A stretch of 64,000 bases of DNA from contig WRAQ01000011.1 in assembly GCA_009780115.1 (NCBI GenBank), positions 3,586-67,585 of the forward strand, given 5' to 3'. The translations under genes and the position numbers were made by a program. The DNA is from Lachnospiraceae bacterium. GTDB lineage: Bacteria; Bacillota; Clostridia; Lachnospirales; Lachnospiraceae. Each line of letters begins with the position of its first letter. Positions within the stretch are counted from its first letter, which is position 1. This document shows positions 1 through 64,000 of the stretch, piece after piece. The notes beneath the pieces were generated by a model. The model was not told the DNA's origin. It ran no database searches and saw nothing but the letters and a program-made list of their open reading frames with translations.

Positions 1-1
1 T

Positions 2-298
2 AACAAACGCTTTAAGGAAATCGTTAAAAATGCCCGCAAGGAGTATCATTATATCATTATTGATACCCCCCCGATCGGCAGTGTTATTGATGGTGCCGTT
101 GTTGCAAAAGTTTGCGATGGTGTGATGCTTGTTATCGAATCAGGGAACGTCAGTTACCGTTTTGCCCAAAAGGTTAAGGAACAGTTGGAAAAAGCCGGAT
201 GCCGTATTCTTGGTGTCGTGCTCAACAAAGTTAATCTTGGCAAAAAAGGTTATTATGGGAAGTATTACGGCAATTATTATGGTAGTTATGGGAATTAA
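2..298 (+). CDS. C-terminal part of a CpsD/Wze-type BY tyrosine autokinase (5' end outside the window)
   Basis: Frame 2 is open from the window edge. Translation reads ...YIIIDTPPIGSVIDGAVVAKVCDGVMLVIESG...CRILGVVLNKV... and ends in the Tyr cluster GYYGKYYGNYYGSYGN before TAA at 296-298. Confidence 0.8.
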   Translation, partial: NKRFKEIVKNARKEYHYIIIDTPPIGSVIDGAVVAKVCDGVMLVIESGNVSYRFAQKVKEQLEKAGCRILGVVLNKVNLGKKGYYGKYYGNYYGSYGN

Positions 299-301
299 TT
301 G

Positions 302-1177
302 ATGACAAACAATAGTAAAAAAATGATGCTTATCAGAAAAATTACTTTCACCGTGTTAGGTATCGGCGGGATTTTTGCTACATATTTCCTTGCCCGGGCC
401 TTATCAGGCGCCCCGATTCTAAACGAACCGGTGCTTGATATTGAAACACCTGCTATTATCGAAGAGGTTGCGGAAGAAATTAATGAAGAAATCAACGAAG
501 TCCCCGCAGCAGTTGCGGCGATGACCGAAGAAGAAATCTTCAGCGTTTTTGCCGGGGCAAGAAATGAAGCCGTCCCGAGTAATAGAGTGGAAGAAGAGCA
601 GTATACCCCGCCGATTGATTTTGAGTCATTATGGGCGGTGAACGACCATGTTTATGCTTGGATAACAGTACCGGGAACCATTATTGATTACCCGGTTCTC
701 CAACATCCGACTGATGATACGAGATACCTTAATTACAATATCGACGGTTCATTTGGATTACCTGGTTGTATTTATACCGAAAAAATGAATGCCAAGGATT
801 TTAGTGACCCCCATACAGTTATCTATGGCCACAATATGAGAAACGGCACGATGTTTGCAAAGCTTCATGAGTTCAGGAAAAGTGACTTTTTCGAAAAAAA
901 CCGCGATATCATCATTTATATGCCCGATAGAGAATTACGTTACAAAATTTTTGCCGCCTATGTGTATGATGACCGGCACCTGATGTACAGCTTTAACTTT
1001 CATAATCCGGATGTTTATGCCGCTTACTTAAAAGGGATATTTGATATTCGAGATATTAGCGCAAATATAGATAAAGATATGATTATAACCAATGATGACA
1101 AAATCATCACCCTGGTGACATGTATAAGCGGAGAGGATGATAAACGCTTATTAGTCCAGGCAGTTTTAATAAATTAA
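302..1177 (+). CDS. srtB: Class B sortase
   Basis: N-terminal TM anchor. Aligns by eye along its length to SrtB. Catalytic His in VIYGHNM, TLVTC Cys motif and a downstream Arg (KRLLVQA). ATG at 302 follows a TTG at 299. Confidence 0.85.
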   Translation: MTNNSKKMMLIRKITFTVLGIGGIFATYFLARALSGAPILNEPVLDIETPAIIEEVAEEINEEINEVPAAVAAMTEEEIFSVFAGARNEAVPSNRVEEEQYTPPIDFESLWAVNDHVYAWITVPGTIIDYPVLQHPTDDTRYLNYNIDGSFGLPGCIYTEKMNAKDFSDPHTVIYGHNMRNGTMFAKLHEFRKSDFFEKNRDIIIYMPDRELRYKIFAAYVYDDRHLMYSFNFHNPDVYAAYLKGIFDIRDISANIDKDMIITNDDKIITLVTCISGEDDKRLLVQAVLIN

Positions 1178-1187
1178 GGGTACAGCA

Positions 1188-2348
1188 ATGAATGAGGGGC
1201 AAAAAAACATAAATGAACAAACAGAACACGAAATAGACGGAGTTAATTTTCCTATCCTTACCGACCGTGATACAATGGAGGGCAAAAAAAGGAGGTTCCG
1301 TTATATTGTCATAAGCATAGGGACATTCCTGCTCTTGATTTTAGTGTTCTTCTTATTATTTAAAGGATATCAAAGTTACGGAAAATCAAGACTTAACCAA
1401 TATGCTGCTTCTTATGGTGAACCCGATATAGTATTATTGCAAGAGAATATCATGGGGATGGGGCTTGGTGATGATTACGAGGAATTACCTGAAGGCCGGT
1501 TAGTTTATAAAGGCCAGGTATATGAATATAATGAGGACATTATGAATTTCCTGGTCCTCGGAGTCGATAGCCGTGATGGTATCGGAGAAATAAAGATACC
1601 TGGCGAGGGCGGCCAAGCCGATATGATTGCTCTGGTGGTTTTAGATGAAAAAGCTAAATCACTTAAAATGATAAACCTCTCCCGTGATATCATGGTACCG
1701 GTGAGAACTTACGATCAAGGCGGTTTTTATACCGGAGTTTATGAAATGCAGCTCGCTCTCCAGTATGCTTATGGCGATGGGCGCGAGGTAAGTATCCGCT
1801 TGATGGAGGAAGCAATATCAGAGTTACTATATGGCATCCCTATTCACGGATCGGGGGCATTGGATTGGTTTACTATTGAAATATTGAATGATGCCGCCGC
1901 TGGCGTACCTGTAACTGTTATTGAAGACCTGACTGCAAGAATGCCCAGGCTTAAAGCAGGAGATAGCTTGACCCTGATGGGGCGGGAAGCATTTTATTAT
2001 GTTCAGTACCGCAATACAGACATTAGTGAATCAAACAATTTGCGGATGGCCAGGCAAAAGCAATACATTTTAGCATTCTTTCAAAGAATAAAGGAAAAAA
2101 CGAGGGGAAATATTACTTTCCCGCTTAAACTCTTTGGGATAGTAAATGAGCATGTTGTGACCAGCATTACCGCCGACCAGGTTGCATATCTAAGTACTGC
2201 GGTATTAGGTAGTTCGTTTTCAGAGAAAGATATGGTATCGGTCGCCGGGGAAATCACACAACCGGGCATATATGAAGAATTTCGGGTCGATGAAGAAGAA
2301 TTAATTGAACTAATCATTAATACATTTTATCGCGAAGTAATAAACTAA
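1188..2348 (+). CDS. LytR-CpsA-Psr (LCP) family glycopolymer ligase
   Basis: Single N-terminal TM. LCP core motifs NFLVLGVDSRDG, GQADMIALVVLD and INLSRD. Confidence 0.85.
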   Translation: MNEGQKNINEQTEHEIDGVNFPILTDRDTMEGKKRRFRYIVISIGTFLLLILVFFLLFKGYQSYGKSRLNQYAASYGEPDIVLLQENIMGMGLGDDYEELPEGRLVYKGQVYEYNEDIMNFLVLGVDSRDGIGEIKIPGEGGQADMIALVVLDEKAKSLKMINLSRDIMVPVRTYDQGGFYTGVYEMQLALQYAYGDGREVSIRLMEEAISELLYGIPIHGSGALDWFTIEILNDAAAGVPVTVIEDLTARMPRLKAGDSLTLMGREAFYYVQYRNTDISESNNLRMARQKQYILAFFQRIKEKTRGNITFPLKLFGIVNEHVVTSITADQVAYLSTAVLGSSFSEKDMVSVAGEITQPGIYEEFRVDEEELIELIINTFYREVIN

Positions 2349-2428
2349 AAATTAAATTATTAAGGTATTAACACATTCCGATGTGCTAATATAGAAACCA
2401 ATCATTCAAGAAAGGAGGTACAGTCCCC

Positions 2429-2983
2429 ATGAAAAGATTTTACGCCCTGTTATTATCAGTAATTTTGATAGTAACCCTGTCGCTTTCAGCTTTTGCAAGC
2501 ACAAGCCCTAAGGCACCTGCGGCACCGGAAGTCAAAACTGATGCACCTTATGTTCCTTCAACGACACCGGCACCTGTAACTGCAGTATCAATTGCTGTAG
2601 CCGATGTTTCAACAGTTGCGGCATCAAGCACTTTGGCTGATCACGCGAAGGATTTATTAGCTAATAAGGATGATTTCCTTACGACCTATGCAATTCCCGA
2701 AGCAGCAAGGCTTGCGGCAGTATTTAACATGAATTTCAGCGGCGAAATCCCGGGCGGCGGATTGCAAGTTCCGATCGTAGTGAACAATGCAGTAGCCGGC
2801 GATTATGTCATCGTTATGCACAGAAAAGCAGATGGCATTTGGGAAGTAGTTGGCCGTGGTATTCTTGGTGATGATTTAACAGTTGTTGCCACATTTACCA
2901 GTTTTTCACCGGTAATGGTCTTAGTAGTAGATGCTGCTGACGTAGCAGCAGTTGGTATTAAAGCGCCTAAAACCGGCGAATAA
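2429..2983 (+). CDS. Secreted Ala/Pro/Val-rich protein ending in APKTGE (sortase-B-like motif, no hydrophobic tail)
   Basis: RBS AAAGGAGG upstream. Signal peptide MKRFYALLLSVILIVTLSLSAFA. The C-terminus is ...GIKAPKTGE followed directly by the stop codon. Confidence 0.6.
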   Translation: MKRFYALLLSVILIVTLSLSAFASTSPKAPAAPEVKTDAPYVPSTTPAPVTAVSIAVADVSTVAASSTLADHAKDLLANKDDFLTTYAIPEAARLAAVFNMNFSGEIPGGGLQVPIVVNNAVAGDYVIVMHRKADGIWEVVGRGILGDDLTVVATFTSFSPVMVLVVDAADVAAVGIKAPKTGE

Positions 2984-2996
2984 AAAAACTGATAAA

Positions 2997-3046
2997 CTGA
3001 TGCCCAGCGGCATCAGTTTAAAGAGAATTGCGTAACAATTCTCTTT
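2997..3046 (+). terminator. Tandem hairpins downstream of the secreted-protein gene
   Basis: CTGATGCC-cagc-GGCATCAG (2997-3016) followed by TTT. Then AAAGAGAATTG-cgtaa-CAATTCTCTTT (3020-3046). Confidence 0.5.
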
Positions 3047-3369
3047 AATGGGCTAACGCTATTCGCGTTAATGTCCCATACAAATCTCGCTTTAAGCGAG
3101 TCGAAACTAGTTTTGAAAAAAAGAAGAAGCCTCGTTTCGTCAGGCACAGTCATGAAGTGCTTGGCAAGTAGGTAATGAGTGAATTGGTTTCAAGCGGTGA
3201 AGGCGCCGGTAAGCCGGCGCCGATTCACCTTACAACTAGGGATATAAGGTAAAATTGCACACAAATCGGGTTTTGTGCAAGACACCTCGCGGAACGTAGC
3301 TTGCTAATGTTTATCAAAACAATAATTATGAAATTGAATTAAATGCATTAATTAAATAAGAGTCAATTA

Positions 3370-4110
3370 ATGGGGGGGCAAATGATGGAAGCTATGTCAA
3401 AATCAGAAATGATTAAAACAATGGAATTACACGCCGAAGCTCCGGCTATAAAGCTTGTATATCAAGCTGAAACGATAGTAGAACATGACGTACATATCAA
3501 ATCAAAAGCATATGAGGCAGTTAAACGTACTTTAGATATCCTATTATCGATAGCTGCTTTAATTCTGCTTTCGCCGGTTTTCCTAATCGTAGCGATTTTA
3601 ATTAAGCTGGAAGACGGCGACCCTGTTATTTTCCGTCAGTTACGGACCGGCAAAGATGGAGAAGAATTTTTCATGTACAAATTCCGGAGCATGTGCAAAA
3701 ATGCACCGGATATGCATGCGGATTTATTGGTATACAATGAAATGCAAAGCGGCCCGGCTTTCAAACTGAAAAATGACCCCCGCATAACAAAAGTAGGAAA
3801 TTTTATCCGGAAAACATCAATCGATGAATTACCACAGCTTCTCAATATCATTAAAGGTGAAATGAGTATTGTCGGCCCAAGGCCGTTACCGACCTATGAA
3901 ACAAAGCAATGTAACGCTTTACATAAAAGGCGTCTCCTTGTTAGACCGGGCCTAACTTGTTATTGGCAAGTAAACGGCCGGAATAATATTGAATTTGATG
4001 AATGGATGGAAATGGATTGGAAATATGTTAAAGAGCGGAGTTTGATAACGGACACGATGATTTTCTTTAAGACTATTGGGGCAGTAATCAGTGGGGATGG
4101 GGCGGCTTGA
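3370..4110 (+). CDS. Undecaprenyl-phosphate sugar phosphotransferase (small WbaP/CpsE-type priming transferase)
   Basis: One TM, then the bacterial sugar transferase core: PVIFRQLRTGKDGEEFFMYKFRSM, PAFKLKNDPRITKVG, DELPQL, SIVGPRPLP. The exact start is uncertain (ATG at 3370, 3382 and 3385). Confidence 0.85.
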   Translation: MGGQMMEAMSKSEMIKTMELHAEAPAIKLVYQAETIVEHDVHIKSKAYEAVKRTLDILLSIAALILLSPVFLIVAILIKLEDGDPVIFRQLRTGKDGEEFFMYKFRSMCKNAPDMHADLLVYNEMQSGPAFKLKNDPRITKVGNFIRKTSIDELPQLLNIIKGEMSIVGPRPLPTYETKQCNALHKRRLLVRPGLTCYWQVNGRNNIEFDEWMEMDWKYVKERSLITDTMIFFKTIGAVISGDGAA

Positions 4111-5369
4111 ATACGAAAACTGGACAATCATTAAATATTTGGCTGGTAAGAATGGATGAAATACTTCCATGCGATGGCGAAAATCCGAGATTGCTTCGGA
4201 TGGGGCTTATTGCTGAAATATTCGCTTCAAAAGGACACCAAGTCACATGGTGGTGCTCTACCTTGAATCGTTTTACAAAAGAGTTTCGATATAATGAAAA
4301 TAAAGATTTACGAATTAATGAAAATCTTATTTTAAAGATGATTCATTCCTACAGATATACAAAGAATATGAGTTTCAAACGAATAAAGCATCATGCGCGT
4401 GAGAAACGTGAATTATATAATCAAATGCTTAAGGAACAGCCGCCAGACATCATATTATCTTCTATGCCATCAATTGAAGCTGCAACAACAGCAGCAAAGT
4501 ACGCAAGAAAAATGAAAGTTCCGTTGTTTATTGATGTGCGTGATACCTTTCCGGATATGTACCTTGAGTTTTGCAGTAAGAAAATACGTCCGTTTCTTAA
4601 GATAGGCATTATACCTTATAAATTAATGCTGGCAAAAACACTAAAATCAGCAAAAGGAATTTTTGCTACTTCGGAAAGATTTCTTGAATGGGCGTTAAAG
4701 TATGCAAAAAGAGAACGGCAAGAATATGATAATGTTTATTTTGTTTCATATCCTGACACAAATATTAATATAGAGAATCAATGTTACGATTTTTGGAAAA
4801 GCCAAAACCTATCCCGGGAAGATTTTATTTGTTGTTTTTTTGGACAATTCGGCTTTACTGTCGATATCGAAACTGTTTTAGAAGCAGCAAGGATTTTATA
4901 TAATGAAAGTGTTGAAGTAAAATTCGTTATTTGCGGCGTTGGAGAAAGATTAGCAAAATTAAAAAAGTCTGTTTCAGATTTAGATAATATTATTTTTCCG
5001 GGCTGGGTTGACCGTAATCATATTGCGGCATTAGGCAAATTATCGTCAGCAGGATTAATGGCATACCGTCCTGGAAATAATTATGAATGGTCTATGCCAA
5101 ATAAATTTTGTGAATATCTTGCGTTAGGCATTACAGTTCTTTTGCAACCGACAGGGGTAATGAAAGAAATGATTGATTGTGAAAAATGCGGTATTCATTA
5201 TAAAAATGCTGATGAACTTGCTAATGCAATTATTCAATTAAAAAAAGAACCGCAAAAATTACAGATGATGAAGCAAAATGCACGTAGCTTATATGATAAA
5301 TCTTTCCGCGCTGATATAACATATGGCAAAATGGTTGATTTCATTGAGAAAAATTATAAGGGAGTGTAA
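4107..5369 (+). CDS. GT4-type (GT-B fold) glycosyltransferase
   Basis: About 420 aa with GT-B-like organisation and a C-terminal E-x7-E-like region (NKFCEYLALG). The TTG start overlaps the upstream stop. Confidence 0.65.
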   Translation: MNTKTGQSLNIWLVRMDEILPCDGENPRLLRMGLIAEIFASKGHQVTWWCSTLNRFTKEFRYNENKDLRINENLILKMIHSYRYTKNMSFKRIKHHAREKRELYNQMLKEQPPDIILSSMPSIEAATTAAKYARKMKVPLFIDVRDTFPDMYLEFCSKKIRPFLKIGIIPYKLMLAKTLKSAKGIFATSERFLEWALKYAKRERQEYDNVYFVSYPDTNINIENQCYDFWKSQNLSREDFICCFFGQFGFTVDIETVLEAARILYNESVEVKFVICGVGERLAKLKKSVSDLDNIIFPGWVDRNHIAALGKLSSAGLMAYRPGNNYEWSMPNKFCEYLALGITVLLQPTGVMKEMIDCEKCGIHYKNADELANAIIQLKKEPQKLQMMKQNARSLYDKSFRADITYGKMVDFIEKNYKGV

Positions 5370-5371
5370 AA

Positions 5372-6469
5372 ATGAAATATCCTTTTGTTATCGTAGGGGC
5401 GGGCCTTGCCGGTTTAACTATTGCTGAACGTATTGCAAATGTTCTAAATCAAAAAGTTCTGATTATTGAAAAACGTCCTCATATAGCGGGAAACGTATAT
5501 GATTTTTATAATGATGATGGAATATTGATTCAGAAATATGGCCCGCACACATTTCATACGAATAATAAAAAAGTGTATGATTATTTAAGCCAATTTACGA
5601 AATGGAGAGATTATCAGCACCGTGTAATGTCTTATGTGAATGGTCATTATGTACCATTTCCTATTTCTATTGAGACGATTAATCAATTATATAATAAAAA
5701 CTTAACATCGGAAGAAATGTTTGAGTTTATTGAAAATCGTAAGGTTTCAATAGACGATGTTCGTACAAGTGAAGATGTCGTTCTTTCCAATGCCGGTATA
5801 GAGCTTTATGAAATATTCTTTAAGAATTTTACAATAAAGCAATGGGGGGTTTCACCGGCAGAGCTGGATAAAACAGTGATATCACGAATCCCTTTCAGAA
5901 ACAACCGTGACACACGGTATTTTACAGATATATATCAAGGTCAGCCGCTCTATGGTTACACACGTATGGCAGAGGCGATGTGTGACCATCCTAATATCAA
6001 CATCATGCTTAAAACGGATTATAAAGACATAATAAATCATATTGAATATGATAATTTGATTTATACCGGCCCTATTGATTATTTTTTCGATTTTTGTTAC
6101 GGTGAGTTAAGATACCGAAGCGTTAGGATGCAATTTGAGACACATGATTTGGAGTCATATCAACCGGCGCCTTCGACGAGATATCCAAATGATTATGATT
6201 ATACTCGTATAACCGAGTTTAAAAAATTAACCGGACAAGTTCACAGTAAAACAACGATTCTCAAAGAATTTCCATGTGATGAAGGAGAGCCTTATTATCC
6301 ATTCCCAACGGAAGAATGGAAAGTTGTTGCGGGGAAATACCGCAAAAAAGCAGAAAATGAAGAAAAGAGCTTTTTCTTGGGACGGCTTGCAGAATATCGA
6401 TATTATGATATGGATGATGTTGTGGAAGCGGCGTTAAATCTATTTAGTTTTTTATATTCGATAAAATGA
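5372..6469 (+). CDS. glf: UDP-galactopyranose mutase
   Basis: FAD fold VIVGAGLAGL. Also YGPHTFHT, the RYRS region and the typical C-terminus LGRLAEYRYYDMDD. Confidence 0.9.
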   Translation: MKYPFVIVGAGLAGLTIAERIANVLNQKVLIIEKRPHIAGNVYDFYNDDGILIQKYGPHTFHTNNKKVYDYLSQFTKWRDYQHRVMSYVNGHYVPFPISIETINQLYNKNLTSEEMFEFIENRKVSIDDVRTSEDVVLSNAGIELYEIFFKNFTIKQWGVSPAELDKTVISRIPFRNNRDTRYFTDIYQGQPLYGYTRMAEAMCDHPNINIMLKTDYKDIINHIEYDNLIYTGPIDYFFDFCYGELRYRSVRMQFETHDLESYQPAPSTRYPNDYDYTRITEFKKLTGQVHSKTTILKEFPCDEGEPYYPFPTEEWKVVAGKYRKKAENEEKSFFLGRLAEYRYYDMDDVVEAALNLFSFLYSIK

Positions 6470-7356
6470 AAAGTGAGGATAATATCTTGGAAGGAAATAT
6501 AAAAGCTTGTGATTTGCGGAAGTTTCAAATAGTATTACTTGATATATTAAAAGAGTTTATAAAAATTTGTGAAACTAATAATTTAACGTATTATGCTGTC
6601 AGTGGTACTGTCTTAGGTGCGGTTAGACATCAAGGTTTTATTCCTTGGGATGATGATATTGATATATCTATGCCAAGAAGTGATTATGAAAGATTTCTCG
6701 AAATTTCATCAATGAGTTTGAAGTCTCCTTATGAACTAAGAACATATACAAACGATGAAAATCATATTTATGCTGTTTCAAAGCTTATTGATAATCGGGT
6801 TAAAATATCAGCACATACTGCAAAAGAAAAAATGAATTATTATGCAAATATAGCTATAATCCCGGCAGATGGTTTGCCTGCTAATAAATTAATAAGACGT
6901 TTTCATATTTATTTATTTCTAATTAAAAAATTTTTATTTAATATTTCTGTTTTTGATAAACTTGTAATACAAGATAAAAAAAGGCCCCCATTAGAAAGCT
7001 TTCTCGTGTGGTTTCTAAATAAGTTTAATATTTCAAGGTTTTTTAATAAGAAAAAAAGAGTTATGGCGGCAGAAAAATTACTCAAAAAATATGCAATTGA
7101 AGAATCAAAATATTGTACTACTCAAATATGGGGTCAGTATAGATTTAAAACTATTTTTCCGATAGATTGGATTGGTAATGGAGTTTTATTACCATTTGAA
7201 GATATTAAAATAAGGGTTCCTATAGAATATAGAAAATATTTAGCACAAATATATGGTGAGGATTATATGGATTATCCCCCGGTAGAAAAAAGAGTAGCAG
7301 CCCATGCATCAGAAGTAATATTTCCTGTCGATGAAACGGATAAAAATTATGAGTAA
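6466..7356 (+). CDS. LicD-family phosphotransferase (phospho-alcohol/phosphonate transfer to glycan)
   Basis: LicD signature YYAVSGTVLGAVRHQGFIPWDDDIDISMPR. The start overlaps the glf stop (ATGA at 6466-6469). Confidence 0.8.
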   Translation: MKSEDNILEGNIKACDLRKFQIVLLDILKEFIKICETNNLTYYAVSGTVLGAVRHQGFIPWDDDIDISMPRSDYERFLEISSMSLKSPYELRTYTNDENHIYAVSKLIDNRVKISAHTAKEKMNYYANIAIIPADGLPANKLIRRFHIYLFLIKKFLFNISVFDKLVIQDKKRPPLESFLVWFLNKFNISRFFNKKKRVMAAEKLLKKYAIEESKYCTTQIWGQYRFKTIFPIDWIGNGVLLPFEDIKIRVPIEYRKYLAQIYGEDYMDYPPVEKRVAAHASEVIFPVDETDKNYE

Positions 7357-8650
7357 AAAAACAGTTTATTTAGTTACAAGTACCGACACTATCCATGGCG
7401 GACATATAGATATCATCCAAAAAGCGGCGGAATTAGGTGAGCTGACCATTGGTGTCCTCACTGATGAGGTCGTTGCAAGTTATAAGCGGTTTCCCCTCCT
7501 ATGTTTCGAAGAGCGCGCTAAGATGTTTTCAGGTGTAAAGGGTGTAGCGAGGGTAGTTAGACAAGATTATTTAGGATATAAAGAATGCTTGCTGGAACAT
7601 AAACCTGACATATTAGTGCATGGAGATGATTGGAAGGAAGGTTTTCTGAAACCACTAAGAGAAGAAGCGATTTCAGTTCTGAACTCATATGGTGGAAAAC
7701 TTGTGGAATTTCCTTATACGTATAATTCTCAATATGAACATTTAGAATATATGCGCAAAAAGCAGGCATCGATTCCCGATGTCCGGCGCGGACGATTAAA
7801 AAAGTTGTTATCGCTTAAACCATTAATAACAGCAATTGAAGCCCATAACGGGATAACAGGGCTTATTGCAGAAAAAGCACAGATATTTGATTGCGGGAAG
7901 CCAAACCAATTTGATGCAATGTGGATATCTAGTTTATGTGATTCTACCGCAAAGGGTAAACCAGATATCGAGCTTGTTGACATGAGTTCGCGAATCAGAA
8001 CGATAGACGATATCATGGAAGTAACGACAAAGCCTATTATATTTGATGGTGATACTGGCGGAATGACAGAGCATTTTTCCTATACTGTAAAAACACTTGA
8101 AAGATTAGGGGTGTCTGCAATTATTATTGAAGATAAAATCGGGTTGAAAAGAAATTCACTATTCGGCAATGATGTAGAGCAGACTCAGATTGATATAGTT
8201 TCATTCTGTGAGAAAATTTCAGAAGGAAAGAATTCTTTGAAAACAAAAGATTTTATGATTATCGCCCGGATAGAGAGCTTAATTTTAGGAAAGGGAATGA
8301 ATGATGCGCTTAAAAGAGCATATTCTTTTGTTGAAGCTGGTGCAGATGGAATCATGATTCACTCAAGGGAAAAGACTCCCACTGAAGTATTTGAATTTTC
8401 AAGAGAATTTAGGAAAAATAATAAATCGACACCTCTTGTTGTTGTACCTTCATCGTTTTCGTCAGTCACCGAGGAAGAGTGTATGAAGCAAGGCATTAAT
8501 ATTGTGATTTATGCAAATCAATTAATAAGAAGTGCCTTTCCGGCAATGATGGAAACGGCGCAAACGATATTGAGGAACAAAAGAGCATTAGAAGCAGATG
8601 AAAGATGTATGTCTATCAATGAAATTATTACACTGATTCCTGAAAAATAA
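7349..8650 (+). CDS. Fusion of a TagD/Fom1-type cytidylyltransferase domain and phosphoenolpyruvate phosphomutase (PepM)
   Basis: N-terminal HxGH nucleotidyltransferase motif (IHGGH, 7394-7405). The C-terminal domain carries the PepM-diagnostic EDK-x5-NS motif (EDKIGLKRNS, 8129-8158) plus DGDTGG. ATG 7349 overlaps the LicD stop; an alternative ATG lies at 7331. Confidence 0.9.
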   Translation: MSKKTVYLVTSTDTIHGGHIDIIQKAAELGELTIGVLTDEVVASYKRFPLLCFEERAKMFSGVKGVARVVRQDYLGYKECLLEHKPDILVHGDDWKEGFLKPLREEAISVLNSYGGKLVEFPYTYNSQYEHLEYMRKKQASIPDVRRGRLKKLLSLKPLITAIEAHNGITGLIAEKAQIFDCGKPNQFDAMWISSLCDSTAKGKPDIELVDMSSRIRTIDDIMEVTTKPIIFDGDTGGMTEHFSYTVKTLERLGVSAIIIEDKIGLKRNSLFGNDVEQTQIDIVSFCEKISEGKNSLKTKDFMIIARIESLILGKGMNDALKRAYSFVEAGADGIMIHSREKTPTEVFEFSREFRKNNKSTPLVVVPSSFSSVTEEECMKQGINIVIYANQLIRSAFPAMMETAQTILRNKRALEADERCMSINEIITLIPEK

Positions 8651-8666
8651 AGAGGAGAAAAGGATA

Positions 8667-9374
8667 ATGAAAGCAATAATTATGGCAGCCGGTAAAGGGT
8701 GCCGGATTTCCAACGAAATAGGAGAAGTACCCAAATCAACCTTAATTATCAATGAAAAGTCAATTATTAGAAATACCGTTGAAATTTTCATTTTATTAGG
8801 CATTGAGCCGATTGTATGCACTGGTTACAAATCTGAAAATATAAAAGAAGCTTTAGCTGGCTTAAAAGTCCGGTATTATCATAATCCGTTCTATGATATA
8901 ACAAACAATATTGTTAGTTTATGGTTTGCCAAAGAGGAGTTAAATGATGATGTAATAATTCTCAGTGCTGACGTCGTGTTTGAAAAGAAAATTGTTGAAA
9001 TATTGATGGTTCAGGATAATCCATTGACAATGACAGTAGATAGTTCTAGAACATTAGATGGTGATTTCTTTTTTAAATTATCTGACGAAGGTCATATTTT
9101 GGAATATGGGCCTGATTTGCCGGAAAATATTAGAAGCTGTGAATCTTTAGGATTGTCTAAAGTCAGGAGTAATGCAATTGAAGTGTTTAGTGCTAGATTG
9201 AATGAAATGATAGATGAAGGAAAACATGCATTAAATTTTGAACGCATTTTTCATTCATTTAATGATGATCAGATTTATCGCAATAGGACGGTAGATGTAA
9301 ACGGTTGTATTTGGCGGGAAATAGATTTTTATCATGATTATGTTAAAGCGAAAAAACAGTTTGAGGTAATTTGA
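8667..9374 (+). CDS. LicC/PntC-like nucleotidyltransferase
   Basis: Strong RBS AGAGGAGAAAAGG. MKAIIMAAGKGCR N-terminus. LicC-like layout through to the C-terminal WREIDFYHDY. Confidence 0.75.
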   Translation: MKAIIMAAGKGCRISNEIGEVPKSTLIINEKSIIRNTVEIFILLGIEPIVCTGYKSENIKEALAGLKVRYYHNPFYDITNNIVSLWFAKEELNDDVIILSADVVFEKKIVEILMVQDNPLTMTVDSSRTLDGDFFFKLSDEGHILEYGPDLPENIRSCESLGLSKVRSNAIEVFSARLNEMIDEGKHALNFERIFHSFNDDQIYRNRTVDVNGCIWREIDFYHDYVKAKKQFEVI

Positions 9375-9375
9375 A

Positions 9376-10380
9376 ATGGATAACAGTATGAGATTATGCT
9401 CAATTTCATCAGTAAGAGATACAATTACTTATGTTCTTAAAAGATATGGGGTAAATCATGAAGACTCTGTGTTAACAGCCGAGATAATGATTGATGGTAC
9501 GTTAAGGGGGCACAAAAATCATGGAATAGAGCGGATATTTCAAATAATTGACGGAATTGAATGCGGAAGTCTTAATGTAACTCCTAAAATAGATATTGTC
9601 AGTTCGGGACCTGCATTTGCAAATCTTAATGCTAATTATTATATTGGCCAACCGGTAGGCCATCAAGCAATGAATATTGCTGTAAATCTCGCAAAAGAAA
9701 CAGGGATTTCTTATGTGGGGGTTATAAATGCCGGGCATCTTGGATCAATGTCATATTATTCAGAAATTGCATCTAAAAAAGGGATGCTAGGTATTGCAAT
9801 GTGCACAACTTCTCCGGCAGTTTCGTTACCTGGAGGCTCAAAGGCATTACTAGGTACGAATCCAATATCATATTCTTTTCCGCTGAGAGAAGAGTTATAT
9901 ACAGCAGATTTTTCAACATCTTCTGTTTCAAGGGCGTTTCTTTTTGAAGCAGATAAAAAGGGAGAAAAAATTCCGGTGGGGCTGGCTGTTGATTCAAACG
10001 GAAATATGACCGAAGATCCCAAAGAAGCTCTTGCTGGAGGATTATTACCATATGGCGGCGGTATAAGAGGTGCTTTAATCAGTATATTAGTATCTATTAT
10101 GGCTGGCCCTCTAATCGGAGGCGTAATTAATAGCGATGTTCTTGGCACCAGATATATGGATAAAAGTCCCAATAAAGGTGATGCTTTTATCTGTATTGAT
10201 ATTGAAAAATTTACTGATATTGATGTTTTTAAATTAGAGTCAGCATCTTTCGTTGATGATTTATTAAATAATTCATCAAGGTTAAGAAAATCTAATAAAG
10301 GTATTCAAAAAGATACCGACTGGGCGCTTACGAAAGTTGAGATATCTGAGGAATTTCATAAACTTTCTATATCTTTATGA
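9376..10380 (+). CDS. Ldh_2 family (malate / L-lactate / sulfolactate dehydrogenase type 2) oxidoreductase
   Basis: HKNHGIERI, GHLGSMSYY and LGTNPISYSFP are typical Ldh_2 blocks. The start lies 1 nt after the upstream stop. Confidence 0.8.
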   Translation: MDNSMRLCSISSVRDTITYVLKRYGVNHEDSVLTAEIMIDGTLRGHKNHGIERIFQIIDGIECGSLNVTPKIDIVSSGPAFANLNANYYIGQPVGHQAMNIAVNLAKETGISYVGVINAGHLGSMSYYSEIASKKGMLGIAMCTTSPAVSLPGGSKALLGTNPISYSFPLREELYTADFSTSSVSRAFLFEADKKGEKIPVGLAVDSNGNMTEDPKEALAGGLLPYGGGIRGALISILVSIMAGPLIGGVINSDVLGTRYMDKSPNKGDAFICIDIEKFTDIDVFKLESASFVDDLLNNSSRLRKSNKGIQKDTDWALTKVEISEEFHKLSISL

Positions 10381-10433
10381 TTTCCACTAAAGGAAGCATT
10401 TGATTTTAGCTATCTATATTTCGGAGGATAAAA

Positions 10434-11699
10434 TTGTTATCATTGGACATATCTGGTAAATCAAAAAAAATAATGAAAATTAATCCAATCTTGTTTTTTT
10501 GGATGCTTTTATTTTTTCCATTTGTACAACCTGTTTATTTTTCTCGAATACCATCAGTTAATAGTTTGTTTAATTATTGGTTAGTATTTTCTTTTTTTGT
10601 AATATTAATAATGCGTATTAAGTTTAAGAAAATGTCATTACCGGCAATGCTTACCATTTTTTTTGTGCTTACCATTGTTTTGAGTACTGTTATTGCTCAT
10701 CCTAGCGAAATTAATAGAGCTTTTTCTTATGCTCTTACAAATATCGGTTTATATTTATTCATAGATTATATGCTGAAAAAAGATACTCGCTTAGCAATTA
10801 ATGTTTTAATGACCACTTTTGAATTGCTCATCTATGCAAACCTGCTAACTGTTATTTTTTTTCCATCCGGCTTATATATAACAATACAAGAAACAGGTTG
10901 GAGTTCTAACATGTCTTGGTTACTCGGTTTACGAAACAGCATACCTTCTTGGATTATTACGGGTATTTGTATTTGCATGATTTATTATTTTTATACTAAT
11001 AATAAACTAAGGTCAATTTTATTTATAAGCGGGGTATTTTTAACATTAGCATTAATTAATATAAATTTCTCATTATACTCAACATCTAAATCAACCCCTG
11101 CTGGAATTATAGTAAGTTTTGTAGTTATACTTATATATTTCTTAATACCTTCAAAAATAAAAACCTCAGGCTTTATTTCTCTGGGAAAAGCAATGTTAAT
11201 GAATTTGATTATTTTTATTGGGTTAGTTTTTTTTCGTTTACAATCTCTTTTTAGTAATTTAATTGCTCAACAATTACTAAAAAATGAAACGTTAACAGGG
11301 CGTGATGCTATGTGGGAAAGAGCTTTGCATGCAATTTCGCAGCATCCGATTTTAGGGTATGGAATTGAACCGCAATTAATGATGGCTCAAAGACTTGGAA
11401 ATATTGCCGCTGTAACAACAACTCATAATACATTCCTAGATATTATTTATCGCGGAGGATTATTATCAACAATTATTTTTTTTATCCTAATTATAGTTAT
11501 TTGTAAAAAAGCTAACACACATAAAAAAGATAAAATTGCTTTCATGATTTCTTATATGATAGCCATATATTTTTTTACTGGGCAAACAGAAGGCTTTTCA
11601 GGTTCAAGAATGTTCATTCTTCTTGCTATAGCAGCTAATATTCCGCTACTTGTTAATTGCATTAGTGAAGCGCGTAAAAATGAGGGAATAGAAACATGA
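10434..11699 (+). CDS. O-antigen polymerase/ligase-like (Wzy-type) polytopic membrane protein
   Basis: About 10-12 hydrophobic helices with a large loop near TGRDAMWERALHAISQHPILGYG. GGAGG lies 6 nt before TTG 10434; an alternative ATG is at 10473. Confidence 0.6.
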   Translation: MLSLDISGKSKKIMKINPILFFWMLLFFPFVQPVYFSRIPSVNSLFNYWLVFSFFVILIMRIKFKKMSLPAMLTIFFVLTIVLSTVIAHPSEINRAFSYALTNIGLYLFIDYMLKKDTRLAINVLMTTFELLIYANLLTVIFFPSGLYITIQETGWSSNMSWLLGLRNSIPSWIITGICICMIYYFYTNNKLRSILFISGVFLTLALININFSLYSTSKSTPAGIIVSFVVILIYFLIPSKIKTSGFISLGKAMLMNLIIFIGLVFFRLQSLFSNLIAQQLLKNETLTGRDAMWERALHAISQHPILGYGIEPQLMMAQRLGNIAAVTTTHNTFLDIIYRGGLLSTIIFFILIIVICKKANTHKKDKIAFMISYMIAIYFFTGQTEGFSGSRMFILLAIAANIPLLVNCISEARKNEGIET

Positions 11700-13639
11700 T
11701 AGTAAGAAAAACTAAGATTGCATCCAAAATAGGTCAATATAAATATATTTCCTTTGATATTTTTGATACTTTAATTAAGCGTAACGTGTCAAAGCCATCG
11801 GATATATTTTTACTTGTTGAAGAAAGATATAATTGTGAGAATCCCGAGGATAAAATAAAAGGATTTCTATATACGCGTAGACAAACGGCGAAAGAAATCC
11901 GCGATATGAACCCTAACAAAGAAATAACCATAAATGAGATTTATGATAAAATACCACTCGAAAAGTCACAGAAAGCTGAATTGAAACGATTAGAAATTGA
12001 TATTGAACTAAAGGCCTGTCAAAGAAATCCGGAGATATATGATTTATATCAAATGTGTTTAAGTCGCAATCAAAAGGTTATATTAACTTCAGATATGTAT
12101 CTAACTCAAGACATAATTGAAATGATATTAGCTAAAAATGGAATTACTAATTATCATAAGCTTTATCTCTCTTCAGAAATCAGTCTTAAAAAGTCAACAG
12201 GAGATCTATTTGATTTTTTATTAAAAGATCTTGAAATATCTCCCAAGAACTTATTACATATTGGCGATAATAAACGTGCTGATCTTATGAAACCTTTTTT
12301 GAGAGGTATAAGAGTATCTTATATACCCAGGCGAAATATAAAAACATTATATATAACAGAAAAAGAAATATATGATTCTACATTAGAAAAAGGATTAGTT
12401 TATTCATTTATTAATAATCAATTAAACTTTTATATTAAAAAAGACAGGGCATTCCGACTTGGCTACGAAGTACTAGGACCTCTAGTTTTTGGGTTTTGCG
12501 AGTTTATTCATAATTATGCAAAAAAAGAAGATATTAATACATTGTTTTTTATGGCGCGAGATGCCTACATAATAAAAAAAGCCTATGAATATATGTTTCC
12601 GGAGAGTTCTATTCGTTATGAATATACCTATATTACAAGAGCAAGCTTACGGATATATTATTTACTTAACAGAAATGGAATAGATGATTTGCACCATACA
12701 ATGTCACCTCACCGAAAATATTCAATTGAAGAACTAATTATGGCAATAAAATTAAATCCAAAAGATTATGAAACAGTTTGTCATAAAGATGGATTGTGTT
12801 TAAATTCAAAAATAAGTGCTAAAGATATTATTAATTATCAAGAATTATATAAAGCATTACAACGTGATATGAAAGAACAGACGGAATCAGTTAATGATTT
12901 AATAATATACTTGAAGCAATGCGGGTTTTATAAGAATGTTGGAATTGTTGACATAGGTTGGTATGGAACCGCTCAGCAAATGCTAAATAGGTTTACTGAA
13001 ACAAATGAATTAAATACAAATACAATCGGCCTTTATTGCGGATTTATTAAAGGTAACAAAATAAAAAATGATATTAATGTTCATGCTTATTGGTATACTT
13101 GTGATGAAATTGAGTGGGAACTAAATTATAAAGATATTTTTTCACCTTTGGAAAATCTTTTATTACCAGCAGAAGGTACAACGCTTGGATATAAAAATAT
13201 TAAAGGTATGGTGACAGCTTTAACAGCAGAACGAGAACAATATCCGGTTAAATGGTTAAGCGGGCTTCATGAAGGTGCTTTACAATTTGTAAAGGATTAT
13301 AATAGCCTTAAATTAACAAATATTCCGATGTATTCTGACGTATCTAATAATCCTTTTAAAAACCTTGTTTCGAAACCTAAATTATGTGATGCTGTAATTA
13401 TTGGTGATTTTGAATTTGAAAATAACAGAACAATGAAGAATAGAAATATTGCAAAACCTAGGAAAAGGATTTGTTATTTTATTTTTCCTTGGTTATTTAT
13501 TAAGGATTTAAAATATTCATATTGGAAAGGCGGGTTTCTTAAAAGAGTATTTTTATTAAATTTAAATTATTTTACTATATATTCATTTATAAAAATGATT
13601 AGTAAGCGAGATAAAAGCAAACAGAAAGGAAATAAGTAA
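11696..13639 (+). CDS. Large HAD-superfamily hydrolase with a C-terminal region of about 440 aa and unknown function
   Basis: HAD motif I (ISFDIFDTLIKR) and motif IV-like (HIGDNKRADL). The C-terminal part has no motif I recognise. The start overlaps the upstream stop. Confidence 0.55.
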   Translation: MIVRKTKIASKIGQYKYISFDIFDTLIKRNVSKPSDIFLLVEERYNCENPEDKIKGFLYTRRQTAKEIRDMNPNKEITINEIYDKIPLEKSQKAELKRLEIDIELKACQRNPEIYDLYQMCLSRNQKVILTSDMYLTQDIIEMILAKNGITNYHKLYLSSEISLKKSTGDLFDFLLKDLEISPKNLLHIGDNKRADLMKPFLRGIRVSYIPRRNIKTLYITEKEIYDSTLEKGLVYSFINNQLNFYIKKDRAFRLGYEVLGPLVFGFCEFIHNYAKKEDINTLFFMARDAYIIKKAYEYMFPESSIRYEYTYITRASLRIYYLLNRNGIDDLHHTMSPHRKYSIEELIMAIKLNPKDYETVCHKDGLCLNSKISAKDIINYQELYKALQRDMKEQTESVNDLIIYLKQCGFYKNVGIVDIGWYGTAQQMLNRFTETNELNTNTIGLYCGFIKGNKIKNDINVHAYWYTCDEIEWELNYKDIFSPLENLLLPAEGTTLGYKNIKGMVTALTAEREQYPVKWLSGLHEGALQFVKDYNSLKLTNIPMYSDVSNNPFKNLVSKPKLCDAVIIGDFEFENNRTMKNRNIAKPRKRICYFIFPWLFIKDLKYSYWKGGFLKRVFLLNLNYFTIYSFIKMISKRDKSKQKGNK

Positions 13640-14659
13640 ATGCATATTATTTATACACTTGATGATAATTTTGCTATGCAGACAGGGGTTTCTTTAACCT
13701 CTTTATTAATGAATAATAAAAATGCGATTGAGATAAATGTACATATTATAAGCCATCAGTTGAGTTTAGAAAACAAGCTGAGATTGGAAAAGTGCATTAA
13801 GGATTATAAGCGCAACGTCTTTTTTTATAATCAATCAGGTATTGAGAAATATTCAAAAAAACTTTATATAACAGATAATTGGTCGCTTGCCACATATTTG
13901 CGCCTCTTTGTTGTAGAAACGCTTCCTATACATGTGGAGCGTGCTATATATATTGATAGTGATACATTAATCATGAATTCGATTGAACCCTTTTGGGAAA
14001 CAGAATTTTTAGAAAATAAAATGGTTTGCGGTGTTACAAGAGATAATTATAGAGTAGTTAATAAGAATCATTATAAGTATTTGAATTTAAATGAAGATGA
14101 TGTATACATAAATGCCGGTATTCTGTTAATGGATATAAATTCATTGAGAAAAATAAATATAACTGATAGATATATTAAATTTATGGAATCTTATGATTTC
14201 ATTTTTCCATGTGTAGATCAAGATGTGATTAATGGTACTTTAAAAGGAAAAATCCAAAGAATTGCACCGGAATATAATGTTGTTACCCCGCTTTTCATGA
14301 AGGGAGGTAAAGAAATTGCAAAAATGAATTTTGCCCATGATAAGGAGTATTATAATCAAATTTTAAGAAGCATGGATTTCCCCGTTATTCTCCACTTCAC
14401 GGGAGGCAGAAATACGCCATATAGGCCATGGTATAAAGGGAGCCTACATCCATATACCGAACAGTGGAGAGAAATAAAATCAAAAACAGTTTGGCGAGAT
14501 ACAGCATTAAAACCTTTGCCAAAAGGTTTTAGAATGTTTCTTAGATGGCTCTTTCGTAAATTACCGACCAGCATTTATATAGCCTATTTCAAACTAAAAT
14601 GTAATAAACGTTTTTTTAATCTGGATTTATATAAGATTAGGAAAAAAATTAATAAGTAA
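13640..14659 (+). CDS. GT8-family glycosyltransferase
   Basis: The N-terminus IIYTLDDNFAMQTGVSLTSLL, the DxD motif in IYIDSDTLI and INAGILLMD are typical of GT8. Confidence 0.8.
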   Translation: MHIIYTLDDNFAMQTGVSLTSLLMNNKNAIEINVHIISHQLSLENKLRLEKCIKDYKRNVFFYNQSGIEKYSKKLYITDNWSLATYLRLFVVETLPIHVERAIYIDSDTLIMNSIEPFWETEFLENKMVCGVTRDNYRVVNKNHYKYLNLNEDDVYINAGILLMDINSLRKINITDRYIKFMESYDFIFPCVDQDVINGTLKGKIQRIAPEYNVVTPLFMKGGKEIAKMNFAHDKEYYNQILRSMDFPVILHFTGGRNTPYRPWYKGSLHPYTEQWREIKSKTVWRDTALKPLPKGFRMFLRWLFRKLPTSIYIAYFKLKCNKRFFNLDLYKIRKKINK

Positions 14660-14699
14660 GCAAGTTATTAAATTCTCAAAATATATAAAGGACAAATAA

Positions 14700-16151
14700 A
14701 TGCCAAGTCTTAAAAGGAATGTTTTTTACCAAAGCATATATCAGATAATAATTACAGTGTTACCTCTTATAACTGTACCTTATATATCAAGAGTTCTTGG
14801 CGCGGAAAATATCGGTATATATTCTTATACTTTTTCCATTACAACATATTTTATATATTTTGCAATGCTAGGTATTATTACTTATGGCAATAGAACTATA
14901 GCGATTGTACGTGACAATAAAGAAAAGCTTAATCAAACTTTCACTGATTTATTTTGCTTACACTTAGGAATATCAGTCGTTGTTTTATTTGCATACATGA
15001 TATTTTGCTTTATTATAGCCGAGCAGTATAAATCCATTTTTTCTATTCAGATATTTCTTATTTTTGCAGCATTGTTAAATATTAACTGGCTTTTTACGGG
15101 ATTAGAACAGTTTAGGCTAACAGTAGCCAGAAGTGCTATTATAAAGATTATTTCTGTTATTTGTGTTTTTGTTTTTGTTAGGGGAGTAGATGATTTATGG
15201 AAATACGCATTAATAATGTCATTAGGTGAATTCTTTTCGCAAGCAATTTTATGGATTATTAGAATGAAATATGTTTCATTTGTCAAGCCTACTTGGAGTG
15301 GTGTTAGTTCACATATAAAACCTATGTGTTTATTATTTATTCCGGTTATTGCAATTAGTATTTATCGTGTAATGGATAAAATTATGCTCGGTATTATGAG
15401 TGAAAAAACTCAATTGGGTTTTTATGAAAATTCAGATAAAATTATTGTTATGATTCTTGGATTTATTTTTGCTTTTAATAATGTAATGATACCGAGAATA
15501 TCAAACATAACCGCTAAAGGTAATTTAGAAGAAAAAATGAAATTAATGCACATTTCGATGAGGTATGTAATATTGTTTGCCTTTGCATTATCCTTTGGTA
15601 TAGCATCAATTTCCAATGATTTTGCATCATTATTTTTTGGACGAGAATTCAAGGATAGTGGAGTATTGCTTGCAGGTTTATGCATCACAATTCCTTTTAT
15701 TGCATTTGGAAATGTTATTTATAAGCAACACCTAATCCCTAATTCAAAGGATAAGATAATAACTATTATATTTGTAATTGGGGCATTAGTTAACATAATA
15801 TCGAATTTAATACTGATACCACGCTTTGAAGCAATGGGTGCAGTAATTGGAACAATAATTGTCGAAATTATTGTATGTATCTTGATGGTGTTTGCTTCAA
15901 GAAAAAGTTTACCGATATTAGATTATATGAAAACTAATATCATTTTTTTCTTTGCCGGAATCGCTATGTACTTTTTGGTTCGTTTTATTGGGACCTTAAT
16001 GAAACTAAGTGTATACGCAATCCTTATTCAAATTTGTATAGGGGCAATATTTTATATTAGTATAACTTTAATATATCTATATAAAACTAAAGATGAAACC
16101 TTTATAAATAATGTATATAAAAGAATTGTTGCATTTAAAAATAAGAATTAA
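14700..16151 (+). CDS. Wzx-type oligosaccharide flippase (MOP superfamily)
   Basis: 483 aa with about 12-14 TM helices. N-terminus is ...ITVPYISRVLGAENIGIYSY. Confidence 0.8.
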   Translation: MPSLKRNVFYQSIYQIIITVLPLITVPYISRVLGAENIGIYSYTFSITTYFIYFAMLGIITYGNRTIAIVRDNKEKLNQTFTDLFCLHLGISVVVLFAYMIFCFIIAEQYKSIFSIQIFLIFAALLNINWLFTGLEQFRLTVARSAIIKIISVICVFVFVRGVDDLWKYALIMSLGEFFSQAILWIIRMKYVSFVKPTWSGVSSHIKPMCLLFIPVIAISIYRVMDKIMLGIMSEKTQLGFYENSDKIIVMILGFIFAFNNVMIPRISNITAKGNLEEKMKLMHISMRYVILFAFALSFGIASISNDFASLFFGREFKDSGVLLAGLCITIPFIAFGNVIYKQHLIPNSKDKIITIIFVIGALVNIISNLILIPRFEAMGAVIGTIIVEIIVCILMVFASRKSLPILDYMKTNIIFFFAGIAMYFLVRFIGTLMKLSVYAILIQICIGAIFYISITLIYLYKTKDETFINNVYKRIVAFKNKN

Positions 16152-16247
16152 TGGAGAATGGTTTTTAAACATAACTTATTTAAATTGCTTAGTGCAATGG
16201 CAATTAGAAATGTTAATATAAAACTTAGTCGAAGGAGGCTTTGAATA

Positions 16248-17231
16248 ATGGTAAAAACATTTGAAGAGTTGGTAGAGATAGCCGAAATGGCAAAAGTTAA
16301 AAGGCTGGATAAGAGTGACTATCTACATTTTAACAAGAAATTAAGGATAAAAACTATGATAAACCGTAGTAAAGGAAAAGGGAATGTACGCGGTATATTA
16401 TATAAGCTTCCAGTATTACCTTTGATATTTTACAAATATAGCGTACATTCTCGCTATAATAAGATTCGATCAAATAGTGATATGCTCATAAATGACTTCA
16501 ATGCTTGTAAAGAAGAATACTATCAGTGTTTTCAACTTTTTTCTGATACAAAAAGCAAAGAGACTTTCCTTAATATTTTAGCCGGAGAAATGCTCTTAGA
16601 CTCGCGATATGGGATTCAACTTGCAACACAAAGTATAGGGTATGACGTAAAATTATTAGAAAGTGAGAGAGAATCATTTATTAAAGCCGGGGAAATATTT
16701 GTAGATTGCGGAGCATTTACAGGGGATACATTAATTGAACTTATTAGTGAAAGAAAAATCCCCAAAAAGTATTTTGCTTTTGAACCGGATTATCAAAATT
16801 ATAAAAAATGCAAGAAAGTTTTTTCTGGTAGTAGTATTCAGGAAGGGAATGTTTATAACGTAGGTTGTTACAATATTAGTGGGAAATTAAAATTTTCTGG
16901 TGGTGAAGCTTCGGGTAGTAAAATATCCGAAAAAGGAAAATTTACTATTGATGTTGTAAAGATAGATGATGTAATAAAAGAACCAATTACAACTATAAAA
17001 ATGGATGTCGAAGGCAGTGAATATTATGCGTTGAACGGTTGTGCGCAATTAATTAAAGAATACAAGCCTAAGCTTGCCATAAGTGTTTATCATTTGCCAA
17101 CTGATTATCGCAAAATTCCTTTATTAATTAAGGAATTAAATCCTAATTATTCACAATTTTATATCCGTTGGCTAGGTGATACATACTCAGAATTATTTGG
17201 TTTCAACGAGGTAGTTTTGTTTGTTAAATAA
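16248..17231 (+). CDS. FkbM-family methyltransferase
   Basis: RBS GAAGGAGG. SAM motif VDCGAFTGDT and the FkbM block IKMDVEGSEYYAL. Confidence 0.75.
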   Translation: MVKTFEELVEIAEMAKVKRLDKSDYLHFNKKLRIKTMINRSKGKGNVRGILYKLPVLPLIFYKYSVHSRYNKIRSNSDMLINDFNACKEEYYQCFQLFSDTKSKETFLNILAGEMLLDSRYGIQLATQSIGYDVKLLESERESFIKAGEIFVDCGAFTGDTLIELISERKIPKKYFAFEPDYQNYKKCKKVFSGSSIQEGNVYNVGCYNISGKLKFSGGEASGSKISEKGKFTIDVVKIDDVIKEPITTIKMDVEGSEYYALNGCAQLIKEYKPKLAISVYHLPTDYRKIPLLIKELNPNYSQFYIRWLGDTYSELFGFNEVVLFVK

Positions 17232-17334
17232 TTAATATAATTTTGGGTTTTATATAAGATGGATTTTAAGCCAGTTGAAAATCATGATGATTAGAAATTA
17301 TGATGGACTATTTACTAACACAAGGAGAAACACA

Positions 17335-18390
17335 ATGACCAACATCCTAATCCCCGGCGGGGCCGGTTACATCGGGTCTCATTGCATTAGAGAACTGCAA
17401 AAAGCCGGTTATAACTGTATCGTATACGACAATTTTTCCGAAGGCCATCTCAAGGCAGTTCAAGGGTTTGAGGTTGTCGAAGGTGATTTATTGGATACCG
17501 GTAAACTAATTGAAACCATAAAGAAATACAATATTAGCGGGGTAATACACTTTGCGGCGTTTGCGCTGGTTGGGGTAAGTATGCGTGAGCCGCTTGAATA
17601 TTATCAAAATAATATAACCGGTACAATCAGCCTGCTTGAAGCAATGAAACAAACCGGGGTTAAAAATATTGTGTTTTCATCAACTTGTGCAACCTATGGT
17701 GAAAATGTTTCGGTGCCGATAACGGAAGAAACATTACAAAACCCTTGTAACCCATATGGCGAAAGTAAACTTGCCGTAGAATGGCTTTTAGAATGTGCTG
17801 ATACTGCATATGGAATTAAGTCAGTATCACTTCGTTATTTCAATGCGGCGGGAGCAGAAACCGATGGCAGTATCGGCGAAGACCATTTGCTCGAAACACA
17901 TTTAATACCGCTCGTTTTACGGGAAGCATTAAATGTTGAAAGAAAAATGTTTTCAACTATTGATTTTGAGTCCGCCGATAGCGGACATGGGTATAAAAAT
18001 GAAAAAAAACTTCACGTTTTCGGTGTCGATTACCCTACGCCGGACGGAAGCTGTATACGCGATTATATTCATGTCCTTGACCTTGCTGATGCTCACGTTA
18101 GGGCGCTCAAATACCTTGAAGAAAATGGTGAAACTACTCAATTAAACCTCGGGACAGGAATTGGAGTTTCAGTTCTGGAAATTATTAATGCGGCCCGTGA
18201 AGTCACCGGAATTGATATTAATTATAATATTGGCGACCGCCGCCCTGGTGACCCGCCTGAATTGGTGGCTTCAGCGGAAAAAGCAAAAAAAGTATTAGGC
18301 TGGGTACCGCAAAGAAGCAATATTAAAACTATCATAACAGATGCGTGGAACTGGCACAAGGCTAATCCGAAAGGGTATGATGATAGGTAA
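17335..18390 (+). CDS. galE: UDP-glucose 4-epimerase
   Basis: RBS AAGGAGA before ATG 17335. GGAGYIGSH Rossmann motif, YGESK catalytic motif and the RDYIHV block. Carries an insert of about 20 aa (FSTIDFESADSGHGYKNEKK). Confidence 0.9.
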   Translation: MTNILIPGGAGYIGSHCIRELQKAGYNCIVYDNFSEGHLKAVQGFEVVEGDLLDTGKLIETIKKYNISGVIHFAAFALVGVSMREPLEYYQNNITGTISLLEAMKQTGVKNIVFSSTCATYGENVSVPITEETLQNPCNPYGESKLAVEWLLECADTAYGIKSVSLRYFNAAGAETDGSIGEDHLLETHLIPLVLREALNVERKMFSTIDFESADSGHGYKNEKKLHVFGVDYPTPDGSCIRDYIHVLDLADAHVRALKYLEENGETTQLNLGTGIGVSVLEIINAAREVTGIDINYNIGDRRPGDPPELVASAEKAKKVLGWVPQRSNIKTIITDAWNWHKANPKGYDDR

Positions 18391-18412
18391 AATTGTGTTT
18401 ACTAATAAAATC

Positions 18413-19363
18413 TTAGTCTAGTAATCCCGGCAAGCTAAGCCATGAACCGAAGATATTGTCCCATTCCGGCGGATTGAATTTTTCCAGGCCGTTTCCGGGG
18501 TAATGTACTAATTCGCCGATATATAGTTTTCCTTTTACTTCATAAAAATCAACCCGTAAAAACGGTTTATTTTCAGCAATTAATTCAGCTAACTCAATCA
18601 TCATGGCATAATTGGCCGGTTTTTCGATTATTTCATTATCATTTGGATATGCTCTTGTAAAAGCAAACCGGTTCCAATCTTTATCAAAAAATGTAACGCA
18701 CAAACCTTCTTTGCTGTTCCTTTTTGTACAGACAAAACTGCATTTCACTTCCCCGTTAAAACACATAAACTTGTAGTCGGTTAGATCAGCGGATTCATCT
18801 TCCAAATAAATCTCGGCAATGATTCGCGGTTTTATGTTTTTGTAGACCCATTCCCGGCCTAAGAAATAATAATTATGCAATAATGCGGTATTCAATTTAT
18901 CCTTTGCTGCTTTTAAGTCGAATTGTGATTTATCTTTGCATATAACTACGCTTGCACAATCGTGCGTACATTTAAGCACAAACTGATTGGGGAGTTCGTT
19001 AAAGTTGATATCGTCAAATCTGTTCCACACGCCTAAGAGGGGGATTAGATATTCTTCACCGATTTTTTCGCTGATATACTTGCGGGCTTCATATTTATCC
19101 GCCATGCGGGTGTATTCAGGATTACGGTCGTATAGCTTAATCCATTGGATTTTTTCATTAAATGTTTTGGGGTTGCGAATGTTTAACCGTTTATTCATAC
19201 CGATTTTATATTTAAGTTTTATTGCCCATTTATCCGGTAATATTTTGAAGTTAAAGTATTTACATGAAAAATGGTCTAACTTTAATAATATTAAAGACGA
19301 ATGCTTTAGTAGATTATGAAATTTTTGTTTTACCCTGGTTTTATTCATGTTTTTCCTTAGCAA
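18413..19363 (-). CDS. TupA-like ATP-grasp protein (polysaccharide side-chain amidoligase family)
   Basis: DYKFMCFNGEV..., VDFYEVKGKLYIGEL and NPPEWD blocks, as seen in TupA-like ATP-grasp proteins of teichuronopeptide/EPS loci. Confidence 0.6.
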   Translation of the reverse strand: MLRKNMNKTRVKQKFHNLLKHSSLILLKLDHFSCKYFNFKILPDKWAIKLKYKIGMNKRLNIRNPKTFNEKIQWIKLYDRNPEYTRMADKYEARKYISEKIGEEYLIPLLGVWNRFDDINFNELPNQFVLKCTHDCASVVICKDKSQFDLKAAKDKLNTALLHNYYFLGREWVYKNIKPRIIAEIYLEDESADLTDYKFMCFNGEVKCSFVCTKRNSKEGLCVTFFDKDWNRFAFTRAYPNDNEIIEKPANYAMMIELAELIAENKPFLRVDFYEVKGKLYIGELVHYPGNGLEKFNPPEWDNIFGSWLSLPGLLD

Positions 19364-19434
19364 AAGATTCGTTCATCTTCGGTTAACAAACTCCTTCCTA
19401 TTATAAAATATCTCACTAGTTATCGTCAAGATTT

Positions 19435-21552
19435 GTGTTATTAACAATAATAGGTTTATCGCAGGCGGCGGCCTTGATGAAGAAGCAAAGGAAATGTTTT
19501 ACATATCACTCATTTTTCACAATTTTGCTATTGTTTTTAATTATACTATATGCTATCCTTATTTATATGCAAAACAATAATACCAAAGATAACAAAATTA
19601 ACAATAATAAAGAAATGGGTTTTGGCGGAAACCCGCTTAAGCTTTTTGTCCCCGGCCGGCTTTGCCTTTTTGGTGAGCATAGTGACTGGGCGGGGATGCA
19701 CCGTGTTATGAATTCGTCGCTGGAGCCCGGATATGCGATTGTATCCGGTATTGAGCAAGGTATTTATGCAACCGCGGTAAAAGACAAAGATTTTATTGTT
19801 GAGAGCAGTATCGGCATAAATGACGGCGAATCGCTTCATTCGGTTATGGATACGGAAAAGCTTTTATCAATTGCCAAAGAAGGCGGTTTTTTTTCCTACG
19901 TCGCCGGGGTCGCTTCGTATATTAGTGACAATTATAGCGTGGGTGGGCTCAGGATTACAATCACCGGAATGGATCTTCCAATTAAAAGCGGTTTATCTTC
20001 TTCGGCAGCGATTTGTGTTTTGGTCGCCCGGGCCTTTAACCAATTATATGATTTGAAAATGAATATCCGCGGGGAGATGTTGGCCGCTTTTCTTGGCGAA
20101 CAGCGGACCCCGTCGCGGTGCGGACGATTAGATCAGGCCTGTGCATATGGGGTTAAACCGGTCTACATGAAATTTGACGGTACTGAAACCAATGCCCGCC
20201 CGTTACGAATCGGAAAACCGATGTATTGGGTCGTAGCCGATTTGCAGGCATCGAAAAATACAATTCATATTCTGTCAGATTTGAACAAATGTTATCCTTT
20301 TGCAGAATCGGAAAAGGAGATGCTGGTTCATGAAGCCCTTGGCTCTGACAACGATGAGATTGTGGCGAAAGCGGCGGCTCTTTTAGAAGCAGGTGATGCC
20401 GAGGGGTTAGGGAAATTAATGGAAGAGGCGCAGGAAAACTTTGACAAAAAAGTGGCCCCTGCAAGTCCTGTTCAGCTTGCTGCCCCGGTCCTCCATTCGG
20501 TTCTTAATGACCCGGCGGTTAAGAAGCTGGTTTATGGCGGTAAGGGAGTTGGTTCACAAGGTGACGGTACGGTTCAGTTTTTAGCAAAAGATCTTGAATG
20601 CCGTGATGCTTTAATAGATTATTTAGAAAAAGAAAAAAAGATGCCGGCTTTTTCATTGACACTACAGCCGGGGCGTACCGTTAAGCGTGCTATTATTCCG
20701 GTAGCTGGTTTCGGTACCCGCTTGTATCCGGCAACGAAAGGCATCAAAAAAGATTTTCTTCCTATACTTGACAGCGATGGGATTTTAAAACCGGCGCTTT
20801 TGATTTTGCTTGAACAGTTGGAAGAGGCAGGGATTGAACAGATTTGTCTGGTAATCGGGGCAGAAGAGCAGGAAGCATATGATGCCTTTTTCTCTCCGTT
20901 ACCGGAAGAAAATATCAAAAACTTACCTGATAGCCGGCGTGAAATTGAAGGCACGATTGCCCGCTTACGAAAAATGATTACCTATGTATATCAAAATGAG
21001 CGCCTTGGTTTTGGCCATGCTGTTTATCAGTGCCGGGCTTTTGCCGGTGATGAACCGGTTATATTGATGCTCGGAGATATGTTATATGAATCAAATATCA
21101 AAGCGAATTGTACCAAGCAATTAATTCAAGCATATGAGCAATGCGGACGGGCGATGGTGACGATTCAAAAGATACCCCTTGACGATGTAATTCATTATGG
21201 GATTGTGCATGGGCACTGGGAAGATGAGGCGGAAAGCTTGATGAAAGTGGAAAAAATCCACGAAAAGCCGGACCGGGATTATGCAAAAGAGTATCTTGGG
21301 ACAGCGGCCCGCCGCAAAAACAAGCTATATTATGCCGTATTTGGCCAATATATTTTAACTGAAGAAATTTTTACCGAGCTAGGTGAAAATATTGCTAATA
21401 ACAAAAAAAGTCATGGTGAATTTCAACTAACCGATGCCCTTGATGCAGTACGGGAAAAGTTTGGAATGTATGGTTTTGTCCCGGAAGGCAAATCATATGA
21501 TATTGGTTTGCCGGAGGCTTATCGCGAAACGATGATTAAATACGGAAGATAA
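19435..21552 (+). CDS. Fusion of a GHMP sugar-1-kinase and a UDP-sugar pyrophosphorylase (GalU-like), with a possible N-terminal membrane anchor
   Basis: GHMP motifs GRLCLFGEHSDWAG and GLSSSAAICV. The C-terminal half carries AIIPVAGFGTRLYPATKGIKKDFLPI (GalU-type). The start is uncertain: GTG 19435, ATG 19477 (includes a TM segment), ATG 19615 (soluble). Confidence 0.75.
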   Translation: MLLTIIGLSQAAALMKKQRKCFTYHSFFTILLLFLIILYAILIYMQNNNTKDNKINNNKEMGFGGNPLKLFVPGRLCLFGEHSDWAGMHRVMNSSLEPGYAIVSGIEQGIYATAVKDKDFIVESSIGINDGESLHSVMDTEKLLSIAKEGGFFSYVAGVASYISDNYSVGGLRITITGMDLPIKSGLSSSAAICVLVARAFNQLYDLKMNIRGEMLAAFLGEQRTPSRCGRLDQACAYGVKPVYMKFDGTETNARPLRIGKPMYWVVADLQASKNTIHILSDLNKCYPFAESEKEMLVHEALGSDNDEIVAKAAALLEAGDAEGLGKLMEEAQENFDKKVAPASPVQLAAPVLHSVLNDPAVKKLVYGGKGVGSQGDGTVQFLAKDLECRDALIDYLEKEKKMPAFSLTLQPGRTVKRAIIPVAGFGTRLYPATKGIKKDFLPILDSDGILKPALLILLEQLEEAGIEQICLVIGAEEQEAYDAFFSPLPEENIKNLPDSRREIEGTIARLRKMITYVYQNERLGFGHAVYQCRAFAGDEPVILMLGDMLYESNIKANCTKQLIQAYEQCGRAMVTIQKIPLDDVIHYGIVHGHWEDEAESLMKVEKIHEKPDRDYAKEYLGTAARRKNKLYYAVFGQYILTEEIFTELGENIANNKKSHGEFQLTDALDAVREKFGMYGFVPEGKSYDIGLPEAYRETMIKYGR

Positions 21553-21563
21553 GAGAAAAAGCA

Positions 21564-21854
21564 GTGGGTAATGAAAAACCGAACCTTAATTTCATGATGG
21601 ATTATGTCAAAAAATATCTTGATGGGAAATGCAAGCGTTTTACGTTTGAGTTGGATTTTAAATACCATTTGCTTAAGTTATGGGACAAAATGTGTGAAGA
21701 AGATTTAAGTCATGCGAAAGCATTTAAGTATTACATAGCTGATAATGGCTTTGAAGCAGGTGATGAATTATCCGATACGAAGTACAAAGAATTGATTAGG
21801 CAGCAGTATCAGAAGGTTGAGAAGGTAATAGAGAATGCGCGAGGACGGCAATAA
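21564..21854 (+). CDS. Small hypothetical protein
   Basis: 96-codon ORF tightly following the upstream gene. No recognisable motif. An alternative ATG lies at 21594. Confidence 0.35.
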   Translation: MGNEKPNLNFMMDYVKKYLDGKCKRFTFELDFKYHLLKLWDKMCEEDLSHAKAFKYYIADNGFEAGDELSDTKYKELIRQQYQKVEKVIENARGRQ

Positions 21855-21935
21855 ACACTCTCCGTCACTACGGCCTAATAGATGTAAAATAAAAACTTTA
21901 GCTTGGGAAGAAGGCGGCCTAAGGTTCCTGCGAGT
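21850..21935 (-). repeat. Family-A intergenic repeat, copy 3 (inverted relative to copies at 43190 and 44315)
   Basis: The reverse complement reads CTCGCAGGAACCTTAGGCCGCCTTCTTCCC...ATTAGGCCGTAGTGACGGAGAG. This matches the two other copies at both ends. Confidence 0.6.
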
Positions 21936-21950
21936 TGTTTTTGCCGTCCT

Positions 21951-23936
21951 TCACTCCGTATGCAATTGCGCTTCAAGCAAAATAATATTCGCCTGCATTT
22001 CTTTGGCTGTTTTTCGTGATAAACGCCCGGCTTCCATCATTTGTTGAATCAATAAACGTTCGATATAAAGTCCGCTTTCCGCTACCTCATTAACACAAGC
22101 AGTCATGTTTTCGGTTTCAGTATTGAATAACCCCATTCTTGCGCTAACGACTTTTTCGTGTTCCAGGGCGATAATTTTTAGCGCCGGGTCATCGATATCT
22201 AAATGAAGTTCATTTTGTTTTTCTTTCATCATTTTTTCATTTATTTCTTTCAGTAAACTTCTTTCGGATTTTTTTGATAAAGAATCCTTCCAGGTAAAGG
22301 AGTCATAAAGATGCTTAACTATCCAAAGAAAAGATTTAAACATCCCTATTTTTTTCTCACTTTCTTCATAAAGGCGGTTTGCTTCTTTAATATAATGCTC
22401 GGCTTGGGTTTCGTTTAATTGCCCCATTTCGGCCATATGCAAAATCACGTCTTTCTCAAGGAGCAGGATACCGCTCCGAAACCCGAAGTGATGACGTTTT
22501 CCCTCTTTATCCTCGTGACAACGAAACTGCTTATTTAAGCGGGCATAATAATGCTGGATTATGATTTCGGTTGCTGCGATATTTTCCGGGGTAACGGTTT
22601 GCTTTAGACGTTGAATAACGGTTTGCAGTATTTCATCACGGGTGGCTTGTTCTTTTTCAAATAAACTTGTATTTGGTGTTTGGCCTTTTTCCAAAAGCAG
22701 CGGCATGATAAAATTTGTTATCAAAAGTGAAATAATAATTATACCGCAAGTGATTAAGATAAGGAAATCACGTTCCGGGAATGAGGCCCCATTAGCCAAA
22801 AGCAGGGGGATAGACAAGATACTACCCATCGAAACTGCACCACGGGAGCCGGCAACGCTGAATATCAAACCGGCACGAATAACCCCAATCGGATTGGCAG
22901 CATCACTGTAAACTTTCTTCCGGACGGTGATAATCCACCATAGGAATCTAAGAATCGCCATTGCCAGGTAAATTATTAGAACAAAAAGAGCGATTTCCCA
23001 GTTGGCGAAACCGCTTGCCCGGCCGGCTTGAACCCGGAAAATTTGGGGAAGATGGACACCTATCATTACAAAAATCAATCCATCAAGGCTGAATGAAAGA
23101 AACGACCAGATATTTTCGGCAGCATTATTCAAGGACAAAATTTCAGGATTAAATTTGTCTTTGTACATAGCATGAAGTATTCCGGCACTAAAAACAGCTA
23201 AAATACCGCTGGTTCCCAATTCTTCAGCAATCATATAAATAATAAATGGGGTTAAAATCCCAATTGCAAGATGAAGTGAGGCAGTAACAATACGCAGGGA
23301 ACGAAGCCAGCGCAGTAACAGGAATTTTAGGATTGTAAAAATCATGCCAATGATTAGCCCGCCAATTGAGAGGACTAAAAAGCGCCCTAATCCATGAAAT
23401 ATATTAAAGTAGCCGGTTGCTGCCGCGATAATAGCGAATTGGAAACAAACAAGGCCGGTGGCATCATTAATAATAGATTCACCGACTAAGATATTTTTAA
23501 TCCGGTGCGGTAACTTAAGCCGGTGGGCTACGGACTCAACGGCGACAATGTCAGTGGGGCCAAGGGCGGCGGCAAGGGCAAAAGCAGCGGCAAGAGGAAG
23601 CGCCGGAATCAGGGCATTAGTGACATATCCAATTGCAAAAACGCTGATAAGTACCAGGCCGACAGCGGCAAGAATAATCGGCTTCATTAATTTTTGCATG
23701 CTTTTTAAATCAGCGGTGCGGGCAGAATGAAAGACTAGCGGGGAGAGAAACAAAACAAAAAATAAATCCGGTTCCAGATAAAAATCATATTCAAATGCCC
23801 CATAAGGTATCACCGCGATAAGCATACCGAGCGCTATTTGGATAATCGGCACTGATAATAAAGGGAGGAAGCGGTTTATCAAGTTCGAAAGGAGGACAGC
23901 TGCCAGCAAAATCAAGATATAATTAAATACTTCCAT
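21951..23936 (-). CDS. CPA1-family Na+/H+ antiporter (NhaP type) with a long cytoplasmic C-terminal domain
   Basis: About 12 TM helices. Also the LGPTD motif and INDATGLV. Confidence 0.85.
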   Translation of the reverse strand: MEVFNYILILLAAVLLSNLINRFLPLLSVPIIQIALGMLIAVIPYGAFEYDFYLEPDLFFVLFLSPLVFHSARTADLKSMQKLMKPIILAAVGLVLISVFAIGYVTNALIPALPLAAAFALAAALGPTDIVAVESVAHRLKLPHRIKNILVGESIINDATGLVCFQFAIIAAATGYFNIFHGLGRFLVLSIGGLIIGMIFTILKFLLLRWLRSLRIVTASLHLAIGILTPFIIYMIAEELGTSGILAVFSAGILHAMYKDKFNPEILSLNNAAENIWSFLSFSLDGLIFVMIGVHLPQIFRVQAGRASGFANWEIALFVLIIYLAMAILRFLWWIITVRKKVYSDAANPIGVIRAGLIFSVAGSRGAVSMGSILSIPLLLANGASFPERDFLILITCGIIIISLLITNFIMPLLLEKGQTPNTSLFEKEQATRDEILQTVIQRLKQTVTPENIAATEIIIQHYYARLNKQFRCHEDKEGKRHHFGFRSGILLLEKDVILHMAEMGQLNETQAEHYIKEANRLYEESEKKIGMFKSFLWIVKHLYDSFTWKDSLSKKSERSLLKEINEKMMKEKQNELHLDIDDPALKIIALEHEKVVSARMGLFNTETENMTACVNEVAESGLYIERLLIQQMMEAGRLSRKTAKEMQANIILLEAQLHTE

Positions 23937-24312
23937 GCTTTTGATACTCCATTAAACACAAGTAATTCTTAACCCGGTTTAGCAAAATAGCTGCGGAAAA
24001 TGGTTTGCTGATAAAATCAGTTACGCCCAATTCAATCCCCAGCGTTTCCGTATCGGAATCAGTCAGGCCCGTAAGAAACATAACCGGGATATTTTTGTAC
24101 TTTTCATTTGATTTTAATATCTGTAGTGCTTCCATCCCGCTTACGCCAAACAAAACAATATCAAGCAATATCATGTCCGGTATCACTTTTTCCAGAACCG
24201 TAAACATGCTCTCGGCCGATTGAAGTGTCACCACAACATAATGCTTTTCCAGAATTTCTTCTGCTTCAGCAAGAACGGAGATATTATCATCAATGACAAA
24301 GATTGTTTTCAT
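23923..24312 (-). CDS. Single-domain response regulator (CheY-like receiver)
   Basis: FVIDDN, the phospho-acceptor context MILLDIVL and FISKPF. Its stop overlaps the nhaP start by 14 nt. Confidence 0.85.
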   Translation of the reverse strand: MKTIFVIDDNISVLAEAEEILEKHYVVVTLQSAESMFTVLEKVIPDMILLDIVLFGVSGMEALQILKSNEKYKNIPVMFLTGLTDSDTETLGIELGVTDFISKPFSAAILLNRVKNYLCLMEYQKHGSI

Positions 24313-24329
24313 TTGAACCTCACTTCAAT

Positions 24330-24416
24330 AAGAAGGCGAAGTATTCTTTCTAAACGAAGCTTTAGATTTTCTTTGTGGCGTTTCAATGGATGCAAACTTA
24401 GAAAATCTCTTCGTTT
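24330..24416 (-). repeat. Family-B structured intercistronic element (phoU to receiver spacer)
   Basis: In mRNA sense: AAGAAAATCTAAAGCTTCGTTTAG, then hairpin AAGAATAC..CCTTCTT about 17 nt before the next ATG. An inverted partner AGAAAATCTCTTCGTTT lies at 24400-24416. Confidence 0.6.
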
Positions 24417-25073
24417 TTACATCACTTGAATATCTTTGTGGAAGCCGGTGAGAGAGAAGATAACCCATTCGGCAATATTAACAGCATGGTCGCCGATCCG
24501 CTCAAAATATTTCGCAATCATAATCAGGTCAATTGCCTGGTCGCCATTTTCCTGATTATTATTAATCAAAACAATCAGCTCATCTTTGACTGCAACGAAT
24601 AAATCATCAACTTTGTCATCGGTAGCAATGACTTCTTTAGCTAAGCCGATATCTTTATTTACAAAGGCAACGACACTCTTGTGTACCATTTGCTGGGTTA
24701 CTTCAGCCATCTGGGGAATGTCTTCTAATTTTTTGATGTACTCTTTGCCGTTCATCATGCAAATGATTTCAGAAATATCCGAAGCATGGTCGCCGATACG
24801 TTCAACGTCCGTAAGGATTTTCAGTACCGCCGAAACAAGCCGCAAATCGGAAGCGACCGGCTGTTGCTGGATAATCAGCTTAAGGCACAGGCTTTCGATT
24901 TCCTTTTCCATATTGTCGATATCATCATCATTGGCAATTATCTGTTTGGCAAGTTCAGTATTTCGTGTAGTCAAAGCGGTATTCGTATTGGCAATTGCCT
25001 GTTCAACGATTTCGCTCATTTCTACCAATTTTGTGTTAAGGTTCGCAAGTTGCTCGTCAAATTGTTTTCTCAT
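24417..25073 (-). CDS. phoU: Phosphate signalling complex protein PhoU
   Basis: Two PhoU repeats with E(R)IGDH motifs (DVERIGDHASDI and FERIGDHAVNI). RBS AAAGGTG before ATG 25073. Confidence 0.9.
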   Translation of the reverse strand: MRKQFDEQLANLNTKLVEMSEIVEQAIANTNTALTTRNTELAKQIIANDDDIDNMEKEIESLCLKLIIQQQPVASDLRLVSAVLKILTDVERIGDHASDISEIICMMNGKEYIKKLEDIPQMAEVTQQMVHKSVVAFVNKDIGLAKEVIATDDKVDDLFVAVKDELIVLINNNQENGDQAIDLIMIAKYFERIGDHAVNIAEWVIFSLTGFHKDIQVM

Positions 25074-25100
25074 ATATATCCACACCTTTCAAAAACATGG

Positions 25101-25246
25101 AAGAATGAAGTTGGGCATTCTTCCCCCGCGAAATCAAGTTTATCTTTGTAACTGAAGTTTTAAATTTTCTTAACAGCATTCTGCCGCTTTAGAAAACCTC
25201 TTCAGTTTTGGGCCTTTGCCCGACACTTTAGATATACTTTTTCGCG
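25101..25246 (-). repeat. Family-B structured intercistronic element (pstB' to phoU spacer)
   Basis: Hairpin GAAGAATG-aagttggg-CATTCTTC, the inverted pair AACTGAAGTTTTAAATTTTCT / AGAAAACCTCTTCAGTT, and hairpin GGGC-cttt-GCCC. Confidence 0.6.
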
Positions 25247-26008
25247 TTAGCCAAATCTACCGGTTACATAATCATTAGTACGCTGATCTTTAGGACTTGA
25301 GAACACCTCGGTATTAGTCCCTGCTTCAATTAAATGTCCCATGAGCATAAACGCCGCCCAGTCAGAAATGCGAATCGCCTGCTGTACATTATGCGGGGCA
25401 ATAATAATAGTAAACTCTTCTTTAAGGTTAATTAGCGATTCTTCGATTTTTGCGGTTGAAATCGGGTCAAGCCCCGAACAAGCGCGGTCAAGCATAATAA
25501 CCTCCGGCTGTAATGCCAGTACGCGGGCGATACAAAGCCGTTGCTGCTGTCCCCCGGAGAGGCTTATCGCCGGGGCTTTCAAACGCTCTTTTACCTCATC
25601 CCAAAGGGCGGCTTGTTTTAGCGCCTGTTCAACAACATCAGCGATTTGGCTCCGGCTTTTTTTCTTGCTAAGTTTTGGCCCATAGGCGACATTGTCATAA
25701 ATTGAGATGGGGAGCGGGGCAGGAATCTCAAAAACCATCCCCACTTTCCGGCGTAAGTCGGTAACGCTCAAATCGGGATTAAAAATACTTTCACCGTCAA
25801 TTAAAATATCACCTTCGGTACGGATATCATGAGTTAATTCACATAAGCGGTTTAATGAACGGAGCAACGTTGTTACCCCGCCATTAGCCGGGCCGAAAAT
25901 CGAGGTGATTTCATTTTTGCGGATTTTCAGATTAAGGTCATAGATAACTTGTTTCTTATGGTAAAAAAAGCTGAAATTCTTAATCTCAATTTTGATGTTT
26001 TCTGACAT
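25247..26008 (-). CDS. pstB: PstB paralog with degenerate Walker A, Q-loop and Walker B but an intact LSGGQ signature
   Basis: Collinear with PstB over its full length. Walker A is GPANGGVTT (25868-25894), the Q-loop is VFEIP, Walker B is IMLDRAC (DR at 25484-25489) and the signature LSGGQQQRL is intact. Confidence 0.85.
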   Translation of the reverse strand: MSENIKIEIKNFSFFYHKKQVIYDLNLKIRKNEITSIFGPANGGVTTLLRSLNRLCELTHDIRTEGDILIDGESIFNPDLSVTDLRRKVGMVFEIPAPLPISIYDNVAYGPKLSKKKSRSQIADVVEQALKQAALWDEVKERLKAPAISLSGGQQQRLCIARVLALQPEVIMLDRACSGLDPISTAKIEESLINLKEEFTIIIAPHNVQQAIRISDWAAFMLMGHLIEAGTNTEVFSSPKDQRTNDYVTGRFG

Positions 26009-26016
26009 AACCGTTC

Positions 26017-26862
26017 CTATCTCTTTTGGTTTTTACTAATAAAGCGGTTGACCAGCGAATTTACCCCGACATTGATAATGAAAATCAAAATAATAAGCAA
26101 TGCCGCTGTCCCGAAAGCATTCTGCATTGAAACACCTTCACTTGCCAGGATGAAAAAGTGTACCGCCATTGTTCTGGTTGAATCAAATATTGAAGTTGGC
26201 ATACTAAGCACGGAACCGGCGGTAAAAATAACGGCAGCAGTTTCCGCGATACAGCGCCCGACACTTAGGATAACACCATTAACTATTCCTTGAATCGCCG
26301 AGGGAAAAACAGTTTTGATAATCGTCTGCCATTTGGTGGCCCCGAGGGAAAAACTAGATTCCCGGTATATTTGGGGAACAGCGCGGATTGCTTCCTCCGA
26401 AGTACGGATAATCGTCGGAAGAATCATAAATGCAAGGGTCAAACCGCCGGCTAGAATCGACCAGCCCATTCCCAGATAAATGACAAAAAAGATATAACCA
26501 AACAGTCCGTAAATAATTGAAGGAATCCCGGCAAGCGATTCGGCACTAAAGCGAATAATGCGGGTGATAATACTGTCCCGGGTATATTCAGCTAAATAAA
26601 AAGCTGTGCCGATGCCGAATGGTACCGCGATAAGAAGCGCTACTACGGTGATATAAATCGTACCGACTATCGTTGAGGCAATACCGCCGGACCGTCCCAT
26701 ATTATAAGGGTTTTGGGTAAGAAAACTAAAGCTTAAGACCGGCAGCCCGCGGATTAAGATATAAAGGATAATTGCGACAAGAACTATCATTACTGACATT
26801 GCCGCCCCCCAAATCATTGCTTTTGCGATATATTCTTTTTTTCTTGCGTTTAATCTCATCAA
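26017..26862 (-). CDS. pstA: Phosphate ABC transporter permease PstA
   Basis: 6 TM helices. EAA-type loop EEAIRAVPQIYRESSFSLGATKWQTI. Confidence 0.9.
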   Translation of the reverse strand: MMRLNARKKEYIAKAMIWGAAMSVMIVLVAIILYILIRGLPVLSFSFLTQNPYNMGRSGGIASTIVGTIYITVVALLIAVPFGIGTAFYLAEYTRDSIITRIIRFSAESLAGIPSIIYGLFGYIFFVIYLGMGWSILAGGLTLAFMILPTIIRTSEEAIRAVPQIYRESSFSLGATKWQTIIKTVFPSAIQGIVNGVILSVGRCIAETAAVIFTAGSVLSMPTSIFDSTRTMAVHFFILASEGVSMQNAFGTAALLIILIFIINVGVNSLVNRFISKNQKR

Positions 26863-26875
26863 ACCTCACCATTCA

Positions 26876-26977
26876 TGAAGAATTGCGAAGCAATTCTTGC
26901 TAAGTGAAGAGTACCTGCAAAGCAGGTCTAGTTTATCTTTGGTGTTGGGCCTTTGCCCAACGCCTTAGATAAACTCT
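26876..26977 (-). repeat. Family-B structured intercistronic element (pstC to pstA spacer)
   Basis: Hairpin AAGAATTGC-gaa-GCAATTCTT. Outer stem AAGTGAAGAGT/ACTCTTCACTT encloses ACCTGC-aaa-GCAGGT, AGTTTATCT/AGATAAACT and TTGGGC-cttt-GCCCAA. Confidence 0.6.
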
Positions 26978-27832
26978 TCACTTTTTTGACTTCTTTCTTG
27001 TAATATACTGTGCCGTAGCATTAAGAATCATAATAACAATAAATAATACAATACCGGTAGCAAAAAGCGCTTCCTGGTGTACTCCGGTTGCATATCCCAT
27101 TTCAATACCGATATTGGTGGTCAAAGTCCGTACCGGGTCAAGGATTGATTCCGGCATCGCCACCGCATTCCCGACAATCATGATAACCGCCATCGTTTCG
27201 CCGATTGCCCGTCCGATTCCCAAGATAACGGCAGCAACAATCCCGGATTTTGCCGCCGGCAGCATGACAAAGCGGATTGTTTGCCAGTGGGTAAGCCCTA
27301 AGGCAAGCGCGCCTTCTTTGTACTGCTTTGGTAAGGCTAACAATGATACCTCGGAGATGCTTATAACGGTCGGCAATATCATAATCGCCAGAATAATTGA
27401 TGCCGCAAGGATACTTAACCCCGGGCCGCCTAAATAATCGCGGATAAACGGGACGATGAAGATAAGCCCCCAAAACCCATAAACTACCGAGGGAATCCCG
27501 GCAAGCAACTGAATCGCCGGACGGAAGATAGTAGTAATAACCGGGGGCGCAAATTCAGATAAAAATATACTGCAGCAGATACCAATCGGGACACCGATAA
27601 GCCCGGCGCCGAGGGCAACCGATACCGTACCGATTATCATTGGGAAAATACCATATTCGCCTAAGCTTGGTGCCCAACTCATGCCGAAAACAAACTCCTT
27701 TAACCCGACATCGGTGATAATCGGAGCCCCGCGTACAACGATAAATCCTGTTATCAGCGCAAGGGCGGAAATTGAGGACAATGCAAGCAGTAAAAATATA
27801 TAACCGGGTAAATTTTCTTTAAATTTTCTCAT
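26978..27832 (-). CDS. pstC: Phosphate ABC transporter permease PstC
   Basis: 6 TM helices. EAA-type loop ISEVSLLALPKQYKEGALALGLTHWQTI. Confidence 0.9.
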   Translation of the reverse strand: MRKFKENLPGYIFLLLALSSISALALITGFIVVRGAPIITDVGLKEFVFGMSWAPSLGEYGIFPMIIGTVSVALGAGLIGVPIGICCSIFLSEFAPPVITTIFRPAIQLLAGIPSVVYGFWGLIFIVPFIRDYLGGPGLSILAASIILAIMILPTVISISEVSLLALPKQYKEGALALGLTHWQTIRFVMLPAAKSGIVAAVILGIGRAIGETMAVIMIVGNAVAMPESILDPVRTLTTNIGIEMGYATGVHQEALFATGIVLFIVIMILNATAQYITRKKSKK

Positions 27833-27835
27833 TTG

Positions 27836-28621
27836 TTATGGAATCAATCCTTCGCTTATTAATAATTGCTTACCTATATCTGATAATACAAAATCAATAT
27901 AATCCTTTACCTTGCCTTCCGGTTCTTCTTTGGTGATAAACAAAAAGGGCCGGTATAAAGAATACCTTCTATTTCTTACGTTTTCAATGGAAGCGGCGAC
28001 CCCGTCTATTTTGATTGCTTTGACACTTTCATCAACAACACCTAATGAAATAAAACCAATCGAATACGGGTCATTTGTAACCAATTGCTTAATCGCACCG
28101 TTGGAATTTTGGACGATTGCTTTGGGAGTAATCCGGATGTTACCCATAACAAGCTCAGTAAACTGGCTCCGGGTACCCGACCCTTCTTCCCTTGCCATTA
28201 CATGAATCCGGGCATCGTTCCCGCCCAATTCGCTCCAGTTCGTAACTTCGCCGGAATATATTGCGCAAATTTGCCCGCGGGTCAGATTATCAATCGGATT
28301 GCTGGGATTAATAATAATCGCAAGCCCGTCTTTGGCGATTTCGACCGACCATAAATGATCTTCGTAATCTTTTAAAGAGCGCGAGGACATCCCAATATCC
28401 GCAACCCCCGACTCAACGGCATTAACGCCGACTGACGAACCGCCGCCCGAAATTTCAACGTGTGCGCCGGGAAATATTTTTTCGTATTCTTCAGCTAAAT
28501 ATTCGGCATAAGGCTGAACCGAAGTCGAACCGGCGACAACAATGCCTGTCCGCGAACCGCCGCCGCAAGCTGAAAGTAATAAAGCTAGTAATATTAAAGG
28601 TAAAATCTTATATTTTTTCAT
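27836..28621 (-). CDS. pstS: Phosphate-binding lipoprotein PstS
   Basis: Lipobox LLSAC. Also VAGSTSVQP and GGGSSVGV. Confidence 0.9.
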   Translation of the reverse strand: MKKYKILPLILLALLLSACGGGSRTGIVVAGSTSVQPYAEYLAEEYEKIFPGAHVEISGGGSSVGVNAVESGVADIGMSSRSLKDYEDHLWSVEIAKDGLAIIINPSNPIDNLTRGQICAIYSGEVTNWSELGGNDARIHVMAREEGSGTRSQFTELVMGNIRITPKAIVQNSNGAIKQLVTNDPYSIGFISLGVVDESVKAIKIDGVAASIENVRNRRYSLYRPFLFITKEEPEGKVKDYIDFVLSDIGKQLLISEGLIP

Positions 28622-28664
28622 ATATAGGAAATCGCTCCTGTGTAAATCTTTTCAAAAATTTCAA

Positions 28665-28712
28665 CTAAGAATGCAAAGCATTCTTCCCAAACGAAGTTTT
28701 AGATTTTCTTTA
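28665..28712 (-). repeat. Family-B structured intercistronic element (pstB to pstS spacer)
   Basis: In mRNA sense: AGAAAATCTAAAACTTCGTTTGGG, then hairpin AAGAATGC-ttt-GCATTCTT (28667-28685). Confidence 0.6.
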
Positions 28713-28714
28713 TT

Positions 28715-29500
28715 TTACCCATATCGTCCTGTTATATAATCTTCGGTACGTTTGTCTTTAGGGCTTGAAAACATATCCCCGGTGGGCCGGTATTCGACCA
28801 AACGCCCGATTTTTTCGTCATCAATCATAAAAAACGCCGACATATGGGAAACCCTCGCGGCCTGCTCCATATTGTGCGTTACAATAATAATCGTGTACTT
28901 TTTCGCAAGTTCAGTCATTAAATCTTCGATTCTCATCGTTGATTCAGGGTCCAATGCGCTGCATGACTCGTCGAATAAAATAACTTCCGGTTCAATTGCA
29001 AGGGCGCGGGCGATACATAATCGTTGCTGCTCACCTGCTGAAAGGCCTAAACCGGGTTTGTTAAGGTTGTCTTTGACCTCATCCCAAAGCGCCGCTTGTT
29101 TTAGGCTCCGCTCAACGATAATATCAAGGTCGGCTTTTTTCTTAATTCCATGGTGCCTTGGCCCAATAATAATGTTTTCGCGGATACTCATCGGAAAAAT
29201 ATTCGGTTTTTGGAAAACCATTCCGACTTTTTTGCGCAGTTCAACGACATATGCATCTTTGGCATAAACATTTTCATAATTAAGTAAAACCTGGCCGTTA
29301 ATCGTAACACCAGGAATTAAATCATTCATGCGGTTAAAAAGGCGGAGAAATGTCGATTTGCCGCATCCGGACGGGCCGATAACAGCAGTTATTGAGTTTT
29401 CATAAATATCAGCGTTAATATCTCCAAGAGCATGGCTTGTACCATAAAAAAGATTGACACTCTTGGTTTTTATCTTTACTTTTTTTTGCGTATTTTCCAT
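28715..29500 (-). CDS. pstB: Phosphate ABC transporter ATP-binding protein PstB (canonical Walker A/B, deviant signature LSAGE)
   Basis: Walker A GPSGCGKST (29351-29377), Q-loop VFQKPN, Walker B ILFDESCSALD, H-loop VTHNMEQA and C-terminus EDYITGRYG. The signature reads LSAGEQQRL. Confidence 0.9.
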   Translation of the reverse strand: MENTQKKVKIKTKSVNLFYGTSHALGDINADIYENSITAVIGPSGCGKSTFLRLFNRMNDLIPGVTINGQVLLNYENVYAKDAYVVELRKKVGMVFQKPNIFPMSIRENIIIGPRHHGIKKKADLDIIVERSLKQAALWDEVKDNLNKPGLGLSAGEQQRLCIARALAIEPEVILFDESCSALDPESTMRIEDLMTELAKKYTIIIVTHNMEQAARVSHMSAFFMIDDEKIGRLVEYRPTGDMFSSPKDKRTEDYITGRYG

Positions 29501-29535
29501 TGTTACATCCGTTATATTTAATAAATACCTGATAC

Positions 29536-29564
29536 ATTATAATATGGTTTAAAAAAAAATACAA
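29536..29564 (-). promoter_or_regulatory. Candidate sigma-A promoter for the pst block
   Basis: On the minus strand: TTGTAT (29559-29564), a 17-nt spacer made largely of a T9 run, then TATAAT (29536-29541). It lies about 35 nt upstream of the pstB ATG. Confidence 0.35.
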
Positions 29565-29598
29565 TGAGAATTTTTTACGATTACGGTTAACGGATGTT

Positions 29599-31200
29599 TT
29601 ACGATTTACAGTTGTTCCTTATCCAACCTACTTCCGGATTTGCAGGTTCGGTTTTCGTTTGGATTTTGTGCGGCGGCAGCCAGTTTTCCAATATTCGGAA
29701 AAGATCGCCGGTGTTAACCGGCTTGGACAAAAAATCATTGAACCCGTTTGCTAAAAACATCTCACGCACGCCCTGAACCGCATTCGCCGTCAGAGCGATA
29801 ATCGGAAGAAACTCATATTTTCCGCCCATTGCCCGAATCCGCGCGGTCGCTTCTATACCATCCATTTCCGGCATCATATGATCCATAAAAACGATGTCAT
29901 AATCGTTTTTCTTGATAAGTTCAATTGCCCTAAATCCGGAGTTTATCCGTTGGGCGTGAATGTCCAGCATTTTTAGAAGGCCGCACATAACTGTGAGATT
30001 AGAGCCAATATCGTCTACTACTAATATTTTCGCATCAGGGGCATATATTGCGCGGCTTTCACTTATCGCTATTTTTTCCTCAATCCTATTCTTGCAGCCC
30101 GGTACGATCGGCACGGTAACGGTAAAGATGCTGCCCTGCCCATAAACGCTCTTAAAAGAAATATTACCGCCCATCATTTCAACGAATGATTTGCTGATAG
30201 AAAGGCCAAGGCCTGTCCCGACGATACGGCGGTTCTTCGATTTGTCCGCCTGCTCAAATGCGCTGAAAAGTTTTGACTGATCTTCCTCGCGGATTCCCAT
30301 TCCGGTGTCCTCCACCTCAAAGATGAGCGAGCCGTCTGATGCGGATATATCAAGGCGTACATATCCCTTTTCGGTGAATTTCACAGCGTTCCCGATAATA
30401 TTCGTCAAAACCTGACGGAGCCTTGTATCGTCGCCATATAAAACAACGGGTAAATCATTTCCGCGCTTAAGCCTTAACTCCAGCCCCTTTTTTTTCGTGG
30501 TATAGGAAAACATCTTTTCAATTTGGTCTATAAATGTATTAAAATCATAGTCAATAGGTTTAAACTCCAGCTTACCTTTTTCGATTTTGGAAAAATCCAA
30601 TATGTCGTTTACGATTTCAAGAAGCGCCTTGGACGATACGGCGATGTCGTTGGCATACTCCTTTTGGGATTCGCTTAATTGCTCGTTAAGTAAAAGTTCT
30701 CCCATGCCGATTATGGCATTCATAGGGGTTCTTATTTCGTGGGACATATTTGAAAGGAAGTCGCTTTTTGCCTGATTTGCCTTCTGCGCTTCTTCTAAAG
30801 ATGCCGTTAAAGCTTCGTTCATTTCAAACATTTCGATCTGATTCATCACCCTTAACTTGATAATAGATGGGGAAAAAGGTTTTCTTATATAATCCACAGC
30901 GCCAAGTGCCAATGCTTTTTCCTCACTTGCCGCATCGGTGCGCCCGGTGATAAATATTACAGGGATATCCTTTGTTTTTTCTGATTTTTTGAGGGCGGCA
31001 ATTATATCAAAACCATCCATATCTTCCATTTGGATATCAAGCAGTATTACGTCAGGTTGCTGCTCTTTTGCCACTGCGAGAGCATCCGGCCCGTTTCCGG
31101 CCGCAAAAATAATACAGTTCGGCCTAAGAGCATTGCTAATCTCCATAATATTGACTCTTTGATCATCAACGATTAAAACACTGTGTTTTGAGTTTTCCAT
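29599..31200 (-). CDS. Soluble hybrid sensor kinase (REC-HisKA-HATPase-REC)
   Basis: N-terminal receiver (LIVDDQ...ILLDIQMEDMDG). H-box SHEIRTPMNAI. N/G boxes (NAVKFT, DTGMGI, GTGLGL). C-terminal receiver (VFMDHMMPEMDG). No TM segment. Confidence 0.85.
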   Translation of the reverse strand: MENSKHSVLIVDDQRVNIMEISNALRPNCIIFAAGNGPDALAVAKEQQPDVILLDIQMEDMDGFDIIAALKKSEKTKDIPVIFITGRTDAASEEKALALGAVDYIRKPFSPSIIKLRVMNQIEMFEMNEALTASLEEAQKANQAKSDFLSNMSHEIRTPMNAIIGMGELLLNEQLSESQKEYANDIAVSSKALLEIVNDILDFSKIEKGKLEFKPIDYDFNTFIDQIEKMFSYTTKKKGLELRLKRGNDLPVVLYGDDTRLRQVLTNIIGNAVKFTEKGYVRLDISASDGSLIFEVEDTGMGIREEDQSKLFSAFEQADKSKNRRIVGTGLGLSISKSFVEMMGGNISFKSVYGQGSIFTVTVPIVPGCKNRIEEKIAISESRAIYAPDAKILVVDDIGSNLTVMCGLLKMLDIHAQRINSGFRAIELIKKNDYDIVFMDHMMPEMDGIEATARIRAMGGKYEFLPIIALTANAVQGVREMFLANGFNDFLSKPVNTGDLFRILENWLPPHKIQTKTEPANPEVGWIRNNCKS

Positions 31201-31221
31201 ATAATTACCTCTTCTCTATAT

Positions 31222-33573
31222 TTAATTGATACCCATATCGGTTAGTTTCGCAGCTATTTGCCTTAAGTTCATATTGCCGAGGGCTTCTCGCAGCCAATCC
31301 ATAAAACCGTCATCGGACTCGTACCGGTACTTTTCTATTTCCTCTATCGCGGCATCCAAATCATCCATATTAAAACTTCTGCAAGCATTGCGAAGCTTTG
31401 CCAGCGTTTCTTTGTCGGGTTCACTTTTCACCGGCTTGGGGTCTTCGGAATCTATATCAAAAAACATTGTGTCCAAGCTGTCGATAAGTGTTTTGACGGC
31501 TTCAAGGAATACCGGGTTACTTTTTCTCACATATGAGATATCATCACTGTTAGATGCTTTTTCAAGGGCTTTTGCCAAATCGCCGATTGACCGGGCGCCT
31601 ATATAATAACTCGTACCCTTGATTCCGTGTACGGTTATCTTATATTTGTCCAATGTGGTTTCATCCACGGATTCTATGACCGGGAGCTGAGAGCGGACAT
31701 TGATAGCGTATGAGCGCAGAACTTGTATATACGCTTTTTCGTCGCCGCCCATATTTCCTATTCCGTCGTTTATATCCAGCCCGTTGATATTTTTGTCAAA
31801 TAATAGTGCTTTCACTTTTATATTCTCATCCGGCTGCATACTTGCTCTCCGCAAAGCCGCCGCTTTCCTTGCTTTTTCGATTACTTCCGGTGTCTGTTTA
31901 TCCCGTATCATTTTATTGAGCAACTTGTTCAACTGCCTTAAATCAATCGGCTTGGACAAATAATCGTCAAAGCCGTTTTCGAGGAACAAATTCGCTTGTC
32001 CCGCAACGGCATTTGCCGTAAGTGCCACGATTGGGTGCTCATAACCCAGGCTGCGGATATGTTTCACCGCTTCTATTCCGTCCATATCCGGCATCATATG
32101 ATCCATAAATATGATATCGTATGCTTTACCGCTCTTGATTTTCTCGATTGCCGCATAACCGCTGTCGGCAGAGTCGACTTTTAATTCGTAAGGGGCTAAC
32201 AACCCTTTGGCAACGTATATATTCGGAACTACATCATCAACGACCAATATCTCGCCGTATGGCATCGGGTCCCGCGTTATCTGCACTCGTTTCATCTGCG
32301 CTGCGCTGCTCGTTCGGAATTGCCGCAGATTTTCAGCTACTTCATGGCCAAGCAAGCCGGAGCCAACACGGCCCTGCGGCAGGCGTACGGTAAAAACCGA
32401 ACCTTTGCCTTTTTCGCTTTCTACGGCAATTTTCCCGTCCATCAAACAGATCAGATTTTTCGTGATGCTCATACCAAGGCCGGTGCCTTCAGTCGAACGG
32501 TTGGCTTCTTGATTGAACCGCGTATATTCATCACCGATCATTTTTATTTGCTCTTCCGTCATACCTTGCCCGGTATCGCTGACCGTGACGGTAAGAATGA
32601 TATCGCTGTCCTTTTCTGCGCTTGCTTCTGATGTTACGATTAATTTCACAAGGCCTTCCGGTGTATATTTAAAAGCGTTGGAAAGCAGATTATTCATGAT
32701 TTGTTTGACACGGAGTTCATCACCCAAAAGCTGCGCCGGAACATTTTCATCGATATGAAGTTCAAATATGATGCGCTTACTTCCGATCCGCATCATATTA
32801 AGTTGTACGGTGTCGCTTACCAAACTTGCAATTTCATACCTGTCGGGCACCAGTTCCAATTTGCCGGCCTCTATCTTGGAGAGGTCAAGGATATCATTGA
32901 TGATACCAAGCAGCATATCGCCCGATGTATAAACCATTTCTGCCGCCGCTCTTGTTTCGGCATCGAGGATGTCCCGCTGCAGTTGCATTTCGGCTATACC
33001 GAGGATAGCATTCATCGGCGTTCGTATCTCATGGGACATATTGGCAAGAAAAACGCTCTTTGCTTTACTGGCGTTCAAGGCGGCATCTTCCATGTTTTTG
33101 CGTTCGGTAATATCGTGGGCTATTCCGATGATTCCCACCATTTTGTCTTTAATGACGAGAGGAATTTTGTTGATTTCAAAAAGATGCTCTGTTCCGTCTT
33201 GAGCGGTGAGATATTGCTCGAATTTGATTGGCCGGTTTTCCCTGATAATCGTTATATCTATTTCTCTGAATTTATCCGCTATTTTTTGGGGAATTCCGAA
33301 ATTGGCAGAATCGTCTTTTCCAATTAGGTTTTCGCTTGTGAGATTAAAATATTTCAGCATGTTTTCGTTGCAGTGGGTATATTTTAAGTCCATATCTCTA
33401 CAAAATATTAAATCGGGAACCGAGTCGAACATCGTTTGCAATATGCTTCTCTCGTTTTCCAACTCGGCGATGCGTTTTTTTATCAGTGAATCAAGTTGCC
33501 GCTTTTCGCTGTTTTTTTTCGATTTGAAATGATTCATTCCCTTTTTAAATATATTACTATTAAGGCTTTTCAT
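31222..33573 (-). CDS. Soluble hybrid sensor kinase (PAS-HisKA-HATPase-REC-HPt)
   Basis: PAS-like region. H-box SHEIRTPMNAI. DTGQGM/GTGLGM. Receiver IFMDHMMPDMDG. C-terminal HPt motif VHGIKGTS. RBS GAGAGG before ATG 33573. Confidence 0.85.
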   Translation of the reverse strand: MKSLNSNIFKKGMNHFKSKKNSEKRQLDSLIKKRIAELENERSILQTMFDSVPDLIFCRDMDLKYTHCNENMLKYFNLTSENLIGKDDSANFGIPQKIADKFREIDITIIRENRPIKFEQYLTAQDGTEHLFEINKIPLVIKDKMVGIIGIAHDITERKNMEDAALNASKAKSVFLANMSHEIRTPMNAILGIAEMQLQRDILDAETRAAAEMVYTSGDMLLGIINDILDLSKIEAGKLELVPDRYEIASLVSDTVQLNMMRIGSKRIIFELHIDENVPAQLLGDELRVKQIMNNLLSNAFKYTPEGLVKLIVTSEASAEKDSDIILTVTVSDTGQGMTEEQIKMIGDEYTRFNQEANRSTEGTGLGMSITKNLICLMDGKIAVESEKGKGSVFTVRLPQGRVGSGLLGHEVAENLRQFRTSSAAQMKRVQITRDPMPYGEILVVDDVVPNIYVAKGLLAPYELKVDSADSGYAAIEKIKSGKAYDIIFMDHMMPDMDGIEAVKHIRSLGYEHPIVALTANAVAGQANLFLENGFDDYLSKPIDLRQLNKLLNKMIRDKQTPEVIEKARKAAALRRASMQPDENIKVKALLFDKNINGLDINDGIGNMGGDEKAYIQVLRSYAINVRSQLPVIESVDETTLDKYKITVHGIKGTSYYIGARSIGDLAKALEKASNSDDISYVRKSNPVFLEAVKTLIDSLDTMFFDIDSEDPKPVKSEPDKETLAKLRNACRSFNMDDLDAAIEEIEKYRYESDDGFMDWLREALGNMNLRQIAAKLTDMGIN

Positions 33574-33678
33574 AAGCAGAACACACCTCTCTCTTTCTAA
33601 TATTAAATTATCACATTTATCGATGAACACAAACAAGATGTCGGCAGTGATTTTTTATGCCATATTTAACTAACACAT

Positions 33679-33700
33679 TTTACACACGTTCGTGTGTAAA
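33679..33700. promoter_or_regulatory. Perfect 10-bp inverted repeat (candidate operator) in the divergent HK / LuxR control region
   Basis: TTTACACACG-tt-CGTGTGTAAA. Confidence 0.35.
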
Positions 33701-33747
33701 GCTTATCATTGATATTTATCATTTTAATTGCTTTTAATCCGTCAATC

Positions 33748-33776
33748 TTGACACGAAAAACAGAGCATATTATAAT
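33748..33776 (+). promoter_or_regulatory. Consensus-like sigma-A promoter for the MalT/LuxR-type regulator
   Basis: TTGACA (33748-33753), a 17-nt spacer, then TATAAT (33771-33776). About 30 nt upstream of ATG 33807. Confidence 0.5.
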
Positions 33777-33806
33777 AAGGCATTAAATTGCTTTACGGGA
33801 GTAGGA

Positions 33807-36359
33807 ATGGCAAATCATAACATTATTAATAAATATCTCATTACTTCAAGTCATTTAATCAGGCGGCGCATCAATGAATTATTGGCGGATGCTGTTAAAA
33901 AACCCATTGTAACCGTATGCGCGGGCGCCGGCTACGGAAAAACGCAGGCTGTTTTGGATTTCCTTGAACAACAGGATGATCTGTTCTTTTGGGTTCAATT
34001 CAGTGAGCGCGATAATACCGCGGTTCGTTTATGGGAAAATATTGTCGATTCAATTTATCGTATTGACCCTGTTATGGCTAAACAATACCGAGAGATTGGA
34101 TTTCCCGATACGGCTGATAAAGTGGATAAATTCATAAATTTTAGAAACGATACTTTGATAAATAACCCTTATATAATCGTTTGGGATGACATTCATTTGC
34201 TGAAAGAACCTTCGGCGCTTCGTCTTGCTGAAACTATAATCAATAAGTTATTGCCGACTAAAAAGATGATTTTAATTGGGCGTGACTTACCTGAAATCAA
34301 TATGATAGCACTTGATTTAAAAGGCCATGTTTCAAACATACGCGAAGCAGATTTGAACTTTACCGAGAACGAATTGAAAGATTATTTTAAGAAACTTAAA
34401 CTGACTGTTGACAGCCATACAATGCATAAAATATATTCCGATACGAAAGGCTGGGTTTTCGCGATAAACCTTATCGCGCGCTCACTCGAAAGATTCCCTA
34501 ATTATTTCGGATACATCCGAAATACATTCAAAAAAAGCATTTTAAAACTAATGGAAGCCGAATGCTGGAATTCAATTTCCGAACAATTAAAATGTTTTTT
34601 AGTAAGACTTTCTTTAATAAGCCATCTTTCCGTCGAGCTGGTTGAAATTTTAGCCGGAGAAGATAAGAATGTATTGTCTGAACTAAAAAACGCAAATACC
34701 TATATTCGGTTCGACAATTATTTAGATACTTATCTTATCCATCATTTGTTTTTGGATTTTCTAAACACAAAACAGGATATATTAACAGATGAAGAGAAAT
34801 ACAAAACCTATGAAGCGGCGGCTGATTGGTGCAGCCAAAACAATTTTAAAATCGATGCACTCAATTATTACGAAAAAATAAGCGATTATGAATCCATAGT
34901 ATCCATATTTATTTCACTTCCGTTAGATATGCCCTACGACATAGCACTATTTGCGAAAGGGATATTCGACCGCGCTCCCGCGGAAACATTCGACCAGGTG
35001 CCGTATTTCGCCTCGTTTCATATCAACGCCGTTGTGAACCTTGGAGATTTGCGGGAGTTTTATTCGCTGGCTGATTTCTATGAACGCAGATTAACCGCGC
35101 TGCCTGAGAGCGATATAATCCGCAACAGTACGCTAGTCGGCTTGTACTTTTGTTTAGCATCAGTGCGCTCGGCATTTTCTTACGATGGAAATTATGATTT
35201 TGATGTTTATTTTGCCAAGATGTTCGACTGCCTGACGGAAGAAACTTTTAATTTGCTCCCGCCGTTCGACGTTCCGCGTGCGCCTTGGATTAATCTAGCT
35301 TTGTCTTCCGAAAAAGGGGAACCGCAGAAATTTATAGAAGCTATAATCCGATGCGATAAAACCACGGCCCGTTTTTCGGGCGGTGTAACAGTGGGCGCGG
35401 ATTTATTAGCCCAAGGTGAATTATTATTTTATCAAGGCAAGGTTAAAGCGGCAGAACCCTTTGTTGTAAACGCGATTGAAAACGCAGCAAAAAGAATGTC
35501 ATTTGAAACCTTACACAGAGCATTATTTTATTTAATGAGAATAGCTGTTGCGGAGGGAAATATTAAGAAAGCTGAAACAGCTCTCTGCGATATAGAAAAT
35601 CTGCTTAATGAAAAGCGATATTACAAAAGATATTCATCCTATGATATTTCAATAGGTTGGTTTCAGTATATCCTCCGCCGCCCGGAAATGTTTCCCGAGT
35701 GGCTGATGGAAAAGTTTTCTCCTTATGCACATCCTTCTTCCATAGAAAATTTCGGGAATCAAATAAAAGCCCGTTATCATTTTCTGACAAAGAATTATCT
35801 GCCGCTGTTAAATTACATCAGGGAACTGAAAAACAGAGAATCATTTTTATATGGCCGTATAGAAATGCTGGCGATGGAAGCTTGCGTACATTACAAAATG
35901 AAAAATAAAGAAATGGCATGGAAATCTTTTAAAGAAGCTTATGAAACGGCAATACCGAACGATATCCAAATACCTTTTATTGAACTTGGCAAAGATATGC
36001 GGTCGCTTATAATCGCAGTTCTGCGCGAACATCCGGGCGACTCTGCCTTATGTATCGGCATCCCCCGCTCATGGCTTGAATCAATAAAGCATAAAACGAT
36101 TTCATATTCAAAAAGCCAATCACTGTTTATTAATGAATATCAAAAGAACGATAGCTGCGTTAAAACTTTGACTCCTCGTGAAAAAGAAGTTCTGTCTTAT
36201 CTTTACAACGGATTTTCGCAGCCCGAAATAGCCAATCAATTAAATTTGTCGGTTAATACTATAAAAATGGTCACAAAAATTCTTTATAATAAGCTTAATG
36301 TACACAAAATATCCGATCTTGTCCGTATAGCCGCAGAACAGGGATATACCCAGTTTTGA
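33807..36359 (+). CDS. Large ATP-binding LuxR-family (MalT/LAL-type) transcriptional regulator
   Basis: Walker A GAGYGKTQ near the N-terminus. Long helical/TPR-like middle. C-terminal LuxR HTH (LTPREKEVLSYLYNGFSQPEIANQLNLSVNTIK). Confidence 0.85.
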   Translation: MANHNIINKYLITSSHLIRRRINELLADAVKKPIVTVCAGAGYGKTQAVLDFLEQQDDLFFWVQFSERDNTAVRLWENIVDSIYRIDPVMAKQYREIGFPDTADKVDKFINFRNDTLINNPYIIVWDDIHLLKEPSALRLAETIINKLLPTKKMILIGRDLPEINMIALDLKGHVSNIREADLNFTENELKDYFKKLKLTVDSHTMHKIYSDTKGWVFAINLIARSLERFPNYFGYIRNTFKKSILKLMEAECWNSISEQLKCFLVRLSLISHLSVELVEILAGEDKNVLSELKNANTYIRFDNYLDTYLIHHLFLDFLNTKQDILTDEEKYKTYEAAADWCSQNNFKIDALNYYEKISDYESIVSIFISLPLDMPYDIALFAKGIFDRAPAETFDQVPYFASFHINAVVNLGDLREFYSLADFYERRLTALPESDIIRNSTLVGLYFCLASVRSAFSYDGNYDFDVYFAKMFDCLTEETFNLLPPFDVPRAPWINLALSSEKGEPQKFIEAIIRCDKTTARFSGGVTVGADLLAQGELLFYQGKVKAAEPFVVNAIENAAKRMSFETLHRALFYLMRIAVAEGNIKKAETALCDIENLLNEKRYYKRYSSYDISIGWFQYILRRPEMFPEWLMEKFSPYAHPSSIENFGNQIKARYHFLTKNYLPLLNYIRELKNRESFLYGRIEMLAMEACVHYKMKNKEMAWKSFKEAYETAIPNDIQIPFIELGKDMRSLIIAVLREHPGDSALCIGIPRSWLESIKHKTISYSKSQSLFINEYQKNDSCVKTLTPREKEVLSYLYNGFSQPEIANQLNLSVNTIKMVTKILYNKLNVHKISDLVRIAAEQGYTQF

Positions 36360-36370
36360 ATGAAATGGCG

Positions 36371-36393
36371 AAAACCGCATATTCTGCGGTTTT
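36371..36393 (+). terminator. Rho-independent terminator after the LuxR-type gene
   Basis: AAAACCGCA-tattc-TGCGGTTTT, starting 11 nt after the stop codon. Confidence 0.7.
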
Positions 36394-36399
36394 CGTTAA

Positions 36400-36483
36400 T
36401 GCGGAAAAAGGGACTTGAACCCTCACGGCCTAGTGGCCACAAGATCCTTAGTCTTGCTCGTCTGCCAGTTCCGACATTTCCGC
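36400..36483 (-). tRNA. tRNA-Leu (type II, long variable arm) with anticodon read as AAG
   Basis: The reverse complement folds as a canonical cloverleaf. Acceptor GCGGAAA/TTTCCGC plus A73. Anticodon stem CAAGA/TCTTG with loop CTAAGGA. Variable arm GGCCACTAGGCC. T arm GAGGG-TTCAAGT-CCCTT. No encoded CCA. Confidence 0.85.
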
Positions 36484-36528
36484 TTATCAGGGCCGTCATC
36501 AGACGGCCCTTTTATATTGCCAAAAAAG

Positions 36529-36557
36529 ATAATATCATTTTGAGCGCCAAAAGTCAA
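36529..36557 (-). promoter_or_regulatory. Near-consensus sigma-A promoter for the tRNA-Leu gene
   Basis: On the minus strand: TTGACT (36552-36557), a 17-nt spacer, then TATTAT (36529-36534). The leader contains hairpin GGGCCGTC-tgat-GACGGCCC (36492-36511). Confidence 0.5.
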
Positions 36558-36655
36558 TAGTTTTTTTGTACAGAGCCGCGGAAAATGAATTTTTGCCTTT
36601 GATACTTGATTTCAGAAACGCGGCTCGCATAGCGGGCAAGGCTGAAAATAGCCTC

Positions 36656-39600
36656 TTACCCGATTAACTTATGCAAACTCTGTAAGGAATTAACCTCACC
36701 TGCCCCATTTTCTTTCATATAAAGGATTCCTTGAATTGCAGCAGCGGCAGCGGCGATACTAGTCATATAAGGAATTTTGGCTTTAATCGCGGCTTTGCGG
36801 AGATAGCTGTCATCCTGGGTTGAATCTTTGTCGGCGGGGGTATTGACAACAACATCGATTTCACCGTTGGTAATCATATCAAGGATATTAGGGCGGCCTT
36901 CGTAAAGTTTATTCACTTGGGTAGAAGCAATACCGGCTTCCTGGATTGCCCGGTGGGTATTGCCGGTCGCAAGAATCTGGAAACCGGCGGCGGCAAAATT
37001 CCGGGCAACGGAAATTGCAGCTTCCCGGTCGCGGCGGTTGACGGTGATAAGGACTGTACCGGAGAGGGGCAGGGCCGAACCGGCAGCTTCCTGGGCCCGG
37101 CAAAAAGCTTCGCCGTCAGAAGCCGAGATACCAAGCACCTCGCCGGTTGAACGCATTTCCGGGCCGAGGATTGGATCGACTTCATGGAACATATTGAAAG
37201 GGAAAACCGATTCTTTGACCCCGTAATAGGGCAATTCGGTATTTTTAAGCTGCGGGACCGGAGACGGGTTGCCGGTGATTTCGGAAGTAATGATATCAAT
37301 TGCCAGCGGGACCATCCGGATATTGCAAACTTTTGAGACCAGCGGCACAGTCCGGGAAGCACGGGGGTTCGCTTCAAGGACGTATACGGTATCATTTTCA
37401 ATTGCATACTGGATATTCATTAAGCCTTTAACATGCATTTCTTCGGCTATTTTGCGGGTATAGCTACGGATTTTTTCAACATTTTCCGCGGAAATATGGC
37501 GGGAGGGAATGATACAGGCAGAGTCACCGGAGTGAACACCGGCAAGCTCAATATGTTCCATTACTGCCGGTACAAAAGCCAAAGTGCCGTCGCTGATTGC
37601 ATCAGCTTCGCATTCGAGGGCATGATTCAGGAAACGGTCAATCAGAATCGGCCGGTCAGGGGTCACGCCAACGGCGGCTTTCATATATCCTTCCATACTT
37701 TTATCATCATAAACAACTTCCATACCCCGGCCGCCTAAAACATAAGAAGGGCGGACCATCACGGGATAGCCAATTTCTTTGGCAATAGCAACCGCTTCAG
37801 AGACGGTGGTCGCCATTCCTGATTCCGGCATCGGGATTTCAAGTTTTTCCATCATTTCTTTAAAGAGGTCGCGGTCTTCGGCCATATCAATAACTGACGG
37901 TTGTGTCCCTAAGATTTTCACTCCGTTTTTCTCTAATTCGGAAGCTAAATTAAGTGGGGTCTGGCCGCCGAACTGGGCGATGACACCGAGTGGTTTTTCT
38001 TTGTCATAAATACTTAAGACATCTTCCAGGGTCAGAGGTTCAAAGTAAAGTTTGTCCGAGGTATCATAGTCGGTCGAAACAGTTTCCGGATTGCAGTTGA
38101 CGATGATAGTTTCAAAACCAAGCTTTCTAAGCGCAAGTGAAGCATGGACACAGCAGTAGTCAAACTCGATGCCCTGGCCGATACGGTTGGGGCCGCCGCC
38201 AAGAATCATAATTTTGCCTTTGCTTGCGGGGGTGCCGGAATTATCATTTATGACACTGGTGTCATTTTTGTCAATGCCGTTATAAGTTGAATAATAGTAA
38301 ACGCGGTCTTCGGTGCTGCTGACATGGATGGTATCCCAAGTTTCGGTGATACCAAGGGCCAGACGGCGTTCCCTGATTTGGCTTTCCGGTAATTGCAAGA
38401 GGGTGCTTAAATATTTATCTGAAAACCCGTCTTTTTTGGCGGTACGCAGTACTTCATCAGCGGGCAGGTTGCCGGCACAAGCCTTGAGGTCTTTTTCCAG
38501 AGCAACTAATTCTTGCATTTGCTCGATGAAATATGGCTTTACATAGGTGCGGTCGTGTATTTCCGCGTTTGTAGCACCCTTGCATAACGCTTCATACATA
38601 ATAAAATGGCGTTCGCTTGATGGGACAGTGAGCATTTTGAGCAGTTCATCTTTGCTTAAATCAGCAAAAATATTGATGTTTCCAAGACCATAACGGCCGG
38701 TTTCTAAGCTGCGGATTGCTTTGTGGAAAGCTTCTTTATAATTTTTACCAACGCTCATTACCTCGCCGACGGCACGCATTTGGGTACCAAGCTTGTCCTC
38801 GACACCTTTGAACTTTTCAAATGCCCAGCGGGCAAATTTGATAACGACATAATCGCTGTTCGGTACATATTTGTCCAAACTACCATGTTTGCCGCAAGGG
38901 ATTTCGCTAAGGGTAAGGCCGCAGGCAAGCATTGCGCTGACTAAAGCAATCGGGAAACCGGTTGCTTTGGAAGCAAGGGCCGAAGAGCGGGATGTACGGG
39001 GATTTATTTCAATAACGATAATCCGGTCACTAACCGGGTCATGGGCATATTGGACATTACAGCCGCCGATGACGTTAACCGATTCAACGATTTTGTAAGC
39101 TTGTTCTTGTAATCTTTTTTGGCAATCCTTGGAGATGGTGAGCATTGGGGCGGAACAGAATGAGTCTCCGGTATGTACGCCGAGAGGGTCGATATTTTCG
39201 ATAAAGCAGACGGTAATCATATGATTAGAAGAGTCACGGACGATTTCAAGTTCCAATTCTTCCCAGCCGAGGATTGATTCTTCCACCAGGACTTGATTGA
39301 TACGGCTGGCACGGATGCCGCGGGCGCAAACGACTTCAAGCTCTTCCTTATTGTACACCAAACCTCCGCCGGCACCACCCATCGTATAAGCCGGCCTGAT
39401 AACAACGGGATAACCCAGGTTATCGGCGATTTTCAGGGCTTCATCAACCGTATATGCGACTTCGGAGCGGGCCATTTCAATTCCGAGGGCATCCATTGCT
39501 TGTTTAAAGATAATCCGGTCTTCACCACGTTCGATGGCATCAACTTGTATACCGATGACTTTGACGTTGTACTTTTCTAAAATGCCGGCTTTGTCAAGCT

Positions 39601-39901
39601 CGGAGCAAAGATTAAGGCCGGATTGGCCGCCGAGGTTCGGCAGCAGGGCATCGGGACGTTCTTTGGCGATAATTTGTTCGAGGCGGCTGACATTCAAAGG
39701 TTCAATATAGGTGGCATCAGCGGTTTCGGGGTCGGTCATGATGGTGGCCGGGTTGGAATTGACTAAGACGATTTCGTATCCGAGGTTCTTTAGTGCCTTA
39801 CAGGCTTGAGTGCCGGAATAGTCGAATTCGCAGGCTTGTCCGATGACGATTGGACCAGAGCCGATAATTAGTATCTTGTTAATGTCGGTTCTACGTGGCA
39901 T
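36656..39901 (-). CDS. carB: Carbamoyl-phosphate synthase large subunit
   Basis: GGAGG lies 7 nt before ATG 39901. N-terminus MPRRTDINKILIIGSGPIVIGQACEFDYSG. Duplicated ATP-grasp halves and an MGS-like C-terminus. About 1081 aa. Confidence 0.95.
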   Translation of the reverse strand: MPRRTDINKILIIGSGPIVIGQACEFDYSGTQACKALKNLGYEIVLVNSNPATIMTDPETADATYIEPLNVSRLEQIIAKERPDALLPNLGGQSGLNLCSELDKAGILEKYNVKVIGIQVDAIERGEDRIIFKQAMDALGIEMARSEVAYTVDEALKIADNLGYPVVIRPAYTMGGAGGGLVYNKEELEVVCARGIRASRINQVLVEESILGWEELELEIVRDSSNHMITVCFIENIDPLGVHTGDSFCSAPMLTISKDCQKRLQEQAYKIVESVNVIGGCNVQYAHDPVSDRIIVIEINPRTSRSSALASKATGFPIALVSAMLACGLTLSEIPCGKHGSLDKYVPNSDYVVIKFARWAFEKFKGVEDKLGTQMRAVGEVMSVGKNYKEAFHKAIRSLETGRYGLGNINIFADLSKDELLKMLTVPSSERHFIMYEALCKGATNAEIHDRTYVKPYFIEQMQELVALEKDLKACAGNLPADEVLRTAKKDGFSDKYLSTLLQLPESQIRERRLALGITETWDTIHVSSTEDRVYYYSTYNGIDKNDTSVINDNSGTPASKGKIMILGGGPNRIGQGIEFDYCCVHASLALRKLGFETIIVNCNPETVSTDYDTSDKLYFEPLTLEDVLSIYDKEKPLGVIAQFGGQTPLNLASELEKNGVKILGTQPSVIDMAEDRDLFKEMMEKLEIPMPESGMATTVSEAVAIAKEIGYPVMVRPSYVLGGRGMEVVYDDKSMEGYMKAAVGVTPDRPILIDRFLNHALECEADAISDGTLAFVPAVMEHIELAGVHSGDSACIIPSRHISAENVEKIRSYTRKIAEEMHVKGLMNIQYAIENDTVYVLEANPRASRTVPLVSKVCNIRMVPLAIDIITSEITGNPSPVPQLKNTELPYYGVKESVFPFNMFHEVDPILGPEMRSTGEVLGISASDGEAFCRAQEAAGSALPLSGTVLITVNRRDREAAISVARNFAAAGFQILATGNTHRAIQEAGIASTQVNKLYEGRPNILDMITNGEIDVVVNTPADKDSTQDDSYLRKAAIKAKIPYMTSIAAAAAAIQGILYMKENGAGEVNSLQSLHKLIG

Positions 39902-39948
39902 TTTTTTTCCTCCAAATTTTTTTCTTTTATTATAATAAGGCAAAAACT

Positions 39949-40689
39949 TTAAAAATGCAATCGTTTTCTTAAATCATCGCGCAAGCGCCGGCGTGAAAGC
40001 ACCGTAATCAGCCCGGCATCAATTACTGCGCAAGCCGTAAGTACTACCGCTGACCATAAAGGCATTAGCTCATTTCCAAGATAACGGTTAATTAACAGTT
40101 CTATGCCGATACATAGCACGGCAATAGCCGTAATAATATAAAGTGCGGTGGTAAGCAAATTTGCTTTAAAGAAGCGGATAAGCCAGACTAATACGATGAT
40201 AATAAAAGTAAGTAAGCATAAAAGCGGCAGGGCAAGGCCTAAAAACCATTCGCTTTTAGGGGTAAATAAAGAAATGAAAAATAAATATAACCCCGCTGTC
40301 GCCCCATTAAATAACAGACGGATGTATACCGGCGTTTTTGTCAAAATAAAAGCCGGAAGGGCTAGGAAAAATAAAATCACACATAAACCAATGATTAACA
40401 GTGACCACCAATAATCACGAAAAACAAAAAGGTTTAATAAAAAGGCGGCAATAGCAACACCGCCAAGGATAATCGAGATTAACAAGCCAATATCGCGTTT
40501 GATGACTTCTTCGACGGTGCCGGCTTTGTTAGGGAAAGTATCAGTTTCGGCAGTATGTGTACCACCGCAGATGGCGGCAGCAATTAATTTGGGGTCAATC
40601 AGCGCCGGGTTAACGACGATAATATCACAAAGCGGACATTTAACTAAAGCTTCATCAAGCTTTACCCCGCAATTCACACAGTAAGACAT
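39949..40689 (-). CDS. Zinc-ribbon membrane protein (about 6 TM helices)
   Basis: N-terminal CxxC-x12-CxxC (CVNCGVKLDEALVKCPLCD) followed by hydrophobic helices. Confidence 0.55.
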   Translation of the reverse strand: MSYCVNCGVKLDEALVKCPLCDIIVVNPALIDPKLIAAAICGGTHTAETDTFPNKAGTVEEVIKRDIGLLISIILGGVAIAAFLLNLFVFRDYWWSLLIIGLCVILFFLALPAFILTKTPVYIRLLFNGATAGLYLFFISLFTPKSEWFLGLALPLLCLLTFIIIVLVWLIRFFKANLLTTALYIITAIAVLCIGIELLINRYLGNELMPLWSAVVLTACAVIDAGLITVLSRRRLRDDLRKRLHF

Positions 40690-40742
40690 AAATACTCCTT
40701 CATGATTTCAATGACTTTGAAGAATGGCGGTTTTAAGCCATT

Positions 40743-42080
40743 CTACTTTCGGTTACTCTCAATCAGGACCGGGATTCCATCCTGAACTAATTTTTGAAAA
40801 AAATAACGTTCTACATCAGCTTCACGGATACTGCTGGTAAAATTGATTGTCAGCTTGTCACCAAAACTGACGATCGCACAGTTAGTCCGCGAAGAAAAGG
40901 GCTGCCCCATATAAATATCAACCCGCTTAATATGAGCCTCCATATCGGCGGGAAATTTTATCACCCCCATATTCGAAAGCCCGGCAGAAGAATAATGGTC
41001 CTGCACCCTGGTATAAAAAGAACGGACAACAAAGTCTTTGATAAATAACGGGACAACACGGATAACCGGGTGGCGCTGGGTTGCGGCATTAGTTGTGATA
41101 TCACCGCGCAGGAATTTTTCATTAATATAATAACGCATATAATGATGAACATGATTAACGATTTCCTCAAAGGAAAAATCGCCGAACCTTGGGTCGATAC
41201 TTGGGTAAACCATCGAGATAAAATTCCGGAGTGTCTCGGAAGGGAAAAAACGCCGCAGATTCACCGGCATTGCAATACGTACCGGTTTAAGGCGCCGGGG
41301 CGCTTCGCTATATTGCTTCTGCAAAAGGGCATATAATAAAACGGCATTTAGATATTCGGTGATAGATGCCTTGAATTTCGCTGCCGCCGCCTGTACTTCT
41401 TTGACCGGCATAATACCATCGATAATATTTAAAGTATAAAATGGCTCTTTTGTCCCCCAGATACGATAAGTTTTGTCCATTGCGCGGGGCGGCCGGACTT
41501 GGGCATTGGCATATTTCATATAAGCATCTTCAAGCTCGCCTGAATCTGGCGTAGCATTGATATCGCGGACATATCCGCCGTCACTGATTTCATATCCTTG
41601 CAACCGAAGGTAAACCGCTACCACCGTTGCAAGCACACACATCCCGCCCGCGCCGTCACCAAGGCAATGGTGGGCTTCCATTGATATCCGGCAGTTATGA
41701 TAATAAAAACGAAGCAAATAACGATTATTTGCTTTAAAAGGCATCGGCATACAGGGGTTATTGATATCTTCCCGGACAAATGGGCCGGGGCGGTAGTTTG
41801 GTTCGAGGTAACGCCAAAATAAACCACGCCGAATCGCGGTTTTGTATGTCGGAAAGCGGGGCAGCGCCATATCAACTGCCTGTTGCATAAGGTCGGGTTT
41901 GATTGGTTCGGTGAGGATTAGCGATTGACGGTAGACTGATGAAAAATCCTTACGTTGCAAGGTGGGATAAACAATTGCTGATAAATCTAATTTGTACCAA
42001 ATTTTTTTGTCATTGATAATAAAATCGTTGATAACTTTTTCATTTTGAATCGCTTTTGTAGATTTTCGTTTCATTTTCAT
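40743..42080 (-). CDS. HHxxxDG acyltransferase (condensation / WS-DGAT / alcohol-acetyltransferase-like superfamily)
   Basis: Catalytic motif HHCLGDG within MEAHHCLGDGAGG. About 445 aa. Confidence 0.55.
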   Translation of the reverse strand: MKMKRKSTKAIQNEKVINDFIINDKKIWYKLDLSAIVYPTLQRKDFSSVYRQSLILTEPIKPDLMQQAVDMALPRFPTYKTAIRRGLFWRYLEPNYRPGPFVREDINNPCMPMPFKANNRYLLRFYYHNCRISMEAHHCLGDGAGGMCVLATVVAVYLRLQGYEISDGGYVRDINATPDSGELEDAYMKYANAQVRPPRAMDKTYRIWGTKEPFYTLNIIDGIMPVKEVQAAAAKFKASITEYLNAVLLYALLQKQYSEAPRRLKPVRIAMPVNLRRFFPSETLRNFISMVYPSIDPRFGDFSFEEIVNHVHHYMRYYINEKFLRGDITTNAATQRHPVIRVVPLFIKDFVVRSFYTRVQDHYSSAGLSNMGVIKFPADMEAHIKRVDIYMGQPFSSRTNCAIVSFGDKLTINFTSSIREADVERYFFQKLVQDGIPVLIESNRK

Positions 42081-42187
42081 AGTATATCATGATTTCTAAG
42101 AAATCATGCCCTTCGGCGGATGCGCACTAAAACTGCGCTGATATAATGTCTTAGCGACATTATATCATGATTACTGAATAATTACCA

Positions 42188-42216
42188 TTGACTTGGAAAA
42201 AATTATTGCTTACTAT
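42188..42216 (+). promoter_or_regulatory. Candidate sigma-A promoter for the esterase gene
   Basis: TTGACT (42188-42193), a 17-nt spacer, then TACTAT (42211-42216). Upstream lie the palindrome CATGATTTCT-a-AGAAATCATG (42088-42108) and hairpin GATATAATGTC-ttagc-GACATTATATC. Confidence 0.4.
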
Positions 42217-42254
42217 GGTTTATGAGATATTTTTCACTGGTAAAAAGGTAAATT

Positions 42255-43172
42255 ATGGCCATTTTAGACAAGAAAAATAAATGGGAAACCCGTAACCAAA
42301 ACTTAATGGCTTTGGTTAAAAGAGTACATGACCGGATTGAAAACAACGATATTGAACGTCACCGCTTATCCCAGGACAAATTTGGCGAGGTATTCGGGAT
42401 TAACCGTGAGGTCAAAATAACACCTGTTATGATTGATGGGATGCCCGCCGAGTGGGTCAGTGCCAACCGGCCTCACATGAAAAAAACCGTGATTTTGTAT
42501 TGTCACGGCGGTGGTTATGCGACCGGAAGTTGTATTTATGCCCGTACTTTGACAACGAAACTTGCTGCTTCGACTTCAATGGATGTATTGTGTTTTGATT
42601 ACCGCCTTTCTCCAGAGCATCCTTATCCGGCGGCTCATGAAGATGCGCTTAAGGCCTGGGATTACCTGATGTTGCTGGGATATGGGGCGAATGAGGTGAT
42701 GATTGCCGGTGATTCAGCCGGGGGAAACCTTGCTTTGTCATTGACTTTGCGCCTTAAAGAAACGAAACGTTTTCTTCCGCGCGGATTGGTACTGATGTCG
42801 CCGTGGACCGATATGACGATGTCGGGGAAAAGTTATGAAACCCGGGCGGCGATTGACCCGATTTTGAGCAAAGATTACATAAAAAATGCCATTTCCGCTT
42901 ATGTCCAGAATAATGAAAAGCTTAATGACCCTTATATTTCCCCATTGTTTGGCGACTTTACCAATTTTCCCCCGACTTATATTCAGGTCGGCGACAATGA
43001 AATTTTCCTAAGTGATGCTACTGCTTTATATAAGAAACTTCTGAAAGCAGGGGTCCATGCGAAACTTAATATCCAAAAAGGTATGTGGCATGTTTATCAG
43101 ATGTCACCATTTAAAGCGGCTTACGAGGCAATGGAACGGAATGCGGAGTTTATATTCGGGATATGCCGTTAG
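42255..43172 (+). CDS. Alpha/beta-hydrolase esterase/lipase (hormone-sensitive-lipase-like family)
   Basis: Oxyanion motif HGGGY and nucleophile elbow GDSAGGNLA. Confidence 0.8.
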   Translation: MAILDKKNKWETRNQNLMALVKRVHDRIENNDIERHRLSQDKFGEVFGINREVKITPVMIDGMPAEWVSANRPHMKKTVILYCHGGGYATGSCIYARTLTTKLAASTSMDVLCFDYRLSPEHPYPAAHEDALKAWDYLMLLGYGANEVMIAGDSAGGNLALSLTLRLKETKRFLPRGLVLMSPWTDMTMSGKSYETRAAIDPILSKDYIKNAISAYVQNNEKLNDPYISPLFGDFTNFPPTYIQVGDNEIFLSDATALYKKLLKAGVHAKLNIQKGMWHVYQMSPFKAAYEAMERNAEFIFGICR

Positions 43173-43189
43173 TTGGTAAGAAAAATAAA

Positions 43190-43273
43190 GATATCTCGCA
43201 GAAACCTTAGGCCGCCTTCTCCCGGGATAAAATGTGAATTAGAAGCAATTAGGCCGCAGAGACGGAGAGATAC
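43190..43273 (+). repeat. Family-A intergenic repeat, copy 1 (leader of the dGTPase-like gene)
   Basis: GATATCTCGCAGAAACCTTAGGCCGCCTTCTCCCGGGATAAAATGTGAATTAGAAGCAATTAGGCCGCAGAGACGGAGAGATAC. Confidence 0.65.
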
Positions 43274-43303
43274 TTTATTTTCCTTATGAAATAGAGGATA
43301 TAC

Positions 43304-44308
43304 ATGAATATTCGTGAAGATTTGGAACGCCGGGAACGGGAAACACTTAGCCCATATGCTGCTTTTAGTGCGGAAACCAAAGGCCGGGAACGGGAAGAAG
43401 AAAGATGTGATATCCGCCTGGATTATCAGCGTGACCGTGACCGGATTTTGCATAGCAAATCCTTTCGCCGTTTGAAAGACAAAACCCAAGTTTTTTTGAC
43501 TCCCGAAGGCGCCCATTACCGTACCCGCCTTACTCATACCCTGGAAGTGGCGCAAAATGCCCGCACGATTGCCCGCGCTCTGCGCCTTAATGAAGAATTG
43601 ACCGAAGCGATTGCCTTAGGCCATGACTTGGGGCATACTCCTTTTGGCCATGCCGGTGAACGCGCCCTTGAACGGGTCTGCCCGTTTGGGTTTTCCCATA
43701 GCGAGCAGAGTGTCCGGACGGTGGAAAAACTTGAAAAAGCCGGAATCGGCTTAAATCTCACTTATGAAGTTCGTGACGGTATCAAAAATCACCAGACCAT
43801 TGGCGAGCCGCAGACCCTCGAAGCCAAAATCGTCCGTTTTTCGGATAAAATCGCCTATATGCACCATGATATGGACGATGCGGTCCGCGCCGGTATTTTA
43901 TGCGAAAGCGATATACCGCATGAAATCAGCGATATCGCGGGTGAAAATACGGGTGAAAGGCTGGATTTTTTTATCCATGACTTGATTTCCGAAAGTTATG
44001 AAAGTGATAATATATGGCTTTCGGAGACTGCCGGGGCTACTATGACAAAACTGCGCGACTTTATGTTTGAACGCGTTTATCAAAATATCGAAGCGAAAAG
44101 CGAAGAAAAAAAAGCGGAAGCAATGATGGAAACACTTTATAATTACTATTTCAAGAACATTGATGAAGTTCCCGCCGATCTTCTAAAGCGCTTGGATTTA
44201 GGTGATAGCAAGGAGCAGATTGTTTGTGATTATTTGAGTATGATGACCGACCGTTTCGCGATTGCACAATATGAGGAGCGGTTCGTACCGAAATCGTGGA
44301 TAGTGTAA
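43304..44308 (+). CDS. dGTPase-like HD-domain triphosphohydrolase
   Basis: YQRDRDRILHS, FRRLKDKTQVF, THTLEV, GHDLGHTPFGH and DKIAYMHHDMDD. Confidence 0.85.
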   Translation: MNIREDLERRERETLSPYAAFSAETKGREREEERCDIRLDYQRDRDRILHSKSFRRLKDKTQVFLTPEGAHYRTRLTHTLEVAQNARTIARALRLNEELTEAIALGHDLGHTPFGHAGERALERVCPFGFSHSEQSVRTVEKLEKAGIGLNLTYEVRDGIKNHQTIGEPQTLEAKIVRFSDKIAYMHHDMDDAVRAGILCESDIPHEISDIAGENTGERLDFFIHDLISESYESDNIWLSETAGATMTKLRDFMFERVYQNIEAKSEEKKAEAMMETLYNYYFKNIDEVPADLLKRLDLGDSKEQIVCDYLSMMTDRFAIAQYEERFVPKSWIV

Positions 44309-44314
44309 AAGGTA

Positions 44315-44425
44315 GATAATGTATCTCAAAATCAAACTTTGTTTGATTGGGAACCATTAGGTCGCCTTCTTCCCGAGAGAAAATGTAAATTAGAACCAAT
44401 TAGGCCGTAGGATGGAGAGATATTT
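44315..44425 (+). repeat. Family-A intergenic repeat, copy 2 (leader of dnaG)
   Basis: ...GGAACCATTAGGTCGCCTTCTTCCCGAGAGAAAATGTAAATTAGAACCAATTAGGCCGTAGGATGGAGAGATAT. Highly similar by eye to copy 1, plus an extra hairpin ATCAAAC-ttt-GTTTGAT. Confidence 0.65.
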
Positions 44426-44453
44426 TATCTGTCTTGTGATAGAAGGAATTATT

Positions 44454-46226
44454 ATGTACTATTCCGACCATTTAATCGAAGAAGTACGCACAAAAAACGA
44501 TATCGTTGACGTAATCGGAGGATATTTAAGGATAGCGAAAAAAGGTTCAAGCTACTTTGGCCTTTGCCCCTTTCACAACGAAAAATCCCCTTCGTTTTCG
44601 GTTTCCTTACACCGCCAAATGTACTATTGTTTTGGCTGCGGAGCCGGGGGTAATGTTTTTACTTTTATCATGGAGTATGAAAACTTTTCCTTCCCCGAGG
44701 CGGTAAAACTCTTAGCCGACAAAGCCGGAGTCACCCTGCCCGAGGTAGAATATTCCGAGGAAGTCCGCAAAAAAGAAAATAAGCGGATGAAACTTTTAGA
44801 AGTAAATAAGGAAGCGGCCAAATATTTTTATTATCAATTGCGGACCGAACGGGGAAGAAATGCCCATAATTACTTATTAAACCGTAACTTAACCGAAGAA
44901 ACGATGCAAAATTTCGGACTTGGTTATGCCAATAAAAATAATGATGATTTAACTCTTTACCTAAAAAACAAAGGTTATGATGAAAACCTTGTCCGGGAAG
45001 CCGGGCTGGCATCATTTCATGAGAAGCATGGGACAAGTGACAAGTTTTGGAACCGCGTTATGTTTCCCATTCAGGACCTTAATCACCGCGTTATTGGTTT
45101 TGGCGGCCGGGTGATGGGCGAAGGTGAGCCTAAATACCTTAACTCACCGGAAACAATGGTTTTTGACAAAAGCCGGAACCTGTACGGCCTCAATTTTGCC
45201 CGTACTTCCCGAAAAAATCATATCATTCTTTGTGAGGGTTATCTCGATGTTATCGCCCTCAACCAGGCCGGTTTTACCCAGGCGGCAGCCTCACTTGGAA
45301 CTGCTTTTACTGCCGGACAGGCCAATTTGCTCCGGCGTTATACTGAAGAAGTGATTTTGGCTTATGACAGTGATGCCGCCGGTGAAAAAGCAATCCTTAG
45401 GGCGATTACGATTTTGAAGGAATGCGGCCTGACCGGGCGGGTTTTGAATCTCGCCCCATACAAGGATCCTGATGATTTTGTCAATAATCTGGGAAGTGAA
45501 GAGTTTGAAAAACGTATTAACGAAGCGCAAAACAGCTTTTTTTACGAAATATCGGTCTTGGAAAAAGGTTATAGCCTTAATGACCCGGAGCAAAAGACCC
45601 GTTTCCACCGCGAAATAGCGAAAAAATTATGCACTTTTTCCGAGGAAGTTGAGCGTGACAATTATCTTGAAGCGGTTTGTGAAAAATACCATATCGGGTT
45701 TGAAAATTTGCGCAAATTGGTCTTAAGTTATGCTTCACAGACCGGTTTAGCAAAGCCGGTATCCCGGCCAAAGTCGGGGCTTACGAGCAAGCTTTCACCG
45801 GACGACCATGCAAAGAAAGCCGAGCGCTTACTGCTTACCTGGCTATCGGAAGAACCGGCCCTTTACGGGCAAGTCAAAAAATATTTGGCCGCAACGGATT
45901 TTTCGACGGAGCTTTATCAAAAAGTAGCTAAAAGACTGTTTACCGATATCGAAAAAGGTGAAGCAGAGCCGGCAGCGCTGATTAGTCTTTTTACTGATGA
46001 AGAAGAACAACGGGAGGTTGCTTCATTATTTAACACCCGCCTTGGTTCGCTTGAAACAAAAGCGGAACAGGAAAAAGCATTTAATGATATTGTCCGGACA
46101 GTCAAAAAAAATAGTTATGCGAGTATAACCGCAAGCCTTGGAAGTGATGTGCAGGCAATTACTCAAGCACTTGAAGGCCGCAAATTATTGGATGAATTGC
46201 TAAAAATGAATATTAAATTGCCATAA
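44454..46226 (+). CDS. dnaG: DNA primase
   Basis: Zinc finger CPFHNEKSPSFSV...CFGCGAGG. TOPRIM motifs (EGYLDV, DSDAAG). RBS GAAGGA before ATG 44454. Confidence 0.95.
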   Translation: MYYSDHLIEEVRTKNDIVDVIGGYLRIAKKGSSYFGLCPFHNEKSPSFSVSLHRQMYYCFGCGAGGNVFTFIMEYENFSFPEAVKLLADKAGVTLPEVEYSEEVRKKENKRMKLLEVNKEAAKYFYYQLRTERGRNAHNYLLNRNLTEETMQNFGLGYANKNNDDLTLYLKNKGYDENLVREAGLASFHEKHGTSDKFWNRVMFPIQDLNHRVIGFGGRVMGEGEPKYLNSPETMVFDKSRNLYGLNFARTSRKNHIILCEGYLDVIALNQAGFTQAAASLGTAFTAGQANLLRRYTEEVILAYDSDAAGEKAILRAITILKECGLTGRVLNLAPYKDPDDFVNNLGSEEFEKRINEAQNSFFYEISVLEKGYSLNDPEQKTRFHREIAKKLCTFSEEVERDNYLEAVCEKYHIGFENLRKLVLSYASQTGLAKPVSRPKSGLTSKLSPDDHAKKAERLLLTWLSEEPALYGQVKKYLAATDFSTELYQKVAKRLFTDIEKGEAEPAALISLFTDEEEQREVASLFNTRLGSLETKAEQEKAFNDIVRTVKKNSYASITASLGSDVQAITQALEGRKLLDELLKMNIKLP

Positions 46227-46438
46227 TTGGGCAAAATATGGTACCAGGGTCAAAAGGTCATGTATTTCATGCTTGTATGAAAAGACATGACATTGAGACC
46301 CGCAAAATACGAGGAAGAAGCCCGATTAGGGTGGATTCCGAGTATTTTTAGGACTGTGAGAGCACGAAGTGCGGAGCAGTCCGTAGGTATCTGGGTCAAT
46401 CCCTAACTATACAAAAGTCATGAGGAAGGATATTTACG

Positions 46439-47551
46439 ATGGATGAAGTTACACAGGTAAGGTTTGATGAGAAGCTAAAATTGCTTCTCGATACCGCAAG
46501 AAAGAAAAAAAATGTCGTTGAACATCAGGAAATAAGTGATCATTTTGCTGATATGACATTGGAGGAAGAGCAATTCGAGAAAATTCTGGAGGCTCTTGAG
46601 CAAAACAATGTTGATATTTTGCGGATCACCGATGAGGATGAGGTAGAAGATGAAGAAATTATCCTCACTGAAGAAGATGAAGTGGATGTCGAAAACATCG
46701 ACCTTACTGTTCCTGACGGCATTAGTATCGAAGACCCGGTCCGGATGTATCTCAAAGAAATCGGTAAAGTGCCGCTTCTTAGTGCGGATGATGAAATTGA
46801 GCTGGCAAAACTGATGGAAGAGGGCAGTGATGAGGCGAAGAAACGCTTAGCTGAAGCGAATCTGCGGCTTGTAGTCAGTATTGCCAAAAGATATGTCGGG
46901 CGGGGGATGCTCTTTCTTGACTTGATTCAGGAAGGAAATTTGGGTTTGATTAAAGCAGTCGAAAAATTCGATTACCGCAAAGGGTACAAATTTTCTACTT
47001 ATGCAACCTGGTGGATTAGACAGGCAATTACCAGGGCGATTGCCGATCAGGCACGGACAATTCGTATTCCGGTTCATATGGTAGAAACAATCAACAAACT
47101 TATCCGGATTAGCCGTCAGTTGCTTCAGGAGCTTGGGCGGGAACCTTCGCCGGAGGAAATCGCTATCCATATGAGTATGCCGGTTGAACGGGTCCGTTCA
47201 ATCCTCAAAATTTCCCAGGAGCCGGTTTCGCTGGAAACTCCGATTGGCGAGGAAGAAGACTCCCATCTTGGTGATTTTATCCAAGATGAAAATGTCCCGG
47301 TCCCGGCTGATGCGGCGGCTTTTATCCTGCTTAAAGAACAACTTGTTGATGTCCTTAGCACTTTAACAGAAAGGGAACAAAAGGTTCTGCGCCTACGTTT
47401 TGGCCTTGATGACGGCCGGGCAAGGACCCTTGAAGAAGTAGGTAAAGAATTTAATGTTACCCGGGAACGGATTCGTCAGATTGAAGCAAAAGCATTAAGA
47501 AAACTGCGCCACCCAAGCCGGAGCCGGAAGCTTAAGGATTATTTGGATTAA
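46439..47551 (+). CDS. rpoD: Primary RNA polymerase sigma factor
   Basis: Acidic region 1. Region 2 ([14 protein letters not shown]) and region 4.2 ([30 protein letters not shown]). Confidence 0.95.
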
Positions 47552-47555
47552 AAGC

Positions 47556-47668
47556 GTGAAGAGATTTTCTAAGCTTGCGCTTATTGGAACCTGCAACCAA
47601 ATCAACGCAAGCTTTGATTCCAAAATCTAAAACTTCACGCGGGAAGAACGTAAAAAGCGTTCTTTATA
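47556..47668 (+). repeat. Family-B structured element (rpoD to trmK spacer)
   Basis: Outer stem GCGTGAAG/CTTCACGC and inner stem AAGCTTGCG/CGCAAGCTT. Then AAAATCTAAAACTTCACGCGGG followed by hairpin AAGAACG-taaaaag-CGTTCTT, 12 nt before the trmK ATG. Confidence 0.6.
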
Positions 47669-47676
47669 GGATTTTT

Positions 47677-48429
47677 ATGATTTTATCAAAACGTTTGCAG
47701 ACAATAGCCGATATGGTGACAAAAGGGCATTGTATCTGTGACATTGGTTGTGACCATGCCCATATAGCGATTTATTTGGTTGGGCAAGGGATTGCCCCCC
47801 GTGCGGTTGCGATGGATATACATACCGGCCCTTTAGAACGCGCAAGGGGGCACATAGTTGCTCATGGGCTGGCTGACAAAATTGAAACCCGGCTGTCTGA
47901 TGGGTTTGTTTCCTTGAGGGCAGGGGAAGCAGAGACAGTTATTATTGCCGGAATGGGCGGCCGCCTGATGCAGGCAATCCTTACTGACGGAGCGGCAAAA
48001 ATAGCCGGGATAAAGGAATTAATCCTTGGGCCGCAGTCCGAAATACCGGCTTTCCGCCGATTTCTTCGAATGAACGGGTTTCATACCGAACATGAGGATT
48101 TGATTTTAGAGGGGGATATATTTTATCCCATTATCAAAGCGGCGCCAAGCCGGTTAAAATCGGAGGAATTGAATACTATTGATATAAATGAAACAGAGGC
48201 AACAACAATTGCCGATTGCTATGGACATATCCCGTTAAAACAGCGGAATCCGGCCTTGCTTAAATATCTTAGGCGCGAGCAAAAGGTAACATTGGAGATT
48301 ATTAATCAGATAAATAACAGTAGTTATTTAAGTAAGAAAAATGAAGAGAAGTTGGATGAAATGAGGAAGAAAGCAGCAGAGCTTACTGATTTGATAGGGT
48401 TGTGGAAAACGGAAAATGGGGGGTTATAA
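47677..48429 (+). CDS. trmK: tRNA (adenine22-N1)-methyltransferase
   Basis: ICDIGCDHAHIAIYL and IIAGMGG. Conserved position after rpoD, as in Bacillus yqfN. Confidence 0.85.
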   Translation: MILSKRLQTIADMVTKGHCICDIGCDHAHIAIYLVGQGIAPRAVAMDIHTGPLERARGHIVAHGLADKIETRLSDGFVSLRAGEAETVIIAGMGGRLMQAILTDGAAKIAGIKELILGPQSEIPAFRRFLRMNGFHTEHEDLILEGDIFYPIIKAAPSRLKSEELNTIDINETEATTIADCYGHIPLKQRNPALLKYLRREQKVTLEIINQINNSSYLSKKNEEKLDEMRKKAAELTDLIGLWKTENGGL

Positions 48430-48431
48430 TC

Positions 48432-49214
48432 ATGATATTCAGAGATTTATTTAAGAAACTCGAAAAATTGGCTCCGGAGATATACGCGCTCAAAAATGAT
48501 AAGACTGGATTTCAAATCGGGTGTTATGATAAAGATATCAAGAAAGTTTGGTTAGCGACAGACTTAACAGATACTGTCCTTGAACAAGCGGTTTCCGGTG
48601 GTGCGGATTTAATTTTGACTCATCACCCTTTGATTTATGACCCTCTTACCCAGATACTTGCCCATGATATTGTTGGCCGCCGGATTATCAAATTAATCCG
48701 CAATGATATTAATTATATGGCTATGCACACCAACTTTGATGTCATGGCAATGGCTGATTATGCGGCGGATATTTTAGGGCTTTCCGGGCGGCAAGTTTTG
48801 GATATCACTTATGAAAATGAGGGTAATAAAGAAGGTATCGGGCGTTATGGAAATCTGTCTTGCCCAATGACTTTAAATGATTGTGCCGAACATATTAAAT
48901 CAAGATTTAACATAGATTCGCTTAAGGTATTCGGTGATAGTAATAAAGTTATCAACACCGTAGCTATCTCACCCGGCTCAAGCGGGGGTGTCCTTGCCCA
49001 TGCCGTTAAAGCGGGTGTTGACCTATTAATAACAGGTGATATTAAGCACAATATTGTCCTGGATGCAATGGCTCATGGGATAGCACTTATTGATGCCGGG
49101 CATTATGAGACTGAAAAGATATTTGTCCCTTATATGAAAGATTATTTTGAACGTGAAATTCCGGGGCTTTTAGTTTTTGAAGCAAATGAAAAGAGTTTGT
49201 TTTATGTGGTGTGA
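48432..49214 (+). CDS. Nif3-like dinuclear metal centre protein (YqfO type)
   Basis: ILTHHPLIY, MHTNFD and IDAGHYETE. Confidence 0.85.
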   Translation: MIFRDLFKKLEKLAPEIYALKNDKTGFQIGCYDKDIKKVWLATDLTDTVLEQAVSGGADLILTHHPLIYDPLTQILAHDIVGRRIIKLIRNDINYMAMHTNFDVMAMADYAADILGLSGRQVLDITYENEGNKEGIGRYGNLSCPMTLNDCAEHIKSRFNIDSLKVFGDSNKVINTVAISPGSSGGVLAHAVKAGVDLLITGDIKHNIVLDAMAHGIALIDAGHYETEKIFVPYMKDYFEREIPGLLVFEANEKSLFYVV

Positions 49215-49293
49215 TATCAAGGGCTGAAAGTTTACAACACGCAGTAATACGTAAGTATCTAAAATATTATACAATATGAAAAAAGGAGTAACC

Positions 49294-50958
49294 ATGCAAA
49301 CACAATTAACTGTCACAATTAGTGGGAAGAAAGAAACATATGAATCGGGTATCTCTTATGGAAAGATTGCTGAGGTTCACCAGGCTAATTACGATTCACC
49401 AATTGCATTGGTCTTGGTAAATGGGAAAATCAGGGAACTTCACCGGACCTTAAATCGTGATTGCGAATTATCTTTTATTACCCTAAAGGATCAAATCGGC
49501 CATAAAACTTATGTCCGCTCCGCAACGATGCTTCTTTTTACCGCGATTGACCATATTCTAGGTAAGGAAGTCGCCGAAAAAGCAAGAGTTGCTTTCACGA
49601 TTGGGTTGGGTTATTACTGTCATTTGCATGAGGGTTATCAGTTTACGGATGAGGATGTTTCAAAAATTAACGAAACAATGCATGATCTTGTCAGCCGTGA
49701 CCTGGCTATCGAAAAAATTAATTATCCTATTGATGATGCAATGGCATTATTTAAAAGCCGTAATATGAGCGAAAAAGAGAAGCTTTTCAAATACCGCCGC
49801 TCATCAAGCGTTAATATCTATTGTTTAGATGGTTATTATGATTATTATTATGGATATATGCTTCCAAGCACCCGTTATATCAAATATTTTAATGTAATTC
49901 GTTATGATAAAGGTTTTATGCTTATTCTTCCGGATCGGAAAACGCCGGAAATTATCTCTGATTTTGTGCCCCGCGAAAAGCTGTTTAAAACTTTGCTTAC
50001 CGGTGAACAATGGGGTAAAAAAATGGATGTAAGCACCGTTGGTGATCTAAATAATGCTGCTTGCGATGGCCATATTAACTCTTTGATTCTTGTCCAGGAA
50101 GCACTGCAAGAACACCGCATCGGGGAGATTGCCCAGACGATTGTCAAGCGCGGGGGGGTCAAATTCGTAATGATTGCCGGCCCTTCTTCCTCCGGCAAAA
50201 CGACCTTTTCACACCGTCTTGCCATCCAGCTTAAGACGTATGGTTTGACACCTCATCCTATTGGGCTTGATGATTATTATATTGACCGGGATAAAACACC
50301 CCGTGATGAAAATGGCAACTTGAATTTTGAAATCCTGGAAGCGATTGATGTTAAGCAATTTAATCAGGATATGTGTGATTTACTGGCCGGACATGTTGTA
50401 GATATGCCTTCTTTTAATTTCCTGACCGGAAAACGTGAGTATAAGGGTAATCGTAAGAAGTTAGGGCCGGATGATATCCTCGTAATTGAAGGTATTCATG
50501 GTTTAAACCCGAAAACGTCACATTCTTTACCCGATGAAAGCAAGTTCAAAATATATATTAGTTGCCTGACTGGATTAAATGTTGATTCCCATAACCGGAT
50601 TCCGACTACTGACAGCCGTTTGCTCCGCCGTTTGGTTCGTGACAGCCGTACAAGGGGGGCGAGTGCCGCCCGTACGATTGGAATGTGGGCAAGTGTCCGC
50701 CGTGGTGAAGAGGAATATATTTTCCCTTATCAGGAAGATGCCGATGAGATGTTTAACTCTGCTTTAATTTATGAACTTGCCGTCTTAAAACAATATGCCG
50801 AGCCGCTTCTTTTCCAGATTACGAAAGAGGAAGAAGAGTATTATGAAGCTAAACGGTTATTGAAATTCCTTGAATATTTTATCGGGGTCAGTAGTGAAGG
50901 GGTGCCGAACAATTCGATTTGCCGGGAGTTTATTGGGGGTAGTATATTTCACGCTTGA
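49294..50958 (+). CDS. Long uridine-kinase / phosphoribulokinase-family nucleoside kinase with an N-terminal extension of about 280 aa
   Basis: RBS AAAGGAG. P-loop IAGPSSSGKTTF in the C-terminal half. The function of the N-terminal domain was not recognised. Confidence 0.6.
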   Translation: MQTQLTVTISGKKETYESGISYGKIAEVHQANYDSPIALVLVNGKIRELHRTLNRDCELSFITLKDQIGHKTYVRSATMLLFTAIDHILGKEVAEKARVAFTIGLGYYCHLHEGYQFTDEDVSKINETMHDLVSRDLAIEKINYPIDDAMALFKSRNMSEKEKLFKYRRSSSVNIYCLDGYYDYYYGYMLPSTRYIKYFNVIRYDKGFMLILPDRKTPEIISDFVPREKLFKTLLTGEQWGKKMDVSTVGDLNNAACDGHINSLILVQEALQEHRIGEIAQTIVKRGGVKFVMIAGPSSSGKTTFSHRLAIQLKTYGLTPHPIGLDDYYIDRDKTPRDENGNLNFEILEAIDVKQFNQDMCDLLAGHVVDMPSFNFLTGKREYKGNRKKLGPDDILVIEGIHGLNPKTSHSLPDESKFKIYISCLTGLNVDSHNRIPTTDSRLLRRLVRDSRTRGASAARTIGMWASVRRGEEEYIFPYQEDADEMFNSALIYELAVLKQYAEPLLFQITKEEEEYYEAKRLLKFLEYFIGVSSEGVPNNSICREFIGGSIFHA

Positions 50959-50982
50959 AGTACTCATTTGTAATTTCCGCGT

Positions 50983-51117
50983 GTGACATCTCTGTACTTC
51001 GGCCGCAGACACGTTCTCACTCGATGTAAAACGTAGCAGTACTAAGGCGGCACAATACGCCGCCGAGTGCTGACGTTTTACAACGGTCTGCTTGCGAAGT
51101 CAGAATGTCACTCACGA
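50983..51117. repeat. Long imperfect palindrome (about 135 nt) between the kinase gene and rnpB
   Basis: Nested arms GTGACAT/ATGTCAC, GCAGAC/GTCTGC, GTAAAACGT/ACGTTTTAC and GGCGGC-acaatac-GCCGCC. Confidence 0.45.
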
Positions 51118-51129
51118 CTTAGATTTTTG

Positions 51130-51138
51130 TGGTATAAT
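51130..51138 (+). promoter_or_regulatory. Extended -10 promoter of rnpB
   Basis: TGGTATAAT (TGnTATAAT), 7 nt upstream of the predicted RNA 5' end. Confidence 0.5.
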
Positions 51139-51144
51139 ATACAT

Positions 51145-51522
51145 GAGTAGAACAAATGATCGCGCTTGATTTTGCCGGGAAACGGCCAAATCGGGTGAGG
51201 AAAGTCCGGGCTTCATAGGGCAGGATGCCGGATAACGTCCGGTGGAGGCGACTCTAAGGAAAGTGCAACAGAAATATACCGCCCGCAGATGTTAAACCAT
51301 CTTTGATGGCAGCATCTGTGTGGTAAGGGTGGAAGGGTAGTGTAAGAGACTACCGCCCGGGCGGTAACGGCCGGGGCACATGTAAACCCCATCCGAAGCA
51401 AGACCAAACAGAAAGCAATAGGCTTGCCCGGCCTGCTTTCAGGTAGGTCGCATGAGGTCAGCGGTAACGCTGATCCCAGATAGATGATCATTCATGACAG
51501 AACCCGGCTTATCGTTCTACTC
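51145..51522 (+). ncRNA. rnpB: RNase P RNA
   Basis: Universal P4 strand GAGGAAAGTCCGGGC (51168-51182). P1 pairs GAGTAGAAC (51145-51153) with GTTCTACTC (51514-51522). ACAGAACCCGGCTTA lies near the 3' end. Confidence 0.9.
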
Positions 51523-51561
51523 AAAAATACTTACAGCAAAGCTGTAAGTATTTTTGAGTAG
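51517..51561 (+). other. Perfect 21-bp hairpin overlapping the 3' strand of rnpB P1
   Basis: CTACTCAAAAATACTTACAGC-aaa-GCTGTAAGTATTTTTGAGTAG. Its first 6 nt are also the 3' strand of P1. Confidence 0.6.
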
Positions 51562-51695
51562 AAGATGTACACAAATCGCAAAAAAGCGATTTGGCACTTG
51601 GCACAACTCGGGATTTTCGTGCGAAAACCCATGCACGAAAAACACCTCGTGGAATAGTGGTAGAATATAAGTCTCTAATCAATAACTTAAAACAC

Positions 51696-51724
51696 AAAAA
51701 GCGCCCCGTTTGAGTAACGGGGCG
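51696..51724 (-). terminator. Rho-independent terminator of rpsT
   Basis: On the minus strand: CGCCCCGTT-actca-AACGGGGCG followed by CTTTTTGT. Confidence 0.7.
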
Positions 51725-51742
51725 GTTAATTTTGGAAAAATA

Positions 51743-52019
51743 TTACGCTGACATTTTATTAACAGCATTTGCCAAACGAGAAACTTTGCGTGAAGAAGTG
51801 TTTTTGTGATAAACACCCTTACTCGTGGCTTTGCCGATAGCTTTGGTCGCAAAAGCTAATGCTTTAGCGGCAGCTTCTTTATCATTAGCTTCAATAGCGG
51901 CGTATACTTTCTTAATAGAAGTTTTTACTCCGGATTTGATGGCTTTATTGCGCGCGGCTTTAGTTTGGTTAACTAAAATCCTTTTTTTCGCAGATTTGAT
52001 ATTGGCCAAGTCCTTTACC
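51743..52019 (-). CDS. rpsT: 30S ribosomal protein S20
   Basis: AGGAGG lies 8 nt before TTG 52019. The product starts (M)ANIKSAKKRILVNQTKAARNKA. Confidence 0.9.
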
Positions 52020-52054
52020 TCCTGTAAATATTCCATAAACAACACACGTAGTAT

Positions 52055-52083
52055 AGTGTAGTGCAAAAATGTGTTTCTGTCAA
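52055..52083 (-). promoter_or_regulatory. Candidate promoter of rpsT
   Basis: On the minus strand: TTGACA (52078-52083), a 17-nt spacer, then TACACT (52055-52060). Confidence 0.4.
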
Positions 52084-52493
52084 TACCATAATTGAATTAA
52101 TTTTTAAATATTTAATCGTAATTAATGAATCCGCGAAATAGAGATTCATTTATGGAGCACTCAAAATTGGGTGTATCGGATAACATTTACAATCTGCAAT
52201 TAAAAATATTGCGAAATAAATTAATATCATACCATTGTATTTGACAAAAATATGATAGTGGCTCATGCATAAAAACCATATTGAATGTAATTATGTGCAT
52301 TTTAATTTGTTTATATAAAATTTTGCCGAACTTTTCAGAAAAATAAGATTAATAAGCGATAAAACTCGATTTAATGTCTGTTATGATTTAAATACTGCAT
52401 TGTTTAGGGTTGTAAAAAACAGGTAAAAATGATGGAATGAGATAGATAAATGTGAATGCCTAATCAAAAAACAGATGAAATTATAAACACATA

Positions 52494-52522
52494 TTGACAT
52501 AAAAGAAATTATATATTACAAT
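52494..52522 (+). promoter_or_regulatory. Candidate sigma-A promoter of the rSAM-peptide-lipoprotein operon
   Basis: TTGACA (52494-52499), a 17-nt spacer, then TACAAT (52517-52522). It sits at the end of a very AT-rich gap of about 500 bp. Confidence 0.45.
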
Positions 52523-52573
52523 GCTATATAATAACAAATAGAAATGGCTTTATTCACCGGGTGAACTAGGATA

Positions 52574-54124
52574 ATGGAGAATACGATGGATACTTTTGTA
52601 GAAAAATACAAAGAACTAAAATCTTTGCTGCCAAATGAAAAACCAATTGGGATTGTATTTAAAACTAAAGTAAAAAAATATTATTATGACACAGCTACTG
52701 GAAAAGCATTAGTATGCGGTGATATAGAATTTCTATTACTAGATAGAATTTTGTCAGACGATGAAGGGGGTATATTTTTGCTTGCTAAAGATTATCCTGA
52801 TGAAATATCTAATGCATTAGAAAATATAATAAGTACCATTAAAAGTGAAAATATCTTGAAGGTTTCAAAATTTTCAAGTATGAATATACCACTGGGATAT
52901 GAGAAATTAATCGAAAATAATTTGGAGCATATCATTCTTGAAATAACAGAAAAATGCAACTTGCGCTGTGGTTATTGTACATATAATGAAGATTGCGATA
53001 CTGACAGAGGTTTTAGTGAACGCGATATGCCTGATGAAATTGCATTCAAAGCAATTGATTATATATTTAATAACTCTGTCGATAATTCGAAAATTAGCAT
53101 TTCATTTTATGGCGGCGAGCCATTACTAAAATATAAATTGATGAAAGAATGCATTGAATATGCAAAAAGTATAAATAGCAAGATTGATATTCATTATTCT
53201 TTTACCACTAACTGTACACTAGTAACACAAGAAATTGCAAATGACTTATCAAAATTAGCTAACATATCCATTTTATGCAGTATTGACGGGCCAAAAGAGA
53301 TTCATGATTTATATAGAAAAGATAGCCGGGGGATTGGTTCGTTTGACAATGCCATAAAAGGGCTACGCCTGTTAGTTGAGGCATTTGGGGAGCGCGCTAA
53401 AGAGGTTATTGCGATAAATGCTGTTTATGCGCCGCCATTTTCATTCGATAAAATCGAAAACATAAAGAAATTTTTTGAAGAACTCACATGGTTCCCTAAT
53501 GAAATAATGATATCGGCATCATATCCGCGAAATGAAAGTGTACCATTGCTTAAAAATTACCTTAATAAAACAAAACCGGATGAAAATTTATGCTTGGATT
53601 TCGATTATGAAAAATGGGATATGTCTTTGTATGAATGGTGTTTGCAAAATTATGATAGTAAAGGTATTTTTTTAACACAGATGTCTAATCAATTATTTAC
53701 TAGGTTATATCGCAGAAATATCTCGGATCAAGAACTTGATAAAATTCCTTTTAATGGGTGCTGCATACCTGGACAACGAAGATTATATGTAATGACAAAC
53801 GGTGATTTTAAGGTATGCGAAAGAGTTGGTGAAGCTCCGGTTATGGGCAATCTCGATGTCGGAATTAATAAAAAATCAACTAAAAATATTTATATAAAAA
53901 ATTATGAGCGGGAATCTATGAAAAAATGTGCATATTGTTGGCTGGCAAAAATATGTGATATATGTTTTGCTTCTTGTTATGATTCGAATGGTCTAAATAT
54001 CGAAAAAAAGGAAATGTCTTGCCTTGAAAGGAAAACTAGCTATATTGATATTTGGACTTCTTATTTTGAAAAGCTTGAAGTAAATCCCTATTGTTTTGAT
54101 GAGCTTAATTATGAATTGTCATAA
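52574..54124 (+). CDS. Radical SAM / SPASM-domain peptide maturase
   Basis: CNLRCGYC (CX3CX2C, 52955-52978). N-terminal extension of about 110 aa with the RRE-like pattern KKYYYDTATGKALVCGDIEFLLL. C-terminal Cys-rich SPASM region (GCCIPG, KVCERV, CAYCWLAKICDICFASCY, SCLERK). An alternative ATG at 52586 has GGAG upstream. Confidence 0.85.
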   Translation: MENTMDTFVEKYKELKSLLPNEKPIGIVFKTKVKKYYYDTATGKALVCGDIEFLLLDRILSDDEGGIFLLAKDYPDEISNALENIISTIKSENILKVSKFSSMNIPLGYEKLIENNLEHIILEITEKCNLRCGYCTYNEDCDTDRGFSERDMPDEIAFKAIDYIFNNSVDNSKISISFYGGEPLLKYKLMKECIEYAKSINSKIDIHYSFTTNCTLVTQEIANDLSKLANISILCSIDGPKEIHDLYRKDSRGIGSFDNAIKGLRLLVEAFGERAKEVIAINAVYAPPFSFDKIENIKKFFEELTWFPNEIMISASYPRNESVPLLKNYLNKTKPDENLCLDFDYEKWDMSLYEWCLQNYDSKGIFLTQMSNQLFTRLYRRNISDQELDKIPFNGCCIPGQRRLYVMTNGDFKVCERVGEAPVMGNLDVGINKKSTKNIYIKNYERESMKKCAYCWLAKICDICFASCYDSNGLNIEKKEMSCLERKTSYIDIWTSYFEKLEVNPYCFDELNYELS

Positions 54125-54183
54125 ATTTTATCTATAAAACAGGTTTTTTGAGTGATTACATTTTTATGAAAGGCGGTATTAAT

Positions 54184-54363
54184 ATGTATTTAGCAAATGA
54201 AGGAAAAAAATCAGAAGTGGCTTCGGCAATGGCAAATTGCGCTTGCGGAGGCGGCGGGACTGCAGTTCAAAATAACGTAAGGTCATTAGTATGTACATGC
54301 TATTGCGGTTCAGGATATTATTACGAAACAAATGGTGTCTTAAATGTAGGCCGTAACGGTTAA
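54184..54363 (+). CDS. 59-aa Cys/Gly/Tyr-rich candidate RiPP precursor peptide
   Basis: RBS AAAGGCGG lies 7 nt before the ATG. Sequence: MYLANEGKKSEVASAMANCACGGGGTAVQNNVRSLVCTCYCGSGYYYETNGVLNVGRNG. It begins 60 nt after the maturase stop with no terminator between. Confidence 0.6.
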   Translation: MYLANEGKKSEVASAMANCACGGGGTAVQNNVRSLVCTCYCGSGYYYETNGVLNVGRNG

Positions 54364-54453
54364 TTGAAAAATTTAATTAATTAAAAATAACAATCTTAAA
54401 AATTGCTCAAAAAACCTGCTTTTGCGATAAAATAATGATTTGGAGGATGGATA

Positions 54454-56616
54454 TTGAAGAAAGGTTTAATATTTTTACCATTTATGTTACTGGCCGGTAT
54501 ACTATTAATTAGTTGCAGGGGCGGCCATGAAAAAGATGCTTCCGAGACTAAAAATTATTATTTGTCAGAGCCTTTTGAAATTTCCCGTAATATAATTAAT
54601 TGTCTGACGGTTCATAAAAATACATTATATTACCTTAGTAATGAAGAAGACAAAATAATCCTTTGTCAAATAGATTTCGATAACTTTGATGAAACAGTTA
54701 CGGTATTACTTAATTTGCCGGTTGACCATAGAATATCGCAGATGATAATTGATGGTAACGGGATAATTAATATTCTTACATTTCAATATGATGATAACAA
54801 ATTCATTGGTTCGTTCTGGCACAAGTATGACAATAGCGGCGCATATATATCTTCAGTTTCAATTGGCCTACTCTTTGATAAGAATGAATTTCCCTATGCA
54901 GGCGGGTTCGTAATAGATAAAGATGGAAATGCTTGTATTGCGATAAATAATGACATTTATGTCATAAATTATCAAGGTGATTTAATTTTAACTGCTTCCA
55001 CCGGCGCAGATATACAAAATCTTTTTACGGATATCCAAGGTTCTATTTATGCCCTATGGATTCAAGGCGGGGCGGTTTTGCTGGCAGAATTATTAATTGA
55101 TGATGGTATTCTGGATTCTCAGCGGGCAATTGAATTAGGCAGTATTATCGGTGCGGGGCCAGGGTCAAATGGTTCTTTATTCTTTGCTGGTGTAAGAGGC
55201 GCTTATGATTATGATATCGGAAGTAAGACATTAAATGAAAGAATTGCATGGCTTGCAATAAATAAGTCAGTTAGTAGGGCAACAAAAGTTTTCCCTTTAG
55301 ATGATGAGCGTATCTTATGGGTTGGTAAAGCCGATAATTTTTCCGGGACCGCCGAAGACTTTAGTTTAATCCGTTTGATGAGCGATGAGGAAATATTGAT
55401 TAAACTGGCGGAAGAAGCAAATAAAGAAAGCAATTTAACTATCGGGGTGGTCGGCTGGTATTTGGGAAATGCGATTAAAGAAGCGATTGTTACATTTAAC
55501 AAAGAAAACCCTGATAATCAAATTGAAATAAAGCATTATGGTGTTGATGATTTTGAGGTTGGGGTTATCCAATTAAATATTGATATTATTAGCGGAAACT
55601 GTCCTGATTTATTAATATTGCCGCAGGAATTAGCGCTTGGTTTATATGCGGCGAAAGATTTATTGCAGGACCTTAATCCATATCTTGATAGCGATGAAAA
55701 TTTTGAGCGTTCTGACTATTATGAAAATATCCTCGGCGCATATGAGTTAAATGGAAGGTTACAGGGGATTCCGGTTAGCTTTAATGTCGATTGCTTAGTT
55801 GGTAAAAAGGTCCATCTTGGAGATAGGGGGGAGTGGAATATTGATGAGTTTATTGAATTTGCGGAACGCTTTCCGGATAGCAGTTTAGTATGGATACCAA
55901 TTAAAGAAATGGTCTTAGATATGTTATTAAAAAGCAATGGAGATAACATTATTGACAGGTTGAGTGATGATAATAGATTTAACCGTGAATTATTTATTAA
56001 GATAGTTGAATTTTCTAATCGTTTCATGCTTGTGGATGAATATAAATTCGGTGAAAGTATAATCAGGCGTATTAATGAGGGCGACGTTAAAATTATTAGC
56101 AGTGCGAAAGGCCTAGATGGATTTCAACACGATTTAGAAATATTTGGTGAGCCCGTAAGTTATATTGGTTACCCAACCGAACAGGGCAATGGTTTTTTGA
56201 TAGAATCAAATACATTCATATCAATTAGCAGGAATTGCCGTAATATTGAAGCGGCATGGAAATTTATCCAATATTTACTGTCTGATGATTTTCAACTTCA
56301 TGAGGAGCTTTCTGGTTATCCGCTTAAAAAAAGTGCCCTTGAAAAACGAATCGAGAAAGAAAGTAAAAAAAGCGGAACAATGGCGTTTGGCGGCGAGCTT
56401 GAATTGACATATAATCTTAGGCATAAAACTGATGATGAAATTAATGCTTTTTATGAGATGGTTAACCGGGCTGAAAAAGTCCGTTACTTAGATAAACAAA
56501 TAGATGAAATAATCAGAGAAGAAGTAGGGGCCTACTTTAGCGGGAACAAAACAGTCAATGAGGTAGCGGATGTTGTTGAAAACCGAGTTGGGATTTATAT
56601 TAAAGAAATGAAATAG
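54454..56616 (+). CDS. Lipoprotein: N-terminal beta-propeller-like repeat region fused to a family-1 extracellular solute-binding (SBP) domain
   Basis: GGAGG lies 7 nt before TTG 54454. Lipobox LLISC. Repeats of DGNG/DKDGN...I-type strands. C-terminal half resembles an SBP (NLTIGVVGWYLGNAIKEAI...GNCPDLLILP...). No permease or ATPase genes nearby. Confidence 0.6.
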   Translation: MKKGLIFLPFMLLAGILLISCRGGHEKDASETKNYYLSEPFEISRNIINCLTVHKNTLYYLSNEEDKIILCQIDFDNFDETVTVLLNLPVDHRISQMIIDGNGIINILTFQYDDNKFIGSFWHKYDNSGAYISSVSIGLLFDKNEFPYAGGFVIDKDGNACIAINNDIYVINYQGDLILTASTGADIQNLFTDIQGSIYALWIQGGAVLLAELLIDDGILDSQRAIELGSIIGAGPGSNGSLFFAGVRGAYDYDIGSKTLNERIAWLAINKSVSRATKVFPLDDERILWVGKADNFSGTAEDFSLIRLMSDEEILIKLAEEANKESNLTIGVVGWYLGNAIKEAIVTFNKENPDNQIEIKHYGVDDFEVGVIQLNIDIISGNCPDLLILPQELALGLYAAKDLLQDLNPYLDSDENFERSDYYENILGAYELNGRLQGIPVSFNVDCLVGKKVHLGDRGEWNIDEFIEFAERFPDSSLVWIPIKEMVLDMLLKSNGDNIIDRLSDDNRFNRELFIKIVEFSNRFMLVDEYKFGESIIRRINEGDVKIISSAKGLDGFQHDLEIFGEPVSYIGYPTEQGNGFLIESNTFISISRNCRNIEAAWKFIQYLLSDDFQLHEELSGYPLKKSALEKRIEKESKKSGTMAFGGELELTYNLRHKTDDEINAFYEMVNRAEKVRYLDKQIDEIIREEVGAYFSGNKTVNEVADVVENRVGIYIKEMK

Positions 56617-56680
56617 CCGTGCACGGCGCAGCAATATTCTTGTTGAAATGGTTCACACAGAAGCAATTTTCTATAAATAT

Positions 56681-56719
56681 AAAAAAGAAACCGGAGGGAG
56701 CTTGCGCTCACATCCGGTT
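56681..56719 (-). terminator. Terminator hairpin for the small minus-strand ORF (may also stop the plus-strand operon)
   Basis: On the minus strand: AACCGGA-17 nt-TCCGGTT followed by TCTTTTTTAT. Confidence 0.55.
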
Positions 56720-56953
56720 CCTATGTAAAAGGGGAATTTTACAATTTTTATTATACACCATCTTTTTCTGTTTGGCAAGTCTTTTTAAAAAAAAATTTTC
56801 AGAGTTAATTCTCAAAGTAAACTCCATAGTGACATTGTTGATTTCCTCATCAAAATAGACATTAAGGCCGGTCGGCCAATTTTTTCCAGGATTGATGATG
56901 ATAATTGTCCGTATGACTATAATATTGTCCAAATCAAAAATAGTTGCTTTCAT
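56708..56953 (-). CDS. Small hypothetical protein (81 aa)
   Basis: GGGAGG lies 6 nt before the ATG, and there is its own terminator. No recognisable motif. Contains a T9 run (56787-56795). Confidence 0.4.
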   Translation of the reverse strand: MKATIFDLDNIIVIRTIIIINPGKNWPTGLNVYFDEEINNVTMEFTLRINSENFFLKRLAKQKKMVYNKNCKIPLLHRNRM

Positions 56954-57118
56954 ATAGTCCTCCCTTCAAAGCATATTATGTTAATGTATCGCTTTTTTTG
57001 ACTGTGACAAGCGTTTAACTTTACATCTATCCACTTTCATACATAATTTACAGAATTTTGTACAAGACTATTAGGACGGTTAATAATGTAGAAGTAAAAT
57101 TACGGAGGAAAAAAATTT

Positions 57119-58033
57119 TTGGACAGTTTTAGGGTTAGGACGGATTTGGCGCTTGAAGCCAGGGAAAATATTGAGATTGATGCTGAAAATCTGCATGGAG
57201 TGCAGATTTTTGAGACTTATGATGAAAAAAGTGAAGTTCGCATCACCAAAGTCGTAATTGAAACCAAAAACGGTTCAAAAGTTATGGGCAAACCAATTGG
57301 AACATATGTTACTTTGGAAGCGCCGGCAATGATAGAACCTGATGAAAATTATCATAAAGAAATATCAATGGCTCTAGCGGAACAAATTCGTGAAATAATC
57401 CCCGGTTTAAATCATGAACAATCAATTCTCGTGATTGGGCTTGGCAACCGTGATGTAACCCCCGATGCCCTCGGGCCAAATGTTGTTGATAATCTTATTG
57501 TCACCAGACATATGGTCAAAGAATATGGCAAAGCTGCTTTTAACAATGAAGAAATTCATGTTGTCAGCGGGATTGTCCCCGGAGTTATGGCCAAAACCGG
57601 AATGGAGGCTGCAGAAATCACCCAAGGTATTATTGACCAGACAAAGCCCGATGTTGTAATTGTAATTGATGCGTTGGCAGCCCGCTCAACGAGACGGCTT
57701 AACCGCACGATTCAAATCACCGATACCGGTATTCATCCCGGTTCCGGAGTTGGCAATCACCGTAATGCCTTAACCGAAGAAAATCTTGGGGTGCCCGTCA
57801 TCGCTATCGGAGTCCCAACAGTCGTTGATGCTGCTACCATCGTTGGTGATGCAGTTGATAAAGCCTTAAAAGGAAAAGTAAATGACCACATTGAAATTCG
57901 CGAAGAGATGCTCAACAGCCTTGGTGAACTCCGGAATATGTATGTCACCGGTAAAGATGTAGATTTTGAAATAAAGCAAATTAGCCATATAGTTTGTGAT
58001 GCAATAAATAAGGCACTGGATTTGAGCTATTGA
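57119..58033 (+). CDS. gpr: Germination protease (spore SASP endopeptidase)
   Basis: RTDLALEARE N-terminus. GLGNRDVTPDALGP and IDALAARS blocks. TTG start with GGAGG upstream. Confidence 0.9.
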   Translation: MDSFRVRTDLALEARENIEIDAENLHGVQIFETYDEKSEVRITKVVIETKNGSKVMGKPIGTYVTLEAPAMIEPDENYHKEISMALAEQIREIIPGLNHEQSILVIGLGNRDVTPDALGPNVVDNLIVTRHMVKEYGKAAFNNEEIHVVSGIVPGVMAKTGMEAAEITQGIIDQTKPDVVIVIDALAARSTRRLNRTIQITDTGIHPGSGVGNHRNALTEENLGVPVIAIGVPTVVDAATIVGDAVDKALKGKVNDHIEIREEMLNSLGELRNMYVTGKDVDFEIKQISHIVCDAINKALDLSY

Positions 58034-58226
58034 CCTTATCGGGGCTGCTATTGAGCAACTTGTATAAGCGAAGATTTTTGAAAATTTTACCAAATAGCTA
58101 TTTAAAAAATTTTATTGTTGTTGACAAGATGGGGACAAATGATATACACTATGTTTTACATAGTGGTTAGAAACCAAAACTCTTTATTATCTATTTTATC
58201 ATGTATTATTCACAGAAGGTTATCAA

Positions 58227-58835
58227 TTGGAAATTATATCAGCAATATATTGGCGCGCTGGTTTACATAACATTGCCAATCCTAATTCAATTATGCTCAA
58301 AATCGCAAAATCAGAAAATGACACACTTTTGCTGGCTCTTATTTGTACTGATGATAGAAAATTATCCGAAGTTGAAATTGCCAGCGATTATGCGACAGAA
58401 GAAATGACTAAATGGTTTAATCATTTTCATTTATTAATAATATTGCAGAAAAAATCAATCAACTGGATTAAAAAAAGTCTAATCAAAACCTTGCAAGCTA
58501 TTCATGATGACTTATCTCATTACGATGAAAAAAATAGCATTTATCCGGGGATATCATTAGCGGTACTTGCAATATGGCGGAAAAAACATATTATACTGCA
58601 ATTTGGTGAGGCAAATGTGTATAAATTCAAGCGGCTGTTTAGCCGGAAGCAAGGAATCCTCTTATGCAGTAATAATTTTATAACAAAATTAAGTAAATCT
58701 CAAATAGATGAAGCGCTTAGGCCGTCAGAGTTTTGCCAAGAAAGTCAAATTACGAAACGGCTGGCCGGAATTGCGGACTATGTCAGACGAAAAGGGGAAG
58801 AAGATGGGCAGGCGGCTATTTATGTGAAGTTTTGA
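58227..58835 (+). CDS. Short, degenerate PP2C-like protein (candidate pseudophosphatase)
   Basis: Collinear by eye with PrpC/Stp. Conserved blocks are replaced: TDxGxxRxxNED by WRAGLHNIANPN, ADGMGG by CTDDRK, GDSR by GEAN, and CSDG by CSNN. TTG start with GAAGG upstream. Confidence 0.45.
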   Translation: MEIISAIYWRAGLHNIANPNSIMLKIAKSENDTLLLALICTDDRKLSEVEIASDYATEEMTKWFNHFHLLIILQKKSINWIKKSLIKTLQAIHDDLSHYDEKNSIYPGISLAVLAIWRKKHIILQFGEANVYKFKRLFSRKQGILLCSNNFITKLSKSQIDEALRPSEFCQESQITKRLAGIADYVRRKGEEDGQAAIYVKF

Positions 58836-58860
58836 TATTGATGAAAAGCAAGGAGCGAAA

Positions 58861-60282
58861 ATGAATAAAGTCCTAATCAATAGATATGAGTTAATCCGCG
58901 AAGTTGGACACGGCGGTGCCGGCCTCGTTTACCTTGCATATGACAGGCATTTGCAACATGAGATTGCGATAAAAAAGCTATCATTTAAGCGGGCAAAAAC
59001 AGCCGGAAGTTTGTTTCACGAGGTCAACATGCTTAAGCAGATGGCACATCCTGCTTTGCCAATCGTATATGATTTTTTTCATGAAGATGAGGTTGAGGGA
59101 AATTTTTCAACTTTTGATTATGAGCCCAACGAAGGCGGAAATGGGTATAAAAATGAGTATATGGTGATGGAATATGTCAGAGGAACAAATTTGGCAGAAT
59201 ATATCAAGAAAAACGGTCCTATAATGAAGCGACAAGCGGTTATGTTTATAGAAAAATTACTTTCGGTAATTGAGTATCTTCATTCATTCAATCCGCCGTT
59301 TATTTATTGTGATTTAAAACCGGAAAATATTATGCTGGCAGATAATAATCAAATAAAGTTAGTCGATTTTGGCACCGCTTTTGTTCTTTATTCAAGCGGA
59401 AATACAGTCGTTTCAGGAACACCCGGTTTTACAGCTCCTGAGTTGCTTACAACTGGAAGTGAATATCATGAGAATAGCGATATTTATAGTCTCGGCGCGG
59501 TACTTTATTTTGCTTTAACCGGAAAAATCCCTGATACGAAGAGACTAGTAAGAAATCGGGCACAAACCAAAATACCACGCGGGATAAAAAGGATAATCGC
59601 CTGCTGTTTACACAGGAATCCGGAAAAGCGTTATCAAAATGTTCATCAGTTGAAAGCTGATTTGCTGAATTTGGAATACAATGAATTTACGCAAGTAATA
59701 AAGCGGTTTATTTACAAATTATTCGGTTTGATTATTCCGGTTATGATTTTTTTAGCAGGACTCTTTGTGATTTATCGTGAGAGTGTGAATCTGGGTATTC
59801 CTGTTTTAATCAGATCTGATGATAGTTGGCGCTGGAATAATGATTTTCCGCTTACCTTTGCTTTTTCATCTGGTGTATTATTGGTTCTCGCCGGGTTTTG
59901 CTTTATGCTTACGAACCGGGGGCAAAAAAAGAGAAATGTCAAAATAATAAAAAGTATCTGCCTTAGTGATAAAAAGACAGTCGGTTTGTGGATATTTTTC
60001 GCTTTTATTCTGCTCATTTTTGTGAGGCCTGATGAGGTATATGCAGTTAATATAGATTTAGAAAACCAATTTGTTTTAGGTGAATTGCCGGTTTTTATCC
60101 GTGACCGGGACGGGTATAAATTACTGATTCAAAATGGTACTATTTTTCGTCCGAAGAAAGATATCATCATTGAGATACCGCTTGATAAATTGCCGGAAGG
60201 GGTAGAAATGGTTTTGAAAGTAGTGTTGGAAGGGGAAGGGGGGATGCTTGAAAGCCGTGAGTATGTGGTAGTGGTTGAGTGA
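58861..60282 (+). CDS. Membrane Hanks-type Ser/Thr protein kinase (non-RD), 3 TM helices plus a small extracytoplasmic C-terminal domain
   Basis: RBS AAGGAG. G-loop GHGGAGLVY, IAIKKL, catalytic loop YCDLKPEN, DFG and TAPE. Followed by three hydrophobic helices and a tail of about 90 aa. Confidence 0.85.
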   Translation: MNKVLINRYELIREVGHGGAGLVYLAYDRHLQHEIAIKKLSFKRAKTAGSLFHEVNMLKQMAHPALPIVYDFFHEDEVEGNFSTFDYEPNEGGNGYKNEYMVMEYVRGTNLAEYIKKNGPIMKRQAVMFIEKLLSVIEYLHSFNPPFIYCDLKPENIMLADNNQIKLVDFGTAFVLYSSGNTVVSGTPGFTAPELLTTGSEYHENSDIYSLGAVLYFALTGKIPDTKRLVRNRAQTKIPRGIKRIIACCLHRNPEKRYQNVHQLKADLLNLEYNEFTQVIKRFIYKLFGLIIPVMIFLAGLFVIYRESVNLGIPVLIRSDDSWRWNNDFPLTFAFSSGVLLVLAGFCFMLTNRGQKKRNVKIIKSICLSDKKTVGLWIFFAFILLIFVRPDEVYAVNIDLENQFVLGELPVFIRDRDGYKLLIQNGTIFRPKKDIIIEIPLDKLPEGVEMVLKVVLEGEGGMLESREYVVVVE

Positions 60283-60304
60283 AATTAAATGATAACGATA
60301 AAAC

Positions 60305-60338
60305 ACCAATGCGTATTTTCATTTAAGAATACGCATTG
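60305..60338. terminator. Hairpin between the convergent kinase and GLUG-protein genes
   Basis: CCAATGCGTATT-ttcatttaag-AATACGCATTGG. Confidence 0.5.
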
Positions 60339-60352
60339 GCATCAACTATAAT

Positions 60353-63300
60353 TTATCGTATTGTGACATTTCCTGTTCCATGACTATTAAGCAGAGAACC
60401 GCGTGTCATATTTCCGGTTAGGCTTCCTGCGCTGCCTGTTGCATTAATATTCCCCGTCGCATGACTCTGCTCAACCATACCACCGCTCATACTTCCTATT
60501 AAACCACCTACGTTGCTTCTTCCTGTAATGTTGTTATTTGATTCGGATTGATTGATTGTACCGGAGTTGGTACCTATCAAACCACCAACATTATCAAGAC
60601 CGGAAAGGGTAGCGATTCCGTTGGAAAAGCCGTTTTGTATCGCGCCTTGGTTATTTCCGACAAGGCCTCCGGCAATGCTGCTGCTTGCGGTGAGACTGGT
60701 AATGTTGATTGAAAAGCTTTCTTCAATTACACCACTGCTGGTATTAATGCCTGTCAAGCCGCCAATTGTACCCGTGGCTCTCAAAGTTCCGCCGTCAATG
60801 CTTACATTGGTTATCAACCCGCGGTTTTGTCCCGCCAAGGTGCCGACATTGTTTCGGCCGGTAATATTTGTATCTTTAATGCTTAAATCAGTGATAAGTC
60901 CCGCGTTTACGCCGAACAAACCGACATTATCCTGTGTTGTGAGACTTATAGTTAATCCGTTTATGGTGTAACCATTGCCTGTTATTATTCCGCTGAATGG
61001 AGTTGTGGTGCTGCCAATTGGCTGCCATTCAATTTCCGATAAGTCGATATCAGCTTCCAGATAGAAGTTGCCCGAAAGATTATTTCGGATAGCGGATAAT
61101 TCTTCGGCGGTGGTTATACCAATACCACTCATGCTTATTGCACCACCCAATCCTTTAAGCGCAGGAAATGCACCGTCTTCTAGTTCCCAGATATCAATGA
61201 AGTCCCAATCAGCAAAGGTTTCCTGGTTCTTCATTTGTACTGTGGTTCTTGCTTCCGGAGATGTGGAAGGCCTACCGGTTATTGTTGTACTGAAATAACT
61301 GGATATAATTTGTATGGCACCGGTGGCAGTTCCTCTGAAACCATTAATATTGTTGGAGATGGTATAACTGTTTTCAATTCTTGAAATAGATGCAGTGGCA
61401 CCGGCACTTATATTACCAACGAAACCGCCGGCGGACAATGCCGATGATATACCACCCGATGCGAAGCTGTTTTTTATTATTGCCGAAGTATTATTTGTAA
61501 CAGCCATAATTCCGACAAAACCACCAATGTTGGCTGTTGCATTAACATTTCCGGTTGCAAAGCTTTGTTCAATGCCGCCCCTTGTAAATGAGCCGATAAA
61601 CCCGCCGGCTCTAGAGCCGGATGATGTTATACTTCCGACAGCATAACTTTCTGTGATTGTACCGCTGGTCATTGTTCCAATGAAGCCGCCGGCATTATCA
61701 CTAGTTGCGGTTACATTCCCGGTGGCATAGCATTCTCTGATAATACCCGCAGAAATATTCCCAATGAAGCCGCCAACACTGCCAGTTGCATTAACATTCC
61801 CAATCGCATTGCTTTGCTCAACTGTGCCACCGGTTATGGTTCCTATCAACCCGCCAACGTTATTTCTTCCTGTAATATTATTGTTTGATTCAGATTTATT
61901 AATTGTGCCGGAGTTTGTACCTATCAAGCCGCCGATATTATCAAGCCCCGAAAGGGTAGCGATTCCGTTGGAAGAAACGTTTGATACCATACCCTGATTG
62001 TTTCCGACAAGGCCGCCAATAGTATTGCTGCTTGCAGTAAGGCTTATGATATTGATGGAAACACTATCTTCAATTATCCCACTGGTGTTGTTAATGCCTA
62101 TCAATCCGCCAAGGATACCAGTGGCTCTTAAAGACCCGCCGTCAACGGTAATATTAGTTATTAAACCGCGGTTTTGCCCTGCCAGTGCCCCAATATTGTT
62201 TCGGCCAATAATGTTTGGATCTTTGATAATTAAGTCAGTAATAATTCCTGCGTTGACACTGAATAAACCAACATTATCTTGGGTAGTAAGGTTAGCTGTT
62301 AATCCGGTTATAGTGTAACCGTTGCCATCCAGTATCCCGCTGAATGGAGTGATTGTATTACCGATTGGTTGCCATCCGATTCTCGATAAGTCGATATCAG
62401 CTTCCAGACGGAAGTTGCCCGAAAGGTTGTTACGGATAGCAGATAATTCCTCGGCGGTGGTTATAGCGATATAATCCGTGCTTATCGCGCCGCCTAATCC
62501 TTTAAGTGCGGGGAATGAGCCATTTTCCAGTTCCCAAATATCAGCGAAATCCCAACCGTCAAAGGTTTCCTGGCTCTTCATCTGCACTGTAGTTTTTGCT
62601 TCAGGGGCGGAAGAAAGCCTATTGGTTATAGTCGTGCTGAAATAACTCGACAAGATTTGTATGGTACCAGTAGCGGTTCCCCTGAAACCATTGATATTAG
62701 AGGAAATAGTATAACTGTTTTCAATTCTCGAAACAGATGCGGAAGTGCCGGTACCCATGTTACCAACGAATCCGCCGGCAGATAATGCCGAAGATACACT
62801 GCCTGATGCAAAGCTGTTCCTTATTATAGCTGATGTATTGTTGGCAACAACCATATTTCCGACAAAACCGCCAATGTTGGCTGTTGCATTGGTACTTCCC
62901 GTTGCATAGCTTTGTTCAATTATACCTCTTGTAAAGGAGCCGATAAATCCGCCGGCCGTAAAACTTGAGGTGGTTGTGTTTCCGGCCGCGGAACTTTCGC
63001 TGACTGTGCCGTTACTCATACTTCCAATGAAACCGCCAATGTTGTTACTATTTGCAGTGATGAGTCCGGTTGCAGAGCTTTTATTGATAGTGCCGCCGGA
63101 TAAGTTTCCGATAAAGCCGCCTACTGCGCTGCCTGTCGAATTAATATTCCCTGTTGCATGACTTTGTTCAACAATACCGGCGGTCATGCTTCCTATTAAC
63201 CCACCGATATTGCTTCTGCCTACAATATTATTGTTTGATTCGGATTCATTGATTGTACCGGAGTTGACACCTGTCAAGCCGCCGATATTGTCAGGGCCGG

Positions 63301-64000
63301 AAAGGATGGAGATTCCTTTGGATGAGCTGTTTGTTATTGCCCCTTGATTATTTCCGATAAGGCCGCCAACGATATTACTGCTTGCAGTGAGATTTATGAT
63401 ATTGATAGATGCGCTGTTTTCAATGGTACCGCTGGCAGTATTAATTCCTGCCAAGCCGCCAAGTATTCCTGTGGCCCGCAAATTTCCGCCGTTAATAGTA
63501 ACATTAGATATCAGCCCACGGTTTTGTCCCGCAAGTACCCCGACACTGTTTCGGCCGGTGATATCCGCATTTCTAATATTTAATTCAGTGATAAGCCCTG
63601 CATTTACACCAAACAAGCCAATATTATCTTGGGTTGCGAGATTAACCGCCAAACCAGCGATAGTATGGCCGTTGCCAGCCAGTATTCCGCTGAACGGAGT
63701 TGTGGCGGTACCTATCGGCTGCCATCCGGTTCCCGATAAATCAATATCAGCTTCCAGACGGAAATTGCCTGAAAGATTATCGCTGATGGCAGATAATTCT
63801 TCAGCAGTGGTTATAGCGATGTAGTCCGTGCTTATTGCACCGCCTAATCCTTTAAGCGCAGGGAATGCGCCGTCTTCCAGTTCCCAAATATTAGCGAAAT
63901 CCCATCCATCGAAGGTTTCTTGATTCTTCATCTGCGCCGTGGATTTAGCTTCCGGGGCGGCGGAAGGCCTTCCGGTTATGGTCGTGCTGAAATAACTGGA
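60353..64000 (-). CDS. Giant GLUG-motif repeat surface protein (N-terminus outside the window)
   Basis: Dense (I/V)GG(L/F)(I/V)G repeats. Each module starts with ETFxxWDFxxIWELExGxFPALKGLGG...ITTAEELSAI...GNFxLEADIDL. The frame stays open past the listed ATG (63931) to the window edge. No LPXTG or anchor at the C-terminus (...GNVTIR). Confidence 0.8.
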   Translation of the reverse strand, partial: SSYFSTTITGRPSAAPEAKSTAQMKNQETFDGWDFANIWELEDGAFPALKGLGGAISTDYIAITTAEELSAISDNLSGNFRLEADIDLSGTGWQPIGTATTPFSGILAGNGHTIAGLAVNLATQDNIGLFGVNAGLITELNIRNADITGRNSVGVLAGQNRGLISNVTINGGNLRATGILGGLAGINTASGTIENSASINIINLTASSNIVGGLIGNNQGAITNSSSKGISILSGPDNIGGLTGVNSGTINESESNNNIVGRSNIGGLIGSMTAGIVEQSHATGNINSTGSAVGGFIGNLSGGTINKSSATGLITANSNNIGGFIGSMSNGTVSESSAAGNTTTSSFTAGGFIGSFTRGIIEQSYATGSTNATANIGGFVGNMVVANNTSAIIRNSFASGSVSSALSAGGFVGNMGTGTSASVSRIENSYTISSNINGFRGTATGTIQILSSYFSTTITNRLSSAPEAKTTVQMKSQETFDGWDFADIWELENGSFPALKGLGGAISTDYIAITTAEELSAIRNNLSGNFRLEADIDLSRIGWQPIGNTITPFSGILDGNGYTITGLTANLTTQDNVGLFSVNAGIITDLIIKDPNIIGRNNIGALAGQNRGLITNITVDGGSLRATGILGGLIGINNTSGIIEDSVSINIISLTASSNTIGGLVGNNQGMVSNVSSNGIATLSGLDNIGGLIGTNSGTINKSESNNNITGRNNVGGLIGTITGGTVEQSNAIGNVNATGSVGGFIGNISAGIIRECYATGNVTATSDNAGGFIGTMTSGTITESYAVGSITSSGSRAGGFIGSFTRGGIEQSFATGNVNATANIGGFVGIMAVTNNTSAIIKNSFASGGISSALSAGGFVGNISAGATASISRIENSYTISNNINGFRGTATGAIQIISSYFSTTITGRPSTSPEARTTVQMKNQETFADWDFIDIWELEDGAFPALKGLGGAISMSGIGITTAEELSAIRNNLSGNFYLEADIDLSEIEWQPIGSTTTPFSGIITGNGYTINGLTISLTTQDNVGLFGVNAGLITDLSIKDTNITGRNNVGTLAGQNRGLITNVSIDGGTLRATGTIGGLTGINTSSGVIEESFSINITSLTASSSIAGGLVGNNQGAIQNGFSNGIATLSGLDNVGGLIGTNSGTINQSESNNNITGRSNVGGLIGSMSGGMVEQSHATGNINATGSAGSLTGNMTRGSLLNSHGTGNVTIR
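60353..64000 (-). repeat. Tandem coding repeats of about 1.35 kb (at least 3 and a fraction)
   Basis: Module-initial Met codons lie at 63929-63931, 62579-62581 and 61232-61234, giving periods of 1350 and 1347 nt. By eye the repeats are diverged at the nucleotide level rather than identical. The last unit is truncated at 60353. Confidence 0.85.

Follow-up and report, generated by a model that had tools for sequence, protein, structure and literature searches.

Four genes of a gut-type Lachnospiraceae bacterium, encoding a LicD protein, a cytidylyltransferase (CyTase)-PEP mutase (PepM) fusion, a LicC-like nucleotidyltransferase (NTase) and an Ldh_2-family dehydrogenase, form a tightly packed set inside a Wzx/Wzy polysaccharide locus. 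We propose that they constitute a phosphonate head-group module of this cell-surface polysaccharide operon. PEP would be converted to phosphonopyruvate by the PepM domain, an assignment established as far as protein family membership goes, and Ldh_2 would then use NAD(P)H to reduce the 2-oxo group, giving 2-hydroxy-3-phosphonopropanoate (phosphonolactate). The inferred later steps are cytidylylation to CMP-phosphonolactate and a LicD-mediated transfer, in which the phosphonolactyl group is attached to a hydroxyl of the repeat unit that the neighbouring glycosyltransferases assemble. The reduction would provide the thermodynamic pull that is normally the role of a decarboxylase. The evidence is genomic, without biochemical data for this dehydrogenase clade, and the complete reading from PEP to the decorated glycan is, in our judgement, as likely to be wrong as right. 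The features discussed below lie in the window, i.e. the whole 64-kb stretch of the MAG that was visible.

3370-4110, + strand: priming sugar-phosphate transferase, upstream glycan gene
4107-5369, + strand: GT4, upstream glycan gene
5372-6469, + strand: UDP-galactopyranose mutase (glf), upstream glycan gene
6466-7356, + strand: LicD-family phosphotransferase, predicted CMP-phosphonate:glycan transferase (PF04991, 164 bits)
7331-8650 (alternative start 7349), + strand: CyTase-PEP mutase fusion (PF01467 aa 19-112, PF13714 aa 157-414)
7349-7726, + strand: Fom1-type CyTase domain, aa 7-132 (PDB 5x3d, 126.8 bits, E 9e-36)
7790-8647, + strand: PEP mutase domain, aa 154-439 (EDKIGLKRNS at 8129-8158)
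8667-9374, + strand: LicC/PntC-like (MobA-like) nucleotidyltransferase (PF12804, 34 bits, cutoff 27)
9376-10380, + strand: Ldh_2-family dehydrogenase of a PepM-linked clade, predicted phosphonopyruvate reductase (PF02615, 271 bits)
10434-18390, + strand: downstream glycan genes (Wzy polymerase, HAD + ribofuranosyltransferase, GT8, Wzx flippase, FkbM methyltransferase, NAD epimerase/dehydratase)
11696-13639, + strand: HAD-phosphatase + ribofuranosyltransferase-like protein (PDB 7shg/Bcs3 match)
16248-17231, within the preceding + strand block 10434-18390: FkbM methyltransferase, in or next to the locus
18413-19363, - strand: TupA-type ATP-grasp protein, in or next to the locus

A preliminary description of the sequence had recognized a four-gene module in a surface-glycan locus, and this is borne out by the Pfam and TIGR domain calls; the coordinates it gave for the CyTase motif (HGGH, 7394-7405) and the PepM motif (8129-8158) are exact. 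Its claim that all four genes are translationally coupled holds only in part. The licD start overlaps the glf stop (ATGA, 6466-6469) and the Ldh_2 ATG (9376) lies 1 nt past the NTase stop (9374), both as described, and the licD stop (7354-7356) is overlapped by the fusion gene by 26 nt or 8 nt, depending on whether ATG 7331 or ATG 7349 is used. Between the fusion stop (8650) and the NTase ATG (8667), however, there is a gap of 16 nt that contains an AGAGGAG ribosome-binding site; these two genes lie near each other without overlapping.

The LicD translation contains a PWDDDID motif, and the fusion scores 396 bits against the PEP mutase equivalog TIGR02320 (cutoff 319.55). The last two residues of the mutase motif are NS, as is typical of PepM, and not TS as in phosphonopyruvate hydrolase (2dua). 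The similarity of the CyTase domain to that of Fom1 far exceeds that to TagD (E 2e-8), and the PDB matches of the NTase to LicC (1jyk) and PntC (6pd1) are weak.

The preliminary description had also reported that the window encodes no phosphonopyruvate decarboxylase (Ppd), transaminase or homocitrate-synthase-like protein, and this was upheld. ORFs of at least 90 residues were selected greedily without overlap, giving 48; Pfam scans of 46 of these (all but two, of 92 and 107 residues) gave no match to TPP_enzyme_N/C, aminotransferase families or HMGL-like. A tblastn search of the 64-kb window with two genuine Ppd sequences (verified with TIGR03297, 468 and 438 bits) found nothing at E<=1. The only large gene left without annotation in the locus (11696-13639) was considered as a hidden decarboxylase and ruled out, as its product is HAD-phosphatase and ribofuranosyltransferase-like.

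The link between Ldh_2 and PepM extends well beyond this locus. The close homologues of the window Ldh_2 are a small, discrete set (scores of at least 210 bits, the next being 157 bits), and 38 of 39 form a pure clade in a neighbour-joining tree. In the neighbourhood census that had been suggested earlier, a PEP mutase with the EDKxxxxxNS motif was found within 10 kb of Ldh_2 in 16 of 19 distinct clade loci, the other three being on short contigs, but in none of 25 comparison loci, i.e. Ldh_2 genes outside the clade or without its full signature (Fisher p = 2e-9). The two genes are immediate neighbours in loci L003, L023, L048 and L049. The clade loci belong to Bacillota, Chlamydiota, Alpha- and Gammaproteobacteria and show three different cluster architectures, and Ppd is absent from every clade locus. 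Identity to the window PepM is as low as 28-37% in the other Ldh_2-linked clusters.

The fusion is 76% identical to that of L001, 64% to that of L056 and 53% to that of L055. Outside Ldh_2 clusters, the NTases most similar to that of the window (64% and 60% identity) reside in clusters that combine CTase-PepM with Ppd. These sister clusters have the same CTase-PepM and NTase scaffold with a true Ppd (468 and 438 bits against TIGR03297), encoded directly beside PepM, in the slot that holds Ldh_2 in the window. Since the fusion and NTase are 53-64% identical to those of Ppd-carrying sister clusters, Ldh_2 occupies the place of the decarboxylase on a common scaffold. The earlier proposal that Ldh_2 replaces the decarboxylase as the phosphonopyruvate-consuming step is thus supported by the clade, the census and the sister clusters, albeit without biochemistry.

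It could be argued that a conventional Ppd and AEP transaminase elsewhere in the genome supply the NTase and LicD with 2-AEP, and that Ldh_2 is unrelated or accessory. With only 64 kb of the MAG visible, it remains possible that Ppd/AEPT or further tailoring genes occur elsewhere, and the nearest NTase and PepM relatives do work in Ppd-containing clusters. This explanation would, however, turn the cross-phylum linkage of PepM and Ldh_2, in 16 of 19 loci and always without Ppd, into a coincidence, and leaves the occupation of the Ppd slot by Ldh_2 unaccounted for; we therefore consider it very unlikely.

By both sequence and fold, the best solved relative of the window Ldh_2 is the sulfolactate dehydrogenase ComC of M. 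jannaschii (2x06; 197 bits, Foldseek E 6e-37, TM 0.83), confirming an analogy that had been drawn before. The score against the ComC NCBIfam equivalog (278) is under its cutoff of 500. The clade is characterized by the signature Q56, E130, S146, N252, G257, T258, R259, K267 and D269, of which Q56, E130, T258, K267 and D269 are common to ComC. In the substrate region, Glu141 of ComC is replaced by Ser146 and Ala252 by Arg259. In AllD, position 141 belongs to the first shell around the substrate, and the residue just before Arg259 aligns with first-shell Met251. Judged from sequence alone, these two substitutions change the net charge by +2, which would be compatible with a dianionic phosphonate. 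The catalytic Arg53 and His121 are invariant across the clade; His49 is kept in the window protein and is Gln in 6 of 39 members. Two features speak against the proposed function: Arg stands at position 231, which is Lys family-wide, and neither the window protein nor orthologue P0002 has the C-terminal F-x-x-P-G cofactor motif (AllD Gly306). The C-terminus is nevertheless conserved between these two proteins and has a confident fold in the AF2 model (pLDDT 94.9 for the protein).

An alternative function for Ldh_2 is that of a DpkA-like imine reductase, which would reductively aminate phosphonopyruvate, using an amine, to an N-substituted, opine-like phosphonoalanine that is then activated and transferred. 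The family does include delta1-piperideine-2-carboxylate/N-methyl-amino-acid dehydrogenases (1wtj/2cwh are among the matches), and reductive amination would likewise pull the PepM equilibrium. Against this, the clade is nearest to ComC (197 bits) and archaeal MDH (178 bits), DpkA reaching 86 bits, and it has the ComC-specific residues, making this alternative highly improbable.

The inference that Ldh_2 reduces phosphonopyruvate has three supports: the gene context that is conserved, the kinship with ComC and the active-site changes. The substrate of ComC, the (R)/L-sulfolactate dehydrogenase of coenzyme M biosynthesis, is sulfopyruvate, the sulfonate isostere of phosphonopyruvate; the genomic partner of the window enzyme is PepM rather than comA/B/DE. 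In line with the preliminary description, no Ldh_2-type phosphonopyruvate reductase was found in the literature searched, the only reductase there being of the unrelated VlpB type. VlpB uses NAD(P)H to reduce phosphonopyruvate to phosphonolactate, a PepM-coupling step that replaces decarboxylation in the valinophos/dihydroxypropylphosphonate pathway (PMC8942020), and has been employed as 'PnPy reductase' (PMC11867202). The reaction and logic proposed here are the same, but VlpB is a D-2-hydroxyacid dehydrogenase (PF02826) with a fold unrelated to that of PF02615, and feeds actinomycete small-molecule natural products, whereas CMP activation and attachment to a glycan are predicted for the window product. 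The stereochemistry may also differ, as ComC-type enzymes make L-2-hydroxyacids.

A good candidate for the activation step is the Fom1-type CyTase domain, as phosphonolactate is a carboxylated form of 2-hydroxyethylphosphonate, which Fom1 cytidylylates. Fom1 has the identical domain order, but belongs to an antibiotic pathway (fosfomycin) in which it follows Ppd and an alcohol dehydrogenase and no glycan transfer takes place. The LicC-like NTase may alternatively catalyse this step, or act on a second substrate; which of the two acts on the phosphonate is unresolved. Their joint presence, earlier regarded as an unexplained oddity, is not peculiar to this locus but a conserved trait of the cluster lineage, whatever the head group, and Rice et al. 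(2019, PMC6697681) have already documented triple PepM fusions with both NTase types. The PntC/LicD tailoring pathway of the same study modifies cell-surface glycans with CMP-phosphonate as the activated donor. It shares PepM fused or adjacent to cytidylyltransferases and LicD-like transferases in glycan loci, but installs 2-AEP by means of Ppd and AEP transaminase, both lacking from the window module, which has Ldh_2 instead.

In the orthologue cluster L001 (71% identical), CTase-PepM, NTase and Ldh_2 are retained, and a CDP-alcohol phosphatidyltransferase is found where the window has LicD. As LicD is swapped for another transferase, a transferase of CMP-activated groups always accompanies the trio. 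The membrane-bound character of this L001 protein, and the TagF-like polymerases of sister clusters, could suggest that the product is a phosphonolipid, or soluble or teichoic-acid-type, rather than a decoration of a Wzy-dependent repeat unit. There is little to recommend this for the window, in which the module lies between glf and wzy, with overlapping or near-overlapping genes, in a complete priming-GT/GT/Wzy/Wzx operon, and a LytR-CpsA-Psr ligase gene is located upstream. Transfer to the repeat unit by LicD is preferred, although cytidylylation, transfer and the final head group all remain inference.

Phosphonolactate is the predicted head group, but might be an intermediate only, modified before or after activation, e.g. 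by FkbM O-methylation, by TupA-like ATP-grasp amidation, or by unlinked enzymes to a dihydroxypropylphosphonate-type group. Other PepM-Ldh_2 architectures contain extra tailoring genes (rSAM-SPASM, GFO_IDH, GAPDH-like, 2-Hacid_dh, ATP-grasp), in which the Ldh_2 product clearly undergoes further processing, so phosphonolactate need not be the end point here, and FkbM and TupA genes are present in or beside the window locus. On the other hand, the trio conserved between the window and L001 includes no further tailoring gene, and neither FkbM nor TupA is found next to the L001 trio. The usual substrates of FkbM and TupA enzymes are sugars or uronic acids. A derivative is therefore unlikely, though less so than the other alternatives, and phosphonolactate itself is retained as the predicted group. 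The cluster points to an undescribed route, and probably to a new surface decoration, phosphonolactate.

The four genes of the phosphonate module are located between glf and wzy, in a low-G+C run of plus-strand genes at 3370-18390, with genes for a LytR-CpsA-Psr ligase and a sortase upstream of the glycan genes. The genes of this run make up a complete heteropolysaccharide pathway of the Wzx/Wzy type.

Genes of the glycan locus, with the supporting profile matches for the four module genes
3370-4110, plus strand: priming sugar-phosphate transferase
4107-5369, plus strand: GT4 glycosyltransferase
5372-6469, plus strand: UDP-galactopyranose mutase (glf)
6466-7356, plus strand: LicD (PF04991, 164 bits, above the gathering score; PWDDDID in the translation)
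7331-8650, plus strand: CTP_transf_like-PEP_mutase fusion (PF01467 and PF13714; TIGR02320 equivalog, 396 bits)
8667-9374, plus strand: MobA/LicC-like nucleotidyltransferase (PF12804, 34.2 bits against a gathering score of 27)
9376-10380, plus strand: Ldh_2 oxidoreductase (PF02615, 271 bits)
10434-11699, plus strand: Wzy polymerase
11696-13639, plus strand: HAD-phosphatase and ribofuranosyltransferase-like protein (PDB 7shg/Bcs3)
13640-14659, plus strand: GT8 glycosyltransferase
14700-16151, plus strand: flippase
16248-17231, plus strand: FkbM methyltransferase
17275-18390, plus strand: epimerase/dehydratase

The LicD gene overlaps both glf and the fusion gene. The preliminary description regarded all four module genes as translationally coupled, which is only partly correct: the fusion and nucleotidyltransferase genes do not overlap and are separated by a 16-nt spacer with its own Shine-Dalgarno sequence, while the other junctions are as it described them. 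A promoter and terminator scan of 1-19500 gave counts that did not differ from those of shuffled sequences and no internal plus-strand terminator worth citing. The G+C content is 28–35% in 2-kb windows between 4 and 18 kb and 38–47% in most remaining windows, so that the low-GC island at 4000-18000 could represent a horizontally exchanged, variable surface-polysaccharide locus. The product of 11696-13639 (647 residues) has no Pfam match above threshold and a HAD-like N-terminus. Over its whole length it is similar to a dual phosphatase/ribofuranosyltransferase (PDB 7shg) and to the Bcs3 capsule polymerase. Because of this similarity and the presence of glf, the glycan probably contains ribofuranose besides galactofuranose.

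At the edge of the locus, the minus strand carries a TupA-like ATP-grasp gene (18413-19363) and a gene for a 705-residue GHMP-kinase/NTP-transferase fusion (19435-21552; sugar-1-kinase plus nucleotidyltransferase). Amidation by the TupA-like enzyme could target a carboxylate in the polymer, conceivably the one carried by phosphonolactate. Farther downstream, a few kb beyond the glycan locus, the minus strand at 24417-29500 encodes PhoU together with a phosphate ABC transporter of the Pst type (binding protein, two permeases, ATPases), adjoined by hybrid histidine kinases at 29599-33636. A link between phosphate status and phosphonate decoration is conceivable, and rests on position only.

The fusion protein can be assigned to the PEP mutase (PepM) family, as it scores 396 bits against the TIGR02320 equivalog (cutoff 319.55) and only 148 bits against the phosphonopyruvate hydrolase model. 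Both motifs reported in the preliminary description were recovered at exactly the same positions, i.e. the EDK-x5-NS active-site motif (EDKIGLKRNS, 8129-8158) and the HxGH motif of the cytidylyltransferase (CyTase) domain (HGGH, 7394-7405). This N-terminal domain is most similar to the CyTase domain of Fom1 (PDB 5x3d; 126.8 bits, E 9e-36), with a far weaker match to TagD (2e-8). The reported substrate of Fom1 for cytidylylation is 2-hydroxyethylphosphonate. Since phosphonolactate is the carboxylated analogue of this compound, the domain may, by analogy, be a reasonable CMP-phosphonolactate synthase, the CTP-dependent cytidylylation itself being inferred.

The LicC-like enzyme is, also by analogy, a possible alternative for this activation. 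Its matches in the PDB are weak (LicC 1jyk, E 2e-8; PntC 6pd1, E 6e-6), and the alignment reaches only residues 1-106. Specificity for 2-aminoethylphosphonate (2-AEP) or phosphocholine is set by amine-binding acidic residues, Glu104/Glu196 in Tde-PntC and Asp105/Asp192 in LicC (PMC6697681). Two relatives of the LicC-like enzyme, PntC and FrbH, activate phosphonates according to the literature, and fusions of PepM to both types of nucleotidyltransferase are on record (2.8% of PepMs; PMC6697681).

The PepM equilibrium is quoted as favouring PEP more than 500-fold. The absence of a phosphonopyruvate decarboxylase (Ppd), a transaminase and a homocitrate-synthase-like gene, as claimed in the preliminary description, was confirmed for the window ORFs that were scanned. 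ORFs of 90 residues or more were picked greedily and without overlap, which gave 48; the 46 that were scanned against Pfam (the omitted two have 92 and 107 residues) contain no ThDP-enzyme (TPP_enzyme), aminotransferase or HMGL-like domain, and the ThDP motif GDG-x(20-32)-NN occurs in none of the 48. Nor did the window give a tblastn match at E<=1 to two genuine Ppds of sister clusters, which score 468 and 438 bits against TIGR03297 (cutoff 312.5). The canonical 2-AEP route (a TIGR03297 Ppd and an AEP transaminase near pepM) is thus absent from the window ORFs scanned, and the module lacks a decarboxylase as far as can be judged from 64 kb, the only part of the genome that was analysed. The 11696-13639 gene was considered as a hidden decarboxylase and rejected, as its product is the ribofuranosyltransferase/HAD protein. 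A phosphocholine (Lic) system was likewise rejected, as neither a choline kinase nor a choline transporter was found in the window ORFs scanned.

The Ldh_2 protein has a counterpart of 100% identity, MCL2718129.1, in a Lachnospiraceae MAG. Its AF2 model is of high quality (pLDDT 94.9), and the top Foldseek matches are all Ldh_2 structures. The relationship to ComC (L-sulfolactate dehydrogenase) proposed in the preliminary description held, since the M. jannaschii enzyme (PDB 2x06) is the best solved relative both by sequence (197 bits) and by fold (Foldseek E 6e-37, TM 0.83), yet the protein reaches only 277.9 bits against the ComC equivalog NF040650 (cutoff 500). The context is also different: ComC is found with coenzyme-M genes, whereas the window has no comA/B/DE-like genes and the Ldh_2 neighbours are PepM and the nucleotidyltransferases. 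The protein is related to ComC without being a ComC itself.

Among 5.8 billion proteins searched, about 40 homologues have 38–71% identity and at least 210 bits, after which scores fall sharply to 157 bits (<=33% identity) for ordinary Ldh_2 proteins. In a neighbour-joining tree with an outgroup of 78 sequences plus AllD, ComC and P. horikoshii MDH, 38 of the 39 close homologues form a pure clade. The sole exception, P0041, has the ComC-like residues E146/A259, and it alone causes the apparent non-monophyly in midpoint-rooted and AllD-rooted trees, which was therefore rejected. The clade is rare: a profile run against 1.84 billion representatives at 50% identity yielded about 3,800 Ldh_2 proteins at E<=1e-30, and at least seven of the nine signature residues were present in 13 of the 144 newly listed top matches checked. 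Two longer proteins from this search, considered as PepM-Ldh_2 fusions (P0259, 777 residues; P0298, 574 residues), lack the clade signature and were rejected.

The catalytic residues of the family are all present in the window protein (H49, R53 and H121, equivalent to AllD His44, Arg48 and His116). Arg53 and His121 are invariant in the clade, and His49 is replaced by Gln in six of 39 members; alanine mutants of AllD Arg48 and His116 are inactive (PMC3527362). Clade and ComC share Q56, E130, T258, K267 and D269 and differ at two substrate positions. Glu141 of ComC (Asp141 of AllD, a first-shell substrate residue) is Ser146 in the window protein and in 38/39 clade members, and Ala252 of ComC is Arg259 in the window protein and in 36/39; Arg259 directly follows T258, which aligns with the first-shell Met251 of AllD. 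The loss of one acidic and the gain of one basic side chain would be expected for a change from a monoanionic sulfonate to a dianionic phosphonate, an inference made without inspection of coordinates. In addition, the window protein and its 71% identical orthologue (P0002) have RLRKSNKG and RLEKKAKG, respectively, in place of the C-terminal F-x-x-P-G-E cofactor-contact motif of the family (residues 300-310), and both have Arg at position 231, a conserved Lys in the family. The divergent C-terminus is kept between the two proteins and is confidently predicted by AF2; the motif loss and Arg231 may point to altered cofactor binding.

Evidence for a role in phosphonate metabolism comes from gene context, sampled from nine Pfam-annotated loci and from loci found in genome and metagenome scans with an 11-sequence alignment as query. 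A census of pepM next to Ldh_2 genes, proposed as a check in the preliminary description, was positive for 16 of 19 distinct loci with a clade-signature Ldh_2 (PEP mutase within 10 kb) and for 0 of 25 others, i.e. 23 with an Ldh_2 outside the clade and L019 and L024, whose signature is degraded (Fisher p = 2e-9, or 7e-6 when outgroup contigs are limited to >=8 kb). The three clade loci without PepM are all on short or one-sided contigs (L010, 7.3 kb; L015, 2 kb; L022, 1.8 kb of downstream flank). Every partner PepM checked has the EDKxxxxxNS motif, and in L003, L023, L048 and L049 the PepM and Ldh_2 genes are immediate neighbours. No Ppd was found in any clade locus, whether by Pfam annotation, by sorting the other 122 neighbouring ORFs into families, or by tblastn with true Ppd. 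Three architectures could be distinguished.

Architectures of clade loci
A (window, L001): glycan type
B (L003, L048, L049, L023): rSAM-SPASM / PepM / Ldh_2, then GFO_IDH, GAPDH-like, acyl-carrier or three ATP-grasp ligase genes
C (L005, L050, L052-L054): PepM, SAM_HAT_N, Ldh_2, PhyH, B12-rSAM, adenylate kinase, HIT, NUDIX, DUF2608

Such persistence next to PepM, through several phyla and in clusters that have little else in common and in which no Ppd was found, is what one would expect of the phosphonopyruvate-consuming enzyme.

After the common core of architecture B come GFO_IDH, GAPDH-like, 2-Hacid_dh and CTP_transf_3 genes in L003 (2513-12149), ACP/AMP-ligase/BtrH genes in L048 (5102-10596), and three ATP-grasp ligase genes and an MFS gene in L049 (2881-10065). 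These three clusters probably make natural products, phosphonopeptides or others, whose synthesis would start with the same two steps. Architecture C, exemplified by L052 of Odyssella thessalonicensis (4099-12208) and L053 of a Chlamydiales MAG (6286-11760), occurs in Odyssella, Chlamydiales and further bacteria that are probably intracellular; its SAM_HAT_N protein is SAM hydrolase/fluorinase-like, and the SAM_HAT_N stop overlaps the Ldh_2 start. It looks like an undescribed phosphonate pathway of probable intracellular or amoeba-associated bacteria, possibly nucleoside-linked.

A second line of evidence is a module swap. The closest relatives of the window LicC-like enzyme outside Ldh_2 clusters (64% and 60% identical) are found in two sister clusters, L055 and L056, which encode CTase-PepM, a true Ppd, the nucleotidyltransferase, a split transketolase and an SDR. 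The window fusion is 64% identical to that of L056 and 53% identical to that of L055, and only 28–37% identical to PepMs beside Ldh_2 elsewhere. A shared scaffold of CTase-PepM and nucleotidyltransferase therefore has its tailoring slot filled by Ppd (with transketolase and SDR) in some clusters and by Ldh_2 in others, which argues that Ldh_2 functionally replaces the decarboxylase branch. It also follows that the two nucleotidyltransferases, left unexplained in the preliminary description, are a conserved property of this cluster lineage, Ppd-bearing sisters included, independent of the head group.

The orthologous cluster L001 has kept the trio of CTase-PepM, nucleotidyltransferase and Ldh_2, and has a CDP-alcohol phosphatidyltransferase-like membrane protein (25 bits, cutoff 22) in place of LicD; a 310-residue ORF considered as a hidden LicD is unrelated. 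With LicD in the window, this protein in L001 and TagF-like proteins in the sister clusters, a transferase for the CMP-activated group is inferred always to be present, while the acceptor varies. An HMGL-like gene of L001 was considered as an FrbC-type synthase, which would be an alternative pull, and set aside: it has only weak aldolase matches and its neighbours are KdsB, a HAD phosphatase and a DUF115 protein, so that it is more likely part of a Kdo-like sugar module.

The sister clusters (L055, 5556-14596; L056, 8001-13715) might produce a polyol-phosphonate, with the transketolase extending phosphonoacetaldehyde, and polymerise or attach it in the manner of a teichoic acid. L056 is from ENA sample ERZ27257348, as is a second copy of the orthologue cluster (L002). 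The Lachnospiraceae loci nearest to that of the window share sample or contig names, and the bin name Th196P3bin150 hints, by name alone, at a possible termite-gut origin.

We propose that phosphonopyruvate formed by PepM would be reduced by the Ldh_2 enzyme to phosphonolactate, with NAD(P)H supplying the pull, that phosphonolactate would be converted to CMP-phosphonolactate by the CyTase domain or the LicC-like enzyme, and that LicD would transfer the phosphonolactyl group onto the glycan. Reducing a 2-oxoacid with NAD(P)H releases enough energy to overcome the PepM equilibrium, and LicD enzymes move phospho-alcohols from CDP/CMP donors onto glycans. Reduction of phosphonopyruvate by Ldh_2, already suggested in the preliminary description, is supported by the clade, the PepM linkage and the module swap, and we lean towards reading the clade as phosphonopyruvate reductases, an inference for which there are no biochemical data. 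The cytidylylation and transfer steps are inferred only from the genes present, and the complete four-step model, equally without biochemical data, could as well be wrong as right. Most of the remaining probability falls on a modified head group, a different acceptor, reductive amination, or a Ppd pathway that was not seen.

Of the seven early branch-point enzymes that have been inventoried, three use phosphonopyruvate independently of Ppd, namely the FrbC aldolase, the PalB aminotransferase and the VlpB reductase of PF02826 (Li & Horsman 2022, PMC8942020). The only other reductase mentioned there is a predicted classical malate dehydrogenase of Paenibacillus larvae, and 13% of pepM neighbourhoods are still unassigned. 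The known pulls given in a 2026 preprint are still decarboxylase, aminotransferase, 2-hydroxyacid dehydrogenase and homocitrate-synthase-like enzymes, and VlpB has been employed as a 'PnPy reductase' (PMC11867202). The reaction proposed for Ldh_2 is that of VlpB, but its family is unrelated and includes a dedicated PepM-linked clade; no D-2-hydroxyacid dehydrogenase domain (PF02826/PF00389) was found in the Ldh_2 protein or in the window ORFs scanned. The module combines the tailoring logic of PntC/LicD systems with a VlpB-like reductive branch. The preliminary description considered an Ldh_2-based pull undescribed, and no contrary report was encountered: neither an Ldh_2-type phosphonopyruvate reductase nor a phosphonolactate decoration was found in the literature searched, which excluded most subscription journals and hence provides absence of evidence only. 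Within the same limits, no description of the predicted glycan head group (phosphonolactate or a derivative) is known to us.

A bolder reading, for which we consider the case evenly poised, is that the clade is an unrecognised, non-homologous PepM-coupling enzyme, probably yielding L-phosphonolactate, and would define a new early branch point of phosphonate biosynthesis, used in three or more settings whose products are all unknown: CMP-phosphonolactate decoration of a Gram-positive cell-surface polysaccharide (the window), radical-SAM/ATP-grasp natural-product clusters, and the SAM-hydrolase-like/adenylate kinase/HIT/NUDIX cluster of intracellular symbionts (Odyssella, Chlamydiales).

Phosphonate genome mining sorts pepM neighbourhoods by a short list of enzymes (Ppd, PalB/PnaA aminotransferase, VlpB reductase, FrbC synthase). 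Neighbourhoods without any listed phosphonopyruvate-consuming enzyme stay unclassified (Li & Horsman 2022). An Ldh_2 clade that is linked to PepM and can be recognised by its signature (Q56, E130, S146, N252, G257, T258, R259, K267, D269) would provide a new classifier and would assign the first step to several orphan cluster types. For the Lachnospiraceae, it predicts a new anionic cell-surface decoration (carboxylate plus phosphonate ester), which, if confirmed, would be unlike the zwitterionic 2-AEP and phosphocholine groups known so far in its charge.
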